Shown in pieces: positions 1 through 53,537 of a DNA stretch of 53,537 nt. Numbering within the stretch: the first letter of the stretch is position 1; the number at the start of each line of letters is the position of its first letter. The DNA is from Pyrinomonadaceae bacterium (GTDB lineage: Bacteria; Acidobacteriota; Blastocatellia; Pyrinomonadales; Pyrinomonadaceae): contig JBDTZD010000312.1 in assembly GCA_040005335.1 (NCBI GenBank), positions 1 through 53,537 on the forward strand. The letters run 5' to 3'. The position numbers and the translations under genes are program-made. The notes beneath the pieces were generated by a model. That model saw only the letters and a list, made by a program, of their open reading frames with translations, was not told the DNA's origin and did not search any database.

Positions 1-1924
1 CGACGCCGTGTCGTTGCGTCGGATACGGCATAAACTCAAACGACTTTCCGGCTTTTTGCAATGCATAAATAAGCTGCATCGCGTTTTGCAAATGCACATT
101 ATCGTCAATTGCGCCGTGAATCAGCAACAACTTTCCGCTCAAATTACCGGCTGCCGCCGTGACGGAAGATTTTCTGTAGCCTTCCGGGTTGTTTTGCGGA
201 GTTTTCATATAACGTTCGGTATAAATTGAATCGTACAAAGACCAATCCGAAACGGTTCCGCCGGCGATTCCCATTTTCCATGATTTACTGTGTGTTAAGG
301 CAAACGCAGTCATATAACCGCCAAAGCTCCAGCCATGCAAACCGATTCGTGACGCATCAACAAAAGGCAGGGTTTTGAGATAAGAAATGCCGTCCTCCAA
401 ATCCCGCAGCTCGCTTTCGCCAAAGTTTTTATAAACTCCGTATTCCGATTGAACGCCCTTGCCGGAAGCCGTTCGATTGTCGCAAATCCAAATAATATAG
501 CCTTTTTCGGCGAGCAGCTGATACCACATTCCGGTTGCGCCGAGCCATTCGTTTTGCACTTGCGGCGCATGCGGACCGGAATAGGTAAATTGTATCACCG
601 GATATTTTTTGCTTGAATCAAAATCCGCTGGTTTAATCATCAGAGCTTCCATCTGAAAACCGTCTCGCGTTTTGACCTGGATAAATTCAGTTTTGCCGAG
701 TTTATATTTTGGCATATCTCGTGAAAAATCCTGGCGGTCGGTTAATTTAATAGGCGAACCGTCAGCATTATACGGACTAGCTTGCGGCGGAGTATTGACG
801 TCGCTGTAAAAGTCAGTAAAGCGAGTAAAGTCTTTGCTGAATGACACTTCATGCGAACCAGAGCCAGTTGAAATTTTTTGGAGACCGCTGCCGTCCAATT
901 TAATGCGGTAAACTTGCGGCGCAATTGTCGAATCCTTCGTGCTGCTAAAATAAACGAAGCCGTTTTTTTCGTCAACGCCATACAATTCGCGTACTTCCCA
1001 ATCGCCCGAGGTTAGAGGCTTAATAAGTTTTCCGTCGGGCGCGAAATGGTAGATATGTTTCCAGCCGGAACGAGCAGCCGATTGCCAGACAAATGAGCCA
1101 TCTTTTAAATAAGTTGGGTTATCAATAACCTCAACCCACGCCGGAGAGGTTTCCTTAAAAAGCGTTTTGGTCACGCCGGAATTGCGGTCGGCAGCGTTTA
1201 AATCAAGAAAATTTTGCTCGCGATTTTGCGCCTGGTAAACGATGCGTGTCGCATCCGGCGACCATGTGACGCGCGAAATCAAAAAATCTTCCGGTTTATA
1301 ATTTGCCGTGTCCACAAATTTGATTGCTCCAGTTTTAATGTTTGCCACGCCAAGTTTGACAATCGGATTCGGGTCCCCGGCTTTCGGATACGGCGTGTCT
1401 TCGACAACTTGTTCGGCGGGATTGTTTGTTTGCGATATGTGGTTGACAACGGCAAATTTCGGCACGCTTGATTCGTCTGTTCGTAAAAAAGCAATTGCGG
1501 TCGAATCCGGCGACCACCAGTAACCGCGTTTATTGCCGCGTCCGTAAAGTTCTTCTTCATAAACCCAGTCAAGATAGCCGTTCAAAGTATTTTCGTCGCC
1601 GTCTTTTGTCAATTGCATTTCTTTGCCCGTCGCAACTTCCGTAACATATAAATTCATGCCGCGCACAAAACTAGCGTATTTGCCGTCGGGACTGACATCA
1701 GCTTCGAGTTTTTCGGCTGTCTCAGTCGAAAGATTTTTATCCTGGCGTTTAAAGTTGAAATTGTTCGCCCCGTTTAATTTCAAAGTCAAAGGCGCGCCGC
1801 CACCAAATTCAGTAGCGTTTTCCAAATCGAAAATTTCGTTGATTGTTAATAGTTTATCCTGCGCTTGCGCACCTGAAGCAAGCGCGACAAACAAAGTCAG
1901 ACAGAGCAGGAATGTTTTTTTCAT
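1..1924 (-). CDS. Dipeptidyl-peptidase IV / prolyl oligopeptidase family (S9B) secreted serine peptidase; 3' end runs off the left edge (partial)
   Basis: Absent from the ORF track because there is no in-window stop. The reverse-strand frame is open from ATG at 1924-1922 (MKKTFLLCLTLFVALASGAQAQD, a signal peptide) down to base 1. Nucleophile elbow HGWSFGGYM is read at 340-311 in the same frame as the ATG. Further motifs: LIHGAIDDNVH and terminal PYPTQRHGV. No other track ORF occupies this frame. Confidence 0.85.
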   Translation of the reverse strand, partial: MKKTFLLCLTLFVALASGAQAQDKLLTINEIFDLENATEFGGGAPLTLKLNGANNFNFKRQDKNLSTETAEKLEADVSPDGKYASFVRGMNLYVTEVATGKEMQLTKDGDENTLNGYLDWVYEEELYGRGNKRGYWWSPDSTAIAFLRTDESSVPKFAVVNHISQTNNPAEQVVEDTPYPKAGDPNPIVKLGVANIKTGAIKFVDTANYKPEDFLISRVTWSPDATRIVYQAQNREQNFLDLNAADRNSGVTKTLFKETSPAWVEVIDNPTYLKDGSFVWQSAARSGWKHIYHFAPDGKLIKPLTSGDWEVRELYGVDEKNGFVYFSSTKDSTIAPQVYRIKLDGSGLQKISTGSGSHEVSFSKDFTRFTDFYSDVNTPPQASPYNADGSPIKLTDRQDFSRDMPKYKLGKTEFIQVKTRDGFQMEALMIKPADFDSSKKYPVIQFTYSGPHAPQVQNEWLGATGMWYQLLAEKGYIIWICDNRTASGKGVQSEYGVYKNFGESELRDLEDGISYLKTLPFVDASRIGLHGWSFGGYMTAFALTHSKSWKMGIAGGTVSDWSLYDSIYTERYMKTPQNNPEGYRKSSVTAAAGNLSGKLLLIHGAIDDNVHLQNAMQLIYALQKAGKSFEFMPYPTQRHGV

Positions 1925-2043
1925 ATTGTATTGGATAGCGATTCAGTCCGCTTGGTTAATAAATTGAATCGCTTTGCGATTGTTTTGACGCCGATATCAA
2001 ATTGGATGCTTGCCGGAAATACGCGAAAACCAGAGGTAAGGTT

Positions 2044-3099
2044 TTAGTTTGGAGGTGAAATTGAGAGCGTAAAGTTTGGAACAACTTCACCAACTTGCTC
2101 GCCGCGCCAGTTTTTAATTGAAAGATGCGCAAAATGCCTCAAAGTTTCAGATTTTTCCGGGTTAATTATTTCGAGTTGTTTCAAAATTTCCAGCGTGGCG
2201 ACGGGGCGGGCGCGACGGTCTTCGCCGTCCTCAATTTTGAGCGCAATTCCGAGCCCTCGTTTGTATCGCGGCGAAGGCAAAACGCCCGCTGTATATACGC
2301 CTTCAGCACCGATTTTTGAGATGATGAGCCCGCTCGCGGCGCGCATAATTTCCGTATCCAATCTTTCCGTGAGACTGCCGCCGATCATTTCCGGGTAATC
2401 CATCATTGCCGAGACGATGCGGCGACAGGCTTCGCGCAATTCCGCATCAAAATCTTTTGGCGGAAAAACCAATTTGGCGTACATCTGTGCCATCGTCAGA
2501 AGCGGCATGGCAAAATTTGGGACTGCACAACCATCAACTCCCACGCTTATTTGCTCACAATTCAAATCAGAAAAACTTTCGATAGTCTTAAGAATTTCAG
2601 CTTGAATCGGATTTTCCGGCAATTCGTAAGTCTCAATATTTGCGCCAATGTGTTTAGCAAAAGCGAGCATACCGGCGTGTTTGCCCGAACAATTATTGTG
2701 CAGTTGCGTCGGCGATAGGTGTTCGGCAATCATTTTTCGGGCTAATTCCTGATTAAAAGGGTCATGCGCTCCGCAATGCAAATCTTTCTCGCTCAATCCG
2801 GCTTTAGCAAGAATTTTGGCCGCCGTTTCGGTGTGCAACGGCTCACCGCTGTGCGAGCCGCAGGTGATAGCAATTTCGCTCATCGTCAAACCAAAGCGTT
2901 CCGCCGCGCCGCTCATCACAAACGGAATCGCCTGAAACGGTTTTGCCGCCGAACGCATAAACGTCACGGTTTCAGGATTGCCGAGCGCGCAAACAAGCTC
3001 GCCGTCACCGTCAACGATTGCCAAATGTCCGCGATGTATTGATTCAATAACTGAGCCGCGCCGGACTTCAACTAAAACCGCGGAAGAATTTTGAGCCAT
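2044..3099 (-). CDS. Asparaginase family II (Rhizobium-type asparaginase fold)
   Basis: The track ORF 2044..3144 starts at TTG. The ATG at 3099 gives MAQNSSAVLVEVRRGSVIESIHRGH. Motifs RSAAKPFQA, CGSHSGE and NNCSGKHAGML. Confidence 0.75.
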   Translation of the reverse strand: MAQNSSAVLVEVRRGSVIESIHRGHLAIVDGDGELVCALGNPETVTFMRSAAKPFQAIPFVMSGAAERFGLTMSEIAITCGSHSGEPLHTETAAKILAKAGLSEKDLHCGAHDPFNQELARKMIAEHLSPTQLHNNCSGKHAGMLAFAKHIGANIETYELPENPIQAEILKTIESFSDLNCEQISVGVDGCAVPNFAMPLLTMAQMYAKLVFPPKDFDAELREACRRIVSAMMDYPEMIGGSLTERLDTEIMRAASGLIISKIGAEGVYTAGVLPSPRYKRGLGIALKIEDGEDRRARPVATLEILKQLEIINPEKSETLRHFAHLSIKNWRGEQVGEVVPNFTLSISPPN

Positions 3100-3140
3100 T
3101 GGTTGAAAAGCAAAAAACTGAACGGCGATTATAACATGCT

Positions 3141-3434
3141 TCAATCTTCAACTTCTCGCTTGTAAATTGAAAGATTTTCAAAGTGTTTAGCCTGTTCACT
3201 CCAACGCAAATGTATTGGGATAGCTAGTAAGGAACCTAAGCAAAGGTAAAATATCATCGTGCCAAGCCTTTGCCAACGCCATCCAAAAACTTCATCACAA
3301 CTTGTACAAGTGCAGTCATATTCAGGATATAGTTTGTAACTTTCGTCGTACTGCGTACCAAACCTACAAACGTCGAACGAAAGGGCAAAAGAAAACACAG
3401 CTATCAACAGCAAGTTTCGGATAGTTTTGTCCAT
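3141..3434 (-). CDS. Hypothetical small Cys-rich membrane protein
   Basis: 97-aa ORF with an N-terminal hydrophobic segment, a CTCTSC motif and a second TM segment. Sits tightly between the radical SAM and asparaginase genes on the same strand. Confidence 0.35.
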   Translation of the reverse strand: MDKTIRNLLLIAVFSFALSFDVCRFGTQYDESYKLYPEYDCTCTSCDEVFGWRWQRLGTMIFYLCLGSLLAIPIHLRWSEQAKHFENLSIYKREVED

Positions 3435-3464
3435 AAGACGCCTCCGAAATATTAGACACGAGTT

Positions 3465-4490
3465 TCAAACTTTTGTTCCTTCGATTTGAAAATCCCGAAT
3501 GTCTTTGAAGGGTTTTTCGCGGTCTGTGAAATCAGGGCGGTAATAATGCGAAGCACCGTTGTATTCTTGAATCCAGCCCGTTTCCATTTCTAAATCTTCT
3601 AAAACTGCAACGGCTTTGTCCCATTCGCGCTCTGAAATACGGCGCGAAAGCAAAACATAACGTGAATCAGTAGCGGCTTTGTTTGTCGCGTAATATTGCG
3701 CCATTAATGAAATGGCAACGTCGGGTGATAATTCTCTTTTTATCCAGCGCAGATTTTCTCCAATTTCTGCTAAATCATTTGGCAAAACCAGCAATCGAAT
3801 TACCAGACCGCGCTGCAAAATGCCGTCTTCGGAATAAACTAATTTATCGCCGGTTTGCCGAAACATTTCTTTGATCGCAGCGCGCGCGAATTTAGCGTAT
3901 TCGCGCACCTTTGAATATTCAAATCCGGCAGCGTCGTCAGCATATTTTAAATCGGGCAGATAAACGTCAACTATTCCGTCGAGCAGTTTTAAAACCTCAA
4001 CCGAATCATATGCGTTGGTGTTATAAACAATTGGCAGGCGTAATCCGTTTTGGGCGGCGATAAAAATCGCCCGCGCCATTTGCGCCGCGAAATGAGTCGG
4101 CGAAACAAAGTTGATGTTGTGGCAACCTCTGGCTTGTAGCTCGAGCATCATTTCTGCCAGCCGTTCATGAGTTACTTCGTTCCGTTTTTGCTCGCGCCAG
4201 GTCTGCGAGATTTGATAATTCTGACAGTAAACGCAGCGCAGATTACAGTTGCCGAAAAAGATGTTGCCAGCACCGTTTGTGCCAGTCAGCGCCGGTTCTT
4301 CGCCAAAATGCGCGGTATAGCTTGAAACAATTGGCAAGCGACCTGAATAACAAGCCGCTAACTCATCATTTAAACGATTATTGCCGCAATCTTTTGGGCA
4401 AATCGTGCAGCTTTCCAGCAATTTTTCGAGAGCTAAAACACGCCGCTCAAGTTCGCCCGATTCCAGAATTTTGAGATATAAAGCAGGCAT
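3465..4490 (-). CDS. Radical SAM protein (PflX-like, activase-type)
   Basis: CNLRCVYCQN (CxxxCxxC) cluster motif; N-terminal CTICPKDC; 341 aa. Confidence 0.75.
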   Translation of the reverse strand: MPALYLKILESGELERRVLALEKLLESCTICPKDCGNNRLNDELAACYSGRLPIVSSYTAHFGEEPALTGTNGAGNIFFGNCNLRCVYCQNYQISQTWREQKRNEVTHERLAEMMLELQARGCHNINFVSPTHFAAQMARAIFIAAQNGLRLPIVYNTNAYDSVEVLKLLDGIVDVYLPDLKYADDAAGFEYSKVREYAKFARAAIKEMFRQTGDKLVYSEDGILQRGLVIRLLVLPNDLAEIGENLRWIKRELSPDVAISLMAQYYATNKAATDSRYVLLSRRISEREWDKAVAVLEDLEMETGWIQEYNGASHYYRPDFTDREKPFKDIRDFQIEGTKV

Positions 4491-4496
4491 TTATGG

Positions 4497-5102
4497 TTAA
4501 TCCGTATCTGAAATTTTTGATGATTGTTTGCCGCGTCCAAAACGCAGAAATGGAATTCTGCGAAGTCTTTTACGGTTTTCCTCAATCACGGTCTTTGGAA
4601 CAAATTCGCGACTAAGCCGAAGACTGAAATCCATTTCCATAAAAATGGCGCGATGTGCGATACGTGTTTCAAAAATTAACAAAATCGAACCGTAAAAAAG
4701 AAAACACGCGCCCGCCAGACCTAAAGCAGCCGGTAGCCATTCATACCCGCGCCCCGTGACGGCAACCATCCCGATAGCCACGCTGGTCGCCACAAACATA
4801 CAGAGCGCAAAATAAAACGTCACCATCGAACGCTGCAACAAGCGGTTTCGTTTTGCCGTTAAATCAAGCATTTTGTAAATAACTTCGCGGCGTTCGTCAA
4901 ACAATTCAAGTTTGTCTTTGGTATGTGCCAGTTCTTCTAAACGATCAAGCAGGGAACGCACGCGGTCAACCGTCCGCGCTATCCGCGAAGCGGTCGAGAG
5001 AATTAGTGACCCGCAAGCCGAAATTAAAACGGCAGGCGTAATCATCGCCGTTAAAACGGCGAGAGCCGATGTTAAATCTTGCGTACCCGATTGAAAAAGC
5101 AT
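4497..5102 (-). CDS. DUF2721-like membrane protein
   Basis: TM segment, then coiled-coil (VDRVRSLLDRLEEL), then two TM segments. The family call is from memory. Confidence 0.5.
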   Translation of the reverse strand: MLFQSGTQDLTSALAVLTAMITPAVLISACGSLILSTASRIARTVDRVRSLLDRLEELAHTKDKLELFDERREVIYKMLDLTAKRNRLLQRSMVTFYFALCMFVATSVAIGMVAVTGRGYEWLPAALGLAGACFLFYGSILLIFETRIAHRAIFMEMDFSLRLSREFVPKTVIEENRKRLRRIPFLRFGRGKQSSKISDTD

Positions 5103-5146
5103 TACTCTGCCATTAGAAACTAGAGACTACCCGATGCGCAAATTCA

Positions 5147-6034
5147 ATGAAGTTCTGGCTCTCCAAAAACGCTGAAATTTCACTCCGTGAACAGCTTGCC
5201 AGCCAAGTTGTGCTGGCGATTATCGGCGGTGATTTGCGCGCCGGTGATAAACTGCCGAGCGTTCGAGAAATGGCTTTGCGCTATCAGGTTCACGCCAACA
5301 CCGTCAGTGCGGCATATATTTGGCTGGAGTCACGCGGCTGGGTCGAATCTCGAAGGGGAAGCGGAGTTTTTGTCACAGAAAAGTCGAAGGTCGAAATCGA
5401 AACGGCAGCATCAAGTTCGGCTTCTGAACTCGATGCGTTAGTTTTACATTTTATCCAATCTGCTCGATCACGCGGTTTTACTCTTGAACAAATTGCGGCG
5501 CGTCTTGCGGCAAGGTTCAAACAAACACAAATCAAGCAAATTTGTCTGATTGAACCCGACGCGGAACTAAGAAAAATACTGCTTTGCGAGATTCAAAGCA
5601 AAATTGATTTGCCGATTACCGAGATGGATTTGACGAATTTTACGGCTTTGCCGGACACGATTTTCGCTGCCCTCGAAGAAACTCTAATAAAACTGCCGCC
5701 CAATCCGATTCAGATTTGCTTACGGCTTAATTCGGTACAAAATGAGATGCGCGGCAAAACACGTCCTGCCTCAGGCGAACTCGTCGGCGTGGTATCGCGC
5801 TGGGAAACATTTCTGCGTTGGTCTAAAACAATGCTCGTCGCTGCCGGAATCGCCCACGAACAAATTATTTTACGAGATGCCAAAATGGAGGGTTGGAAGC
5901 GAGGCTTAACTTCGTGTAAGTTTGTCGTTGCCGACAGTTTGAGCGTCAAAAAACTAGCCCCAAATATTGATGCTCGCGTATTTCGATTGATTGCGGAAGA
6001 ATCCCTTAACGAGCTGCAAAATCTGGTTGAATAG
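5147..6034 (+). CDS. GntR-family transcriptional regulator
   Basis: N-terminal wHTH LPSVREMALRYQVHANTVSAAYIWLESRGWVESRRGSGVFV. The C-terminal domain is unassigned. Confidence 0.7.
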   Translation: MKFWLSKNAEISLREQLASQVVLAIIGGDLRAGDKLPSVREMALRYQVHANTVSAAYIWLESRGWVESRRGSGVFVTEKSKVEIETAASSSASELDALVLHFIQSARSRGFTLEQIAARLAARFKQTQIKQICLIEPDAELRKILLCEIQSKIDLPITEMDLTNFTALPDTIFAALEETLIKLPPNPIQICLRLNSVQNEMRGKTRPASGELVGVVSRWETFLRWSKTMLVAAGIAHEQIILRDAKMEGWKRGLTSCKFVVADSLSVKKLAPNIDARVFRLIAEESLNELQNLVE

Positions 6035-6371
6035 TACCGGATTTGTTTTGCTCGGTTACCCGCTGGACTTCGCCGGTCATTTTGCCCGTTAACATTAACC
6101 AAACCATTTTCCAGTCGCCAATAAAAGACCAGACCGGATATTTGAAAGTCGCCGGGCGATTATGTTCGATAAAAAAATGGCTGTACCAGGCTAGACCGTA
6201 GCTTGGCACGAGACAGAGCGGAAATAAATACCAAAGACCTTTGCCAAGCAAGAGCGCGAGAATTAAAATTCCGAGCATCGAGCCGATAAAATGCAGTATG
6301 CGGGTTTGCGGAGCGCTGTGCTCCGCAACGTAAAAATCCCAAAACTCTGTGAAATTTTGTGGCTTTTCCAT
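6006..6371 (-). CDS. DUF962 / Mpo1-like membrane protein
   Basis: MEKPQNFTEFWDFYVAEH...HFIGS...WYSHFFIEHNRPATFKYPVWSFIGDWKM. ATG at 6371 is preferred over the longer track start. Confidence 0.6.
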   Translation of the reverse strand: MEKPQNFTEFWDFYVAEHSAPQTRILHFIGSMLGILILALLLGKGLWYLFPLCLVPSYGLAWYSHFFIEHNRPATFKYPVWSFIGDWKMVWLMLTGKMTGEVQRVTEQNKSGTIQPDFAAR

Positions 6372-6541
6372 ATATCCTAAATACAATCAAACTCAACTTT
6401 TTGCAACAAATTAAAGAGAAATCTAATGCCGACCGCCTAAAGATTTTGTACAATCACTTTACGTTGTAGAAAAAAACGGAAAGTTCCAAAGAGCAAAAAG
6501 TGCGCCTTTTGAAAAGCAAATAACAGTAGAGGAAAACGAAA

Positions 6542-6793
6542 ATGCCTTATTTCAGTGAACCGATTAATTCGCAGCCGACCAACGTTTCGACAATCGAAAA
6601 TCCTATTAAGCGATGCGAGCGTTGCGACCGCGAAACCGATGAATATGTGATGTTTATTCATCCAGACAACTCAGAGCACATAATTTGCTGGACTTGCCAG
6701 CAGCGCGACGACAAAAATTTCAATATTAAACCGTCGTTTCGACGCGAACGCAGCGGCGGGCGTTATTTGCCTAAATCACCGAAATTCGATTAA
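6542..6793 (+). CDS. Hypothetical small zinc-ribbon protein
   Basis: CERCDR...CWTCQ four-Cys pattern. Its stop overlaps the def start (TAATG). Confidence 0.4.
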   Translation: MPYFSEPINSQPTNVSTIENPIKRCERCDRETDEYVMFIHPDNSEHIICWTCQQRDDKNFNIKPSFRRERSGGRYLPKSPKFD

Positions 6794-7284
6794 TGGCTAT
6801 TCGAAAAATTACCGAACATCCGGCACAGGTTTTAGCGCGCATCGGCGAACCTGTCGCAAAATTTGACGAGGAATTAAATGCTCTCGTCGCTGATATGTTT
6901 GAAACAATGTACGCAGCCGAAGGTGTCGGGCTTGCCGCCCCGCAAATCGGTTTAGGAATGCGGCTTTTCGTGATGGATTGCGAGGGGCTCAAACTTGTCG
7001 CGGCAAATCCCGAAATCATCAATTCCGAAGGTGAGCAAATCGGAGACGAAGGCTGTCTCTCGCTCGGCAAAATTCCAGCGGTCGTTACTAGAGGTAATAA
7101 GACAACGTTGCGAGCGCAAACAGCAAGCGGCGAATGGTTTGAAGAAACCGCAGAAGGTTTGACAGCGCGCTGCTTTCAGCACGAAACAGACCATTGCAAC
7201 GGCAAACTTTTTATTGACCATTTGCCCAGGCTGCGCCGCGAAATGGTCGTCAAAAAATTCCAAAAAGAGAAAAAATTTCGTTAA
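6793..7284 (+). CDS. def: Peptide deformylase
   Basis: Motifs GVGLAAPQIG, EGCLS, QHETDH. Confidence 0.9.
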   Translation: MAIRKITEHPAQVLARIGEPVAKFDEELNALVADMFETMYAAEGVGLAAPQIGLGMRLFVMDCEGLKLVAANPEIINSEGEQIGDEGCLSLGKIPAVVTRGNKTTLRAQTASGEWFEETAEGLTARCFQHETDHCNGKLFIDHLPRLRREMVVKKFQKEKKFR

Positions 7285-8084
7285 GGTTTGAGTGTTTTAA
7301 TCGAAGCGACGTCCGACACGCCTCTGGCGCGGAGATGTTTGAGAAATTGGACAAAAATGTGCGCTGTGGCGAGAGCGTCTCCGGCGGCGCGATGTCGGTT
7401 GTAAATCGGAATCGAAAAATGTTCGGCGACTGTGTGAAGGCGATGATTTTTTAAATTTGGCAGCAGTTTTCGCGCGAGGCGAACTGTACACAAATGCGCA
7501 TTGATGAGCTTGCGTTCTCGGTACACGCGCCCTATTTCGTAATTCAAAAACGTGATGTCAAACGGCGCGTTGTGTGCTACTAAAATAGAATCCCCGATAA
7601 ATTTGAGCAAATCCGGTGCGACCTCTGCGAAAAACGGCGCGCGGCTGACCATTTGGTTGGTAATTCCGGTTAATGAAGAAATAAACGGCGGAATCGTTTT
7701 CTCTGGATTCAGCAAAGTTTGAAATTCGTCAACGATTTCGCCGTTTCTGACGCGATAGGCTCCGATTTCAGTCATTCGGGCGAAAGGCGGTTTCGTCCCC
7801 GTTGTTTCCGTATCGAAAACAACAAACTCGGTTTCGTGCAGTTTGCGCGTTTCAAAATTCGGCGTCACAAGTTCAACAATTGAATTTTCGCGAATCAGAA
7901 GGCGCGGGTCTTCATCAATTAAATCCGCAATTAGCGAAACGGCAAATGCGGCGTCTATTTTTGAAACGCCCAAAACTTCGTCGGCAACAATATTAGCCGA
8001 AAGCGCTCCGCCGTGAAACTTCAAAAGATTTATTGTGTCGCCGATTAAAACTGAATCGGAAATTAGGTTAGAATAAAAAGCCAT
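7281..8084 (-). CDS. DnaQ-like 3'-5' exonuclease (DNA pol III epsilon family) with an ~90-aa N-terminal extension
   Basis: Exo motifs VVFDTETTG, HNAPFDITFL, HRAAGDA. Confidence 0.7.
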   Translation of the reverse strand: MAFYSNLISDSVLIGDTINLLKFHGGALSANIVADEVLGVSKIDAAFAVSLIADLIDEDPRLLIRENSIVELVTPNFETRKLHETEFVVFDTETTGTKPPFARMTEIGAYRVRNGEIVDEFQTLLNPEKTIPPFISSLTGITNQMVSRAPFFAEVAPDLLKFIGDSILVAHNAPFDITFLNYEIGRVYRERKLINAHLCTVRLARKLLPNLKNHRLHTVAEHFSIPIYNRHRAAGDALATAHIFVQFLKHLRARGVSDVASIKTLKP

Positions 8085-8125
8085 TTACAGAAAATATAAC
8101 GTCAAGATTAACGTAACACGAACCA

Positions 8126-8704
8126 ATGACTTTTGACGAAATCATCCGGCATTTTAAGGCAACTGGCGCGCTGCTCGAAGGACATTTTATTTTATCGAGC
8201 GGTTTGCATAGCCCAAATTATTTGCAGTGTGCCCTCGCTTTACGTCAACCGATTGATGCCAACAAGTTTGGGAACGCAATTGCTGAAAAATTCGGCGGGC
8301 AACAGTTTGACGCAGTTGTTTCGCCAGCCATCGGCGGACTTGTAATTGGTTTCGCCGTCGCACAAAGTTTGAATGTTCCGTTTTTTTGGACTGAACGTGA
8401 AAACGGACAAATGACTGTCAGGCGCGGTTTTACAGTAAAAGATAACGAAAGATTGCTCGTTGTCGAAGATGTTATTACGACTGGTGGCTCAACGCGCGAA
8501 TGTATTTCCGCAGTCGAAGCACGCGGCGCGAAAGTCGGCGCGGCGGCTTCGATTATTGATCGCTCGGGCGGCGCGGCCGATGTTGGCGTTCCGCGAATCG
8601 CACTGGCTACTCTGGAAGTTCCAGCCTACGCGCCGGAAAATTGTCCGATGTGTGCAAAAGGTGATGTTGCAGTTAAACCAGGCAGTCGTTTTATTGCAAA
8701 ATGA
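8126..8704 (+). CDS. pyrE: Orotate phosphoribosyltransferase
   Basis: PRPP-binding motif LLVVEDVITTGGST; GHFILSSGLHS N-terminus. Confidence 0.85.
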   Translation: MTFDEIIRHFKATGALLEGHFILSSGLHSPNYLQCALALRQPIDANKFGNAIAEKFGGQQFDAVVSPAIGGLVIGFAVAQSLNVPFFWTERENGQMTVRRGFTVKDNERLLVVEDVITTGGSTRECISAVEARGAKVGAAASIIDRSGGAADVGVPRIALATLEVPAYAPENCPMCAKGDVAVKPGSRFIAK

Positions 8705-9456
8705 ATTATCGTCTTTTAATTCAATATGAAGGCACGGATTTTCACGGTTGGCAGATTCAGGCAAATAATCAACGCACGGTGCAGGGAGAATTGACGCGAG
8801 TTCTCTCAATGCTTGAAGGCGCCGCCGTCACAGTGCACGGTTCGGGACGCACCGACGCGGGGGCTCATGCTGAAGCTCAAGTCGCCAATGTGCATTTAGA
8901 GAGACCGTTTACGCCGGACAAACTGCTTATTGCAATCAACGGTAATTTGCCCCGCGATATCAGAATTATGAACGTTGAAACTGCCGCTCCAGATTTTCAC
9001 GCGCGTTTTTCTGCTAAGGGAAAGACTTATCGTTACCGCGTTTTAAACGCGTCCGTGATGTCACCCTTTTGGCGGCGTTACGCTCTCCACGAACCGCGCC
9101 CGCTCGATTTAGCGAAAATGCAGTGTGCGGCGCGATTGTTTTTTGGCGTTCACGATTGGACAGCTTTTTCAGCAGCAAGGTCCGATGCCGAAAACCGAGT
9201 TCGCGAAGTTACCAGATTGGATATCGAAAAGTTTACGGAGACACGGATGAATGCGGAGTTAATTGAATTTACAATTTCGGCCGAAGGCTTTCTGCGTTAC
9301 ATGGCGCGCTCAATTGTCGGTACGTTGCTCGAAGTCGGGCGCGGAGAGAAAACATCTGAGACAGTTTGGCAGGCAATCGTGACGGGCGAACGAAGATTAG
9401 CCAAAGAAACTGCCGCCGCGCACGGTTTGACTTTGCTCAAGGTTCACTATGACTGA
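8701..9456 (+). CDS. truA: tRNA pseudouridine(38-40) synthase
   Basis: GSGRTDAGAHA catalytic Asp motif. 4-nt overlap with pyrE. Confidence 0.9.
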   Translation: MNYRLLIQYEGTDFHGWQIQANNQRTVQGELTRVLSMLEGAAVTVHGSGRTDAGAHAEAQVANVHLERPFTPDKLLIAINGNLPRDIRIMNVETAAPDFHARFSAKGKTYRYRVLNASVMSPFWRRYALHEPRPLDLAKMQCAARLFFGVHDWTAFSAARSDAENRVREVTRLDIEKFTETRMNAELIEFTISAEGFLRYMARSIVGTLLEVGRGEKTSETVWQAIVTGERRLAKETAAAHGLTLLKVHYD

Positions 9457-10081
9457 TTTTCAAAGGCTAATTCAATCTCCGGTTGAAGCATATCAGGAGG
9501 GACTGCGCTTTTTTATGGGAGAAGGTATTTTGAATGAAACTCTCCGCCGCGTGGTGAGAGATTTGGAAAACCATGGAATCAGCTATTCTCTAATTGGCGC
9601 CGTTGCTCTCAACGCGCATGGCTATCGGCGTTTTACGGAAGATATAGATTTGCTCTTGACGCGCGAAGGGCTAGAAAAATTTAGCCAAGAACTTGTTGGA
9701 GCGGGTTATCGTCCTTTATTCGCGGGGGCGAAAAAGCGTTTCCGTGAAACCGTTGACAATGTGACCATTGAAATTATCACTACCGGCGAATTTCCGGGCG
9801 ACGGTTTGCCAAAGCCTGTCCAGTTTCCTTCCCCGGACGAAAATTTTACGGAAATTGATAACATCAAAACACTTAATTTAGAAAAAATGATTGAGTTAAA
9901 ACTGGCTTCGGGTATGACTGCACCGCACCGTTTGAAAGATTTGGCGGACGTGCAGGAATTAATAAAAATAAGAAACTTGGGCTCAGATTTTGCCAATAAA
10001 CTCAATCCGTTCGTCCGCGAAAAATTTATAGAATTGCAAGGTGCTGTTGAGCAATCTAAAAGCGGGAATTTTAATGATTGA
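9449..10081 (+). CDS. Nucleotidyltransferase-fold protein of unknown function
   Basis: GAVALNAHGYRRFTEDIDLLL resembles the hG[GS]-x(n)-DhD NTase signature. C-terminal RLKDLADVQELI. Overlaps truA by 8 nt and uppS by 8 nt. Confidence 0.4.
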   Translation: MTDFQRLIQSPVEAYQEGLRFFMGEGILNETLRRVVRDLENHGISYSLIGAVALNAHGYRRFTEDIDLLLTREGLEKFSQELVGAGYRPLFAGAKKRFRETVDNVTIEIITTGEFPGDGLPKPVQFPSPDENFTEIDNIKTLNLEKMIELKLASGMTAPHRLKDLADVQELIKIRNLGSDFANKLNPFVREKFIELQGAVEQSKSGNFND

Positions 10082-10853
10082 GAATTTTTCCACCATTGTT
10101 GAGCCGAATACGCCCGATGCCGCGTATTTGGAGCGGATTGATTGGACGCGCATTCCGCGTCACGTCGCCGTAATTATGGACGGCAATGGGCGCTGGGCTG
10201 CCGCTCGAAACCAGCCGCGTATTTTCGGGCATCGAGCCGGAGTCGAATCGGTGCGGGCAATTGTTGAAACAGGTGCTCGGCTTGGTTTACAAGCGTTAAC
10301 GCTTTACGCTTTTTCTACCGAAAACTGGAAACGCCCACCGCTTGAAGTTTCGGCTTTAATGCGAATGCTGCGCCGGTATTTACGGCTTGAGATTGATAAT
10401 TTAGACAAACAGAAGATTCGTTTTCAGGCAATCGGCCGCGTCGAGGCTTTGCCTGCAGCAGTTAAAAAAGATTTGGCTGAAGCGACCGAGCAAACTAAAG
10501 ATAATAGCGGTATGGTTTTGAGCGTCGCGTTAAATTACGGCGGACGTTCTGAAATTGTTGATGCCTGCCAGTCGGCGGTCAGGGGGATATTAGAACGCGG
10601 CGAAAACCTCGACGACTTTAGCGAAAAGCATATTGCCGAAAAACTATATACGCGAGGGCTTCCGGAACTTGATTTGCTGATCAGAACAAGCGGTGAAATG
10701 CGCGTTTCAAACTTTCTACTGTGGCAAGTCGCTTACAGCGAAATTTTTGTCACCAAAACTTTATTTCCGGATTTTAGGCGGCGCGATTTGCTCGAAGCAG
10801 TCGTGGATTTTCAACACAGAGAACGCCGCTTCGGAAGCATAAAGGCTAAGTAA
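10074..10853 (+). CDS. uppS: Isoprenyl transferase (undecaprenyl-diphosphate synthase)
   Basis: HVAVIMDGNGRWA and RTSGEMRVSNFLLWQVAYSE. ATG at 10074 is preferred to the GTG at 10041. Confidence 0.9.
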   Translation: MIENFSTIVEPNTPDAAYLERIDWTRIPRHVAVIMDGNGRWAAARNQPRIFGHRAGVESVRAIVETGARLGLQALTLYAFSTENWKRPPLEVSALMRMLRRYLRLEIDNLDKQKIRFQAIGRVEALPAAVKKDLAEATEQTKDNSGMVLSVALNYGGRSEIVDACQSAVRGILERGENLDDFSEKHIAEKLYTRGLPELDLLIRTSGEMRVSNFLLWQVAYSEIFVTKTLFPDFRRRDLLEAVVDFQHRERRFGSIKAK

Positions 10854-10961
10854 CGGAAAACTGAAAATGGAAAACCGAAGATAAATTAAACACACAGTTT
10901 TGATTTATGGACAGGGGACCAATGCAGCTTTTCGTTTTCCATTTTCAGTTTTCCGTTTTCC
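10854..10961. repeat. Inverted repeat built from tandem heptamers (GGAAAAC TGAAAAT GGAAAAC / complement)
   Basis: A 22-nt perfect arm cggaaaactgaaaatggaaaac (10854-10875) is the exact reverse complement of 10934-10955, across a 58-nt spacer. An extra gttttcc copy follows at 10955-10961. Confidence 0.8.
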
Positions 10962-10964
10962 ATT

Positions 10965-12212
10965 ATGTTGTATCTGTCGCAAATTTTGGGCGCGCCGATT
11001 CTTGATCGCGATGGCGAGCAAGTCGCTAAAATCCGCGATGTCGTTGTGCAGTTCGGCGAAGACGAACATCCGCCCCTGATTGGTTTGGTGGCGCGTTATC
11101 GCCGTCGGCTGTTTTTTATGCCGAGTATTAGCCTCAAAGATTTTAGTGAGCGCGGTATCCGGCTTAATACAGACGTTCTGGATTTAAGTCCATTCGCGCG
11201 TCGCGAAGGAGAAATTTTGCTGGCGCGAGACGTTTTGGACAGACAGTTGATTGATGTTGACGGCAAACGCGTTGTTCGCGTCAATGATGTCCAGCTAATT
11301 GAGGTTGGCCACGGATGGCACGTCACTGGCGCGGACGTTTCGATGCGCGGGCTGTGGCGGCGTTTGATGCCGATTGGTTTTTACGGGTCAAGCACGCCCA
11401 TTGAAGTTATTGATTGGGCGGACGTCGGATATTTGGCGACCGACACAGCGACAGCGAACGTGCAGCTTAAATCTTCCAAAGACAAACTTGCCCGCCTTCA
11501 TCCGGTTGAAATTGCTGCTCTGATTGAATCGCTCTCGCCAATTCATCGCACGGAAATTGTCGAATCGCTCGATTTTGAAATTGCCGCCGACACGCTCGAA
11601 GAAATGGATGAGGAATCGCAGGCGAGAATTTTGGATGAAATGGATGAGGAACGTGCCGCCGATATTCTGGAACATATGTCGCCGGATGATGCGGTTGACG
11701 TCCTTAACGAGTTGTCTGAGGAAAAAGCGGAAGAGCTTTTCGATTTGATGGAAGGCGAAGAAAAAGAAAACGTCGCCGAACTTCTCTCTTACAAATCTGA
11801 CACGGCAGGCGGTTTGATGACAACTGAATTTTTGACGATCCCGCGTAATCTGACAGTTGGTGAAACGCTCGCCCGGCTCCGCGAAATGGCGGAAACGCCG
11901 AATATGATTTATTACCTCTATGTTACGGAAGAAGAAAATTCATGGAAACTGTCCGGCGTAATTTCACTGAGAAGCATTATTTTGTCTGACCCAAACGCTT
12001 TGGTCGAAGATGTGATGCGCGACGAATTTCAATCTGCCGCGCCCGATGACGATGCCGAAGACGCAGCGCAAAAAATCTCTGAATACAATTTGCTTGCACT
12101 TCCCGTTGTTGACGAAATTGGCGATATTCTTGGAATCATTACGGTTGACGATGCAATGGAAATCCTGATTCCAGACAGTTGGCAAAAACGCCTGCCGCGA
12201 TTGCTTGGGTAA
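10965..12212 (+). CDS. Soluble MgtE-like protein: PRC-barrel-like N-terminus + MgtE_N acidic helical domain + CBS pair, with no transmembrane domain
   Basis: LHPVEIAALIESL...EEMDEESQARILDEMDEERAADILEHMSPDDAVDVLNEL (MgtE_N). The CBS-type C-terminus ends ITVDDAMEIL. The ORF ends without any hydrophobic segment. Confidence 0.7.
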   Translation: MLYLSQILGAPILDRDGEQVAKIRDVVVQFGEDEHPPLIGLVARYRRRLFFMPSISLKDFSERGIRLNTDVLDLSPFARREGEILLARDVLDRQLIDVDGKRVVRVNDVQLIEVGHGWHVTGADVSMRGLWRRLMPIGFYGSSTPIEVIDWADVGYLATDTATANVQLKSSKDKLARLHPVEIAALIESLSPIHRTEIVESLDFEIAADTLEEMDEESQARILDEMDEERAADILEHMSPDDAVDVLNELSEEKAEELFDLMEGEEKENVAELLSYKSDTAGGLMTTEFLTIPRNLTVGETLARLREMAETPNMIYYLYVTEEENSWKLSGVISLRSIILSDPNALVEDVMRDEFQSAAPDDDAEDAAQKISEYNLLALPVVDEIGDILGIITVDDAMEILIPDSWQKRLPRLLG

Positions 12213-12258
12213 GCGTTCCACGCTTGGCACAACGGTTAGTTTTGAGTATTATTGCCCC

Positions 12259-13227
12259 ATGAAGGAATTGTACCCAGAATTGCAGCCTTTTGAGACGGGA
12301 ATGTTACCCGTTTCAGAGCTGCACACAATTTATTATGAACGCTGCGGCAATCCTGACGGATTGCCAATTGTTTTTCTGCACGGCGGTCCCGGCGGCGGAA
12401 TTACTGAAAGCTACCGCCGTTTCTTTGATCCGGCGGCATACAATATCGTTTTGTTTGACCAGCGAGGTTCGGGGAAATCAACGCCGCACGCTGAATTAGA
12501 AGGCAATACGACCTGGGATATAGTCGCCGATATAGAACGCTTGCGCGAAAAATTTGGAATCGAAAAATGGATTGTTTTCGGCGGTTCGTGGGGCAGCACG
12601 CTGGCTCTAACTTATGCCGAAACTCATCCGATGCGCGTTTCCGGTTTGATTTTGCGCGGAATCTTTTTGTGCCGGCCGTCTGAATTAAGCTGGTTTTATC
12701 AACAAGGCGCAAGTCAAATTTTCCCGGATTTTTGGGAACCGTATCGCGATGCTATTCCAGAAAATGAACGCGGTGATATGATGCAGGCTTATTACAAACG
12801 CATGACCAGCGACGACGAGAAAACCCGGCTGGATGCTTGTCGCGCGTGGAGCGTCTGGGAAGGCAGCACGTCAAAACTTTATCCCGACACAGCACTGATT
12901 GACCATTTCGCGGGTGACAAAGAATCTCTCGCGCTGGCCAGAATTGAATGTCACTATTTCGTCAACAATTGCTTTTTTCCGACAGATAATTACCTACTCG
13001 AAAATATCGAGAAAATTCGGCACATTCCAACCGTGATTGTACAGGGGCGTTACGATGTAGTTTGCCCGGCGACGAGCGCCTGGAATTTGCATAAAGCGTT
13101 TCCAGAATCGTCGCTGACAATTGTTCCGGCTGCCGGACATTCGGTGAGCGAGCCCGGAATCACATCGGCTTTAGTTGAAGCAACCGATAAAATTCGCGAC
13201 TTTAATCGTGAATTAAAAGGGACGTAA
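12259..13227 (+). CDS. pip: Prolyl aminopeptidase (proline iminopeptidase)
   Basis: FLHGGPGGG, GGSWGSTLAL nucleophile elbow, PAAGHS. ATG at 12259. Confidence 0.9.
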   Translation: MKELYPELQPFETGMLPVSELHTIYYERCGNPDGLPIVFLHGGPGGGITESYRRFFDPAAYNIVLFDQRGSGKSTPHAELEGNTTWDIVADIERLREKFGIEKWIVFGGSWGSTLALTYAETHPMRVSGLILRGIFLCRPSELSWFYQQGASQIFPDFWEPYRDAIPENERGDMMQAYYKRMTSDDEKTRLDACRAWSVWEGSTSKLYPDTALIDHFAGDKESLALARIECHYFVNNCFFPTDNYLLENIEKIRHIPTVIVQGRYDVVCPATSAWNLHKAFPESSLTIVPAAGHSVSEPGITSALVEATDKIRDFNRELKGT

Positions 13228-13290
13228 CAACTTTTTGTTAAATTGCATCTAATCTGAACCTTCACTTAAAAAAGAACGAACAGAGAAAAC

Positions 13291-13833
13291 ATGACCGGAC
13301 GAGTTTTAGTCCTCAACGCATCATACGAACCAATCAACGTCTGTACGGAACGCCGCGCGGTGGTAATGATTTTTAAGGGCGTGGCGCGGATGGAAGAACA
13401 CAACGGACATCAGCTTCATTCTTCGAAACTCACGATGGAAGCGCCTTCGGTGATTCGCCTGATGGAATACCGCCACATTCCGCACGAACGGCGTTCGCTC
13501 TCACGCAAAAACATTTTGCTGCGTGACCAATACACTTGCCAATACTGCAAGAAAGTTATGCAGCCCGCTGAACTAACCCTCGATCACGTTCAGCCGCGCT
13601 CGCGCGGCGGCGAATCAACGTGGGATAATTTAGTGGCTTGCTGCAAACGCTGCAATCACAAAAAAGGTAATCAGACGCCGGACGAAGCAGGAATGAAACT
13701 ATTAAAGCGTCCGCGCCCGTTTTCGCTTCACGTCAATCGCCAGATTATGCGCTACTTGGGACGAACCGATCAGACTTGGCGCAAATATCTTTACTACGAA
13801 TCAGCAGATTTGCACGAGACGGCTTTTTCTTGA
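13291..13833 (+). CDS. HNH endonuclease family protein
   Basis: CQYC...[31 protein letters not shown]. Confidence 0.8.
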
Positions 13834-13948
13834 AACTTGGAAAATTTGTTCGCAAAGTGTGTGAGAGGTTAGGCAAACTTGCGCGGAATGGGCTAAACTT
13901 TACTATTGACACTTGCGTCAAAGGTTTAAGCTCAAAGGAATCATCAAA

Positions 13949-14218
13949 ATGCTAGGACTAGGAACCACCGAACTTATTTTAATCGTCGCTGTTCTGTTTT
14001 TGCTCTTCGGCGCATCACGCTTGCCACAACTGGCAAAATCTTTGGGTCAGAGTCGCAAGGCTTTTAAAGAAGGGATGAAAGAAGCCGAAGACGATTTCGA
14101 AGATGAGGAAGAAGAAAAACGGCGGTTTAGCAAACCTCGTGCGCCACAACTTTCTGCTCTGAGCGATGACGAACTACTCGAAGAAGCTCGTCGCCGCGCC
14201 GCTGTGCGCCGCGATTAA
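13949..14218 (+). CDS. tatA: Twin-arginine translocase TatA/E family subunit
   Basis: MLGLGTTELILIVAVLFLLFGASRLPQLAKSLGQSRKAFKEG. RBS aaaggaa upstream of the ATG at 13949. Confidence 0.85.
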   Translation: MLGLGTTELILIVAVLFLLFGASRLPQLAKSLGQSRKAFKEGMKEAEDDFEDEEEEKRRFSKPRAPQLSALSDDELLEEARRRAAVRRD

Positions 14219-14237
14219 AGGGTAAAATTATTTAATT

Positions 14238-15122
14238 TTGTTTGTTGGCGGGTTTACAGCAACCCGCCATTTGTTTGTAATGCGCGCCATGAAAGGTTCT
14301 CTCTACGTCTTCTATTCATTTCTGACAAACGGTTCTGCGCCCCAATCGTTTATTGGTGCAAGGTGGATTACGACAATGCTCAGACGCGCCCCTGCTTCGT
14401 TTAAAAGACCTTTAGCGCTCAGAGTTTTGGGACTGTCGCCGCATTATTTTCTACCTTATTTTGATCCGGCTTATGACAAACTTTCTCACCGACAATTTTT
14501 GGAAGCCGAATTTGCACGTAATCGCAAGGGGCGCGAAAAGATTTCGCGCGAAATTCTGCAAAGATTTGTCAGCGCAAATGATACGGTTTTGGATTACGGT
14601 TGCGGTCCCGGTTTTCTAGCGCATGCGGTTGCGCCGCACGTTCGACAGGTTTACGCACTCGACATTTCACGCGGGGCGTTGGAATGTGCCAAGATTTTGA
14701 ACGGCGCTGACAACATCAAATATCTCTTTGCTTTGAACGAAGAAAAAGAACGGATTGCCGATGAAAGCCTTGATGTAGTTTATTCATTCGCCGTTATCCA
14801 GCATGTGACCGATGAAATTTTGCGGGAAATCCTAGCGTTTTGTTTTAGAAAATTAAGGTCGGGAGGAAAACTCGTTTTGCAGGTTCAGCTTGAAGAAACT
14901 GGTTGGCGAACTGAAGAGCAATGGAACGCGGACAAATCGCTTGCCGGACGGGTTCGCCTGTCGCAAGGCTTACACTGTTTCGCGCGAACAGCCGAAACCG
15001 TTGGGGAAATAGTCACTAAATCTGGTTTTAGTAGCATCGAATTTAAAAATGTCAGCGAGATGGTCGCGGAAGATTTTGACGACATTTGCCGAACCCAAAT
15101 TTTGCTAGCAATCAAAACTTAG
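14238..15122 (+). CDS. Class I SAM-dependent methyltransferase
   Basis: VLDYGCGPGFLA motif I. Start uncertain; several in-frame Met. Confidence 0.7.
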   Translation: MFVGGFTATRHLFVMRAMKGSLYVFYSFLTNGSAPQSFIGARWITTMLRRAPASFKRPLALRVLGLSPHYFLPYFDPAYDKLSHRQFLEAEFARNRKGREKISREILQRFVSANDTVLDYGCGPGFLAHAVAPHVRQVYALDISRGALECAKILNGADNIKYLFALNEEKERIADESLDVVYSFAVIQHVTDEILREILAFCFRKLRSGGKLVLQVQLEETGWRTEEQWNADKSLAGRVRLSQGLHCFARTAETVGEIVTKSGFSSIEFKNVSEMVAEDFDDICRTQILLAIKT

Positions 15123-15946
15123 TTTTTTGTTGCCGTCACGAGCGTCATTTTTACTGTCAGCAGAAAATTATGTCCTTCATTTGAATCGTTAATGACTTTT
15201 TCGATTGTGCGCATCAATTTGACTTGTTTTGCCTCTGGAACAAAACCTGTCCAGGTCGGGAAAAGGAAATCGGAAATTAGCGGCGAGCGTAAAAATCTAT
15301 CTCCCGTTTCAAACTCAAAAAGCTCGGTGCTGGTATTTACCTCAATTTTCTTAAAACCGGCGTTTGCCGCAACATCCTCAACATCGGATATGGTCGGCAA
15401 ATTATTAATCAAATTTTCAATTTCAGCCGCCATCTCTGTCATTTCGAGCGCGTATAAAGCTTCCCAATAAATCGAGAAAAATTCGCCGAAGCTGCCCGCC
15501 GTCGGCAGCACGAACGCCACGTTGCCCTTGCGATCTACGACACGAAAAAGCTCTTGCCAAACTGCGAGCAGGCGCGTTGTAGCGAGAAAAGATGCGTCGC
15601 AAATCACTGTGCCAAAAGCCGCATCGGGAAAATTAAGCTTGTGCGGATAAGAGTTTTGAAAATGAATGGGAGCATTAACGGCTTTAGATTTGGCTTGAGC
15701 GATGTTAAGACGTTCTGCATCTGATTCAGTGCCGAACACTTCGACTTTTTCATCGAGCTTTCCTCGCAATTCAATGACATGATTGCCCGTTCCGGCTTCG
15801 ACATACAAAAATTGCCCGTCATCAGGCAGTTTAATGTTTTTATCTACAAGCTCAGCGAAGCGTTCGCTCCAATCTGTCGCCACGTAAAGATCGTGCAAAT
15901 AAGCTAGTTCTTTGGCTGATTTGTTTGACAAAGCTGCTTCCGGCAT
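15119..15946 (-). CDS. Class I SAM-dependent methyltransferase
   Basis: YVEAGTGNHVIEL motif I. AAGGAG lies 5 nt upstream of the ATG at 15946. Confidence 0.65.
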   Translation of the reverse strand: MPEAALSNKSAKELAYLHDLYVATDWSERFAELVDKNIKLPDDGQFLYVEAGTGNHVIELRGKLDEKVEVFGTESDAERLNIAQAKSKAVNAPIHFQNSYPHKLNFPDAAFGTVICDASFLATTRLLAVWQELFRVVDRKGNVAFVLPTAGSFGEFFSIYWEALYALEMTEMAAEIENLINNLPTISDVEDVAANAGFKKIEVNTSTELFEFETGDRFLRSPLISDFLFPTWTGFVPEAKQVKLMRTIEKVINDSNEGHNFLLTVKMTLVTATKN

Positions 15947-16017
15947 AATTCTCCTTCGCGTTAAATTGCTTTTCACTCAATAATACAGTAAAACGATGAA
16001 GTTTTAGAAAAAATTTT

Positions 16018-16791
16018 ATGGCGAAACATATCCGGGAACTTTTCGATCTAACAGGCAAAACTGCTATTGTCACGGGCGGCTCGCGCGGGTTGGGCAAAGA
16101 AATGGCGGAAGCGCTCGGCGAAGCAGGAGCTAAATTGATGCTCTGTGCACGGCGCGCCGAATGGCTTGAACCAACCGTTGCCGAATTTCGCGCTCGCGGT
16201 TTCGAGTGTCAAGCCGCACTCTGCGATGTCGCGCAGCCCGAACAAGTTCAAGCTGTGATTGATCAAACCACAAATGCATTCGGCAAAATTGATGTATTAA
16301 TCAACAACGCCGGAATTTCGTGGGGCGCGATGCCCGAAGAAATGCCGCTCGAACGATGGAAACAAGTTCTTGATGTTAATTTAACGGGCTGTTTTTTGTT
16401 TGCCCAAGCCGCTGGGCGCGAAATGCTCAAACAGAAAAGCGGCTCTATTATCAACATCACTTCAATTGCCGGTTTAAGTTCGAGCGCAAACGGCCCCTTT
16501 TATGCGGGTTACGCGGCGAGCAAAGCCGGATTGATTGGTTTAACGAGAGAACTTGCCGCAAGCTGGGGACGCCGCGGCGTGCGCGTCAACGCCGTTGCAC
16601 CCGGTTTTTTTCACTCGCGCCTCGCGGACGCCGTAATTGACAAATACGAAGCAGACATTCGCGAAAACAACCCGATTCCGCGCATCGGTGCGGAAGGCGA
16701 ACTCAAAGGCGTCGCGGTGTTTCTCGCTTCGGATGCGTCAAGCTACGTTACCGGACAAACAATCGTTGTGGACGGCGGAATGACTGTCTAG
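16018..16791 (+). CDS. SDR-family oxidoreductase
   Basis: TGGSRGLG cofactor motif, NNAG, YAASKAG catalytic motif. Confidence 0.85.
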   Translation: MAKHIRELFDLTGKTAIVTGGSRGLGKEMAEALGEAGAKLMLCARRAEWLEPTVAEFRARGFECQAALCDVAQPEQVQAVIDQTTNAFGKIDVLINNAGISWGAMPEEMPLERWKQVLDVNLTGCFLFAQAAGREMLKQKSGSIINITSIAGLSSSANGPFYAGYAASKAGLIGLTRELAASWGRRGVRVNAVAPGFFHSRLADAVIDKYEADIRENNPIPRIGAEGELKGVAVFLASDASSYVTGQTIVVDGGMTV

Positions 16792-16840
16792 CGATTGAAT
16801 TTATAAAGAGAATAGTAACCATTATTAAATACCAATGTTC

Positions 16841-17794
16841 CTAACGCGGCACTTCCACCGATTGAAGAATATCGTTAATTACGGCATCGGTCGTTGCGCC
16901 GTCGAGTTCGGCTTCGGCGCGGAGTGCGAGACGGTGACGCAAAACCGGGCGTGCGACGTCTCTCACGTCATCGGGGGTGGGAAATTCGCGTCCGCGGATT
17001 GCTGCGAGCGCTTTTGAGCAAAGTAGCAGAGCAACCGAAGCGCGGGGGCTGGCACCATACAAAACCGACGGATGATTGCGCGTTCGGCGGACAATTTCAA
17101 CTGTGTAATTTTGCACGCCCGGCTCCATTTTTAGATTTCTCACCTCAGCGCGGCATTGCGCGATTGCGTCGGCAAACGGCAACGGTTCGATGTTTACTTC
17201 TTCGAGTTTTCTTGAATTAAAACCTTCGTCCCAGCGCATGACGATTTCGCGCTCGGCTTCGACGCTCGGGTAATCAATCAAAATTTTGAGCAAAAAGCGG
17301 TCAAGCTGCGCTTCGGGAAGCGAGTAAGTGCCTTCGTATTCAATCGGGTTTTCCGTTGCGAGAACCGTAAAAAGCGGTGAGAGTTGGTGTCGTTCGCCGT
17401 CAATTGTGGCTTGTCTCTCTTCCATTGATTCAAGCAGAGCGGACTGTGTTTTGGGCGGCGTCCGGTTGATTTCGTCGGCAAGCAAAATGTCGGTAAAAAT
17501 TGGCCCTTTGCGGAGGGTAAATTCGGACGTGCCAAAGTTAAAAACGTTTGTCCCAATAATGTCCGAAGGCATTAAATCCGGCGTAAACTGAATTCGCGAA
17601 AAATCAGCGCCGATAATTCGCGCCAGCGTTTTAACGATCAGAGTTTTAGCCGTGCCGGGAACGCCCTCGATCAAGGCGTGACCTTCGGCCAAAATTGCCA
17701 CCAGGATTTGTTCGATAATTTCGTCTTGTCCGACGACCGTTTTGCGCAGTTCGGCGCGGATGTGCTCGATAGTTGTGGGAACGTATTTTAGCAT
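16841..17794 (-). CDS. MoxR-family AAA+ ATPase
   Basis: GVPGTAKT Walker A, LLADEINR Walker [23 protein letters not shown]. Confidence 0.9.
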
Positions 17795-17819
17795 TCTAAT
17801 TCCAGGGAAAATAACTTAG

Positions 17820-18473
17820 TCAGTATGTCAATAAATTTGGCGGCAAATGCGAAAATTTGATTTCGCTCGTGTAAACGTCTTTTTGTTCGGCATCAATTAA
17901 AAGCTTGATAACCGCCGTATTCGGAATATTTATCGCTTTCATAAACAGAAAAAATGCCCGCATTACTTCGGCGGTCGCATCTTGTGCGACAAGCATCTGC
18001 CAAAGCATTGCCCGCGCAAACTGAGCGTGACAAAAAATCACGGTTTTATCCGGCGCGCCCGTAACAATTTTATCAATCGCGTCTTTCGCCCTCCGCCAGA
18101 ATGAAGCAAATGATTCTGCACCTTTGCCGTCGCAATATGCAGGATCACTCCGCGCCCAAAAAGCATCAACAAGCGGCTTGCGTTCAGCGAAAGTGCTGTC
18201 GCGAGTGCTCGCCACGGACAAATAAGTAAACTCCTGCATCGCCCAAGTTTCCACGTTAACTTTAGGAAATTTTTCCAGCAATGGCTCGGCGGTTTGTCTT
18301 GTTCGCAAATAAGGCGAAATGATGATAACTGGCGGAGCTTGATCAAAAAGTGCCGCTACTATTTTGGCTTGTGCCATTCCGCGCGTTGTTAGAGCGACTT
18401 CGGCCGGAACGCTGGTTCGTAAACCGGCGTTGGCTTCGCTTTCGGCGTGTCTGATTAACCAGATTTCTTTCAT
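17820..18473 (-). CDS. Histidine phosphatase family protein
   Basis: IWLIRHAESEAN (RHG-type motif). ATG at 18473 overlaps the TauE stop (TGATG). Confidence 0.7.
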   Translation of the reverse strand: MKEIWLIRHAESEANAGLRTSVPAEVALTTRGMAQAKIVAALFDQAPPVIIISPYLRTRQTAEPLLEKFPKVNVETWAMQEFTYLSVASTRDSTFAERKPLVDAFWARSDPAYCDGKGAESFASFWRRAKDAIDKIVTGAPDKTVIFCHAQFARAMLWQMLVAQDATAEVMRAFFLFMKAINIPNTAVIKLLIDAEQKDVYTSEIKFSHLPPNLLTY

Positions 18474-19252
18474 CAAAAATGAATTTGCGGCAAAACATCG
18501 AGAACCAAGATTTTTATCGCCAAAACCAGAACAGTAGCAAGAAAAATTCTTCTGAGCCAAACATCGCTGATTAGCGTAACAAACTTAGCGCCGACAAAGC
18601 CGGAAACAAACATCGTCACCGCCAAAATCGCGCCCAGTCGGTAATCAATCAATCCTTGCAGCGCGAAAACGATTGTTGCCACAAGCGAAGAAAAAAGGTT
18701 GATGAGCTTGGTGTTAGCGACGGCTTCGGTAAACGTCATGCCGGCCAGAGAGACGTAAACCGCTGTCAGCATTGTGGTGTAGCCGCCGCTGTAGAGCCCG
18801 CCGTAAATTCCCAATAAAAATGTCAGGGAATAAACCCAGAAACCGGCTGAAGGCAGCGAGTTTTCACGTTTTTCGATGCCGACGTTTCGTCTAGCGAATG
18901 AAAAAACTGTCACGAAAATCATCGAAATCGAAATCACCAGCGGCATCAGCCTGCTTGAAATCAACCCAACGAGAAGCGCGCCGAGAGTTGAACCGACAAG
19001 GGTCAACACCACAAACCAGGGCATTCTTTTTCGATCAAAAACATTCTTGCCGACAAATGGAATCGCGCTCCCCAAACTCATAAACGTCAGTCCGAACATA
19101 TTTGTCGCAACCGCCATGCGCGAATCAATCCCGAACTGAAGCATCATCGGAACGGTCACCAGCGAATTGCTGCCAGTTACCACGCCAATAGCGCATGTCA
19201 CGAAGAATACCGCAACCAGCAAAATTAAGGCTAGCCAGGAAAGTGAAGCCAC
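18473..19252 (-). CDS. TauE/SafE-family anion exporter membrane protein
   Basis: 259 aa, about 8 hydrophobic segments, internal duplication typical of the family. Confidence 0.75.
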   Translation of the reverse strand: MASLSWLALILLVAVFFVTCAIGVVTGSNSLVTVPMMLQFGIDSRMAVATNMFGLTFMSLGSAIPFVGKNVFDRKRMPWFVVLTLVGSTLGALLVGLISSRLMPLVISISMIFVTVFSFARRNVGIEKRENSLPSAGFWVYSLTFLLGIYGGLYSGGYTTMLTAVYVSLAGMTFTEAVANTKLINLFSSLVATIVFALQGLIDYRLGAILAVTMFVSGFVGAKFVTLISDVWLRRIFLATVLVLAIKILVLDVLPQIHF

Positions 19253-19286
19253 AGCAGTGAGTTATCTTTACGTTCTAAAACAATTT

Positions 19287-20774
19287 TCAGCTTTTCGACT
19301 TTAAATTTGTCTGCCTTAAGCCCAGTTTCTTTTCAGTTTCGCGCAATTTGGCGGCGAGCGCGAGGGCTTGTTTGTCGCCAATAGGTTCGCCGTAAATTAC
19401 ATCTTCGCAGTCGCGCAAAAGATTTGTTAAATCATTTTTATCGAGTCGGGAACGTTCGGCGACTCTCTCCGCCAAAATATGCGGCGGAGTGGAAATATTA
19501 TCCACCCCAGCAAAACGAGCGAGATTACGCCGGACTCTCCCGTAGATGTTTTCTATCGCCAGATCGTATGCTCGCGTCCGGCGTTGAAGTTCTGCCATTG
19601 CGCCGACGTATTCAAGCTTTGAACGGCGGTCTGGATTCGGCAGCGGAAGCGGCCGCGCAAACCTCCGCCCTTTGGTATAAATTCCTAATGCGAGCAGCAA
19701 AGCAAGCTGTGCGAAAATTGCCGGAAGCGGTGTTCCCTCAAAAAACTTCAAAAGCGGATTGCCGCTCGCGCCGAAACCTTGATGATACTCGTCAAAAGCG
19801 ATTACGCCGTCGCTCCCAACCAGATTTGTCGCCAGTTTTAGATTATCAACCAACCCGATGCCGCCGTTCGAAACAATATAAGAATCGCTTAAAATAATAA
19901 TGCGCCCCGCTCCGTAAACGTAATCCACCAAAATGTTTTTATCTTTGCTGGTTAAGTCAACGACCGGAGTTAGAAAAGGATATGAAACGGAAATGGGCGC
20001 CGACTTTGAAGTGATTTTTGGCGCAACGGGTTTTGGCGCAGGCGGCGCATCGTCGTCTTCTTCATCTTTGTTGTCTGGAACTTCTATTTTTGTTTTATTA
20101 TTCGTTTTCGCGCCTTGCCCCAGATCGCTGCTGTCGCTGATATCGTCCGATTGCGGGCTGTGAAGCAAATTGATTGACACAGCGAATTTTGACGGCATTA
20201 CCGAATTAACTCCCGCCGTCAAAACGTTTGGCTGAAGCGGTCGCGCGGCAATCACTTCTCTAGTCATTTCATTGACGTTTGAAGAATCGCCCTTTAGGTC
20301 AGTCGCTGAATTTTCTGCGAGTTTTACTTGCCAATTGCCTGATTTCGGCAAAAATTTCGCGTCAAGGTTGCGGTCAATTATAACCAGCCGGTTGCCAGCC
20401 GCTACCCACGTTAACAAATCTTTGACTTCTTGCTCTTCAAACTCTCTAAGTTCTTTTTCAGTGCCCCCTGGACCAAAAGGGTCACGCTGGTAGCGAGTAT
20501 TATCAAGCAAGACGAATGTTTTTGGCTGCTGAGTTCGTGTTTTATCAAGCAAATTGGTGGTTCGCTCCTGCCAGCGGACAACGGGTTTTCCGGTTTCGCG
20601 CAAAAAATCAAAGAAGGCTCGCGTTCCGGTCGCGCCGCCATTATAAGTCGAGCGATTAGCGTGTTCCTCTGTGTCGGGTTCTTTTGTCACTGGTGCATAA
20701 GAAGCCGCGTTGAGCCCGACGAGCGCAATGACAATTAAAGCAAGCGATAAAATTATAAAAAGACGCTCTTTCAT
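19287..20774 (-). CDS. DUF4350-like membrane-anchored protein
   Basis: N-terminal TM segment, GATGTRAFFDFLRETGKPV motif, acidic/Pro linker, late TM segment. The family call is from memory. ATG at 20774. Confidence 0.5.
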   Translation of the reverse strand: MKERLFIILSLALIVIALVGLNAASYAPVTKEPDTEEHANRSTYNGGATGTRAFFDFLRETGKPVVRWQERTTNLLDKTRTQQPKTFVLLDNTRYQRDPFGPGGTEKELREFEEQEVKDLLTWVAAGNRLVIIDRNLDAKFLPKSGNWQVKLAENSATDLKGDSSNVNEMTREVIAARPLQPNVLTAGVNSVMPSKFAVSINLLHSPQSDDISDSSDLGQGAKTNNKTKIEVPDNKDEEDDDAPPAPKPVAPKITSKSAPISVSYPFLTPVVDLTSKDKNILVDYVYGAGRIIILSDSYIVSNGGIGLVDNLKLATNLVGSDGVIAFDEYHQGFGASGNPLLKFFEGTPLPAIFAQLALLLALGIYTKGRRFARPLPLPNPDRRSKLEYVGAMAELQRRTRAYDLAIENIYGRVRRNLARFAGVDNISTPPHILAERVAERSRLDKNDLTNLLRDCEDVIYGEPIGDKQALALAAKLRETEKKLGLRQTNLKSKS

Positions 20775-20778
20775 TTGC

Positions 20779-20857
20779 AGTGCAAAGTACAAAAGGCAAA
20801 GTGCAAAGTTAGTTATCCGAGTTCGGACTGTTCACTTTGCGCTTTGCACTTTGCACT
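20779..20857. repeat. Inverted repeat of tandem GCAAAGT heptamers
   Basis: The left arm agtgcaaagtacaaaaggcaaagtgcaaagt pairs with the right arm cactttgcgctttgcactttgcact. The 23-nt loop contains the palindrome tccgagttcgga. Confidence 0.75.
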
Positions 20858-22074
20858 ATTTCGCCGTACTTTAGGCGAAATGTTTGCCAATCTTCTATCT
20901 CTGCGGGAACATCGCCGTACCAATGACGCTCAAAAGTGCCGGTCATGCTACTCATCGGTTGATAAATTTCTTCGCGTTTGCTGACATCGCGCAAATAATC
21001 ACGGTTAGTTTTATGCCGCGCCAGTCCTAAAACTTTGCGGTCGCTCAAATCACAAAGGGCGGCGATGTAACCTTTCCGAATTGCCGCGCGGAGTTCGCCC
21101 GATTGCGCCAGTCGGTCTGCTTGCGACAGCAAATCGTCAGCTGTTGCGTCGGGCAGAAGGGTTTCGCCCAAAATTATGCGCGGCTCTTTTTTCTTGGGCT
21201 TTTGGCGTCCGCGAGTATTACCGATAAGGGGCAGTAAAAATCGCCAAACAACGAAACCGATAATAGCCAGCGCGAGCCCAATGACAAGGTAATTCAAAAT
21301 CGTGCCGAGAGAAGATAAATCCACATGAGGCGTTTCCACTTCACTTGGTTGCTGACGTCTTGAAAATGAATTTAACCATTTGACCAGAGCGTCAAGCCAG
21401 CTTTCCAAAACAGATTTTTCTTTTTCTTGGGTAGGTTTTTGAAATTCGGGACGACGCAAAATTTCGTCGAGTTTTTGCTTGTCGGCGTTGTTAGTTTTGG
21501 CGACGGATTGTGCGCTTTCTAATTCCTTTAAGCGGTCTTCGATGGCGCCGAGTCGCTCTGCTGCGGCTTGCAAAAATCTAGTGCGCTCAGTAGCTGGAGT
21601 CGCCGCCGGAGCGTTTTCGTAATCTCGGAGACTCGTTTCAAGCCAAGCATTATCGGCTTCAAAAGTCTCGCCGTTGCCAATTTCTATTTTTTGATTGGCG
21701 GGCAGCAAATTTCTGACTTCGCGCAAGACTGCAAACTGGCTGATGGCGCGTTCCTTAACTTCCGAAGACTGTAAAGCGTCGAGCGCAATTGCCGCGCGAT
21801 GAACGTTTTGGCGATATTGCACGAGCGAAATTGCCTGAACAGAAACGCTGCACAAAATTATTACGCCCAAAGCCATTAGATAAAACGGCGCGAAACGCAA
21901 AGGCAAAATATGAAGAAGTTTAGGCAAAGTTGGAAGTGTCACAAAAGTTGGCAATCTAATCAAAGGAATCTTAGCAAAAAATTGAGAATCCGCGAAAAGG
22001 TTTCTGTCTATTTTCTCTTTGCCAACACTACAAGTTTGAATTTTCGCTTTTGCGTTTGAATCAAAGTTTGTCAT
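20809..22074 (-). CDS. DUF4129-like membrane protein
   Basis: C-terminal IRKGYIAALCDLSDRKVLGLARHKTNRDYLRDV...FERHWYG. Start uncertain: ATG at 22074, or ATG at 21876 giving MALGVIILCSVSVQA. Confidence 0.5.
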   Translation of the reverse strand: MTNFDSNAKAKIQTCSVGKEKIDRNLFADSQFFAKIPLIRLPTFVTLPTLPKLLHILPLRFAPFYLMALGVIILCSVSVQAISLVQYRQNVHRAAIALDALQSSEVKERAISQFAVLREVRNLLPANQKIEIGNGETFEADNAWLETSLRDYENAPAATPATERTRFLQAAAERLGAIEDRLKELESAQSVAKTNNADKQKLDEILRRPEFQKPTQEKEKSVLESWLDALVKWLNSFSRRQQPSEVETPHVDLSSLGTILNYLVIGLALAIIGFVVWRFLLPLIGNTRGRQKPKKKEPRIILGETLLPDATADDLLSQADRLAQSGELRAAIRKGYIAALCDLSDRKVLGLARHKTNRDYLRDVSKREEIYQPMSSMTGTFERHWYGDVPAEIEDWQTFRLKYGEIVQSAKRKVNSPNSDN

Positions 22075-22084
22075 TCTGAGATTG

Positions 22085-23560
22085 ATGACCAAAGTTTTGC
22101 GGCTAACCGGAATGATTTTTCGTCAGGGCGGGACGCTCACTAGGCGCGTTGTCCAGGGTGTTGTGGCAATTGCTCTGCGGCTTTTTTTTCGGCGCATCGA
22201 AGCTGACGGAGTGGAAAAAGTTCCGCTCACGGAGCCTCTGATTTTTGTTCTTAATCACCCAAACGGTTTGATTGATCCCGCATTGGTTTTCGTCGCCCTT
22301 CCGCGCCGCGTTTCGTTTCTTGCCAAATCCACGCTTTTTCGGGTGCCGGGTGTCGGTTTTTTTCTGCGCACGGTCGAAGCCCTTCCGCTTTATCGCCGGG
22401 TTGATGCGGGCGATATCAATCAACAGGTCGTGGCTCCAGCGCAAAATCAAAAGACTTTTGAAGCGTGCTTTAAGTTATTGCGGCAAAATCGCTGCATCGC
22501 ACTCTTTCCCGAAGGCATCTCGAATAATTCAACTTATCTTTTGCCGCTGAAGACGGGTGCCGCGCGAATCGCGCTCGGCGCTTTGTCAATAGAAGGCGAA
22601 AATCTGAATGTCACAGAAGATGCTAAATACTTGGGTGAAAACTCTGACCAAAACCTATTTATAAATACCGCCTTAAAATCACTTAAAATCGTTCCTGTCG
22701 GGCTTTATTACACGTCTAAGACTTCGTTTCGCAGCGAAGCTCTCCTGCGTTTCGGCGCGCCTTTTACAGTGTTACCGGTCACGCTCGATGCAGACGGGCA
22801 ACCGCCGCGCGAAGCCGTGCGCGAACTGTCCGAGGTGATCGCGGAAAAACTAAGGGAAGTAACGCTCAATGTCGAGGACACTGAGGCGTTTGAGGTTGTT
22901 AGAAGAACTGAACAGCTTTTTTCATCGGTTTATGAAGGTCTCAATTTTCATTTGTCACTGACCGACGAATTGGATTTGCGCCGGCGCTTTGCCGAACAAT
23001 TTGAATCTAATGCGGAGAACGCTCAAGAATTCAAAAACCGGCTTGATATTTACGACAAACATTTGAGGGAACTAGGTGTTTCACCCGAACATCTTTCAGT
23101 TTCCGGTCATTCCTTCTGGTACGTCTTTCGACACTTTTTCCTTAGAATTGGACTAATTTTGGTTCTCTCGCCGCTAGTAATTGTCGGCGCAATTCTGCAT
23201 TTTCCAGCTTATTTAATATGTTTGCTAATCGGTAAAGTTGTTAGACAGCACGGAGTTGATGATTCGGGCGGCTCGCCCAAAATATTGGCGGCTATGTTAT
23301 TGATGCCGCTCACATGGCTGATTAGCACAGGCTTGGTTTTATGGCTCTGGAACTGGCATCTCGCGCTCGTCACCTTTCCTTTGGTAATTGTGTGCGGGTA
23401 CTCGGCATTGCGCTGTTTGGAAGAGTTGTTTGATTTACGCGGCTGGTTTAAAGCCGCTTGGGTCCTGCTGCTGCGTCGCTGGTTATTTATTCGTCTCCTG
23501 TTCGAACGTCGCGCACTTCACCGCGCAATTGCCGAAATCATCGCACCAACCGATAAATGA
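22085..23560 (+). CDS. Lysophospholipid/glycerol-phosphate acyltransferase (PlsC family) with C-terminal multi-TM extension
   Basis: NHPNGLIDP (HX4D) and FPEGISNN motifs. Hydrophobic C-terminal third. Confidence 0.7.
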   Translation: MTKVLRLTGMIFRQGGTLTRRVVQGVVAIALRLFFRRIEADGVEKVPLTEPLIFVLNHPNGLIDPALVFVALPRRVSFLAKSTLFRVPGVGFFLRTVEALPLYRRVDAGDINQQVVAPAQNQKTFEACFKLLRQNRCIALFPEGISNNSTYLLPLKTGAARIALGALSIEGENLNVTEDAKYLGENSDQNLFINTALKSLKIVPVGLYYTSKTSFRSEALLRFGAPFTVLPVTLDADGQPPREAVRELSEVIAEKLREVTLNVEDTEAFEVVRRTEQLFSSVYEGLNFHLSLTDELDLRRRFAEQFESNAENAQEFKNRLDIYDKHLRELGVSPEHLSVSGHSFWYVFRHFFLRIGLILVLSPLVIVGAILHFPAYLICLLIGKVVRQHGVDDSGGSPKILAAMLLMPLTWLISTGLVLWLWNWHLALVTFPLVIVCGYSALRCLEELFDLRGWFKAAWVLLLRRWLFIRLLFERRALHRAIAEIIAPTDK

Positions 23561-23719
23561 TCGGTGTCTCATGCTTGAAAACAATACGGGCGACTGTATT
23601 CCATCTTGTCAAACAGTCGAATGAAACACCTTTTTTCAGTCTTTTCTCTCTGGAATAAATTTTGCTTCAGAATACCTTTTCTAAACAAAGCAGAATTTAA
23701 GTAATGGAGATTTGGATAA

Positions 23720-23971
23720 ATGAAAAAAGCAGAAGGAATGACTAACGCCCAAAATATTCCTGGCGACACTGATTTTGACGCTCCCCCGCAAAACGAACAG
23801 GATCGTTTACGCGAAAAGGACAATCAACAGGTGCCTCCGGATAAACAGCCTTTTATTGCGCCGGTTAGCGACCCACCGCATGATAGAGATAAGAAACCAA
23901 TTAACGAAAATCCGCGTGAGCCGACACGGATAATGAGCGTGAGATCACAATCCGAACGGCGAATTTTTTAA
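23720..23971 (+). CDS. Hypothetical Pro/Asp/Glu-rich small protein
   Basis: ORF only; weak RBS; compositionally disordered. Confidence 0.25.
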   Translation: MKKAEGMTNAQNIPGDTDFDAPPQNEQDRLREKDNQQVPPDKQPFIAPVSDPPHDRDKKPINENPREPTRIMSVRSQSERRIF

Positions 23972-24000
23972 AACAATCAAATTTCAAGGGGGAAAAGCTA

Positions 24001-24294
24001 ATGTCTGAGATAATTGGTTGGGTGAGTTCGCTCATTCTACTGCTAACTGTTGGCAAGCAGGTTCATAAACAGTGGAAAGATGGAACGAGCGAAGGTGTTT
24101 CCAAGTGGTTATTTTTTGGACAGATTGCCGCTTCTATCGGTTTTCTGGTTTACAGCGTTTTGATTACAAACTGGGTTTTTATCGTCACCAATTCTCTAAT
24201 GGTTATTAACAGTTTAGTGGGTATTGGGATTCTGTTTTATCACCGGCAGCGTGACAATAAGAAGCAATCACAGAAATTAGCTGTCCAAAATTAA
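24001..24294 (+). CDS. SemiSWEET-like 3-TM membrane protein
   Basis: Three TM segments with the layout IIGWVSSLILLLTVGKQVHKQWK...VS...LVYSVL...N. The PQ motif is replaced by KQ. RBS aaggggg. Confidence 0.45.
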   Translation: MSEIIGWVSSLILLLTVGKQVHKQWKDGTSEGVSKWLFFGQIAASIGFLVYSVLITNWVFIVTNSLMVINSLVGIGILFYHRQRDNKKQSQKLAVQN

Positions 24295-24337
24295 AAGTTT
24301 GCGTTTCCAACATAGCGTTGCAATCCAATGATGATTT

Positions 24338-25696
24338 TTATTTTCCGGTCAAAAGCCCGTAGATTTGCAATCCAAACATTCCCATCACAGCTGTCGTGAC
24401 AAGCGCAAATGTCGCCCACCCCAATATGTTATAAAGCTTGGTGTTCTTTAAATCGCGCATCAAACGCGCATCATTTACTAGCAGCAGAATGAAAAGTAAG
24501 ACAATCGGCAGCAATGCGCCATTTAATATTTGGACAAAAAACAGCAATTTAATTACTGGCACACTCGGAATTAGTGCAACGCCCGCGCCCAAAACGATTA
24601 GCCCGGTAAATAACCGAAAGAAAATCGAAGCGCGGCGAAAATCGAGGTTGACGCCTTTCGGGAAACCGAAAGTTTCGCTGACGGCATAAGCCGTTGCCAG
24701 GGGCAAAACTGCCGCCGCCAGCATTGACGCGCCGAAAAGACCTATGCCAAAAATTATCCGCGCGGTTGCGCCCGCGACGGGTTCGAGGGCTTTGGCGGCA
24801 TCGGATGCGCTTTCAATTTCGGTTTTTCCGATCACGTGCAGAGTTGCCGCCGTTGCAATAATCATTGACATTGACATCAAATTTGAAAAAATTGAGCCGG
24901 CGTAGGCGTCAATTCTTTCATCACCATAATGTTTTCGCGCCGTCCCTTTTTCAACCGTCGAGCTTTGCTGAAAAAGCTGCATGTACGGCGTAATTGTCGT
25001 CCCAATTAACCCGACGAGCATTGTGACATACACCGTATCAGTGTGAATTTTTGGAACGAACCCCATTGCGACTTCGCCCCACACCGGCTTTGCCATAATT
25101 GCCGCCACCGGATATGCCAGGAAAACGAGCGTCATCAGAAGGAAAATCTTCTCCACCTGGGCATACGAGCCGAAAACAACCAGATACCAAACTACTGCTG
25201 CCGCCAAAGGAACAGAAACGTAGCGAGAAATACCAAACAGCTCGAGCGCGGCGCCGATACCGACAAATTCGCTGATGATGAGTCCCCCGTTAGCAATCAA
25301 AATTATTGAGATGGCGAAAATTCCCCAGTTCAATCCAAAACGTTCTCGAATTAAATCAAGCAGCCCTCGTCCCGTCGCTGCCCCCAGACGAGCACACATC
25401 TCTTGCACGACGGCGAGAGAAACCGTAATCAGGAGCATCACCCACAGTAGTTCATAACCGAATTTTGCGCCCGCCGAACTGTACGTGGCAATCCCGCCCG
25501 CATCGTTTCCGGCTGAAGCCGCAACAAGCCCAGGCCCTAAAACCCAGAGCCATCGAAAAATGCCTTGAGGCTGTCTCGGCATTCCGTAAAGCCATAAATC
25601 TCGCCCGCGAATTTGCAGATGCATTGCCTTCCGGCCTATTTGCTTGACGTGCGGGAGAGGCACTTTTTCGAGCGTCTCATTAAGAGATTCTTTCAT
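24338..25696 (-). CDS. Nramp (SLC11) family transporter with non-canonical metal-site motifs
   Basis: GPGLVAASAGNDAGGIATYSSAGAKFGYELLWV has DAGG where canonical Nramp has DPGN. IGTTITPYMQLF stands where canonical has GATVMPH. Confidence 0.85.
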   Translation of the reverse strand: MKESLNETLEKVPLPHVKQIGRKAMHLQIRGRDLWLYGMPRQPQGIFRWLWVLGPGLVAASAGNDAGGIATYSSAGAKFGYELLWVMLLITVSLAVVQEMCARLGAATGRGLLDLIRERFGLNWGIFAISIILIANGGLIISEFVGIGAALELFGISRYVSVPLAAAVVWYLVVFGSYAQVEKIFLLMTLVFLAYPVAAIMAKPVWGEVAMGFVPKIHTDTVYVTMLVGLIGTTITPYMQLFQQSSTVEKGTARKHYGDERIDAYAGSIFSNLMSMSMIIATAATLHVIGKTEIESASDAAKALEPVAGATARIIFGIGLFGASMLAAAVLPLATAYAVSETFGFPKGVNLDFRRASIFFRLFTGLIVLGAGVALIPSVPVIKLLFFVQILNGALLPIVLLFILLLVNDARLMRDLKNTKLYNILGWATFALVTTAVMGMFGLQIYGLLTGK

Positions 25697-25728
25697 AAAT
25701 ATTGAAAGCCAAAAGATTTAGGTGACGT

Positions 25729-26979
25729 TTAGCTAAAAACTCGTGGTGCTTGATCGCGCCAGTTGCGTGGGGCGACATTTGAGACAGCTGCGTCAATGGT
25801 TAATACGCCGAGCAGCTTGTTTGTTTCATCAACAACCGGCATCGCTGCTAAATGCGAATCAATTAACCGAAACGAAGCTGCCCGAGCTTCACCCATAGGC
25901 GACAAAACTGAGACGAATTCATCCATAATGTCCGCAACTTTATCGGTTGGTTCCGCCGTTACAATCCGTCGCAACGAAATAACGCCGCGCAAAACCCGTG
26001 AGACTCCGGTTTCGACGACATAAATAAAATAAACAAAATTCGGGTTTTTAAGCGGTTCGGTCAAAAATTGTCGCGCTTCATCAACCGTCAAATCGAGCGG
26101 AAGTGTAACAACATCATTAGTCATTACGCTGCCGACAGTGCCTTCGGGAAAACGCAGCAGTTCGAGAATTTTTGCGGCGCAATCTTTCGGCAAATTTTCC
26201 AGCGCTTTTTGGGCTTCATCTTCTTTAAGCTGCTTGATAATTTTAGCGCCAGTTTCGGGCGCGAGCAGCGCAAACATTTTCCGACTTTGCTCGTCGTCCA
26301 ATTCTTCAAAAATCTGTAATTGTTTGTCGGACGAAGTCAATTCCAGGACATCTGCTGCCAGCTTGTCCGGCAACAGTACGATTAACTCTGCAGCATGTAA
26401 ATATGGAATTAAATCAATAAATCCGGCAATTTCGCCGGGTGCAAGTTTGGTAATTCGCAGATGATATCCAGCGCCGTTGCGAACAGCATTCGGATCGCCG
26501 CGCAAAAACTCGACAAACTTCCAGTCAAACAAATTTTTTCGGTCAATTCGTCGCCACAGATTAAAACTCAAGCGCCGCAAAATTGCTGCTGTGCTTATGT
26601 CAGCGTGTGACAAAACTATTTGTTCATCGCGTTTCTCAAGCCATAAATCGTTTGCTCTCGTGACGCGCCTATTCTGTAAGTCCAAAATCAGCGCGTCGAG
26701 GACGTCGCGCACCAGCAAAACTTCGCGCGTTAAACTATCATCAGGAAACTCCTTAGCTTCTTTCAAATTTGTAGTTCGAATCTCTTTCTTCCGTAGATCA
26801 ATCAAATTGCTGTTTTTCCAGTCTAAACCGACGAATTTTCGATCATCATTCCAAAATAAAACTTGCTTGATCGGCGGATATTCTCCGTTAAGTAAATCAA
26901 CGGAGAGATCGGCGATCCGAACAGTTTGATTTTGATCATCAACCAGCCGGAAACGCCGGATTTCGGACAGCATCAGCAT
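25729..26979 (-). CDS. Soluble MgtE-like protein (PRC-like N-terminus + MgtE_N + CBS pair, no TM domain)
   Basis: Same architecture and length as 10965..12212: LHAAELIVLLPDKLAADVLELTSSDKQLQIFEELDDEQ..., then a CBS pair ending LTIDAAV. A 32-nt gap separates it from the downstream Nramp gene. Confidence 0.7.
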   Translation of the reverse strand: MLMLSEIRRFRLVDDQNQTVRIADLSVDLLNGEYPPIKQVLFWNDDRKFVGLDWKNSNLIDLRKKEIRTTNLKEAKEFPDDSLTREVLLVRDVLDALILDLQNRRVTRANDLWLEKRDEQIVLSHADISTAAILRRLSFNLWRRIDRKNLFDWKFVEFLRGDPNAVRNGAGYHLRITKLAPGEIAGFIDLIPYLHAAELIVLLPDKLAADVLELTSSDKQLQIFEELDDEQSRKMFALLAPETGAKIIKQLKEDEAQKALENLPKDCAAKILELLRFPEGTVGSVMTNDVVTLPLDLTVDEARQFLTEPLKNPNFVYFIYVVETGVSRVLRGVISLRRIVTAEPTDKVADIMDEFVSVLSPMGEARAASFRLIDSHLAAMPVVDETNKLLGVLTIDAAVSNVAPRNWRDQAPRVFS

Positions 26980-27186
26980 TAATTTAATGTTCCTTGCACG
27001 ATAAAAATACAGCCATCTGATTTGCCAAGTATGTTTATCATTCGCGGGTATCAGATAAGGAGAGAAAACGAATAATAATGACTCAATAATTTAATCTTGT
27101 GATTTATACTATATCTATAACTATTTATTCAATAAACTCAGAAAGATTTCTCTTTCACCGGTATTTATCCACGGTTACCAGATGGC

Positions 27187-27201
27187 GGCACGGCTCTTGC
27201 A
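27187..27201 (+). promoter_or_regulatory. Sigma-54 -24/-12 promoter candidate
   Basis: GGCACGgctcTTGCA matches GG-N10-GC. It ends 69 nt upstream of the ATG at 27271. Confidence 0.65.
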
Positions 27202-27270
27202 ATAGCGTTTTGCGAAACTTATACCAAACTTTGGGAAATACATTTCTAAGAGCAGATAGGGAGAAAAAAT

Positions 27271-27732
27271 ATGGCAGACGCAAATAACGCAATCTCAACC
27301 TTGAACAACTTGATACAAACTTGTAAAGACGGTGAAAACGGATTTAACGAAGCTGCTCAGGGAGTTTCGAGTGCCGACCTAAAAGACGTTTTTATGCGCT
27401 ATTCACAACAGCGTTCGCAATTTGCGGGTGAATTGCAGGAAGCTGTTAGCAAAATTGGCGGCGATCCGGAAACAAGCGGTAGTATTGCAGCATCACTTCA
27501 TCGCGGTTGGATTGATATCAAATCAGTCGTTACGGGTCAAGATGAAGGAGCGATCTTGAGTGAATGCGAACGCGGTGAGGATTCCGCGGTTGAAGCATAC
27601 CAAAACGCCCTTAAAGAGGCTTTACCATCCGAGGTTAACTCAATTGTAGAACGTCAATATACACAGGTTAAAGAGGCGCATGACCGCATTAAAGGCTTGC
27701 GAAACATGAGCAATTCGGCTTCGGGAAGCTAA
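27271..27732 (+). CDS. PA2169-family four-helix-bundle (DUF2383, ferritin-like) protein
   Basis: LNNLIQTCKDGENGFNEAA...CERGEDSAVEAYQNAL. Confidence 0.8.
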   Translation: MADANNAISTLNNLIQTCKDGENGFNEAAQGVSSADLKDVFMRYSQQRSQFAGELQEAVSKIGGDPETSGSIAASLHRGWIDIKSVVTGQDEGAILSECERGEDSAVEAYQNALKEALPSEVNSIVERQYTQVKEAHDRIKGLRNMSNSASGS

Positions 27733-27741
27733 AAATAAAAT

Positions 27742-27774
27742 AGCTGACCGGAGATTTTTAGTTTCCGGTCAGCT
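27742..27774 (+). terminator. Stem-loop after the PA2169-family gene
   Basis: agctgaccgga / tccggtcagct 11-bp stem. Weak T tract. Confidence 0.5.
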
Positions 27775-27857
27775 TTGGCAAACCATTTCTTACGCGCTAA
27801 CAACAAATTATCAAATATTCTAAATTGTTTTAATTAGTTTTTCAGGGGGGGCAGTTC

Positions 27858-28106
27858 ATGGTCAGCAAATCAGCAGTTAAGGTTTTCAAACGTAAAGACG
27901 TAGAAAGTCCAATTCACAACATCAGTGAGCCAAAAACATTAGAACCAGAAAAGGGAGTGGTTATAGCTGAACGCCACTCGCGTCGCGAGTTAGTAAATAC
28001 AGTTTCAAGTTGGGTGACGGAGCGCCGGGAGCGTAGCCGAACCGAAGAAATTGAAGGTTTGCGAAGAATCTTTGGTGACTCTGTTCCAAGTTTGAGCAGA
28101 GCTTAA
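27858..28106 (+). CDS. Hypothetical 82-aa protein
   Basis: G-rich RBS 7 nt upstream. Followed by a strong terminator. Confidence 0.35.
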   Translation: MVSKSAVKVFKRKDVESPIHNISEPKTLEPEKGVVIAERHSRRELVNTVSSWVTERRERSRTEEIEGLRRIFGDSVPSLSRA

Positions 28107-28130
28107 AAGTCATTATAAACTTAAATTAAA

Positions 28131-28162
28131 GAGGCTTGGGTTAAACCCAAGCCTCTTTTTTT
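28131..28162. terminator. Intrinsic terminator between convergent genes
   Basis: gaggcttggg-ttaaa-cccaagcctc followed by ttttttt, with an A tract upstream. Confidence 0.8.
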
Positions 28163-28194
28163 AACAACTTATTCTTGAAGTTGAATCAATCATT

Positions 28195-29643
28195 TTAAAG
28201 TCCATGCTTTTTCATCATATGGTAGAGACGTGGGCGATAAATCCCGAGCATATTAGCAGCAGCTTGTTTATTGCCGTTGGTGCGGGTGAGTGCTGCCTGC
28301 ACGATTGAGCTTTCAAGTTGCTCAAAAATATCCGTCGAGGACATTTCGGCTGTTGCGTCAGGAGCTTTGCCGACGACAACTTCACCGATTCGCGTCCAGC
28401 TCAAATCTTCCTCACTTTGATTGCTATTAATAATTACCGACTCGAGCATTTCATTAGAAAAGGTTGTTTGTTGCTGCTGCTCAAACGGCAAATCTGAAAT
28501 TTCTATTTGTTCGCCTTTGCAAAGTAAAACGGCGCGTTCGATAATGTTCTGCAATTCGCGGACATTTCCTGGAAACGCATGTGTCACTAACAGCATTTGC
28601 GCTTCGCGCGCGATACCTCGCACTTTGCGCTTGTATTTTTCAGTGTAAATTTGTAAGAAGTGTTCAGCCAGCCGCAGAATGTCGTCGGCGCGTTCACGAA
28701 GCGGCGGAACGCGAATCGTAATTGTATTAATGCGATAAAATAAATCATCCCTTAATAACCCCAATTTAATTGCATCCGCTGGTTCGCGGTTAGTTGCGGT
28801 AATAAGGCGAAAATCAACTTTCTGCGGCTTCTCGCTGCCGACTTTGGTATACATTCTTTCCTGCAAAACGCGAAGTAATTTGGGCTGTAATTCAACCGGC
28901 ATTTCGGCGATTTCGTCGAGCAACAAGCTACCACCATCGGATTGACCAATCAATCCAACTTTCTCTCCGGTCGCGCCGGTAAAGGCGCCGCGGGTGTGCC
29001 CGAATAGCTCACTTTCAATAAGTTCTTTTGGCAGAGCAGCGCAATTGACTTTGATAAACGGTTTTTTTGAGCGCAGTGAATTGTAATGAATTGCATTGGC
29101 AATTAGTTCTTTACCCGTTCCCGATTCACCGATAATCAAAATCGAAGCATCCGATGGCGCAACGCTATCAATAATCTCGTATAAATTTTGCATTGCCTTG
29201 CTACCGCCAACGATTTCTTCGTAGGTTGTGCGCGTTGCAAGCTTACCGCGTAGCTGTTTGACCTCCTGCGAGCGGCCGGAAAGTTGTAAACCACGTTCAA
29301 CTAAAACTACCAAACGATCTAGGTTAATGGGCTTTTCAACAAAATAAAATGCTCCGTGTTTAGTCGCTTCGACCGCTACCTCGACCGCACCGTAACCGGA
29401 AATTACAATCACCTCAGTTTCGGGCAGAATCTCTTTGCTGCGCTGAAGTAATTCCATACCGTCCATGTCTGGAAGGCGCAAATCCGTCAAAATCAGATCC
29501 GGTCGCTCCTCGGCAATCATTTGTAATCCTTCACTACCGAGAGTCGCAGTCAGCACTTCATAACCTTTTGTTTGTAAACTTAACTGCAAAAATCCAAGCG
29601 TATCTAAATCGTCGTCAATTGCTAAAATCTTGTTCTTAGCCAA
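28195..29643 (-). CDS. Sigma-54-dependent response regulator (NtrC family: REC + AAA+ + Fis-type HTH)
   Basis: REC domain DLILTDLRLPDMDG. GESGTGKE Walker A. GAFTGA sigma-54 contact loop. C-terminal NGNKQAAANMLGIYRPRLYHMMKKHGL. No histidine kinase gene nearby. Confidence 0.9.
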   Translation of the reverse strand: MAKNKILAIDDDLDTLGFLQLSLQTKGYEVLTATLGSEGLQMIAEERPDLILTDLRLPDMDGMELLQRSKEILPETEVIVISGYGAVEVAVEATKHGAFYFVEKPINLDRLVVLVERGLQLSGRSQEVKQLRGKLATRTTYEEIVGGSKAMQNLYEIIDSVAPSDASILIIGESGTGKELIANAIHYNSLRSKKPFIKVNCAALPKELIESELFGHTRGAFTGATGEKVGLIGQSDGGSLLLDEIAEMPVELQPKLLRVLQERMYTKVGSEKPQKVDFRLITATNREPADAIKLGLLRDDLFYRINTITIRVPPLRERADDILRLAEHFLQIYTEKYKRKVRGIAREAQMLLVTHAFPGNVRELQNIIERAVLLCKGEQIEISDLPFEQQQQTTFSNEMLESVIINSNQSEEDLSWTRIGEVVVGKAPDATAEMSSTDIFEQLESSIVQAALTRTNGNKQAAANMLGIYRPRLYHMMKKHGL

Positions 29644-29729
29644 TTTTTATCACCTTTCACCTTGAGAAACTTGAAAACTGCGGGAGCGAATACGCCAGAA
29701 CTGGCGCATCGTTATTTTTGTATAGTCAT

Positions 29730-29756
29730 TGTACGACTTCAGTACGACTTCGTACA
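29730..29756. promoter_or_regulatory. Direct repeat with 11-bp period, GTACGACTTCa x2 plus GTAC (candidate regulator site)
   Basis: tGTACGACTTCaGTACGACTTCGTACa in the divergent intergenic region between the NtrC-like and YggT-like genes. Confidence 0.3.
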
Positions 29757-29838
29757 AATCAATGCTCGCTTTTACATACAATTGAGTTTACAATCAAAGC
29801 GCGTTAAACAATATTTTTCAATGCAATTAGGAGAATCA

Positions 29839-30354
29839 ATGGATAACAAACTCGAAATTGACGAAGCACGCAGAGCCACGCAGCATGAAATGGCTAAAGC
29901 GCAAATCGAAGCCGATGTAAACCAAGAAATAGTAGCCCGCGCCGACGTTTCATCGCCCCGCGAGCAAGCCAGAGTTGACGATCTAGCACAAGATTTCCGC
30001 GGTAAAGCCGTTGATGAAATTGCTGAAACAGAGCGCGAGGTCGAACGCGGGCGAACTGTGGCACGAATTTCGCAGTTTGTTGATTACGTATTTTACTTAA
30101 TATATTCGCTCTTTCTAATCAGGTTGGTTTTAAATTTGTTGGCGGCAAATTCCAAGAATGGTTTTGTGCAGTTTATTAATGCGATCACAAATCCGATGTA
30201 CGCTCCGTTCAGAGGGATTACAAATAGTCCGTCAACATCAGAAGGCAACACTTTAGCGTTGCCAATTGTGATTGCAATAATTGCTTATTTGTTATTGCAT
30301 CTGGCAATTAACGGTTTATTACGCCTTTTGGCGCATCGGAAAACGGAAGTTTGA
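29839..30354 (+). CDS. YggT-like membrane protein with charged N-terminal domain
   Basis: AGGAGA RBS then ATG at 29839. C-terminal FINAITNPMYAPFRGI...LPIVIAIIAYLLL. The track start at 29662 is an over-extension. Confidence 0.5.
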   Translation: MDNKLEIDEARRATQHEMAKAQIEADVNQEIVARADVSSPREQARVDDLAQDFRGKAVDEIAETEREVERGRTVARISQFVDYVFYLIYSLFLIRLVLNLLAANSKNGFVQFINAITNPMYAPFRGITNSPSTSEGNTLALPIVIAIIAYLLLHLAINGLLRLLAHRKTEV

Positions 30355-30425
30355 AAATTAAAGCAAAATGATGGATAAATGACTTGAATTCATCGTTTTA
30401 ACTTATAGATTCGGAGGACAAATTT

Positions 30426-30575
30426 ATGTTGTGGACAATTGTTGTAGTTTTGTTGGTTTTGTGGGTTTTAGGTTTTGTGGCATTGCCCTCGGCAGGTTAT
30501 CTCATTCACATTTTATTAGTACTTGCCATTGCTGTGGTGTTGATTCGCCTAATTCAAGGGCGCAACCCGGTCTAA
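30426..30575 (+). CDS. lmo0937-family small membrane protein (49 aa)
   Basis: Below the track size cutoff. Translation by hand: MLWTIVVVLLVLWVLGFVALPSAGYLIHILLVLAIAVVLIRLIQGRNPV, with ggagga upstream. Confidence 0.7.
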   Translation: MLWTIVVVLLVLWVLGFVALPSAGYLIHILLVLAIAVVLIRLIQGRNPV

Positions 30576-30631
30576 AAACTCAAGGACACTTTCAAAATTT
30601 TGACCGACTAAAGAGAATTAAAAGGATATCA

Positions 30632-31096
30632 ATGAAAATGGGCAAAAATTATAATAACGAAAATGGAGAAATGCGCCGTCAAACAACTTCCAGCAGTACG
30701 AGTGATAAGTTGACTTATCTGCTTCTCGGTGGCGGCATTGGTGCTTTAGTAGCATTACTATTTGCGCCGAAAGCGGGGCAGGAACTGCGCGGCGATATTG
30801 CAGATGTAACGCGCAAAGGTTATGACAAAACCTTGGAAACAGCACAGCACTTAAAAGAACAATCAGGTACATATTATCAGCAAATCAAGGAACAAGCTGG
30901 TGATGTTTACAATGTAGCGGCTGATAAGCTGAAAGGCACCACGCAACAAGTTGGTGATAATGCCGAGAACATTGGAAACAAAGCTTTAAACGCAGCTAAA
31001 GATGCTGGCAATCAAGTAGCTGACGCCGCAAAACAAACAGCAAACAATATTAGCGGCAGCGATGACGCTCAGAAAACTCAACACCACTCGGCCTAG
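30632..31096 (+). CDS. YtxH domain-containing protein
   Basis: LLGGGIGALVALLFAPKAGQELRGDI followed by a long amphipathic helix. aaaggat RBS. The track ORF 30431 (GTG) over-extends through the lmo0937-family gene. Confidence 0.8.
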   Translation: MKMGKNYNNENGEMRRQTTSSSTSDKLTYLLLGGGIGALVALLFAPKAGQELRGDIADVTRKGYDKTLETAQHLKEQSGTYYQQIKEQAGDVYNVAADKLKGTTQQVGDNAENIGNKALNAAKDAGNQVADAAKQTANNISGSDDAQKTQHHSA

Positions 31097-31150
31097 ACAG
31101 AAACGAATATTGTAGAAATATTAAACTGAGGTAACTTTATAAAGCGCGGA

Positions 31151-31191
31151 TTTCGTCTGGAATCCGCGCTTTGTTATTTTTAATAAAGGGT
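31151..31191 (+). terminator. Intrinsic terminator after the YtxH gene
   Basis: aaagcgcggatt / aatccgcgcttt 12-bp stem followed by gttattttt. Confidence 0.75.
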
Positions 31192-31272
31192 ATTAAATAA
31201 TGATAGGCAAGAATATTTAAAATTCGTAGCGCCTTACCTCTTATCGTTTTTCTCTCGCCATCTAAAGTTATG

Positions 31273-31288
31273 TGGCATCGTACTTGCA
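31273..31288 (+). promoter_or_regulatory. Sigma-54 -24/-12 promoter candidate
   Basis: TGGCATcgtacTTGCA with GG-N10-GC spacing. It ends 144 nt upstream of the ATG at 31433. Confidence 0.65.
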
Positions 31289-31432
31289 GGTAACTGCCTG
31301 TTAGATACCTCAAATGGGTAAATTCTTCTCCTCTGTTTTTGATGTTATTTATACGAAAAGACCTTGAAAACATTTTGCCATTAAAGCTTGACCAAATAAG
31401 GTCTCAAAATTTGAGTAGTAGGAGAAATAATT

Positions 31433-33049
31433 ATGAAAAAGTTTTTAGGAAGTCTCTTTGTTTTCACGTTAACCGGAGTTTTGCTTTATGTTACAAGCTG
31501 GGGGGCGTTTGCCCAAACTCGCCCATACCGTGTGAGTAACCGCCAGATTTCAAATCTGCTTGCAACAATCGAACGAGATTCGGACGCTTTTCGCAGCGCG
31601 GCAACAAATGCGCTGGACCGTAGCAGTTGGAATGGAACTCGTACCGAAGACGAAATCCAAAGCTATATCAACGATTTCGAGAATTCAACCGACGCGCTCA
31701 AAAGCAATTTTACCGACCGTCGATCGGTTAGCGCAGATGTCACAGACGTACTTAATAGAGCCGGAAACATTGATCGTTTCTTACAACAATATCGTCTTAA
31801 CACCCAAGTTTCAACAGCTTGGACGCGGGTTCGCAACGACTTAAATACGCTCGCAACTTACTATAACGTTCGGTATGATTGGACTCAAAGCAGCAATAAA
31901 TATCCAACTGACCGTTATCCAACAGGTAACACAAACAGTGCAGTTAATCGCTTAACCGGAACATATCGGCTTGATATTTCGCGTAGTTCGGACGTACAAG
32001 CAGAGATTGATCGCGCAACTACCGGCTTAAACGACAATCAACGTGATCGGGTTGGTCGCCAAGCATCACGTCGTCTTGAAGCCCCAGAGGAATTAGCGAT
32101 TGAACGCAATGGACGCAGTATCACTATTGCTTCCTCAAAATCCCCGCGCGTTACTCTCGACGCTGACGGACGCACTATTAGTGAACAGATGCCGAACGGG
32201 AAAACGATGAATGTAACGGCGACAATTTACGGTGACCAACTGACAATTAACTATGCCGGCGACCGGATGAATGATTTTTACGTCGCTTTTAATCCAGTGA
32301 GAGGAAACAACCGCAATGAGGGCGATGATCTGCGAGTCACACGCCGCATTTATCTTGAAGGAGTGAACCGTCAGATTTCGGTTGACAGCTATTACACAAA
32401 AACTTCTCCAACTGCGCAATTGGACACGATTTATCGTGGCGATAATAACGGCAATAATGGCGGAAACATTAACGACAACCGTTATCCAAGTAACAACGGC
32501 AATTTTACCGTTCCCAACGGAACGCAGCTGACTGCTGTTTTGCAAACTGATTTGGATACGCGTAATTCGAAAGAAGGCGACCGCTTTACAATGGAAGTGA
32601 ATTCACCGTCACAATACAACGGCGCAATCATCGAAGGCAAAGTTGGACGCGTTCAGCGTTCAGGTAGAGTTTCGGGTAGAGCGCAGCTTGAACTGGACTT
32701 TGAAACTATTCGAATGCGTAATGGACAAACATATAATTTTGAAGGTTTCGTTCAAAGCGCTAGAACAGCTAATGGTGACAATGTAAACATTGACAATGAA
32801 GGCGCGGTTCGCGAAGGCGACAATCAGACTAATAAAACTGTTGGACGCACGGCAATCGGGGCAACCTTAGGCGCTATTATAGGTGCCATTGCGGGCGGCG
32901 GAAGCGGTGCAGCGATTGGAGCAGGTGTGGGCGCTGGCGCTGGCGCTGGTTCAGTAATACTACAGGGACGCGATGATTTGAATCTAAAATCTGGAACTGA
33001 ATTGACAATTACAGCCAGTTCGCCGCGCGACATAGCCAATAACAGATAA
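31433..33049 (+). CDS. Secreted protein of unknown function with C-terminal glycine-zipper segment
   Basis: Signal peptide MKKFLGSLFVFTLTGVLLYVTSWGAFAQ. Asn/Gly-rich linker. GATLGAIIGAIAGGGSGAAIGAGVGAGAGAGS near the C-terminus. Confidence 0.6.
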   Translation: MKKFLGSLFVFTLTGVLLYVTSWGAFAQTRPYRVSNRQISNLLATIERDSDAFRSAATNALDRSSWNGTRTEDEIQSYINDFENSTDALKSNFTDRRSVSADVTDVLNRAGNIDRFLQQYRLNTQVSTAWTRVRNDLNTLATYYNVRYDWTQSSNKYPTDRYPTGNTNSAVNRLTGTYRLDISRSSDVQAEIDRATTGLNDNQRDRVGRQASRRLEAPEELAIERNGRSITIASSKSPRVTLDADGRTISEQMPNGKTMNVTATIYGDQLTINYAGDRMNDFYVAFNPVRGNNRNEGDDLRVTRRIYLEGVNRQISVDSYYTKTSPTAQLDTIYRGDNNGNNGGNINDNRYPSNNGNFTVPNGTQLTAVLQTDLDTRNSKEGDRFTMEVNSPSQYNGAIIEGKVGRVQRSGRVSGRAQLELDFETIRMRNGQTYNFEGFVQSARTANGDNVNIDNEGAVREGDNQTNKTVGRTAIGATLGAIIGAIAGGGSGAAIGAGVGAGAGAGSVILQGRDDLNLKSGTELTITASSPRDIANNR

Positions 33050-33116
33050 TGGAAGAATGTAAAACATTGAAGGCGAAATGATTTAATTCATTACCCAGTT
33101 TTCAGACGTTTTTGAC

Positions 33117-33145
33117 GGGCGAGAATAATAACTCGCCCTTTTTTA
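33117..33145 (+). terminator. Intrinsic terminator
   Basis: gggcgag-aataataa-ctcgccc followed by ttttttatt. Confidence 0.7.
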
Positions 33146-33240
33146 TTGAACTGAACAAGCGTAAAAATTCTTAACAAAAACAATTGAGAATCAAACGAAA
33201 AATTAAAGATATCTGTAAACGAGCAAATTATTATCCAAAA

Positions 33241-34296
33241 TTATTTACACTTTTCATTTGCAAGTAATTTTAGTAAACCGGCTTCTTCAGGGAGGTATTC
33301 AGGTTCGAGTTTATGAATCTGGCGTTTGGTGCGCGGTACAAATTCTCCAATTGTGATGCCTTTTTCGTAACAGGCAATAACAGTAGGGTGGACGTAACTA
33401 TTGCGGCATACTGCAGGCGTGTTACCAAGCCGTTCGGCGACTGTTTTAATTATACGCACAATGTTTTTTTTAAGCTGGGAGTTATTTTCCGCAGCCCCTA
33501 TCTCGGCTAATTCCCCGGCTGCCAAAACACTCGCCCCCCAAGTTCGAAAATCTTTTGCGCTAAATTCTCCTCCGGTTGCGTTTTTGATGTAATCGTTGAT
33601 GTCGCGCGGCTTAATGGGACAAGCTTTTCCAACATCGTCTTGATAATTGAACAGTTTGCTGCCGCCCATAGCTTTTAAATCACTCATAATTGTTGCAAGT
33701 TCTTTGTCAACGACCACGCGGCGATGCCGGATGTGATGCTTGCCGACGAAATTGAAATGTAGTTCTCCATTTCGTTTGATATGCAAGTGCCGATTTCTTA
33801 AAGTCGTCACGCCATATGTTTTGTAAAGTTTGACGCTTTCTTCTGACCCGACGCGAATGTATAAATCATTTATCAGGCGAATCATGACCGCCAGCACTTT
33901 TGATTTCGAGTATCCTTCAAGCGCAATATCAGCGTTCAATTGTTGCCTCAAAGTCGGTAAAGCGTGTCCAAACTCAGCAACTCGGGCAAATTTTATGGCT
34001 TGCCGTGCGATGGAAAACTTTTCGTTATATCGGTACTGAATACGCCCGGCTGTATCAATTCCAATTGCCTGCAATTTGCCGCGCGGACTTGGGCAAATTC
34101 GCACTTCCTTCCAGGCTGGCGGAATTACAAGAGATTTAATACGCTCAAGTTCCGTTTGAGCAGTTATTTTTTGGCCTTCAGCATTGACGTAGCGAAAATT
34201 GCGTTGTCCCAAACCGATGCGCCGAATCCATCTTATGCGGCTGCCGCGTTCAAGAACGCCGTTCACCTTTGAAGATTCATCATTTGAATTTTTCAT
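33241..34296 (-). CDS. Type IB DNA topoisomerase (bacterial/poxvirus type)
   Basis: LVIPPAWKEVRI, TTLRNRH, FVGKHH, AKDFRTWGASV, and CRNSYVHP carrying the catalytic Tyr. ATGA overlap with the upstream yihY-like gene. Confidence 0.85.
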   Translation of the reverse strand: MKNSNDESSKVNGVLERGSRIRWIRRIGLGQRNFRYVNAEGQKITAQTELERIKSLVIPPAWKEVRICPSPRGKLQAIGIDTAGRIQYRYNEKFSIARQAIKFARVAEFGHALPTLRQQLNADIALEGYSKSKVLAVMIRLINDLYIRVGSEESVKLYKTYGVTTLRNRHLHIKRNGELHFNFVGKHHIRHRRVVVDKELATIMSDLKAMGGSKLFNYQDDVGKACPIKPRDINDYIKNATGGEFSAKDFRTWGASVLAAGELAEIGAAENNSQLKKNIVRIIKTVAERLGNTPAVCRNSYVHPTVIACYEKGITIGEFVPRTKRQIHKLEPEYLPEEAGLLKLLANEKCK

Positions 34297-35453
34297 TTGC
34301 CGCGAAAACTACGCACAATTCCGGTAAGTATTGAAGCTGCTGCAAAAACTTTGGTGAAGATAGTTGAGCGGATGGGAAGATGTTTATCTTTATCAGCCAA
34401 AACACTTTCGTTTGTTGAATCTTTTACCTCAAGCAACTTTGAATTTACCGAGATTGATTTTTGTTTGTCCAATATTTCTTTATCACTCACCTTCGTATCA
34501 TCTGAGGCTGGTTCAGACTGTTGTTTTGTTGCGGCTTCGCGTCCGCCGTCTCGGGGTGATTTCTCACCTTTTGCTTTTGCATCCGGCTCACCTGATTGAG
34601 CCGCTGCGTTTTCAATTTCACAATTGATTTCACCGCCAATAAGAATTGCCGCACCGGTGAAATACAGCCAAAACATCAAAATAATGACTGCACCGAGTGA
34701 GCCATAAGTCGCACTGTATGAATTAAAATATTGCAGGTAAAGTCGAAAACCGAACGAAATTAATAGCCACAAGGCTACTGCAACAACAGCCCCAGGTGTG
34801 ATAAAACGCCAACTTTGCTCTTTTATGTCTGGCGAAAAATAATAAATCAATGAAATTGACAGCAAGACAAAAGTCAATACAATCAAGTATTGCAGGATTT
34901 GCCAGATAACACTTAAAACTGCTCCGAACCCCAGCTTTGCTGTTACATAATCATTAATTTGTCCACCAAAAAGCACTAGCGTAAGCGCAGAAATAATTAA
35001 AATGGCAAGCACCACAGTGAGAAAAACTGATAGCAACCTTCGCCACCACCATGATCGTGTCTCTTTGACTTCGTAAATCTTGTTGATGCTTTGTGTCAGA
35101 GCTTCTAAACCACTCGAAGCCGCCCATAACGCTAGAAGCAAACCTATTGTTAACTTGCCTCCACTAGAAGCCTGACTTACTTCTTTAATAACGGAACTAA
35201 CTAAATCAAGAGCAGAAGAGGGTAGGACAGTTCCAAGATATGTAAATAGATTCTTTTGTAATTTATTGTCGCTACCAACTATAAAACCAAATATTGAAGT
35301 CAAAAAAATCAAGAGGGGAAACAACGAAAACAAAAAATAATAAGCCAGTTGTGCAGCACTGTCTAAAAGCCCGTCTTTCCATATTTCTTTATAAACTCGC
35401 GTACCTAATTCACGGACTGACAAGCCGCCGAGTTTCCACAATGAAGAAGCCAT
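34293..35453 (-). CDS. YihY/BrkB-family membrane protein with hydrophilic C-terminal tail
   Basis: AAQLAYYFLFSLFPLLIFL. Six hydrophobic segments. Start ATG at 35453 or TTG at 35492. Confidence 0.8.
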   Translation of the reverse strand: MASSLWKLGGLSVRELGTRVYKEIWKDGLLDSAAQLAYYFLFSLFPLLIFLTSIFGFIVGSDNKLQKNLFTYLGTVLPSSALDLVSSVIKEVSQASSGGKLTIGLLLALWAASSGLEALTQSINKIYEVKETRSWWWRRLLSVFLTVVLAILIISALTLVLFGGQINDYVTAKLGFGAVLSVIWQILQYLIVLTFVLLSISLIYYFSPDIKEQSWRFITPGAVVAVALWLLISFGFRLYLQYFNSYSATYGSLGAVIILMFWLYFTGAAILIGGEINCEIENAAAQSGEPDAKAKGEKSPRDGGREAATKQQSEPASDDTKVSDKEILDKQKSISVNSKLLEVKDSTNESVLADKDKHLPIRSTIFTKVFAAASILTGIVRSFRGK

Positions 35454-35499
35454 CGTTGTACTATGAAAATCCCCTAGAAAACTTAAATGCAAAACGTAA

Positions 35500-35545
35500 A
35501 ATGTCCAAAGCTCAGGCTTTAACTAAAAGCTGAACTTTGAACATT
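35500..35545. repeat. Intercistronic hairpin (GTCCAAAG-type)
   Basis: aatgtccaaagctcag / ctgaactttgaacatt, a 16-bp stem with 2 mismatches and a 14-nt loop. Lies between the glsB-like and yihY-like genes. Confidence 0.55.
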
Positions 35546-35561
35546 AATTTTTTGAAAAAAC

Positions 35562-35852
35562 TTAGGCTCCTATACTTCGCCCTGTTGCCAAGCGGTAGAT
35601 AGCTAAAACAACAACTGCTCCAACGACCGCTAATAATAATCCCCAAATGCTGAAACCCATTCCGGTAGTGTCTGCAGCCGCACCTGAGCCAAACATAGCT
35701 CGTCCGATGAACCCGCCCACCAGCGCACCAACTATGCCCAGAACGATAGTAATGATTGTGCTGTTTGTATCAGGTCCCGGCATTACTGCTTTGGCTATAA
35801 AGCCCGCAATCAAACCAAAAACAATCCATAATACTATATCTGTAATTCCCAT
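35562..35852 (-). CDS. GlsB/YeaQ/YmgE-family stress-response membrane protein
   Basis: WIVFGLIAGFIAKAVMPG...GIVGALVGGFIG. 96 aa. Confidence 0.85.
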   Translation of the reverse strand: MGITDIVLWIVFGLIAGFIAKAVMPGPDTNSTIITIVLGIVGALVGGFIGRAMFGSGAAADTTGMGFSIWGLLLAVVGAVVVLAIYRLATGRSIGA

Positions 35853-35949
35853 TTCTTTTTCTCCTTCTTTCGTTAAACTTCCTGTTTCTCTTTGTCAACC
35901 GTATTTTGTACGCCGACAATACTTTAATTTCTCTGTACAGAGCATAAAA

Positions 35950-35964
35950 GCAAGAACCTTGCCA
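35950..35964 (-). promoter_or_regulatory. Sigma-54 -24/-12 promoter candidate (minus strand)
   Basis: The reverse complement reads TGGCAAggttcTTGC with GG-N10-GC spacing. It ends 97 nt upstream of the ATG at 35852. Confidence 0.65.
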
Positions 35965-36222
35965 CAGGAGAAAACATCATTCGGAATATCAGCTGATGAC
36001 TAAAAACTGCTTACTTTCATTCAGGTATTTTATAGAATTCAATAATTCAGTTGAGAATACAGCTCACGGCAAATGTTACAAAGAGAGAAAAAGCATACAC
36101 AAACAATTATCACTGCCCCCGACATCACAATTGATAAAATTACGGCGTATGCCTGTAATATCACAAATAAATCAGCGTGATTGTTCCAGAACTTAAAAAA
36201 ATTGGCATTACTAAATGAAATA

Positions 36223-36238
36223 TGGCGATGTCATTGCG
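36223..36238 (+). promoter_or_regulatory. Sigma-54 -24/-12 promoter candidate (distal)
   Basis: TGGCGAtgtcaTTGCG with GG-N10-GC spacing. It ends 386 nt upstream of the ATG at 36625. Confidence 0.45.
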
Positions 36239-36333
36239 CACTTTTTATTATTGGGGTTACGCAAGGCTTCAAGGACGTTTAAGCCAGATTGAAATAATTC
36301 CATACAGTTACAGAACTGTCAGTTTTGTTAATA

Positions 36334-36349
36334 TGGTTAAACCTTTGCG
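36334..36349 (+). promoter_or_regulatory. Sigma-54 -24/-12 promoter candidate (proximal, weaker -24)
   Basis: TGGTTAaacctTTGCG with GG-N10-GC spacing. Shares the atatgg...ttgcg flanks with the distal site. Confidence 0.35.
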
Positions 36350-36624
36350 TTATATTCGACAATATTTTATATCAAGTAATTTCATTCAATTACTTACTGC
36401 CTGACTTGTCATACTCACCAGGATTTTTTGGTACACAAACGTACAGATTGAGCCGGTTATTAAGCGCAAACTTGAAGGCATCAGTTCAAAATTGGCGCGA
36501 AAGATTAGATGTTCAGAGGCGTTGGCGGCAAGCAGTTAGCAACATGTTAACCGCAAACACTGGGCTTTTGTGTCTTTGAAAAACAACTTGCTCAATTAAA
36601 TTAAGGTTGTGAGGAGATTAAGAG

Positions 36625-38073
36625 ATGGCAAATCGTTACCAAAATGATTATAACGACCAAGATTATCCGCATTACTACGATAGGGACGATCGTTATGATA
36701 GCCAGTCAGAACGCAGCAAGGATTCTGACCGCTTTCGCACAGAACAACGTAATCGTTCCGGCTCGGGAAGGGAAAACACGCAGGGCGGCTCATATGATTA
36801 CAACCAGTCCAACGAGAATTTCGGCTCTTCGGCCGTAGATAGCAACCGCGATAAGGCCATTAGAAAACAAGGCTTTGGCGGAAATGATTATGGGCGCGGT
36901 TATGATTCCAGCAATCGTGCAAATGACGATTTTGCTTCGACAAATCGTTCGGGTAACTATGATAGAGATTCGAGACGCGAAAGGCGCGATGAACGCGGCG
37001 ATTATACGCTTTACGGCTATGACCGCGATCAACGTTATGCGGATCGTTCCGGCGATTACGGCAACCAAGGTGAACGCACCAGCGATTACAGCAACAACTA
37101 CAATTATTCCGGCGGCAGTTATGCTCGGAGCGACGATGACAAGCGTCCAAGTGATGGACGCGGCGGTAGCAGCCGTTATCGCGGTGAACAAGGTAGTAAT
37201 CGCGGTGATTACGGACGAGAGCAAAGTTCAGGACAAGGTTTTTATGGACAAGGCGGTGGCTACACGGGAAGCAGCGAAAAAGGTTATGAGTATAATCGCC
37301 GTGAAGGAAATCGTAGTGAGAATCGTTTCCGCCCCCGGAGCGAAGAAGAAGAACGCGGTTGGTGGGAGAGGACAACGGACGAGGTAGCTTCATGGTTTGG
37401 CGATGATGAAGCCGCTCGTCGCCGCGAAAACGATTCACAGGAATTCGGTCAGCATCAAAATCGCGGTCAATACGGACAGCAAACATCTTTGCATCGCGGA
37501 CGAGGACCGAAAAACTATCGTCGTACCGACGAGAGAATTAAGGAAGACATAAACGACCGTTTGACTGATTACGCTTATCTGGATGCTTCGGATATTGATG
37601 TCGAAGTTTCCAGCGGAGAAGTAACTCTGACGGGCACAGTTGAAAGCCGTTATGCTAAAAGGATGGCGGAAGACATTGCTGAAAATGTTTCGAGCGTCAC
37701 AAACGTAGAAAACAGGTTGCGAGTCAAAAATCAAAATCAATCGAATGAGTACAGTGTTCAAAACCAAGCTGGGTTCTCGTCAACGAGCGCGGCGGATTCA
37801 TCCGGGACATATGGCTCGCCTGAAGATCTGGCGGCAAACTATTCAAATCAGGGTTTATCTGAAGCGTCGCCAATTGGTAAATCGGCAACTGGTGATTTAA
37901 CCGGCTCTAGCAGTTCGGTAAGTGAGACGAACAACTCAAATACTGGAACAATGGCTGCATCGGCAACCGGCGGAACTTCGACCGATGAGACGGCTACATC
38001 TGACGATAAATTCGATTCATCTGCGACTTTTTCGGAGCGCGGAGTTGATAAACTTTCAGGTTCATCAAAGTAA
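36625..38073 (+). CDS. SWFGD-motif + BON-domain protein with ~290-aa low-complexity N-terminal region
   Basis: GAGGAG RBS. The N-terminal region is R/D/G/Y/S/N/E-rich with no hydrophobic segment. ASWFGDDEAARRRE motif. BON domain DERIKEDINDRLT...IDVEVSSGEVTLTGTVESRYAKRMAEDIAENVSSVTNVENRLRV. Confidence 0.8.
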   Translation: MANRYQNDYNDQDYPHYYDRDDRYDSQSERSKDSDRFRTEQRNRSGSGRENTQGGSYDYNQSNENFGSSAVDSNRDKAIRKQGFGGNDYGRGYDSSNRANDDFASTNRSGNYDRDSRRERRDERGDYTLYGYDRDQRYADRSGDYGNQGERTSDYSNNYNYSGGSYARSDDDKRPSDGRGGSSRYRGEQGSNRGDYGREQSSGQGFYGQGGGYTGSSEKGYEYNRREGNRSENRFRPRSEEEERGWWERTTDEVASWFGDDEAARRRENDSQEFGQHQNRGQYGQQTSLHRGRGPKNYRRTDERIKEDINDRLTDYAYLDASDIDVEVSSGEVTLTGTVESRYAKRMAEDIAENVSSVTNVENRLRVKNQNQSNEYSVQNQAGFSSTSAADSSGTYGSPEDLAANYSNQGLSEASPIGKSATGDLTGSSSSVSETNNSNTGTMAASATGGTSTDETATSDDKFDSSATFSERGVDKLSGSSK

Positions 38074-38089
38074 AATCTGTCGTAATCTA

Positions 38090-38127
38090 ATGCAGAAAAA
38101 GCGGGAACATTCCCGCTTTTTCTGCAT
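38090..38127. terminator. Bidirectional intrinsic terminator between convergent BON and RND genes
   Basis: Perfect palindrome atgcagaaaaagcgggaa-ca-ttcccgctttttctgcat. Confidence 0.85.
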
Positions 38128-38143
38128 TTAACTTAAATCCTAC

Positions 38144-41100
38144 TTAGCTCTTGCCAAAAATGCTGAAGAACGAACTCGCAGTGGAAGTAATTCTTCTCCG
38201 CAATCCGCCGATCATATTGCCGATATATCTGCCAACTCGTCCATAAATCGGGCTTTCCGCCATATCGTCGAAAAGCGAATAAAACACCGGTACTGCGAGC
38301 AATGTCAAAAGCAAACACAGGCTTTGACCACCAATAACTAGGACGCCGATTGAGCGATTAGTCCCTGAACCGGGACCATTGCCTAAGATGAGCGGCATCA
38401 TACCAGCCACAAGCGCGATTGTTGTCATCAAAATCGGACGCAGACGGTCGCGGTTTGCTTGGATAATTGCGTCATATCGCTCCATTCCTTGTTGACGCAG
38501 TCCGTTAGTATGATCAATCTGCAAAATAGCGTTTTTCTTGACTACACCGAATAGTAATAGCAAACCCAGACCCGAAAAGATATTAATGGTTTGTCCTGCT
38601 ATCAAAAGCGATAAAATACCGAATGGAATTGAAAGCGGTAAAGTCAGCAAAATCGTGATTGGATGAATAAATGATTCAAATTGCGCTGCCAACACGATGT
38701 ACATAAAAATAAATGACAAGGCAATTGCCAGCAGGAAATAAAACCCTGCTCGACCTAACTCTTTTGAACGCCCGGCTAATCCCGTTTTGTAAGCCGGATC
38801 AATTTTCATGTCGGTGACAAACTTATTCATTTGATCGAGAACACCCGACTGCGACCCGCCGGGACGAACGTTGGCAAGCAGGGAAACTTGCCGCACACGA
38901 TTTAGACGGTCAATTGCAGATGGTCCTGTGCCTTCTTTAATTGTTACTACTTGATCGAGCGAAACATAATTTGGATTTGGCGCCGCGCTGACGAAGGTTG
39001 TCTGAGCAGGAGAGGCGCCGGTTCCTCCTCCACTACCACTCGAAGCAGCTGAACCGCCGGTTTTGGAAGACGGGACAACCAATCGCTTTAGCTTTTCTTC
39101 GTTACTACGAAATTTATCAATGGCGCGAACTCGAACTTCGTATTGATCGTTGCCTTGATTAAAGGTTGAAACTTCCTGACCAGCAACGAGCGTATTGAGT
39201 GCCTGAGAAATATCGCCGACTCGAACGCCGAGATCGGCGGCACGGGCACGGTTAATTTCAAGGCGTAGTTCAGGTTTGCCGGAAATTAGAGTTGAATCCG
39301 CATCAACGACGTCGGGAATCGTCTTCATTTTCTCCAGCAAACTATCAGATATTCCCTGCAATTTGTCTAAATCCGGTCCCGAAACGACATACTGGATATC
39401 AGCATTACGATTTCCGCCGCCGGAAATGGCCGCCACCGGTTGAACGCTTGTCCGCAGATTATTTGGATAGTTTTTGAGCAGTTCTCGCGCCTGAATCATA
39501 ATCGCGTCCTGATTCCGAGCGCGGTCTTTAATATCTTTAAGCTTAACGTAAATCGAAGCACTGTTGACAAGCTGCTGCTGCCCGCCGCCAATTGTCGTCA
39601 GCGTATCAGTGACTCCGTCCATTTTTCGCAAGTCGGTGGCAATCCGTTCCATTAGCGTCGAGGTTGCAGGGAGCGTATAACCTTCGGGCGCTCGTACTGA
39701 AATCTCAAATTGCGATTGATCGTCGTTGGGCAAAAAGTTTTTACCGACGAACATAAAGAGCGGCACAATACTTATCACAACGAGCGCGCACAAAACCACA
39801 ACGACCCACCGATGCGCCATTGAACCCTTTAACAACCAAGTATAGGCACGGTCAATCTTGCTGTAAAACCAAGATTCTTTGCTATCATTCGATTTCGGCT
39901 TTCGAATTTCGCTCGTTGCCAACATTCCGTCGCCGCGCACCGCATCTCTGGATTCATCAGAAACAGTTTCGATGTTGTTTCCTTCTCCGACTTCCTTCTT
40001 TCGTTTAATAAGACGAGCTGCCAACATTGGCGTCAGCGTAAATGAAACGAGCAGCGAAACGGCAATAGCAAACGATGAAGTCAATCCAAACGAAGACATA
40101 AACCTGCCAACGATGCCGCCCATAAATCCGATTGGCAGAAATACTGCCATCAAACTTAATGTTGTCGCCAAAACAGCTAAACCGATTTCTTTGGTTCCTT
40201 CGATTGCAGCTTGAAACGGAGACATTCCCTTTTCTTCAACAAAACGATAAATATTTTCCAGAACCACAATCGCGTCGTCAATGACAATTCCGACCATCAA
40301 CGTCAATGCCAACATCGTAATTTGATTGAGCGTATAACCCATTGCCATCATCAGGGCAAAGGTCGCGACAATCGAAGTCGGGATGGCGACGGCAGCGATA
40401 ATCGTCGAACGAAAACTCCACAAAAAGACAAAGACGACAATTGCAGCTAAAATACCGCCTTCGATCAAGTGCGTTTCAATTGAATTGAGCGCAGCTTCGA
40501 TAAAAATTGATTGATCGCCGACAATCTGCATTCGAAAACCTTTCGGCAGCGTGGGTTCAATTTCTTTGAGCCTTTCTTTAATCGCGCGGGCAATGGCAAC
40601 CGTGTTCTGACCGGATTGCTTTGAGACAACCAAAGTTACTGCCGGTGCGCCGTTTAAACGCGCTTCGGTGCGGGCTTCTTCTGCACCGTCTTCGACATAT
40701 CCGATGTCTTTGACTTTGACCGAGTAACCGGCTCGGGTGGCGACCACAACATCATTAAACTGCGTTGGATCCTGGATTTTACCGAGCGTTCGGACTTGCA
40801 GTTCGCGCGCCCCTTCGTCAACGCGACCACCTGGGGCTTCCTGATTTTGCTGGCGCACGGCACTCGCAACTTCGGTTGCGCTGACGTTATACGCTCGCAT
40901 TTTATCAGGGTCGAGCCAAATGTTAATTTGGCGCTCGCGTCCCCCCACCATTGAGACTTGTCCAACCCCGCTGACCGATTCAATGCGCTCTTTAATTTGG
41001 TTGTCTGCGATGTCGGTAACTTCTCTAATGCTTGCCGATGCGGAGACTGCAATGCGAACAACCGGAGCAGCGTCAGTATCAAGTTTTTGTACTGTTGGCT

Positions 41101-41476
41101 GTTCGGCTGTGTCCGGCAAATCTGGAATTGCGGTTTGCACTTTCTGGAGAACTTCCTGCGATGCGGTGTCAACGTTTTTCTCCAACACAAATGTGATGAA
41201 AACCTGACTAACCCCCTCGACAGAAGTGGAACGTAATTCGTCAATTCCGCTAATAGTATTGACCGCCGATTCGATTTTATCGGTGATTTCGGTTTCAACT
41301 TCCTGCGGCGAAGAACCAGGGTTGACCACTGTCACGGTAATCGTCGGCAAATCAATTTTGGGAAAAAGATCAACGCCCAAACTAAAAAACGAAAACGCCC
41401 CCACTACCGTCAACGATAAAATCAACATCGTGGCGAAAACCGGACGTTTAACACATACTTCTGCTAACCACTGCAT
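38144..41476 (-). CDS. RND efflux transporter permease (AcrB/HAE family)
   Basis: 1110 aa, 12-TM RND layout. N-terminus WLAEVCVKRPVFATMLIL. Gly/Ser-rich insertion in the second periplasmic loop. Confidence 0.95.
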   Translation of the reverse strand: MQWLAEVCVKRPVFATMLILSLTVVGAFSFFSLGVDLFPKIDLPTITVTVVNPGSSPQEVETEITDKIESAVNTISGIDELRSTSVEGVSQVFITFVLEKNVDTASQEVLQKVQTAIPDLPDTAEQPTVQKLDTDAAPVVRIAVSASASIREVTDIADNQIKERIESVSGVGQVSMVGGRERQINIWLDPDKMRAYNVSATEVASAVRQQNQEAPGGRVDEGARELQVRTLGKIQDPTQFNDVVVATRAGYSVKVKDIGYVEDGAEEARTEARLNGAPAVTLVVSKQSGQNTVAIARAIKERLKEIEPTLPKGFRMQIVGDQSIFIEAALNSIETHLIEGGILAAIVVFVFLWSFRSTIIAAVAIPTSIVATFALMMAMGYTLNQITMLALTLMVGIVIDDAIVVLENIYRFVEEKGMSPFQAAIEGTKEIGLAVLATTLSLMAVFLPIGFMGGIVGRFMSSFGLTSSFAIAVSLLVSFTLTPMLAARLIKRKKEVGEGNNIETVSDESRDAVRGDGMLATSEIRKPKSNDSKESWFYSKIDRAYTWLLKGSMAHRWVVVVLCALVVISIVPLFMFVGKNFLPNDDQSQFEISVRAPEGYTLPATSTLMERIATDLRKMDGVTDTLTTIGGGQQQLVNSASIYVKLKDIKDRARNQDAIMIQARELLKNYPNNLRTSVQPVAAISGGGNRNADIQYVVSGPDLDKLQGISDSLLEKMKTIPDVVDADSTLISGKPELRLEINRARAADLGVRVGDISQALNTLVAGQEVSTFNQGNDQYEVRVRAIDKFRSNEEKLKRLVVPSSKTGGSAASSGSGGGTGASPAQTTFVSAAPNPNYVSLDQVVTIKEGTGPSAIDRLNRVRQVSLLANVRPGGSQSGVLDQMNKFVTDMKIDPAYKTGLAGRSKELGRAGFYFLLAIALSFIFMYIVLAAQFESFIHPITILLTLPLSIPFGILSLLIAGQTINIFSGLGLLLLFGVVKKNAILQIDHTNGLRQQGMERYDAIIQANRDRLRPILMTTIALVAGMMPLILGNGPGSGTNRSIGVLVIGGQSLCLLLTLLAVPVFYSLFDDMAESPIYGRVGRYIGNMIGGLRRRITSTASSFFSIFGKS

Positions 41477-41485
41477 AGCTCAAGG

Positions 41486-41554
41486 GTCCCAAGTCCCAAG
41501 TCCAATGTCCAAAGTTCCTGCTGCGAAACGACTTTGGACATTGGACTTGGGACT
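41486..41554. repeat. Intercistronic hairpin of tandem GTCCMAA heptamers
   Basis: Perfect 24-bp stem: agtcccaagtccaatgtccaaagt (41492-41515) pairs with actttggacattggacttgggact (41531-41554). 15-nt loop. Fills the 84-nt MFP-RND spacer. Confidence 0.85.
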
Positions 41555-41560
41555 TTAGAC

Positions 41561-42922
41561 TTATTGTCTGACTTCGATTCCGTCAACTAATGATTCAAGG
41601 TTGCTAACTGCTACTTGTTCATTAAGTTTAATGTTTCCGTTAACCTCAACCAAATCGTTTTCGGTTTCACCGATTTGTACCAGACGTTGCTCGGCACGTC
41701 CGTTGTTAATTACAAAAATGCGGCTTGTCGTTCCTTCCTGACGCACGGCGCGAACCGGAACCATCACAACAGTTCGGTTTTGAGGCAGCAGAATGCGCAC
41801 CGTAGCAAACTGTCCGGGTTTCAGTAAGCCGTCAATATTATTGACTTCCGCTTCAGCAGTTAAAGTCCGTGAAGTCGCGTTCAAACCAGGAATGATTCGA
41901 GCTATCGCGCCGCTAAATTGACGGTCGGGATAGGCGCTAGTGTTAAGCGAAATTGATTGATTGACGCGAACCCTGCCGATAGATTGCTCCGGCACGTCAA
42001 TTCTGACTCGCAGCGGATTAGTGCGAACAATAGTCGCAACTTTACCCGTGGTGCTGACAAATTCTCCTAAATCGGCGTTGCGCTCTAAAACCGAACCGCT
42101 AATCGGTGAATAAATCACTGCATCGTTAATCGCTTTGTTCGCTGAATCAACTTGTGTCCGCGCCGCATCAACGGCTCTTTGCGAAGTCAAAACGACTGCC
42201 TGAGCTGATTCAACTGCTGATTGCGCCGTTCGAATCGCCGCATTATTTTGGTTGGCAGCGTTTAAAGCCGCCTCGTATTGTGCTCGCGCTTGATCAAGCT
42301 GCGCGCGAACTTGATCATATTGCGAACGAGAAACATCGCCCGATTCGATCAAGCGCTCATTACGCCGCAATTGTATCTCTGCTAAATCAAGAGTCGCTTT
42401 AGCGGTTTTTACTTCAGCAATATTATTGATATTGAAGCCTTGACCCGGCGTTAAGCCGAGCCGAGCTTGCGTTTGAACGACGTTTGAGCGAGCCTGCTCG
42501 ACATTGGCGCGAGCTTGTTCAACCTGTGATTGCGCTTGAGCGACTTGCGCCCGCGCTTGTTCGAGGCGGATGCGGGCATCGCGGTCATCAAGCTGAACCA
42601 AGACGCCGCCCTTTTGGACGTAACTGCCAATATCAAAATTGACGGCGACGACTTTACCGCTGACGGTTGGCGCGACGTCAGTCTGAGCATCGCTGACAAG
42701 GCTTCCCGTTGCCTCAAAATATTCCGGCAACTCGCGTGAAACAGTTGGAGCGGTTGAAATGTTAACAATTTGCGGAGTAGGTGCCGCATTTACACCGTTT
42801 ACATTTCCGTTATTCGATGCAGCACGAGAACCCGCACAACCAGAAAACACTGCGGCGGAAAAGATAATCGCCAATAAAAATGCAAACTTGTTATATAAAA
42901 ATTTATCAATTAAAGACCGCAT
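41561..42922 (-). CDS. RND efflux periplasmic adaptor (HlyD/MFP family)
   Basis: Lipoprotein-like signal FSGCAG. Long coiled-coil hairpin (QARAQVAQAQSQVEQARANVEQ). Beta-barrel C-terminus. Confidence 0.9.
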   Translation of the reverse strand: MRSLIDKFLYNKFAFLLAIIFSAAVFSGCAGSRAASNNGNVNGVNAAPTPQIVNISTAPTVSRELPEYFEATGSLVSDAQTDVAPTVSGKVVAVNFDIGSYVQKGGVLVQLDDRDARIRLEQARAQVAQAQSQVEQARANVEQARSNVVQTQARLGLTPGQGFNINNIAEVKTAKATLDLAEIQLRRNERLIESGDVSRSQYDQVRAQLDQARAQYEAALNAANQNNAAIRTAQSAVESAQAVVLTSQRAVDAARTQVDSANKAINDAVIYSPISGSVLERNADLGEFVSTTGKVATIVRTNPLRVRIDVPEQSIGRVRVNQSISLNTSAYPDRQFSGAIARIIPGLNATSRTLTAEAEVNNIDGLLKPGQFATVRILLPQNRTVVMVPVRAVRQEGTTSRIFVINNGRAEQRLVQIGETENDLVEVNGNIKLNEQVAVSNLESLVDGIEVRQ

Positions 42923-42946
42923 ATTTCGCCTTATTTCAATCGTTTT

Positions 42947-43621
42947 CTAAACTTCTTCTTTTTCGCTTTTAATTTTCACTCCGCGAAGTAAAATCTCTGT
43001 AAACTGCCGCGCAGCTTCTTCATTTGAAACATTCAATAAACGCCGATCTTTATCCCAAAGCGAGTTATTGAGCGAATGATGAATCACCATTCCTAAAAAA
43101 GAACGCACCATTAAACGTGGCTGCAATTGTCGAAATATGCCTTCTTTCTGACGTTGCTCGATATAAGCGCCCAAAAACTCGTAAAAGTGCACTATATAAC
43201 GGTCGAAAAAAAGTTCCGCCAGCTCATGTCCTTCAAGCGCGGAAAAGAGCAACAACCGCATAAAATCTTTGTCTTCATGATGATGCGACAGCGCGTTGAT
43301 TGCTAAATTATAAAAAACTGCATAATCATCTCCGGCTGCAATAAATTCGCTTAAAAGTTCGCAGGGATTTGCCAATCCACCCTCGCAAGCCTTGAAATCA
43401 ATGATCGCGCTGTAAAGTTCTTGTTTTGTCGCAAAATGTCGAAAAACCATCGCTTCAGAAACTTGGGCAGCGGCAGCAATCTCACGCGTAGTCGTTCCGC
43501 GGAAACCATGCTGCGAAAAAAGCTGGACAGCTATTTGCAGTATTTGCGACCGACGTTCATCCGCAGCCATGCGGTTTCCGGTCGATGAGGTAATTTTTGT
43601 TGAAATTGAATCTTCGTTCAC
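42947..43621 (-). CDS. TetR/AcrR-family transcriptional regulator
   Basis: FSQHGFRGTTTREIAAAAQVSEAMVFRHFATKQELY HTH motif. An alternative start is the ATG at 43573. Confidence 0.85.
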   Translation of the reverse strand: MNEDSISTKITSSTGNRMAADERRSQILQIAVQLFSQHGFRGTTTREIAAAAQVSEAMVFRHFATKQELYSAIIDFKACEGGLANPCELLSEFIAAGDDYAVFYNLAINALSHHHEDKDFMRLLLFSALEGHELAELFFDRYIVHFYEFLGAYIEQRQKEGIFRQLQPRLMVRSFLGMVIHHSLNNSLWDKDRRLLNVSNEEAARQFTEILLRGVKIKSEKEEV

Positions 43622-43649
43622 TCTGAATTAAATAGTCACTAAAAGATGA

Positions 43650-43665
43650 AAGTAAGTACTTACTT
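43650..43665. promoter_or_regulatory. Perfect 16-bp palindrome, candidate TetR operator
   Basis: AAGTAAGTACTTACTT is its own reverse complement. It lies 29 nt upstream of the tetR-like ORF. Confidence 0.45.
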
Positions 43666-43813
43666 ACTTTGCCGGATTGAACGTTTTCTGTCAAGCAATA
43701 GTTGCGGATAACGTCTGAGGAACAATGCCCCTGAAAACTTCGTATCAACCTTTACGCACATGACAGCATCCGATACGCAAATTGATCTATTATTAGAAAA
43801 GGAGATTTTTGAG

Positions 43814-44152
43814 ATGGCAGAATTTGAAAACGTAAGTGAGAATAGCGCGTTAGTTGCAACAGCTAACCCGTCTAACGGCAAAGATGAGAATCGCGATTAT
43901 GTTGATGGTTTGAAGACCCAGGCGCAACAATATGGGCAACAAGCTCTTGACGGTTTGAATAAAGCCAAAGATTACGCTAGCGAATATTACGGGCAGGCAA
44001 CTGAAAAGTTGAAGGATTTACAAGGCAAAGATATGAGTCAAATCGCTGAGGAAGCCAAAGACTTTGCTCGTCGCAAACCCGTTCAGGCGATTGCGATTTC
44101 AGCCGCTGTTGGTTTGGTTCTCGGATTGATTTTACGCGGTGGACGACGTTAA
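43814..44152 (+). CDS. DUF883 / ElaB / YqjD-family tail-anchored stress protein
   Basis: AAGGAG RBS. Helical hydrophilic body. C-terminal RRKPVQAIAISAAVGLVLGLILRGGRR. Confidence 0.7.
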   Translation: MAEFENVSENSALVATANPSNGKDENRDYVDGLKTQAQQYGQQALDGLNKAKDYASEYYGQATEKLKDLQGKDMSQIAEEAKDFARRKPVQAIAISAAVGLVLGLILRGGRR

Positions 44153-44171
44153 ACTAAACAATTATCAAAAC

Positions 44172-44207
44172 AAAAAAGCGAGGCTTTAATCAAAGCCTCG
44201 CTTTTTT
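44172..44207. terminator. Bidirectional intrinsic terminator
   Basis: aaaaaagcgaggcttt-aatc-aaagcctcgctttttt. Confidence 0.85.
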
Positions 44208-44211
44208 GTTT

Positions 44212-44697
44212 TTAGTTGTAAACAAACAAAGGATTTTCCCACAAAGTTTGGGTTAATTGTGCAAAATAAGTGTTTATGTCTTTGGTCACGGGCGCAGAAG
44301 TTTCTAGCGGGTCGTCAACATACAAAGTACCAGAATCGCTGTCAATTCCGGTGATAACAACAACGTGACCGTCAAAAGTGTTACCCCAAGTTCCTGAGTA
44401 AATGATTGGTCCGTAAGTGTTGATAAATTGGTAAATTCCGGTCGCATTAGGTGATAAATCGAGCGGTTTGAAACCGCAATCCTGCGCCCATTGTCGCCAT
44501 TCTGCCCATGATGGATTGCTTCCGGCGGCAAATCTAGTTTGCATATACGGAAATGTGTCCGGTCCTTGTAAATCGGCGAGTGATTGCTGACTTTTGTTTT
44601 CGTAGTATCGCACGACCATTTGTAAACAGGTAAACCAGCAGGCTCTAGGGTTTAATTGTTGCTGGTGTCTAACTCCGTTAATTCTAACAATTGGCAT
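44212..44697 (-). CDS. Papain-like cysteine peptidase (C70/AvrRpt2-like or C39-like fold), standalone
   Basis: QQQLNPRACWFTCLQMV (Gln plus Cys nucleophile context) and FDGHVVVITGID (His). AAGGAG lies 8 nt upstream of the ATG at 44697. No signal peptide. Confidence 0.55.
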   Translation of the reverse strand: MPIVRINGVRHQQQLNPRACWFTCLQMVVRYYENKSQQSLADLQGPDTFPYMQTRFAAGSNPSWAEWRQWAQDCGFKPLDLSPNATGIYQFINTYGPIIYSGTWGNTFDGHVVVITGIDSDSGTLYVDDPLETSAPVTKDINTYFAQLTQTLWENPLFVYN

Positions 44698-44871
44698 TCT
44701 GCTATTTCTCCTTTTCGCTATCGTGCCGGGATGACGAGACATAACTGCGGGTTTTGCTAGAGGTCGTGAGGAGAATATTTGACAGCAGCGATAAACCTTT
44801 CTAGCTTTCTTGATTAAGTAGTTTTTCAGTTCTTGTGGCAGAATTTTAGATAGTGTCCGAGTATTTAAGCA

Positions 44872-45957
44872 ATGACCAAAAGAATATTCAATTTTAGCGC
44901 AGGTCCAGCCGTTTTGCCGACAGAAGTTTTAGAAAAGGCGCAAGCCGAATTGCTCTCCTTGCAAGGCATCGGAATGTCTGTCATGGAAATTAGCCACCGT
45001 TCTGAAATTTTTGAAAAAATTAATCATGATGCTCAGCAGGGCATTAAAGATTTACTTGGTCTGCCTGCGAATTATCAAGTTTTGTTTCTGCAAGGGGGCG
45101 CAACTTTTCAGTTTTTGATGATTCCGCTTAACTTTCTGTCAAAGGAGACAAGTGCGGATTACGTTGTTACAGGAACGTGGGGCGAAAAAGCAGTCGCCGA
45201 AGCAAAACGCTGCGGGACGGCTCACACAATTTTTTCGACCAAAGAAAGTGGATTTAAATCAACACCAATACAAAACGAGCTTAAATTTAACCAAACCGCC
45301 GCTTATGTGCATTACACCTCAAATGAAACTATCGAAGGTGTGGAATTCAAATATGATTTGGACGCCGGTAAAATTCCACTGATTTGCGACGCTTCTTCAA
45401 ATATTTTGTCAAAGCCAATTGATGTTTCAAAATACGCGATGATTTACGCCGGAGCGCAGAAAAACCTCGGACCGTCAGGCGTCACAGTCGTCATTATCCG
45501 CGATGATTTGCTCGAAAAAGTCCCGGAAAATCAGTTCGCAATGCTTGATTACAAAATTTTTGCCAAAAACAATTCAATGCTTAATACGCCGAATACCTGG
45601 GGGATTTATCTCATCAATTTAGTCTGTAATTGGATCAAGGAAAAAGGCGGGCTAGTCAAGATGCAAGAGCGAAATGAAGCCAAAGCCAAAGTTTTGTATG
45701 ACGCGCTTGATGCCAGCAATTTTTATCAAGCTCACGCCGACCAGGCGGCGCGCTCGACGATGAATGTCACTTTTCGCTTGCCTTCAGAAGAATTGGAGAA
45801 AAAGTTTTGCGCCGCTGCCACTGAAATTGGCTTGGATAATTTGAAAGGGCATCGCAGCGTGGGCGGCATCCGCGCTTCGATTTATAACGCTTTTCCGCTG
45901 GCAGGCGTAGAGAAACTGGTCGAATTTATGCACGATTTTGAGCAGCAAAACGGCTAA
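44872..45957 (+). CDS. serC: 3-phosphoserine/phosphohydroxythreonine aminotransferase
   Basis: FNFSAGPAVLP N-terminus. YAGAQKNLGPSG carrying the PLP Lys. GGIRASIYNA. Confidence 0.95.
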   Translation: MTKRIFNFSAGPAVLPTEVLEKAQAELLSLQGIGMSVMEISHRSEIFEKINHDAQQGIKDLLGLPANYQVLFLQGGATFQFLMIPLNFLSKETSADYVVTGTWGEKAVAEAKRCGTAHTIFSTKESGFKSTPIQNELKFNQTAAYVHYTSNETIEGVEFKYDLDAGKIPLICDASSNILSKPIDVSKYAMIYAGAQKNLGPSGVTVVIIRDDLLEKVPENQFAMLDYKIFAKNNSMLNTPNTWGIYLINLVCNWIKEKGGLVKMQERNEAKAKVLYDALDASNFYQAHADQAARSTMNVTFRLPSEELEKKFCAAATEIGLDNLKGHRSVGGIRASIYNAFPLAGVEKLVEFMHDFEQQNG

Positions 45958-45963
45958 TTGACT

Positions 45964-46515
45964 TTAATTTCCCGCTTCAATTTTTGTTCGCGCGGTGCGG
46001 ACGGTTTCATCAAAAAGTTTTTCCAAATCGGCGTTGCTGTTGCGGAGTCCGGCATTAATAACCCGCTCGCCCCACGCCAGATATTCAAGTTTTCGCTTCT
46101 TGCTCCAGTCGGCAGGTGGATCATTACCGATTTCGCGGATATTACTAATTTTATCGGACAATTTAACTTGTTTTGCTTCAACCGAAAGATGGGGCGCGTG
46201 TTCGACTTGCTTCTCTTTACGCTCAGCCTTAGGCAAGCTTTTGTCGTCGGTGACTTCGGCGACAATTTCGCGTACCCGTCTCCCAAACATGGCTTCAATT
46301 TCTTCGGGCTTAGTGTCGGTGTCCTCAACCGTATCGTGCAAAACGGCGGCGAGCAAAACGTTTAAATCGTTTACTTTTCCAACCCGAACAAGTTGTTCGC
46401 AAACCTCAAGTGGGTGATTAATATATGGGACTTCGTGAGTGCCTTTGCGCCTTTGATTTCGATGTTTGTCGGCAGCAAACTTCACAGCTTGCAACAATTT
46501 TGCTAAATCATTCAT
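45964..46515 (-). CDS. Mesh1/HDDC3-type HD-domain (p)ppGpp 3'-pyrophosphohydrolase (small alarmone hydrolase)
   Basis: FAADKHRNQRRKG...PYINHPLEV...LLAAVLHDTVEDTDT...VTDDKSLPKAERKEKQVEHAP...KLSDKISN aligns closely with animal MESH1 as I remember it. Confidence 0.8.
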   Translation of the reverse strand: MNDLAKLLQAVKFAADKHRNQRRKGTHEVPYINHPLEVCEQLVRVGKVNDLNVLLAAVLHDTVEDTDTKPEEIEAMFGRRVREIVAEVTDDKSLPKAERKEKQVEHAPHLSVEAKQVKLSDKISNIREIGNDPPADWSKKRKLEYLAWGERVINAGLRNSNADLEKLFDETVRTARTKIEAGN

Positions 46516-46527
46516 AAAATTTACAAA

Positions 46528-46586
46528 GATAAACAGGATAGACAAGATAAAGATTTTAATCTTCTATCATGTTTATCCTGTTCATC
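46528..46586. repeat. Imperfect intercistronic hairpin of GATA-containing short repeats
   Basis: gataaacaggatagacaagataaag pairs with cttctatcatgtttatcctgttcatc, with a few mismatches and an 8-nt loop. Confidence 0.55.
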
Positions 46587-46608
46587 TTGTTTGAATTTTT
46601 CTTTATTT

Positions 46609-48477
46609 TTACCGAACAACTTCAATACTTAAAACCTGTTGTCCCGCGATGACGAATTCGGCTGGTGCGAGTTCCTGCTCAAAAATTGGCGAAAGAATTG
46701 TTGGCGTCACCCCGCCGACCGAGCGGTCGTTATTTAAAGTCGCAAGCATCGAAGGCGGCAAGTTCGGCATTTCGCTAGAACCGATAATCGCGCCGTTGGT
46801 AACCCGCGTTACTTGTAGATAAAGACGGTCACTCTTTTTAACTTGATTAATGACATTTACCATTTCAGCAACATTTTTCGGCGTAAACGATTTGGAAGGC
46901 GCAACTTGTTGGAGCGATGCGCCATCTCCGACGTAAACTAAATAAGTCCCGGCGGGGGTGTCAGCCGGAATTTGAACTGGAATCCGCTGCGCGAACATTC
47001 TGCCGGCGTCGGTTCTAACATATGCTTGTGCTTCAAACATTTCTCCGGCTTTGACTTCTGCTTTATCAAGAGCGAGGCGTTCGAGCGTCGCGACTTTCTT
47101 CCCGTCAACCGAGACAACATCAATTTTGACATTATTAATTTCCGCATCGCCAAAACCCGAAAGCAACGCGCCGGTCGGAGCGGCAACTGATCCGGCGGCA
47201 AAAACCGGCGCGTTAGCGGCAGAAAAGCGCCGTTCGATATTTATCGCGGGCGCACCTTTGACGTTGATCTGACCATGCAGCGAGATTGTTGAATCTCCAA
47301 GTGCTCTTTCGGTCGCCGTAATTGAATTGAAAACCGTGATGTTAAGCAGCAGCGGGGTTAGAAACGGATCGTTGACAACTTCAAATTTATAGCTTTGTTT
47401 TTGGTTACGGCTTGTTTGAATGTTAATTTCGACCGGAATCATTCGAGCTTGCTCGCCGAGTTTGCCCATAATTCCGGTTTGCCTATCCTGCGCCAGAACT
47501 CCTACCATCGCTTCCGGAACGGCCAGCTTAAAGGAATTATTGGCATTAGGAACAACAGTCAGAACAGAAGATTCTAACAAAGGCATATTTGCCGAACCTA
47601 GATTCAAAAACTGGTGACCGAAAGCATACACCTTTTCGCCGTCACGATAAGTAACCGTTCCTGCTGCGGCTAGACTGTAATCGCCGCGCGCCAGAGCGAC
47701 TGAAACCGAATCACCGGGTTGTAAGGTCTTATCATCATATTTTTTGAGCGACGTAATTTCCGCAGCCGCGCCTGCCGCAGCAACCGGCAGCAATCCACTG
47801 GCGACAAGTTGGGGCGAAAATTGATTTAGACTGGCTTGATTGATTCCGCTGAAAACGAGCGGCGTAGCAATCGGAGCAAACTGCTGACCGAGCAACCCGA
47901 TGAGGGGCGAGCCTTGCGGAACGTTTGCCAAAAAAGGCGCACCCGAAATGGCAGGCTGCGGTAAACTCGATTTAAAATCTGCGGCAGCAAGTTCAGTAAA
48001 AGAAAATGTCTTCGACTCGACTTCGGTGCGTCCCAGAGGAGCTGAATTTTGCTCGACGTTTTGAATCATGCTTTGAATCGGGGTAATTCCGGCAATCGGT
48101 TCCTTAGAAAACGGAAAGCTGAATGAGATTGCGCCAACCAGTTTGCCGTCAATATAAACAGGTGAGCCGCTCATTCCGGCAAAAACTCCGGTTCGTTCAG
48201 CATTGGCGCCGTGCAGTCTGCCGATAATTGCAGGTTGTTTGGGTCCTATGAAACCGGGCAGAACGCCTAGTATTTCGACTTCAAACTCTTCTGGTTCAGT
48301 TCCGGCGAAAACGGTTTTGGCGACGCCGCGTTGACCGGCTTTAATTTCCGACAAAGGAAAAAACGGCGCACTTTGATTTGCCGAAGCGTCGCTTTTCGGC
48401 GAGCGGGGTTGAGCCCAAACATTGCCCGCAACGCCTAACGCGAGGGCAAACGCCAATCCAAAAATTCTTGTTTTCAT
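46609..48477 (-). CDS. Secreted serine peptidase, SpoIVB/S55-like catalytic domain
   Basis: Signal peptide MKTRIFGLAFALALGVAGNVWAQ. GMSGSPVYIDGKLVGAISFSF resembles the S55 Ser motif. Confidence 0.55.
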   Translation of the reverse strand: MKTRIFGLAFALALGVAGNVWAQPRSPKSDASANQSAPFFPLSEIKAGQRGVAKTVFAGTEPEEFEVEILGVLPGFIGPKQPAIIGRLHGANAERTGVFAGMSGSPVYIDGKLVGAISFSFPFSKEPIAGITPIQSMIQNVEQNSAPLGRTEVESKTFSFTELAAADFKSSLPQPAISGAPFLANVPQGSPLIGLLGQQFAPIATPLVFSGINQASLNQFSPQLVASGLLPVAAAGAAAEITSLKKYDDKTLQPGDSVSVALARGDYSLAAAGTVTYRDGEKVYAFGHQFLNLGSANMPLLESSVLTVVPNANNSFKLAVPEAMVGVLAQDRQTGIMGKLGEQARMIPVEINIQTSRNQKQSYKFEVVNDPFLTPLLLNITVFNSITATERALGDSTISLHGQINVKGAPAINIERRFSAANAPVFAAGSVAAPTGALLSGFGDAEINNVKIDVVSVDGKKVATLERLALDKAEVKAGEMFEAQAYVRTDAGRMFAQRIPVQIPADTPAGTYLVYVGDGASLQQVAPSKSFTPKNVAEMVNVINQVKKSDRLYLQVTRVTNGAIIGSSEMPNLPPSMLATLNNDRSVGGVTPTILSPIFEQELAPAEFVIAGQQVLSIEVVR

Positions 48478-48684
48478 AATACTTGTTAAAAAAATTTTGA
48501 CACAAACTAACAATTTTTCATTATAACTCTTTTCGTTAGTTGGTAGGCATGGTAACATAAACGCAAATTTAGTGCTGACCGAACTCGGTTACAGCTCACC
48601 GCAAATTATAAAGCAACAAATTAGACACGCGACACAGCCCAAAAGTTGCGTTAAATCTCGAAAATCTCGTTTTCATAAAACACA

Positions 48685-49662
48685 ATGCGAATATCAATTT
48701 GGCGTAAACTACTTGGAAGTTTGTTAAAACTGATGCTTCCGGCAATTTTGTTGATTATTTTAGCGACGGTTGCCGGAACCGTTTGGTTAATTCATTTAAC
48801 TACGGAAGAGCCGCCCCGCGTAGCCTATCTGATTACCCCGGCGCGTTTTAAGGAAATTACCAATAGCGGCAGGCAGTTTACCGAAGAAACCTGGGATAAC
48901 AAGGACAAGACGAGTTCGCGCGGGTGGCTGATGCGCGGGACGCCCGGCGCGCCCGCCGTCATTTTGCTGCATCGTTATGGAGCGGATCGTTCTTGGCTGT
49001 TGAATCTAGGAATAAAGCTTAACGGCGCTACAAATTTTACCGTCTTAATTCCAGATTTGCGCGGACATGGAGAAAAACCAACAGTCAAATATACTTCGCT
49101 CGGCGGCTGCGAGGCTGATGATTTAATTGGTTCGCTTGGTTTTCTGCGCGCTCAAAAAAGCGAAAAAGGCGAAAACCTGGTCGGACCAAAAGTCGGAATT
49201 TACGGAGTCGAAATCGGAGCTATTGCAGCGATGATGGGTGCGGCGAATTCCAGCGATGTCCAGGCACTCGCGCTCGATTCAGTTCCGGCTTCTACGGGGG
49301 ACGTTTTGCAAACGCTCGTCAGTTCGCGGACAGCATTTGCCGCGGCAGCAATCGGGCCACTCGCTATTACCGCTGCCCCGCTTTATTTTATGCGCGGCTG
49401 TTATAAAGATACTCCGCTTTGCGAAACAGCAGCAGCCTTAAGTAATCGGAAAATCTTGTTGTTAGCGGGCAAGGACGCTCCGCACTGGCAGGAATCAACC
49501 ATCGCTCTGGCAAGCTGTTTTGGCGGCGGGGCAAACGTGGAAAAGAAAACTGATTTACAGCCGTCCGGCTACAATTTGATTCAGTCCGCCACGCCTGAAC
49601 AGCAGGAAGCCTACAACAAAATGGTTATAGATTTCTTTCGACAGGCATTAGCGGGAGGTTAA
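48685..49662 (+). CDS. Membrane-anchored alpha/beta-hydrolase-fold protein lacking a GxSxG elbow
   Basis: N-terminal TM segment. ILLHRYGADRS. The expected elbow position reads GVEIG. Confidence 0.55.
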   Translation: MRISIWRKLLGSLLKLMLPAILLIILATVAGTVWLIHLTTEEPPRVAYLITPARFKEITNSGRQFTEETWDNKDKTSSRGWLMRGTPGAPAVILLHRYGADRSWLLNLGIKLNGATNFTVLIPDLRGHGEKPTVKYTSLGGCEADDLIGSLGFLRAQKSEKGENLVGPKVGIYGVEIGAIAAMMGAANSSDVQALALDSVPASTGDVLQTLVSSRTAFAAAAIGPLAITAAPLYFMRGCYKDTPLCETAAALSNRKILLLAGKDAPHWQESTIALASCFGGGANVEKKTDLQPSGYNLIQSATPEQQEAYNKMVIDFFRQALAGG

Positions 49663-49734
49663 CGTTTTAACCGTTAAATTTCTAAATACTACTCAATACG
49701 CGAGCGTCCTCTAGGGCGATTATGCTTTAAACTT

Positions 49735-51330
49735 TTATAACGAAAGCTGTCGCAGTTCGCGCTTCAAAATTTTACCGGTAGCGCCAATTGGCAGGCTATC
49801 GCAAAATTCAATGTGGCGCGGATATTTATTAGCTGCAAATTGTTCTTTACACCAAAGAGCCATTTCGTCAACGGTTAAATTGGCATCTGGTTTTTTAACG
49901 ATAAAAGCTTTGACTTCTTCGCCCAGCCGTTCGTCGGCGACGCCAATCACCGCTGCCAGTGAAACCGCCGGATGGGTCATAATAACTTCTTCCAGTTCGC
50001 GCGGATAAACGTTGTACCCGCCGCGCAGAATCATATCCTTTTTGCGGTCAACAACTGATAAATAGCCATCCATATCAAACATTCCAATGTCACCGGTGTG
50101 AAACCAACCGTTTTTCAAGGCTTCCTCTGTTTCTTGAGGGCGATTGTAATATCCTTTCATCACATTGTGACCGCGGATCACTATTTCACCTCTTTCTCCG
50201 CTCGCAACTTTCTTATCTTCATCATTTACGCAATTAATTTCCACTCCAAACAAAGGCTGACCCACAGTGCCGGGTTTGGAAGGGCGTTCGGGATGATTGA
50301 AACAAGCGACGGGCGCAGTTTCGGACAATCCGTATCCTTCCAAAACGCGGACCCCAAAAGTTTTTTCAAAAGCTTTCATAACTTCCACCGGCATTGGCGC
50401 ACCGCCCGAACTGCAAACGCGAAGGCTTTTGGCAATTGCTGAAACGTCAGCGCCGGAGTCTTCGACATGCCTCAGCAAAGCCCAAAACATTGTCGGAACG
50501 GCTGTCCAAAAATTTACTTTCTCGCGGATCATCGCGTCCAAAACCGTTTGCGGTTCAAAACGCGGTAGCAAAACGATTTGAAAGCCTTGATAAAAAGCGA
50601 CGTTCATTTGTGCCGTTTGTCCGGTTGAGTGAAAAAGCGGCAGTGTGATTAGCAAGGAATTTTCGGCGGCAGCGGAAAAATCTATTTCCGGCAAATATAT
50701 ATCTCGCGAAATCATCGCGTTGAGCAGCATATTTGAATGCGTCAGCTCTGCTCCCTTGGGTTGTCCCGTTGTGCCGGAAGTGTAGAGGATAACGGCGGTA
50801 TCTTCGGACTTGGTCGGATAAGTTTCAAATTGGTCGGAGGCGGGAAACATCAGCTGCGCCAGCGTTATTGAATTTTCAATATCACTGATTTGAGACATAG
50901 GGTTGACCATCATGGTAATAAAATGCTGGCAAGTCTCAACTTCATCAAATCCGGCTTTGACCATTTGCGCGAGCGGCAGTTCGGGTGTTCCTTCAAAACA
51001 AAAAACCGCTTTGGCATCGCTATCCTTCAGATGATAAGCGACTTCGCGCGGTTTAAATAAAATATTAAGCGGAACGACGACCGCACCAGCCTTCAAAATC
51101 CCAAAATATACCATTGGAAAGTAAGGCAAATTCGGGCACGAGAGAGCGATTTTATCACCCGGCGCAATTCCGATTTCGCATAATCCATTAGCGATTCTGT
51201 TGGCATAATCATTAAGTTGTTTGTAGCTCAGGCGGGTTTCGTTCCAGATGACAGCCAGTTTGTCCGGCTGTTGCCGAGCCTGACGTTCAATTAACATTGA
51301 TAGGTTAAGAGTGGTTGCGCCGCCTTGCAT
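49735..51330 (-). CDS. Long-chain acyl-CoA synthetase (AMP-forming ligase family)
   Basis: LYTSGTTGQPKGA and GWFHTGDIG motifs, and a C-terminal GKILKRELR. Confidence 0.9.
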   Translation of the reverse strand: MQGGATTLNLSMLIERQARQQPDKLAVIWNETRLSYKQLNDYANRIANGLCEIGIAPGDKIALSCPNLPYFPMVYFGILKAGAVVVPLNILFKPREVAYHLKDSDAKAVFCFEGTPELPLAQMVKAGFDEVETCQHFITMMVNPMSQISDIENSITLAQLMFPASDQFETYPTKSEDTAVILYTSGTTGQPKGAELTHSNMLLNAMISRDIYLPEIDFSAAAENSLLITLPLFHSTGQTAQMNVAFYQGFQIVLLPRFEPQTVLDAMIREKVNFWTAVPTMFWALLRHVEDSGADVSAIAKSLRVCSSGGAPMPVEVMKAFEKTFGVRVLEGYGLSETAPVACFNHPERPSKPGTVGQPLFGVEINCVNDEDKKVASGERGEIVIRGHNVMKGYYNRPQETEEALKNGWFHTGDIGMFDMDGYLSVVDRKKDMILRGGYNVYPRELEEVIMTHPAVSLAAVIGVADERLGEEVKAFIVKKPDANLTVDEMALWCKEQFAANKYPRHIEFCDSLPIGATGKILKRELRQLSL

Positions 51331-51410
51331 TTTGTTTTCCCTTTTATCCGTTTACGATTTTGTGAGATTACAACAAATTTTTAACTGATTTTACGTCTAA
51401 AGTCCAAAGG

Positions 51411-51447
51411 AAAAGCCCAAAGTTCTAATAAACGACTTTGGGCTTTT
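51411..51447. repeat. Intercistronic hairpin (GCCCAAAG-type)
   Basis: aaaagcccaaagt-tctaataaacg-actttgggctttt. Its loop-flanking bases resemble those of the 41486 element (caaagttc...aaacgactttg). Confidence 0.65.
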
Positions 51448-51468
51448 ATCTTAAGAATTAACAGAAAA

Positions 51469-53196
51469 TTACCAACGAATTGGGCGGATATCCGGTCCGA
51501 CAACGTGCGAACCGGACAGAAAAAATTTTCCGTTGCCGTCGGGATCGCTGAGGCTCGCACCGTCAGAGTGAATAAAATGAGCTCCATACCAAACGACCGA
51601 ATCTTGATTCACTAAAGATTCGCCGTTTAGAAACTGAGCAATCTGAATATAGGCGGTTGAACAAGTCGTACAATTAACACCGTCATCAATTTCGTTTTGG
51701 AAAGACGTTCCGCCAACCACATTTTTATATTTTAAAAGCCAGAAATCGCCCTTCCCAAACGTATCGGCTACGCCATCGGTCAAGTTAGGAACGAGCATAT
51801 AGGCCTCGTCTCCCGTCGCGTTTTGCACGACGATGCTGCGGTTTGTCTGATAACTGCGTGAAATGGCGGCTTCGGTCGTCACCGGAGTCAGAAATTTACG
51901 TCCGCGCTCGGCGATAAAAACGTTGTTATTGGCGTTGACAATATCAAAATCGAAGCGCCAGTAAACATGGTGGTTGTGAACAAAACAAACGCAGCTATCA
52001 TCGGTTGCGCCGAACCCATAGCGCGGTCGAATGGTACCGTCGTTGGCTAATCTCCATTCCATCAAATAGCGATACCAACCGGCTTGCATTTCAGTCACTA
52101 AAACTGTTTCGTTGTCTTGCGTATAAACGGCCACGCCGCGAAAGTCACCGGTATCAGTACCGCTTTCAAGAACGGTCTTTGCCACCGACCCCGGTGGTAA
52201 GATCCGAATTCCTGGAGCGGGATCAGTAGAGCCGGCAGCGGTTTGAAACATATCTTCCTGATACTGCCAATCTCGGTACGGTCCGCACTGACCACCCATG
52301 TATTGAACGTTCAAAATCGGCGAATGAGCGCGTTTTAAAACCATTTTCCCGCGATATTTGAGATCGCGCAGTTCGATTCCAGACTTACGACTGCCGCTCG
52401 ATGCCGACGGACGAATTACTAGCATTTCCCAGAGCGTCGTCCCGTTTTGCGAGACCGTCATTTGATATTGTCCCGCTGTCCCGCTTCCTGTCGTACTTTG
52501 TCCAGAGTCTGGAACTCCGCAGGCTGTCGGCGTAGCCATCGATGTCGGGGGTGCATGACTTGGATAACGAATAACTTTTTCGTTTTTAAGACTAACGCTG
52601 ACTACTTCGTTAGCGGTCGAATTGTCAAGAGAACTTAGACCGACGTTGATTAATCGTTCGTTGTTATCTTCAGAAACGGTAATCGGCGGCATCGCCTGAA
52701 AAGTTTTTAATGTATTCGATTTCAAAGCTGTTCCGAATTCCGAGTTTTGCTGCAAGATTTGCACGGCGTAATCAAACTCTTCGACGCTGGCGTCAGGTTT
52801 GCTCGCATCTTCAAAAACGCGCACATCTTCGGGTTGGCTAAGATCGCCTTCGGCAACAAGTGTTCGCTCGTTGGTATAATCGTAAAAAATGATGCGAAAT
52901 CTTTGCGGTGCGAAAATGCCGCTCGTCGCTTTATCATTGGTTTCGAGATAGCCAAATGAAATTAAACGATAACTGGCTCCATTAAGCTCATTTTGAACCG
53001 TCGCGCTTCGTTCTGTTCGCTCTTTCAGCTTATCCAGTTCTTCCGGCGACATTCCAACCGGGACAATCTTAATGTCAACGGGCTTTTCGGCTCTCGCTCG
53101 ACGTTTGTTGGTGGTTGTTCCACCAGCGAAAACAAGGCTAGTTGTCAGCATCACGAAGCTGAAAGTGATAAATGCAGAAAAAAATCTTTTGAACAT
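51469..53196 (-). CDS. Secreted copper-amine-oxidase-like protein (divergent catalytic domain)
   Basis: GGGAGG RBS. Signal peptide MFKRFFSAFITFSFVMLTTSLVFAGG. AGWYRYLMEWRLANDGTIRPRYGFGA, HNHHVYWRFDFDI and VVWYGAHFIHSDG align by eye with the CuAO TPQ, HxH and third-His regions. Confidence 0.5.
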   Translation of the reverse strand: MFKRFFSAFITFSFVMLTTSLVFAGGTTTNKRRARAEKPVDIKIVPVGMSPEELDKLKERTERSATVQNELNGASYRLISFGYLETNDKATSGIFAPQRFRIIFYDYTNERTLVAEGDLSQPEDVRVFEDASKPDASVEEFDYAVQILQQNSEFGTALKSNTLKTFQAMPPITVSEDNNERLINVGLSSLDNSTANEVVSVSLKNEKVIRYPSHAPPTSMATPTACGVPDSGQSTTGSGTAGQYQMTVSQNGTTLWEMLVIRPSASSGSRKSGIELRDLKYRGKMVLKRAHSPILNVQYMGGQCGPYRDWQYQEDMFQTAAGSTDPAPGIRILPPGSVAKTVLESGTDTGDFRGVAVYTQDNETVLVTEMQAGWYRYLMEWRLANDGTIRPRYGFGATDDSCVCFVHNHHVYWRFDFDIVNANNNVFIAERGRKFLTPVTTEAAISRSYQTNRSIVVQNATGDEAYMLVPNLTDGVADTFGKGDFWLLKYKNVVGGTSFQNEIDDGVNCTTCSTAYIQIAQFLNGESLVNQDSVVWYGAHFIHSDGASLSDPDGNGKFFLSGSHVVGPDIRPIRW

Positions 53197-53319
53197 ATTC
53201 CTCCCTAAAATCCTGATTTTCCAGTTAGTCCCAATAAAAGGATAAAAATCCAAAGTCGAAAATTAATCTGTCAGATCTTTCTGATTTTGGATTTTCTTCT
53301 CTAAATTCAATGCGTTAAT

Positions 53320-53537
53320 TTACCAGCGAATCGGCCGAATGTCAGGTCCGACGACGTGTGAGCCGGAAATTACAAATTTACCGCTCCGGTCTGGATTAAG
53401 CAAATTTGAGCCGTCTGAGTGAACGTAATGCGCCCCGTACCAAACGACCAAATCTTGATTGACGAGCGATTCATTGTTGATCCAAGGGTTTAAGTTAATT
53501 GCCGTGCTGGTGTTGGGATCGTCGAGTTCTCCGGGTT
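53320..53537 (-). CDS. Tandem paralog of the 51469..53196 protein; 5' part lies beyond the right edge (partial)
   Basis: Not in the track. Reverse translation by hand gives ...ESLVNQDLVVWYGAHYVHSDGSNLLNPDRSGKFVISGSHVVGPDIRPIRW*, near-identical in its tail to ...ESLVNQDSVVWYGAHFIHSDG...GSHVVGPDIRPIRW*. Confidence 0.8.
   Translation of the reverse strand, partial: PGELDDPNTSTAINLNPWINNESLVNQDLVVWYGAHYVHSDGSNLLNPDRSGKFVISGSHVVGPDIRPIRW

Follow-up and report, generated by a model that had tools for sequence, protein, structure and literature searches.

An NRMT-type transporter gene adjoins a gene for a pore-less MgtE-like cytoplasmic protein in an uncultured soil acidobacterium

We analyzed a stretch of DNA of 53,537 nucleotides, in the following called the window, from an uncultured Pyrinomonadales-like organism, whose best genome match (L001) was 82% / 89% identical. 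The locus of interest contains two open reading frames on the minus strand, on which all features described below are located. The 5’-gene encodes a protein of 416 amino acids (25,729–26,979) that resembles the cytoplasmic part of MgtE without its pore and is called the partner here. The 3’-gene encodes an Nramp-family transporter of the NRMT type with 452 amino acids (24,338–25,696). The ORF ends place 32 nt between the two genes (25,697–25,728), as had been described in an earlier note that was based on the letters of the sequence. The spacer contains no terminator-like site, which is consistent with co-transcription, and the two genes are most likely co-transcribed. The sequence was found only in DNA metagenomes (soil, root, and biocrust) and in one run of unknown type, and no transcript support for an operon was obtained. 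An AT-rich leader and promoter region of 291 nt (26,980–27,270) is common to the gene pair and to a divergent DUF2383 gene. No riboswitch in the whole window matched Rfam at the gathering score, and a permissive scan of positions 26,900–27,400 revealed no M-box, even at E ≤ 10. M-boxes were also not found in 11 related loci, nor in the Paraeggerthella locus discussed below.

The transporter matched the Pfam family Nramp (PF01566) over its full length, with an E value of 6e-92. The closest solved structure was that of EleNRMT from Eggerthella lenta (7QIA; E 4e-102, 345.6 bits), whereas the scores for the other structures were 108.8 bits (DraNramp), 63 bits (ScaDMT), 50 bits (EcoDMT), 48 bits (NRAT), and 46 bits (DMT1), and the matches to MntH structures had E values of about 1e-30. 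The identity to the Paraeggerthella orthologue of EleNRMT was 43%. The signature of NRMTs has been defined as DxxG on α-1 and TxxA/T on α-6 (Ramanadane 2022, PMC8806188). In the translation of the window gene, the first half is represented by the TM1 metal-site motif DAGG (residues 65–68; 25,493–25,504), and translation and alignment identified the second half, in its TxxT variant, as the TM6 metal-site motif GTTITPY (residues 232–238; 24,983–25,003). DAGG was found in 75 aligned paired transporters, including that of the window, and GTT[ILV]TP[YF] was the majority form of TM6 among the paired relatives. The TM6 counterparts are GTTIAPW in EleNRMT and GATVMPH in DraNramp. In the alignment with DraNramp, GATVMPHVIYLH of the window transporter lined up with GTTITPYMQLFQ, and thus the Met and both His residues of DraNramp are replaced; the two TM6b His positions are occupied by Tyr238 and Gln243. 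The two motifs and the loss of these three residues had already been read from the sequence in the earlier note, and the translation and the alignment confirmed them.

The transporter shares with EleNRMT the fold, the DAGG of TM1, the Thr at the Ala position of TM6, the Asp, and the absence of His from TM6b, as well as the Gln in α-10, which is required for transport by EleNRMT. The Met position is occupied by Thr in the window and by Ala in EleNRMT, both of which lie inside the published A/T signature. MntH and the canonical NRAMPs (DraNramp, ScaDMT, and EcoDMT) and plant NRAT belong to the same Pfam family and have the same LeuT fold. An identity as MntH was rejected because the DPGN / AxxM(PH) signature is absent and the score with the NCBIfam MntH model NF001923 was 157 bits, below the cutoff of 430. 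An identity as NRAT was also rejected, as its signature DxxN-AxxT does not match the motifs of the window. Judged by the DxxG-TxxA/T signature and the bit scores of the structure matches, with EleNRMT as the best, the transporter is a member of the NRMT clade, in agreement with the previous assignment.

In the partner, Pfam detected an MgtE_N domain at residues 180–279 (E 6e-16) and two CBS domains at residues 282–400. Based on Pfam, Foldseek, and charge, the helical MgtE_N domain extends over residues 176–280 (26,140–26,454) and has a pI of 4.6; Pfam and the alignment to MgtE place the CBS pair at residues 281–400 (25,780–26,139). The pore domain PF01769 had no Pfam match in the partner, which stops 16 residues past CBS2, and the TIGR00400 mgtE model was covered only from position 26 to 251 of its 450 positions, with 90 bits compared to a cutoff of 233. 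The AlphaFold model of the partner had a pLDDT of 84.7, and its Foldseek TM-score to the MgtE cytosolic domain was 0.85, normalized to the target. T. thermophilus MgtE (2YVX/2YVY/5X9G) also combines an MgtE_N superhelix with a CBS pair, at 26–28% identity, but the partner lacks the plug helix and the transmembrane pore and carries an extra tandem PRC-like domain at its N-terminus.

The N-terminal domain (residues 1 to about 165; 26,485–26,979) was delimited using models, Foldseek, and homologues. The AlphaFold models showed two beta-rich modules, and the model of residues 1–170 had a pLDDT of 82.6. The best PDB matches of this model in Foldseek were the PRC-barrel proteins CdpB1/B2 (8qzo), the H subunit of the reaction centre, and RimM; the probabilities of the PRC-barrel matches were 0.96–1.0, with weak E values of 4e-3 to 0.2 and a large rmsd for the superposition of both domains. 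The first 175–180 residues of the partner had no Pfam match to PRC (PF05239), even at E ≤ 10, and therefore the PRC assignment is supported through homologues and fold. Among the homologous N-domains, those of P0256 and P0253 matched PF05239 with E values of 1.9e-7 and 2.6e-6, respectively; the partner of locus L081 matched weakly, and for that of L088 a PRC domain was listed, unmarked. The PRC-like N-terminus that had been proposed in the earlier note is thus supported indirectly, by homologues and model fold and not by a Pfam match of its own. The domain is nearly confined to this architecture; a search of 1.84 billion representatives yielded 311 clusters at E ≤ 1e-3. Some true MgtE channels, e.g., P0256, likewise have a tandem PRC-like N-domain.

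Residues 1–396 of the partner aligned with the cytoplasmic part of P0256, a full-length PRC-MgtE channel, with an E value of 3e-37. Judged by sequence comparison, the partner is thus the entire cytoplasmic portion of an MgtE with PRC domains, from which the pore has been removed. Pfam, Foldseek, and this alignment together substantiate the earlier description as the cytosolic part of MgtE without a pore, to which we add that the match to PRC-bearing full-length channels comprises the whole partner.

Conservation of the adjacency in relatives had been named beforehand as a check, and it was borne out. In 78 of 78 partner-seeded genome loci with room, which span Acidobacteriota, Chloroflexota, Verrucomicrobiota, and Abditibacteriaceae, the transporter gene was located directly downstream on the same strand, with 0–124 nt between the tblastn matches of the two proteins. 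When metagenome loci with room were seeded with the transporter, a partner was found within 3 kb in 65 of 76 cases, upstream and on the same strand in 63. The divergent partners P0253, P0250, P0248, P0264, and P0245 as well as the Paraeggerthella partner each adjoin an Nramp-like gene, and the Paraeggerthella orthologue, which is close to EleNRMT, has a long-form partner 4 nt upstream. No nearby partner was present at the other 11 of the 76 NRMT loci, showing that the partner is not obligatory. For ten of these loci the best upstream ORF was scanned, and none encoded a divergent partner; they comprised CinA (3), a second Nramp gene (2), a formiminotransferase, MIP, a TPR protein, an M20 peptidase, and a TnpB-like gene. 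The eleventh locus, L151, was left out; its main upstream ORF is on the opposite strand.

These 11 loci and the ability of NRMTs to function without a partner, both in vivo (PMC4072509) and in liposomes (PMC8806188), might suggest that the two genes are merely neighbors without a functional link. However, adjacency on the same strand across several phyla is far beyond chance, and the module was kept even in locus L088, in which the gene order is reversed, so that a missing link is extremely improbable.

The pairing itself has been described before. Shin et al. (2014, PMC4072509) reported that most NrmT genes adjoin a gene for an MgtE cytoplasmic domain and proposed feedback regulation. In the pairs treated there, the C. 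acetobutylicum Ca_c0685 operon and Acp2976/Acp2977 of A. capsulatum, the transporter gene is directly downstream of the MgtE-cytoplasmic-domain gene, as in the window. The A. capsulatum pair, compared by its description only, is likewise acidobacterial and lacks an M-box. In contrast, the Clostridium operons are described as M-box controlled with the partner split into two genes, whereas the window has no M-box and one partner gene. The partner is called a ‘small protein’ in that account, which in its accessible part mentions neither a PRC-like N-domain nor a C-terminal tail, both features of the window partner. Of the split regulator that the earlier note had envisaged, the adjacency therefore stands, but the novelty does not, as both the pairing and a ‘cytoplasmic feedback regulator’ were published in 2014. 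The locus is a typical two-gene NrmT/NRMT module, a further and unremarkable case that comes from an uncultured acidobacterium of soil. The literature already covers the signature of the transporter as well as the pairing of the genes, and the observation adds little to it.

We consider a carrier of the NRMT type together with a trans-acting, MgtE-derived cytoplasmic regulator, as in a typical NrmT/NRMT module, to be the best joint explanation of the locus, with a probability of roughly 60%. From the observed identities, architecture, and synteny we infer, for the pair in the window, a physical interaction, gating, a sensed ligand, and a substrate. The metal site of the carrier, formed by Asp65, Gly68, Thr233, and Thr236, is the enlarged NRMT site without Met. 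By homology to EleNRMT, which transports Mg2+ and Mn2+ (PMC8806188), the carrier would import Mg2+ and/or Mn2+ without proton coupling; NRMT-specific residues confer H+-independent Mg uptake. Most likely, the soluble partner binds to the carrier from the cytoplasmic side and tunes its activity to a cytoplasmic signal. The outcome would be post-translational feedback for an otherwise unregulated uniporter, as is built into MgtE, CorA, and CNNM/CorC.

A different role, raised as an alternative by Shin et al. (PMC4072509), is that of a cytoplasmic metal chaperone or buffer, which would take the ion from the carrier instead of gating it. The acidity of the MgtE_N and CBS parts (pI about 4.6) would fit this role. 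We regard it as very unlikely, as acidic residues have not been conserved at the specific ligand positions and the homologous domain in MgtE is a regulator; moreover, Mg2+ is millimolar in the cytoplasm, so that a chaperone for Mg2+ would have no obvious use.

The regulator reading raises the question of which signal the partner senses. The earlier note had proposed Mg2+, and the ligand residues weakened this proposal. We used a T. thermophilus MgtE ligand numbering that was checked against the ligand lists of ChMgtE and CbMgtE; with a single offset applied throughout, each position that we take to be a ligand falls on an acidic residue of TtMgtE. Of the ten mapped positions (sites Mg2–Mg7), only D210, E242, and E364 are still acidic in the partner, whereas T243, K246, N314, R366, H376, A397, and S400 replace D92, D95, E166, E216, D226, D247, and D250 of MgtE, respectively. 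The Mg5/Mg4 ligands D226/D247 thus correspond to His376 and Ala397, of which the former is nearly invariant and the latter invariant or nearly so across homologues. The ATP contacts Y170, R187, D188, N203, and F227 of MgtE correspond to F318, R337, R338, D353, and L377; the Arg alone is retained, and the remaining four side-chain contacts are replaced, including the ATP-stacking Phe227 by Leu377. What this analysis adds is that, in the large soil clade to which the window belongs, most Mg2+ ligands of MgtE are replaced, as are the ATP-contact residues with a single exception. In contrast, the Paraeggerthella partner keeps MgtE-like acidic residues (DD) and an acidic plug-like segment. Where an acidic-type partner had a neighboring TM6 motif that could be read, this motif was TxxA in two cases (L081 and L088) and TxxT in two (L086 and L087); there is thus no clean link between partner type and TM6 variant, and this idea was dropped.

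The pair could instead serve primarily for uptake of Mn2+, or another transition metal, with a partner that senses Mn2+ or a further ligand and not Mg2+. According to PMC4072509, Acp2977 of A. capsulatum, the sole tested acidobacterial NrmT and likewise without an M-box, behaved mainly as a Mn2+ importer: rescue was complete for a Mn2+-transport mutant but weak for a Mg2+ mutant. The Mn2+ transport by EleNRMT, the missing M-boxes in the window and the 11 related loci, the His376 in place of the Mg5-site Asp, and the loss of most other Mg2+ ligands point in the same direction. However, Met, which favors transition metals, is missing from the metal site, and the Thr on which EleNRMT critically depends for Mg2+ is kept (T224; T224A abolishes Mg2+ transport, PMC8806188). 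A single His is also weak evidence for Mn2+ sensing. We therefore treat primary Mn2+ uptake as possible but doubtful, while the substrate of the NRMT carrier in the preferred reading could be Mg2+ or Mn2+.

The sole published co-expression test, reported by Shin et al. (2014, PMC4072509), was performed with the A. capsulatum partner and left the rescue unchanged. The window locus points to a question that has stood since 2014, namely what the MgtE-like partner does for a carrier that is able to work alone. The question can now be put more sharply: the partner is a whole PRC-MgtE cytoplasmic region, the known Mg2+ and ATP ligands are not conserved in the soil clade, and its conserved tail is a candidate contact. 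Because a close orthologue of EleNRMT has a partner and the EleNRMT structure is solved, a structural test of the complex looks within reach.

The C-terminal tail, NVAPRNWRDQAPRVFS in the translation (25,732–25,779), is short, conserved, basic, and aromatic, and would stand where the plug helix is found in MgtE. Residues A403, P404, W407, A411, and F415 were invariant in 51 homologues, and the ending ...P..W....P[RK][VI]F[SAT] recurred in most of the diverse partner representatives. At the C-terminus of the Paraeggerthella partner, a hydrophobic stretch some 30 residues long is found instead of the PRVFS tail of the window partner. The recurrence of the tail (…APxxWRxQAPRVFS) in most sampled partners is a further addition of this analysis, and the tail may be a docking motif that contacts the carrier. 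A bolder and rather unlikely extension is that the PRC-MgtE_N-CBS unit is a regulatory module portable across unrelated transporters and that the module of the soil clade, having lost the MgtE sites for Mg2+ and ATP (His376, Ala397, and Leu377), senses a ligand other than Mg2+, e.g., Mn2+, and docks via the tail. MgtE pores carry the unit in cis, and NRMT carriers are accompanied by it in trans; in a single MAG, it is part of a fusion with a transporter of the AI-2E family.

The transporter gene (24338-25696 (-), 452 aa) lies downstream of the partner gene (25729-26979 (-), 416 aa), separated from it by 32 nt. No terminator-like site was found in this gap, and the two genes are probably co-transcribed. 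Neither an M-box nor any other Rfam family was detected in the 291-nt leader, and an M-box was likewise absent from 11 related loci. The sequence was found in soil, root, and biocrust metagenomes; no usable RNA data were found.

The transporter is a full-length match to the Nramp family (Pfam PF01566, E 6e-92). TM1 carries the motif DAGG (residues 65-68), and TM6 carries GTTITPY (residues 232-238). GATVMPHVIYLH aligns with GTTITPYMQLFQ of DraNramp, so that neither the Met nor either of the two His found in proton-coupled NRAMPs is retained. Among all solved structures, EleNRMT, an Nramp-related Mg2+ transporter (NRMT) from Eggerthella lenta (7QIA), was the top match by far (E 4e-102, 345.6 bits), compared with 108.8 bits for DraNramp MntH and 44-63 bits for ScaDMT, EcoDMT, rice NRAT, and human DMT1/NRAMP1. 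With the NCBIfam MntH model, the score was 157 bits, far below the cutoff of 430. The published binding-site signature is DxxG-TxxA/T for the NRMT clade and DxxN-AxxT for NRAT (Ramanadane et al. 2022, PMC8806188), and DAGG together with TTIT represents the Thr variant of the former. Also, the alpha-10 Gln required for EleNRMT transport (PMC8806188) is present (QILNG, from residue 389). In 78 related loci, DAGG was nearly always accompanied by GTT[ILV]TP[YF], and now and then by GTTISPF; therefore, the Thr variant is the norm of the soil clade and no oddity of this gene. Signature and structure scores showed that the transporter was correctly classified as an NRMT in the earlier note.

The partner contains MgtE_N (residues 180-279) and two CBS domains (residues 282-400), and a domain profile search revealed no pore domain. 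It covers only positions 26-251 of the 450 positions of the mgtE model, i.e. the cytoplasmic part. Modelled with AlphaFold on the basis of 51 homologues (pLDDT 84.7), the partner could be superposed on the cytosolic domain of Thermus thermophilus MgtE (TtMgtE) over about 245 residues, with a target-normalised TM-score of 0.85; in this model, the first ~165 residues form two beta-rich modules. For this N-domain, the window sequence itself gave no Pfam match. PF05239 (PRC-barrel) was matched by the homologous N-domains of the related proteins P0256 (1.9e-7) and P0253 (2.6e-6) and of the partner at locus L088, and when residues 1-170 were modelled separately (pLDDT 82.6), the top Foldseek matches were all PRC-barrel proteins (CdpB1/B2, reaction-centre H subunit, RimM), albeit with weak E-values. 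The label "PRC-like" is thus reasonable. Together, the ORF, motif, and domain results confirmed every element of the initial observation.

When 1.84 billion representative proteins were searched with the N-domain by HMMER, only 311 clusters were obtained, and nearly all complete proteins therein had 395-470 aa, the partner's own architecture. One informative exception is P0256 (593 aa), a true MgtE channel that combines a partner-type N-domain with MgtE_N, CBS, and a PF01769 pore. Partner residues 1-396 align with P0256 (E 3e-37); therefore, the partner is a PRC-bearing MgtE reduced to its whole cytoplasmic region, with neither plug helix nor pore. P0256 shows that the partner descends from, or has common ancestry with, a PRC-bearing MgtE subfamily, and the classification as a pore-less PRC-MgtE_N-CBS fragment of MgtE is correct. 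The P0256 gene (L090:334-2115) adjoins TrkA-type genes, with no Nramp gene there.

The earlier note had proposed a survey of gene adjacency across genomes. A partner-seeded search of species-representative genomes yielded 80 loci, mostly from Pyrinomonadaceae, but also from Anaerolineales, Thermomicrobiales, Verrucomicrobiota, and Abditibacteriaceae; the closest was a Pyrinomonadales MAG (82% identity for the partner, 89% for the transporter). Two loci were at contig edges. The 78 loci whose contigs extended far enough all have an NRMT gene directly 3' of the partner gene on the same strand, with the tblastn matches 0-124 nt apart. Five far more divergent partners also adjoin an Nramp-like gene, one of them in reversed order. 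In a transporter-seeded search, 76 metagenome loci were long enough to be assessed, and the partner was found upstream on the same strand in 63, downstream in two, and not within 3 kb in 11. The partner-transporter synteny is very strong. The Paraeggerthella orthologue of EleNRMT, 90% identical to it, is preceded at a distance of 4 nt by a 450-aa PRC-MgtE_N-CBS gene, the product of which aligns nearly full-length with the window partner (27% identity, E 2e-36). Therefore, the long-form partner is the general NRMT partner and no window-specific feature.

Gene order varies: at L088:1695-4284 an Nramp-like gene stands ahead of the partner gene, and at L121:3001-5685 the partner gene is downstream of the NRMT gene on the opposite strand. 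In 10 of the 11 partner-less loci, the best upstream ORF scanned was an unrelated gene. An upstream cinA was present at L119, L139, and L148, and an IS605 OrfB/TnpB-like gene at L165; all four carry Ser where the Met would be (GTTLSPY or GTTISPY). L124 and L167 contain tandem Nramp-like genes with NDPGG and GTTITPW motifs. Partner-less loci may belong to NRMT subclades of their own that are regulated differently.

For the regulatory Mg2+ sites of MgtE, the ligands were mapped onto the partner via the ChMgtE and CbMgtE ligand lists and the T. thermophilus numbering; as a cross-check, every T. thermophilus position used is acidic in TtMgtE under a single consistent offset. The ligands E59, D91, D92, D95, E166, D214, E216, D226, D247, and D250 correspond to partner D210, E242, T243, K246, N314, E364, R366, H376, A397, and S400, respectively, so that only 3 of 10 positions are acidic. 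Across the clade, Ala397 and His376 show little or no variation. The equivalent of Asp95, Lys246 (26242-26244), is Asp in 39 of 45 other aligned partners, whereas the six closest aligned relatives have Lys, Asn, Gln, or Arg there; this is a further local loss of an acidic ligand. The ATP contacts Y170, R187, D188, N203, and F227 correspond to F318, R337, R338, D353, and L377, with one of five (the Arg) retained; in MgtE, F227A abolished ATP binding. Unlike the window partner, the Paraeggerthella partner and more distant representatives kept MgtE-like acidic residues. This split did not follow the Ala/Thr variant of the transporter. Judged from these residues, the MgtE ligand picture does not simply carry over, and the loss of Mg2+ and ATP ligands argues against assuming a simple detached Mg2+ sensor, as the earlier note had suggested.

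In MgtE, CorA, and CNNM/CorC, the brakes are cytoplasmic domains. NRMT-specific residues confer H+-independent uptake. A potential-driven uniporter of an abundant cation needs a brake, NRMT has none of its own, and the strictly syntenic, probably co-transcribed, pore-less MgtE region is the obvious candidate. We regard the identities of both proteins as settled; the brake mechanism we infer.

The pairing and the identities behind the proposed split system are real, but the proposal is not new. It repeats an observation and a hypothesis of Shin et al. 2014 (PMC4072509), who named the clade NrmT, found most of its genes beside one for an MgtE cytoplasmic domain, and proposed feedback regulation, and is thus a rediscovery; systems of this kind were described in 2014 and 2022. 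The pair from Acidobacterium capsulatum, also without an M-box, was tested in the 2014 study: the transporter fully rescued an Mn2+-uptake mutant and only partially an Mg2+-uptake mutant, and co-expression of the partner changed nothing (PMC4072509). EleNRMT carries Mg2+ and Mn2+, and its description does not discuss a partner (PMC8806188). In the soil clade of the window pair, the physiological substrate may be either Mg2+ or Mn2+. In the literature searched, no later paper characterising an NRMT partner was found.

The 16-residue C-terminal tail of the partner, NVAPRNWRDQAPRVFS, occupies the place of the plug helix, and most of the diverse partners likewise end in the pattern ...P..W....P[RK][VI]F[SAT]-COOH. 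We propose this tail as a candidate docking element. The Paraeggerthella partner (L081:2644-3996) has kept an MgtE-like acidic "DD...D..EED" segment after CBS2 and ends, in place of the ...APRVFS tail, with some 30 hydrophobic residues, VTAAKIVGGIIGAVLFLVLYTMALFQIIGY. This end looks like a membrane anchor, and, if anchored, this partner may not be soluble.

P0177 (L089:403-2556; NCBI MAG GCA_038317525.1) is a complete 717-aa ORF encoding a fusion with an AI-2E-family transporter (PF01594, residues 85-402), followed by a partner-type PRC-like N-domain (443-613) and MgtE_N (622-708), with no CBS pair. An EncFtn-like gene is adjacent, and no Nramp gene is nearby. The fusion suggests that a third family of transporters can make use of the PRC-like and MgtE_N module, but this single example may be an artefact of assembly or of a frameshift.

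The flanking genes, which include an acyltransferase and DUF4129/DUF4350 proteins, are unrelated to the pair. A DUF2383 gene (27271-27732 (+), PA2169-like four-helix bundle) is divergent from the partner gene and shares with it the 291-nt AT-rich intergenic region; directly past it lies a sigma-54-dependent response regulator (28195-29643 (-)), and no link of either gene to the pair was seen. Convergent with the transporter gene, 24001-24294 (+) encodes a 97-aa three-helix membrane protein that resembles a SemiSWEET/MtN3 unit, with a PF03083 score (E 2.7e-4, 21.3 bits) slightly below the cutoff of 23.7.

Follow-up and report, generated by a model that had tools for sequence, protein, structure and literature searches.

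The region at 23.6-36.4 kb of the window (the whole stretch of DNA analyzed here, 53,537 nucleotides in length) is probably a conserved sigma-54 regulon island, in which five promoters (P1-P5) are worked by the island's own orphan NtrC-type activator through GTAY/RTAC arrays. The island spans ~13 kb and contains five -24/-12 sigma-54-type promoters and the gene of the activator. The position and orientation of P1-P5 are kept across five to eight syntenic Pyrinomonadaceae loci, the proteins of which are 48-90% identical, and the promoters have been retained in these loci while the intergenic DNA around them has diverged. The gene order DUF2383, orf82, activator, (YGGT), DUF5670, YtxH, GlyZip is kept in eight loci. 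The products of P1-P5 appear, from their family assignments, to be small membrane and stress-type proteins, families of which are controlled by RpoS, SigB or EcfG in other phyla. The host is a soil acidobacterium of the family Pyrinomonadaceae (Acidobacteriota, Blastocatellia). An original prediction had placed a cluster of sigma-54 promoters beside an orphan activator in this DNA; the conserved cluster and its position were borne out, but two of the five proposed sites were not.

Promoters and genes

The promoters and genes concerned are as follows.

23651-23666, plus strand: P1, sigma-54-like promoter, GGAA variant TGGAATAAATTTTGCT, 12.3 bits
23720-23971, plus strand: 83-aa hydrophilic ORF, first gene of the P1 unit
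24001-24294, plus strand: 97-aa membrane protein weakly matching MtN3/PQ-loop, second gene of the P1 unit
27186-27201, plus strand: P2, sigma-54 promoter CGGCACGGCTCTTGCA, 16.0 bits
27271-27732, plus strand: PA2169-family (DUF2383) four-helix-bundle protein, P2 unit
27858-28106, plus strand: 82-aa conserved ORF of unknown family (orf82), second gene of the P2 unit
28195-29643, minus strand: orphan NtrC-type enhancer-binding response regulator, TTG start
29839-30354, plus strand: YGGT-family membrane protein, true start ATG 29839, not TTG 29662
30059-30074, plus strand: P3, sigma-54 promoter TGGCACGAATTTCGCA within the YGGT coding sequence, 15.4 bits
30426-30575, plus strand: lmo0937-like/DUF5670 membrane protein, 49 aa
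30632-31096, plus strand: YtxH-family protein, start corrected to ATG 30632
31273-31288, plus strand: P4, sigma-54 promoter TGGCATCGTACTTGCA, 15.6 bits
31433-33049, plus strand: 538-aa secreted protein (GlyZip), predicted target of P4
33241-35852, minus strand: P5 operon (Transgly_assoc, YihY/BrkB, topoisomerase IB)
33241-34296, minus strand: topoisomerase IB gene, P5 operon, 4-nt overlap with BrkB
34293-35492, minus strand: YihY/BrkB gene, P5 operon
35562-35852, minus strand: Transgly_assoc gene, P5 operon
35949-35964, minus strand: P5, sigma-54 promoter TGGCAAGGTTCTTGCT, 16.3 bits
36625-38073, plus strand: SWFGD/BON protein, N-terminus hydrophilic and of low complexity; syntenic neighbour lacking a sigma-54 promoter

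Sites were scored with a sigma-54 weight matrix (PWM) that is our own approximation of the published consensus, and all bit scores rest on it. The three best matches in the whole window, on both strands, are P5, P2 and P4, and P3 ranks fourth. When checked against background DNA, these four matches of at least 15 bits compare with 0.55 expected; none of 300 dinucleotide shuffles reached four, and only two such matches occur in 1.18 Mb of related Pyrinomonadaceae DNA. The PWM scan found no strong site beyond the island in the remaining 40 kb of the window. The bare core GGCA-N6-TTGC matches exactly the P2, P4 and P5 sites in the window, a count that is not significant by itself because 3.3 matches are expected by chance; the significance of these sites rests on placement and conservation and not on the core count. 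All three are intergenic (intergenic DNA makes up 13% of the window), together they span 8.8 kb, and each faces a gene 69-144 nt away. They are also kept in relatives: P2 in 8/8 loci at 14.3-16.0 bits, 51-72 nt from the ATG, P4 in six of seven syntenic loci, and P5 in 5/5 loci at 16.1-16.9 bits, 92-98 nt from the ATG.

All five site strings of the original prediction were found at the coordinates that it gave. The sites now placed at 27186-27201, 31273-31288 and 35949-35964 are the three top-scoring ones and are conserved in five to eight loci, whereas the two proposed ahead of the SWFGD/BON gene were rejected as promoters: 36223-36238 on the plus strand scores 9.3 bits and 36334-36349 on the plus strand less than 9 bits, both at chance level, and neither is conserved in loci L001 and L161-L163. 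A conserved sigma-54 site is absent from this gene in 5/5 loci (a negative control), and its proposed sigma-54 control was not upheld. The earlier list had also omitted P1 and P3.

P1 departs from the consensus at -23 (GGAA), which was counted against the main reading; its GGAA-N6-TTG is kept in 8/8 loci, 43-55 nt ahead of an ORF. The 83-aa ORF at 23720-23971 has no Pfam match, and a counterpart of 70-85 aa is called in all relatives. A hairpin at 28128-28158 comes after the 82-aa ORF of the P2 unit, and a terminator lies at 31139-31174, after the YtxH gene at 30632-31096.

P3 is present in 8/8 loci and carries TCGCA in place of TTGCA, a departure likewise counted against the main reading. Its codons are fixed as NTG GCA CGN RTT TCG CAR in the seven loci of the host lineage, whereas in eight outgroup YGGT genes the ARISQ peptide is the same, the synonymous codons are free and the sigma-54 site is absent. 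Locus L164 has lost the YGGT gene, yet it retains the exact P3 site 75 nt ahead of DUF5670-YtxH. Because the synonymous codons are fixed only in the host lineage, and because of the remnant in L164, P3 is taken to be a DNA element, predicted to serve the DUF5670 (lmo0937-like) and YtxH genes. A sigma-54 site of YGGT's own was absent in every locus compared (negative control).

The 538-aa protein downstream of P4 consists of a helical bundle, an FABP-like barrel, a second beta domain and a C-terminal YMGG glycine zipper. Its family has more than 4,500 members and is often sigma-54-linked; 32 of 63 more distant homologs are preceded by a site of 12 bits or more on the sense strand, compared with three on the antisense strand. 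Chance or coding-driven similarity was considered as the source of the -24/-12 matches, with transcription from ordinary sigma-70 or ECF-type promoters, as might be suspected from the chance-level core count, the location of P3 in conserved coding sequence and the form of P5, a small palindrome that is also flagged as terminator-like. However, site positions are kept over five to eight diverged loci and their flanks are not, the codon contrast and the L164 remnant mark P3 as a DNA element, sense sites far outnumber antisense sites ahead of the GlyZip homologs, and the P5 ortholog in L001 lacks the palindrome. Such similarity is therefore a very improbable explanation.

Activator and candidate binding arrays

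The activator comprises REC, Sigma54_activat, AAA_lid_14 and HTH_8 (Fis-type HTH) domains, with GAFTGA, Walker A and D54 intact. The window contains no histidine kinase, and in six relatives none was found within 10 kb; this agrees with the earlier description of a REC-AAA+(GAFTGA)-HTH activator without an adjacent kinase. The activator gene itself has no sigma-54 site in any syntenic locus compared (negative control). In a neighbour-joining tree, the activators of the window and L001 are sister to activators adjoining GlyZip homologs, and 77 other paralogs, roughly 55% identical, form a separate clade without GlyZip and the other target genes. The nearest sister clade adjoins histidine kinases of the CHASE type and homologs of the 538-aa protein that are driven by sigma-54. 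Its sigma-54 sites lie ahead of GlyZip (23 at 14.5 bits or more, window and L001 included), a 51-56-aa membrane protein (nine loci; 11 of 12 homologs in a separate count), YflT-domain proteins (five), hemerythrin, a DUF883-like protein, the CHASE kinase and the activator itself. These comparative data support a tie between the activator clade and its putative targets.

Five candidate arrays or array-like elements were located.

23584-23599: ATAC-N8-GTAT element ~50 nt upstream of P1, ATACG core invariant in eight loci
26994-27044: P2 upstream blocks, TTGCAYnnnAAAAATACA and AGTATG, together a degenerate GTAY/RTAC array that may bind the activator
29720-29760: candidate enhancer (UAS) ATTGTACnnnnTCAGTACGnnnnCGTACAAATC, with four GTAY cores spaced 10-11 bp apart
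35908-35922: leader element of P5, GTAY-N7-GTAC, downstream of the promoter, kept in 5/5 loci
36430-36447: GTACnnnnnnGTAC block between the Transgly_assoc and BON genes, kept in 5/5 loci

The block at 29720-29760 directly abuts the activator gene and is invariant in 8/8 loci, as are the cores at 26994-27044, including in L163 and L164, which have a different upstream neighbour. GTAC-N6/7-GTAC has three matches in 53.5 kb, all in intergenic DNA of the island (~0.15 expected per pattern), and GTAY-N6/7-RTAC has five in the window, all in the island; within the window the two patterns occur only at 29720-29760 and the two P5 elements. In sister-clade loci, 19 of 50 sigma-54 promoters have a related motif, TGTAY-N7-RTACA, at 80-180 nt upstream, ~35-fold over background. 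Being restricted in the window to the island and invariant across relatives, the GTAC-array motif is likely to be the activator-binding site; the arrays could also be sites of a different regulator.

Several observations were counted against the main reading. The array at 29720-29760 is ~300 nt from P3 and the block at 36430 is ~470 nt from P5 in the window, whereas 80-150 nt is usual; one of the arrays is situated in the P5 leader, downstream of the promoter; and P4 has no recognisable GTAY/RTAC array nearby. The missing array at P4 and the atypical distances at P3 and P5 would also fit P1-P5 being real sigma-54 promoters driven by one or more of the genome's many other enhancer-binding proteins, the adjacent activator not being their (sole) regulator and the GTAC arrays being operators of another factor. 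Pyrinomonadaceae do possess several activator paralog clades, and in L095 and L097 strong sigma-54 sites accompany GlyZip homologs that have no activator within 10 kb. This arrangement is nevertheless considered unlikely: activator and targets are syntenic in eight loci and, rearranged, in the sister clade, the strongest array is the invariant one abutting the activator gene, a similar palindrome is enriched upstream of sigma-54 promoters beside sister-clade activators, and no sigma-54 site accompanies the DUF2383 genes of L166 and L168, which lack an activator nearby.

Extent of the regulon

The product families originally assigned (PA2169/DUF2383, YtxH, Gly-zipper, Transgly_assoc, YihY/BrkB, topoisomerase IB, SWFGD with BON, and ElaB-like) were all confirmed, the lmo0937-like gene being the DUF5670 ORF at 30426-30575. 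The products of the promoters fall into families typical of general-stress regulons. YtxH, YflT, lmo0937, Transgly_assoc/GlsB, YmgE/YeaQ, DUF883/ElaB/YqjD, OsmY/BON, PA2169 and hemerythrin are general-stress regulon families in other phyla. Of the earlier interpretation, the promoter cluster beside the activator and the stress-type families stand, but sigma-54 control of the SWFGD/BON gene does not; the ElaB-like gene at 43760 has no sigma-54 site either.

A broader possibility, the strong form of the earlier interpretation, is that sigma-54 and this activator form the master general-stress or desiccation regulator of Blastocatellia, with a large dispersed regulon, in substitution for RpoS, SigB or EcfG. 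The textbook stress associations of the target families and the size and frequent sigma-54 linkage of the GlyZip family are in keeping with this; furthermore, a literature search showed no other general stress regulator for the phylum, and we know of none in Acidobacteria. However, two stress-type genes of the window (BON/SWFGD and ElaB-like) have no sigma-54 promoters, strong sites are absent from the other 40 kb and rare in related DNA, and the targets cluster tightly around the activator, like a local dedicated regulon, which makes a master role quite improbable. The visible extent is ~13 kb of one regulon, and an RpoN-box search found no rpoN gene in the window or any fetched locus.

Comparison with known systems

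The activator has the REC, AAA+ (GAFTGA) and Fis-type HTH architecture of Aquifex aeolicus NtrC1/NtrC4 and of generic AtoC, ZraR and LuxO regulators. Its closest solved relatives are Aquifex NtrC1, NtrC4 and LuxO (best PDB matches 4L4U, 1NY5, 5EP0 and 3DZD, E 1e-82 to 1e-95), and phosphorylation-controlled ring assembly, as in NtrC1/NtrC4-type regulators, is presumed for it. Its scores do not reach the curated cut-off of any named NCBIfam equivalog (AtoC 439 versus 714; NtrC 426 versus 559). Unlike the NtrC, AtoC, ZraR and LuxO types, it has no adjacent kinase, and where those types serve nitrogen, acetoacetate, zinc or quorum genes, its putative targets are stress-type membrane proteins.

In the phage-shock response of Enterobacteria, a sigma-54 activator, PspF, is likewise dedicated to a few membrane-protective proteins (psp operon), which envelope stress induces. 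PspF, however, lacks a REC domain and is under the control of PspA, whereas the activator here is a response regulator and the island has no PspA/IM30 homolog. In Borrelia burgdorferi, an NtrC-type regulator and sigma-54 head a stress and adaptation programme (Rrp2-RpoN-RpoS) that is functionally uncoupled from the adjacent kinase; there sigma-54 acts on a single promoter, that of rpoS, and RpoS takes over from that point, whereas here sigma-54 promoters stand directly on effector genes. With the RpoS, SigB and EcfG regulons the system shares the effector families YtxH, YflT, lmo0937, YmgE/YeaQ/GlsB, ElaB/YqjD, OsmY/BON and PA2169-like, but those regulators are sigma-70-family alternative sigma factors under proteolysis or partner switching, whereas the promoter class here is sigma-54, which requires an ATP-dependent activator and has tight off-states.

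The searchable literature contains no description of sigma-54 general-stress wiring in Acidobacteria. The original claim of novelty holds to that extent, but DVU3305 of Desulfovibrio vulgaris is a partial precedent (Rajeev et al., 2011, PMC3333781; Kazakov et al., 2015, PMC4641369). This sigma-54-dependent NtrC-type response regulator has been proposed to modulate general stress genes; it binds beside its own gene and switches on neighbouring operons that code for membrane proteins and hypothetical stress proteins (UspA-type), up-regulated under several stresses, and the authors labelled the system a general-stress one (PMC3333781; PMC4641369). It differs in belonging to a three-component system with a linked kinase and a Lon-protease response regulator and in its GAFSGA loop, whereas the present activator is an orphan with GAFTGA; the phylum and the target families also differ.

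Proposed mechanism

What this analysis observed comprises the promoter elements with their conservation, the synteny and the domain composition of the activator; the mechanism is one that we infer. An unlinked histidine kinase, the sister-clade counterpart of which would be the adjacent CHASE-domain kinase, may phosphorylate D54 of the orphan REC-AAA+-HTH regulator. The activated regulator would bind the helically phased GTAY/RTAC arrays at 29720-29760, 36430-36447 and 35908-35922, together with the degenerate copies at 26994-27044 and 23584-23599, and form an AAA+ ring, the GAFTGA loops of which would remodel the closed complexes of sigma-54 holoenzyme at P1-P5. P1 would then drive the hydrophilic 83-aa protein and the PQ-loop-like membrane protein, P2 the PA2169-family protein and the 82-aa ORF, P3 the lmo0937-like/DUF5670 and YtxH genes, P4 the 538-aa glycine-zipper envelope protein, and P5 Transgly_assoc, YihY/BrkB and topoisomerase IB. 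The BON/SWFGD, ElaB-like, YGGT and regulator genes would be transcribed from other promoters.

As output, small membrane-associated and protective proteins would be produced in a burst. The trigger, which we infer purely from the product families and the arid-soil reputation of the family, would most likely be an envelope, osmotic or desiccation-type stress. The evidence, drawn from sequence comparison, supports a local sigma-54 stress or envelope regulon in this lineage; since small proteins of the membrane or envelope make up most of the putative targets, a regulon dedicated to envelope, osmotic or desiccation stress would fit just as well as a general-stress regulator.

Promoter elements

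Sigma-54 sites were scored on both strands of the window with a matrix of our own making that approximates the published consensus. The three highest scores (15.6–16.3 bits) were obtained at 35949-35964(-), 27186-27201(+) and 31273-31288(+), and the fourth (15.4 bits) at 30059-30074(+), a position that was missing from the original prediction. At a threshold of at least 15 bits, four matches were observed against 0.55 expected from dinucleotide shuffles, a count of four being reached in 0 of 300 shuffles; this comparison with random sequence favours the prediction, and the strong matches cluster in the island as proposed. The bare core GGCA-N6-TTGC has three matches in the window, which are exactly P2, P4 and P5; because 3.3 are expected by chance, the count alone proves nothing, and weight is placed on position and conservation. 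All three matches are intergenic in a window of which 13% is intergenic DNA, are correctly oriented, lie within 8.8 kb and are conserved. With N7 spacing the same core has five matches, all outside the island and within called coding ORFs. With P1 and P3 added to P2, P4 and P5 there are therefore five sigma-54 units, which at 23.6–36 kb cover a wider stretch than was first proposed, the P1 unit lying outside it.

23651-23666, forward strand: P1, TGGAATAAATTTTGCT, GGAA in place of GGCA at -24 (12.3 bits)
27186-27201, forward strand: P2, before the PA2169-family (DUF2383) gene
30059-30074, forward strand: P3, TGGCACGAATTTCGCA, -12 element TCGCA, within the YGGT coding sequence 29839-30354, peptide [V/L/M]-ARISQ
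31273-31288, forward strand: P4, before the gene for the 538-aa glycine-zipper protein (GlyZip)
35949-35964, reverse strand: P5, before the Transgly_assoc gene

In P1–P5, GG and GC stand 10 bp apart in a TGGCAC-N5-TTGCW-like context, and the elements precede start codons by 43–144 nt, except for P3 (~313–355 nt, or 75 nt in the syntenic locus L164). The sequence of P5, TGGCAAGGTTCTTGC, is a palindrome followed by a T-run and was flagged as terminator-like by a simple scan; its ortholog in L001 is not palindromic. An RpoN-box search of the window and the fetched loci gave no match, and no family was found in an Rfam search of the window.

Conservation across syntenic loci

Eight syntenic Pyrinomonadaceae loci were compared (the window, L001, L161–L165 and L167), the PA2169 proteins of which are 68–90% identical. 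The order DUF2383, orf~82, activator (reverse strand), YGGT (where present), DUF5670, YtxH, GlyZip is kept in all eight, and topoisomerase IB, BrkB and Transgly_assoc with the divergent BON gene are also present in five of them. The top sigma-54 matches occupy the same places in every locus. P2 is conserved in 8/8 loci (14.3–16.0 bits, 51–72 nt from the ATG); the YGGT-internal P3 in 8/8; P4 in 6/7; and P5 in 5/5 (16.1–16.9 bits, 92–98 nt from the ATG). The lower-scoring P1 is also kept in 8/8 loci, 43–55 nt before a hydrophilic ORF of ~80 aa. The intergenic DNA that flanks the promoters is poorly alignable among the loci. As internal negative controls, the BON, YGGT and activator genes have no sigma-54 site before them in any of the loci, and PA2169 homologs in another context (L166 and L168; 56–61% G+C, no activator nearby; the window has 46% G+C) likewise have none.

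The five strings quoted in the original prediction were all found where it placed them, and P2, P4 and P5 are high-scoring and kept before orthologs; however, the two sites assigned to the BON gene are at background (36223, 9.3 bits; 36334, <9 bits), scores that are ordinary for the window, and the sequence around them is neither alignable nor conserved in L001 and L161–L163. A further candidate for this gene, CGGCAAGCAGTTAGCA at 36526, was rejected (9.5 bits, not conserved).

The promoter within the YGGT gene

In seven loci of this lineage, codon alignment showed that the P3 codons are fixed as NTG GCA CGN RTT TCG CAR; the residue preceding the alanine varies, although the last two bases of its codon are always TG, and the codons flanking P3 differ synonymously among the loci. 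Eight outgroup YGGT genes encode the same ARISQ peptide with free synonymous codons (Ala never GCA, Arg often AGA, Ser as TCC, TCT or TCG) and have no sigma-54 site. Furthermore, YGGT has been lost in L164, where a 31-codon remnant keeps the exact P3 element 75 nt upstream of DUF5670-YtxH. Because the codons are fixed here and free in the outgroups, and because the remnant has kept the element, P3 is, on this comparative evidence, a DNA element under selection, and would be a clean example of a promoter held in coding sequence through synonymous-site selection. The simplest reading is that P3 serves DUF5670-YtxH, a unit closed by a strong terminator (31139-31174). Since the Pfam YGGT domain begins at ~30085, a transcript from P3 may, in addition, give rise to a short isoform consisting of the YGGT domain only.

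Products of the units

The gene calls of the original prediction, including YGGT, YtxH, the YMGG glycine-zipper protein, topoisomerase IB, YihY/BrkB and Transgly_assoc, agree with Pfam and NCBIfam. The following models were assigned, corrected or added.

23720-24294, forward strand: P1 unit, an 83-aa hydrophilic ORF without a family, then a 97-aa PQ-loop/MtN3-like membrane protein
27271-27732: PA2169/DUF2383 (Pfam/NCBIfam)
29839: corrected start ATG of YGGT
30426-30575: lmo0937-like/DUF5670, 49 aa, conserved between YGGT and YtxH
30632: corrected start ATG of YtxH
31433-33049: 538-aa GlyZip
33241-35852, reverse strand: P5 operon
36625-38073: SWFGD+BON protein (Pfam/NCBIfam)
43760-44152: ElaB-like protein (Pfam/NCBIfam)

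Besides topoisomerase IB, what the five units encode are small proteins, most of them anchored in a membrane or secreted. In the P5 operon, Transgly_assoc stands ahead of topoisomerase IB and YihY/BrkB, which overlap by 4 nt, an arrangement seen in five loci; translationally coupled topoisomerase IB and YihY/BrkB in one sigma-54 operon are a functionally odd combination. In three relatives a gene for hemerythrin is divergent from the P1 unit and has a sigma-54 site of its own, AGGCACGNTGNTTGCG (L001 16772-16787; L165 6187-6202; L167 6197-6212); no such gene is in the window.

The 538-aa protein belongs to a family with over 4,500 members, of which almost all are unannotated, and a PDB sequence search with it gave nothing informative. 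An AlphaFold model built from a 30-sequence alignment (mean pLDDT 67) has an N-terminal four-helix bundle, a ten-stranded barrel, a second beta domain and a C-terminal glycine zipper. The barrel matches fatty-acid-binding proteins (Foldseek, E 1e-5, target TM 0.65), and the model hints at a lipid-binding envelope protein.

The N-terminal ~240 aa of the BON protein (36625-37350) are extremely hydrophilic and of low complexity (R, D, Y, G, S, N), resembling a hydrophilin or LEA protein. Two paralogs with MgtE_N and CBS domains (10965-12212 and 25729-26979) are devoid of the MgtE membrane domain, and one of them carries a PRC barrel; the second adjoins an Nramp transporter at the island edge. In a more distant relative, L168, a DNA polymerase A gene (13529-16375) contains an intein bearing a LAGLIDADG domain (Pfam).

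The activator and its relatives

The regulator of the island is the following gene.

28195-29643, reverse strand: activator, with Pfam PF00072 REC, PF00158 Sigma54_activat, PF25601 AAA_lid and PF02954 HTH_8

Its sequence carries D54, the Walker A motif GESGTGKE and GAFTGA, and the REC aspartate, AAA+ GAFTGA and Fis-type HTH are those of an NtrC-type enhancer-binding response regulator, as had been proposed. The protein resembles Aquifex NtrC1 and NtrC4 as well as LuxO, and does not reach the curated cut-off of any NCBIfam equivalog (NtrC, AtoC, ZraR, GlrR, LuxO, the PEP-CTERM regulator and others). The predicted lack of an adjacent kinase was borne out, with no histidine kinase in the window or within 10 kb in the six relatives L161–L165 and L167.

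Its closest relatives are from Pyrinomonadaceae MAGs, and near homologs of the proteins encoded in the island are likewise labelled Pyrinomonadaceae, which places the window in this family of Blastocatellia. In a neighbour-joining tree of 102 relatives, the sister group of the activators of the window and L001 is a clade in which the activators adjoin homologs of the 538-aa protein, usually in the order activator, CHASE histidine kinase, GlyZip, YGGT. Of 80 loci fetched with the activator, 77 (proteins of ~55% identity) represent a separate paralog clade with unrelated neighbours and without the island genes.

Sigma-54 sites were searched for before 63 metagenomic GlyZip homologs with enough upstream DNA. 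Sense-strand sites of at least 12 bits, mostly ~65–100 nt before the estimated start, were present in 32/63 and of at least 14 bits in 24/63, against 3/63 on the antisense strand. Within the GlyZip loci, sites of this kind also stand before a 51–56-aa membrane protein (nine loci in one survey, 11 of 12 homologs in another), YflT-domain proteins (5) and hemerythrins (4), as well as before a DUF883-like gene, S8 subtilases, the CHASE kinase gene and the gene of the activator. These placements argue that the activator lineage travels with a predicted set of sigma-54-controlled small proteins of the stress and envelope types. In several relatives, TGGCAC-N5-TTGA[ACG] sites, with GA for GC at -12, occur at promoter-like distances before lmo0937-like genes (L003, L081, L083, L089, L101) and GlyZip genes (L123, L137, L141, L144); these may represent promoters that have decayed or, alternatively, a relaxed form of the -12 element specific to the lineage.

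Candidate enhancer arrays

Enhancers of NtrC-type activators are dyad or repeat sites roughly 80–150 bp upstream of the -24/-12 element. Between the activator and YGGT genes, the block ATTGTACnnnnTCAGTACGnnnnCGTACAAATC (29728-29760) is invariant in 8/8 loci and, with a further GTAT at 29720, makes up four GTAY cores 10–11 bp apart. Between the Transgly_assoc and BON genes, the block GTACnnnnnnGTAC (36430-36447) is conserved in 5/5 loci, as is a GTAY-N7-GTAC element in the P5 leader (35908-35922). The whole window contains three matches to GTAC-N6/7-GTAC (~0.15 expected per pattern) and five to GTAY-N6/7-RTAC (0.7 expected per pattern), all of which are these elements. A degenerate array upstream of P2 (TTGCAY-N7-ATACA plus AGTATG) is found in 8/8 loci, two of which have a different upstream neighbour, and P1 has an invariant ATACG core. 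No GTAY/RTAC array lies near P4; in the window, the candidate arrays lie at distances of ~300 nt (P3) and ~470 nt (P5).

Independently, a Gibbs sampler recovered TGTAT-N7-ATACA ~105 nt upstream of the -24 element at sister-clade promoters; with at most one mismatch, it stands upstream of 19 of 50 such promoters, ~35-fold over background. The two clades have HTH regions that closely resemble each other. No perfect-palindrome k-mers were shared upstream of 63 sigma-54 sites. Exact GTAC patterns and cross-locus conservation were used, as a 17-mer enhancer matrix is of low information and ranks AT-rich intergenic DNA in the window.

Scope of the regulon

We consider it fairly probable that the island is a dedicated sigma-54 regulon, with the orphan regulator as its likely activator and envelope, osmotic or desiccation stress probably as the trigger; an unlinked kinase would supply the signal to this response regulator. 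The original prediction went further, making sigma-54 with this activator the general stress regulator of the lineage. Products of stress-regulon-type families are indeed encoded in the island (YtxH, lmo0937/DUF5670, Transgly_assoc and PA2169, all confirmed), and relatives add YflT, DUF883-like proteins and hemerythrin. However, two stress-type genes of the window, for BON/SWFGD and ElaB-like proteins, are without sigma-54 sites; outside the island there are no strong sites in the window, where the genes are housekeeping genes with neither rpoN nor a histidine kinase among them, and with the same matrix only two matches of at least 15 bits were found when 1.18 Mb of DNA from related genomes was scanned. 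A single master regulator of most stress-type genes, dispersed over the genome, was not seen in the window and the fetched loci, and this wider claim is unlikely to hold.

It is similarly doubtful that sigma-54 and an orphan NtrC-type regulator underlie the general stress or desiccation response of Blastocatellia, and perhaps of Acidobacteria more widely. Such a regulator would integrate inputs from unlinked kinases, and hydrophilin-like, membrane-stabilising and DNA-topology proteins would be switched on directly from tightly silent -24/-12 promoters.

The usual associations of sigma-54 are with nitrogen metabolism, flagella and the cell exterior. Acidobacteria rank with the most abundant bacteria in soil, and it is in dry soils that Pyrinomonadaceae are typically found; we know of nothing on the regulation of stress survival in either. 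Consistent with the original prediction, no description of sigma-54 wiring of this sort in Acidobacteria or Blastocatellia, or with YtxH or desiccation, was found in the literature searched, and nothing informative came to light on PA2169 and RpoS. The closest precedents are the psp system, the DVU3305 system of D. vulgaris and the general view that sigma-54 controls the cell exterior (PMC3162934). PspF lacks a REC domain and occurs with PspA/IM30, whereas the activator here has REC and the island has no PspA family match. For DVU3305 a general-stress role was proposed by its authors (PMC3333781, PMC4641369).

As a dedicated regulon, the locus offers a concrete, testable circuit of five promoters, a candidate enhancer motif and one regulator, and a very large uncharacterised envelope family (GlyZip) appears as a recurrent sigma-54 target. 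The circuit would tie sigma-54 to protein families that are under dedicated stress sigma factors in other phyla. If the wider, doubtful reading were true, general stress would have a fourth solution beside RpoS, SigB and EcfG, one that differs from them in mechanism.
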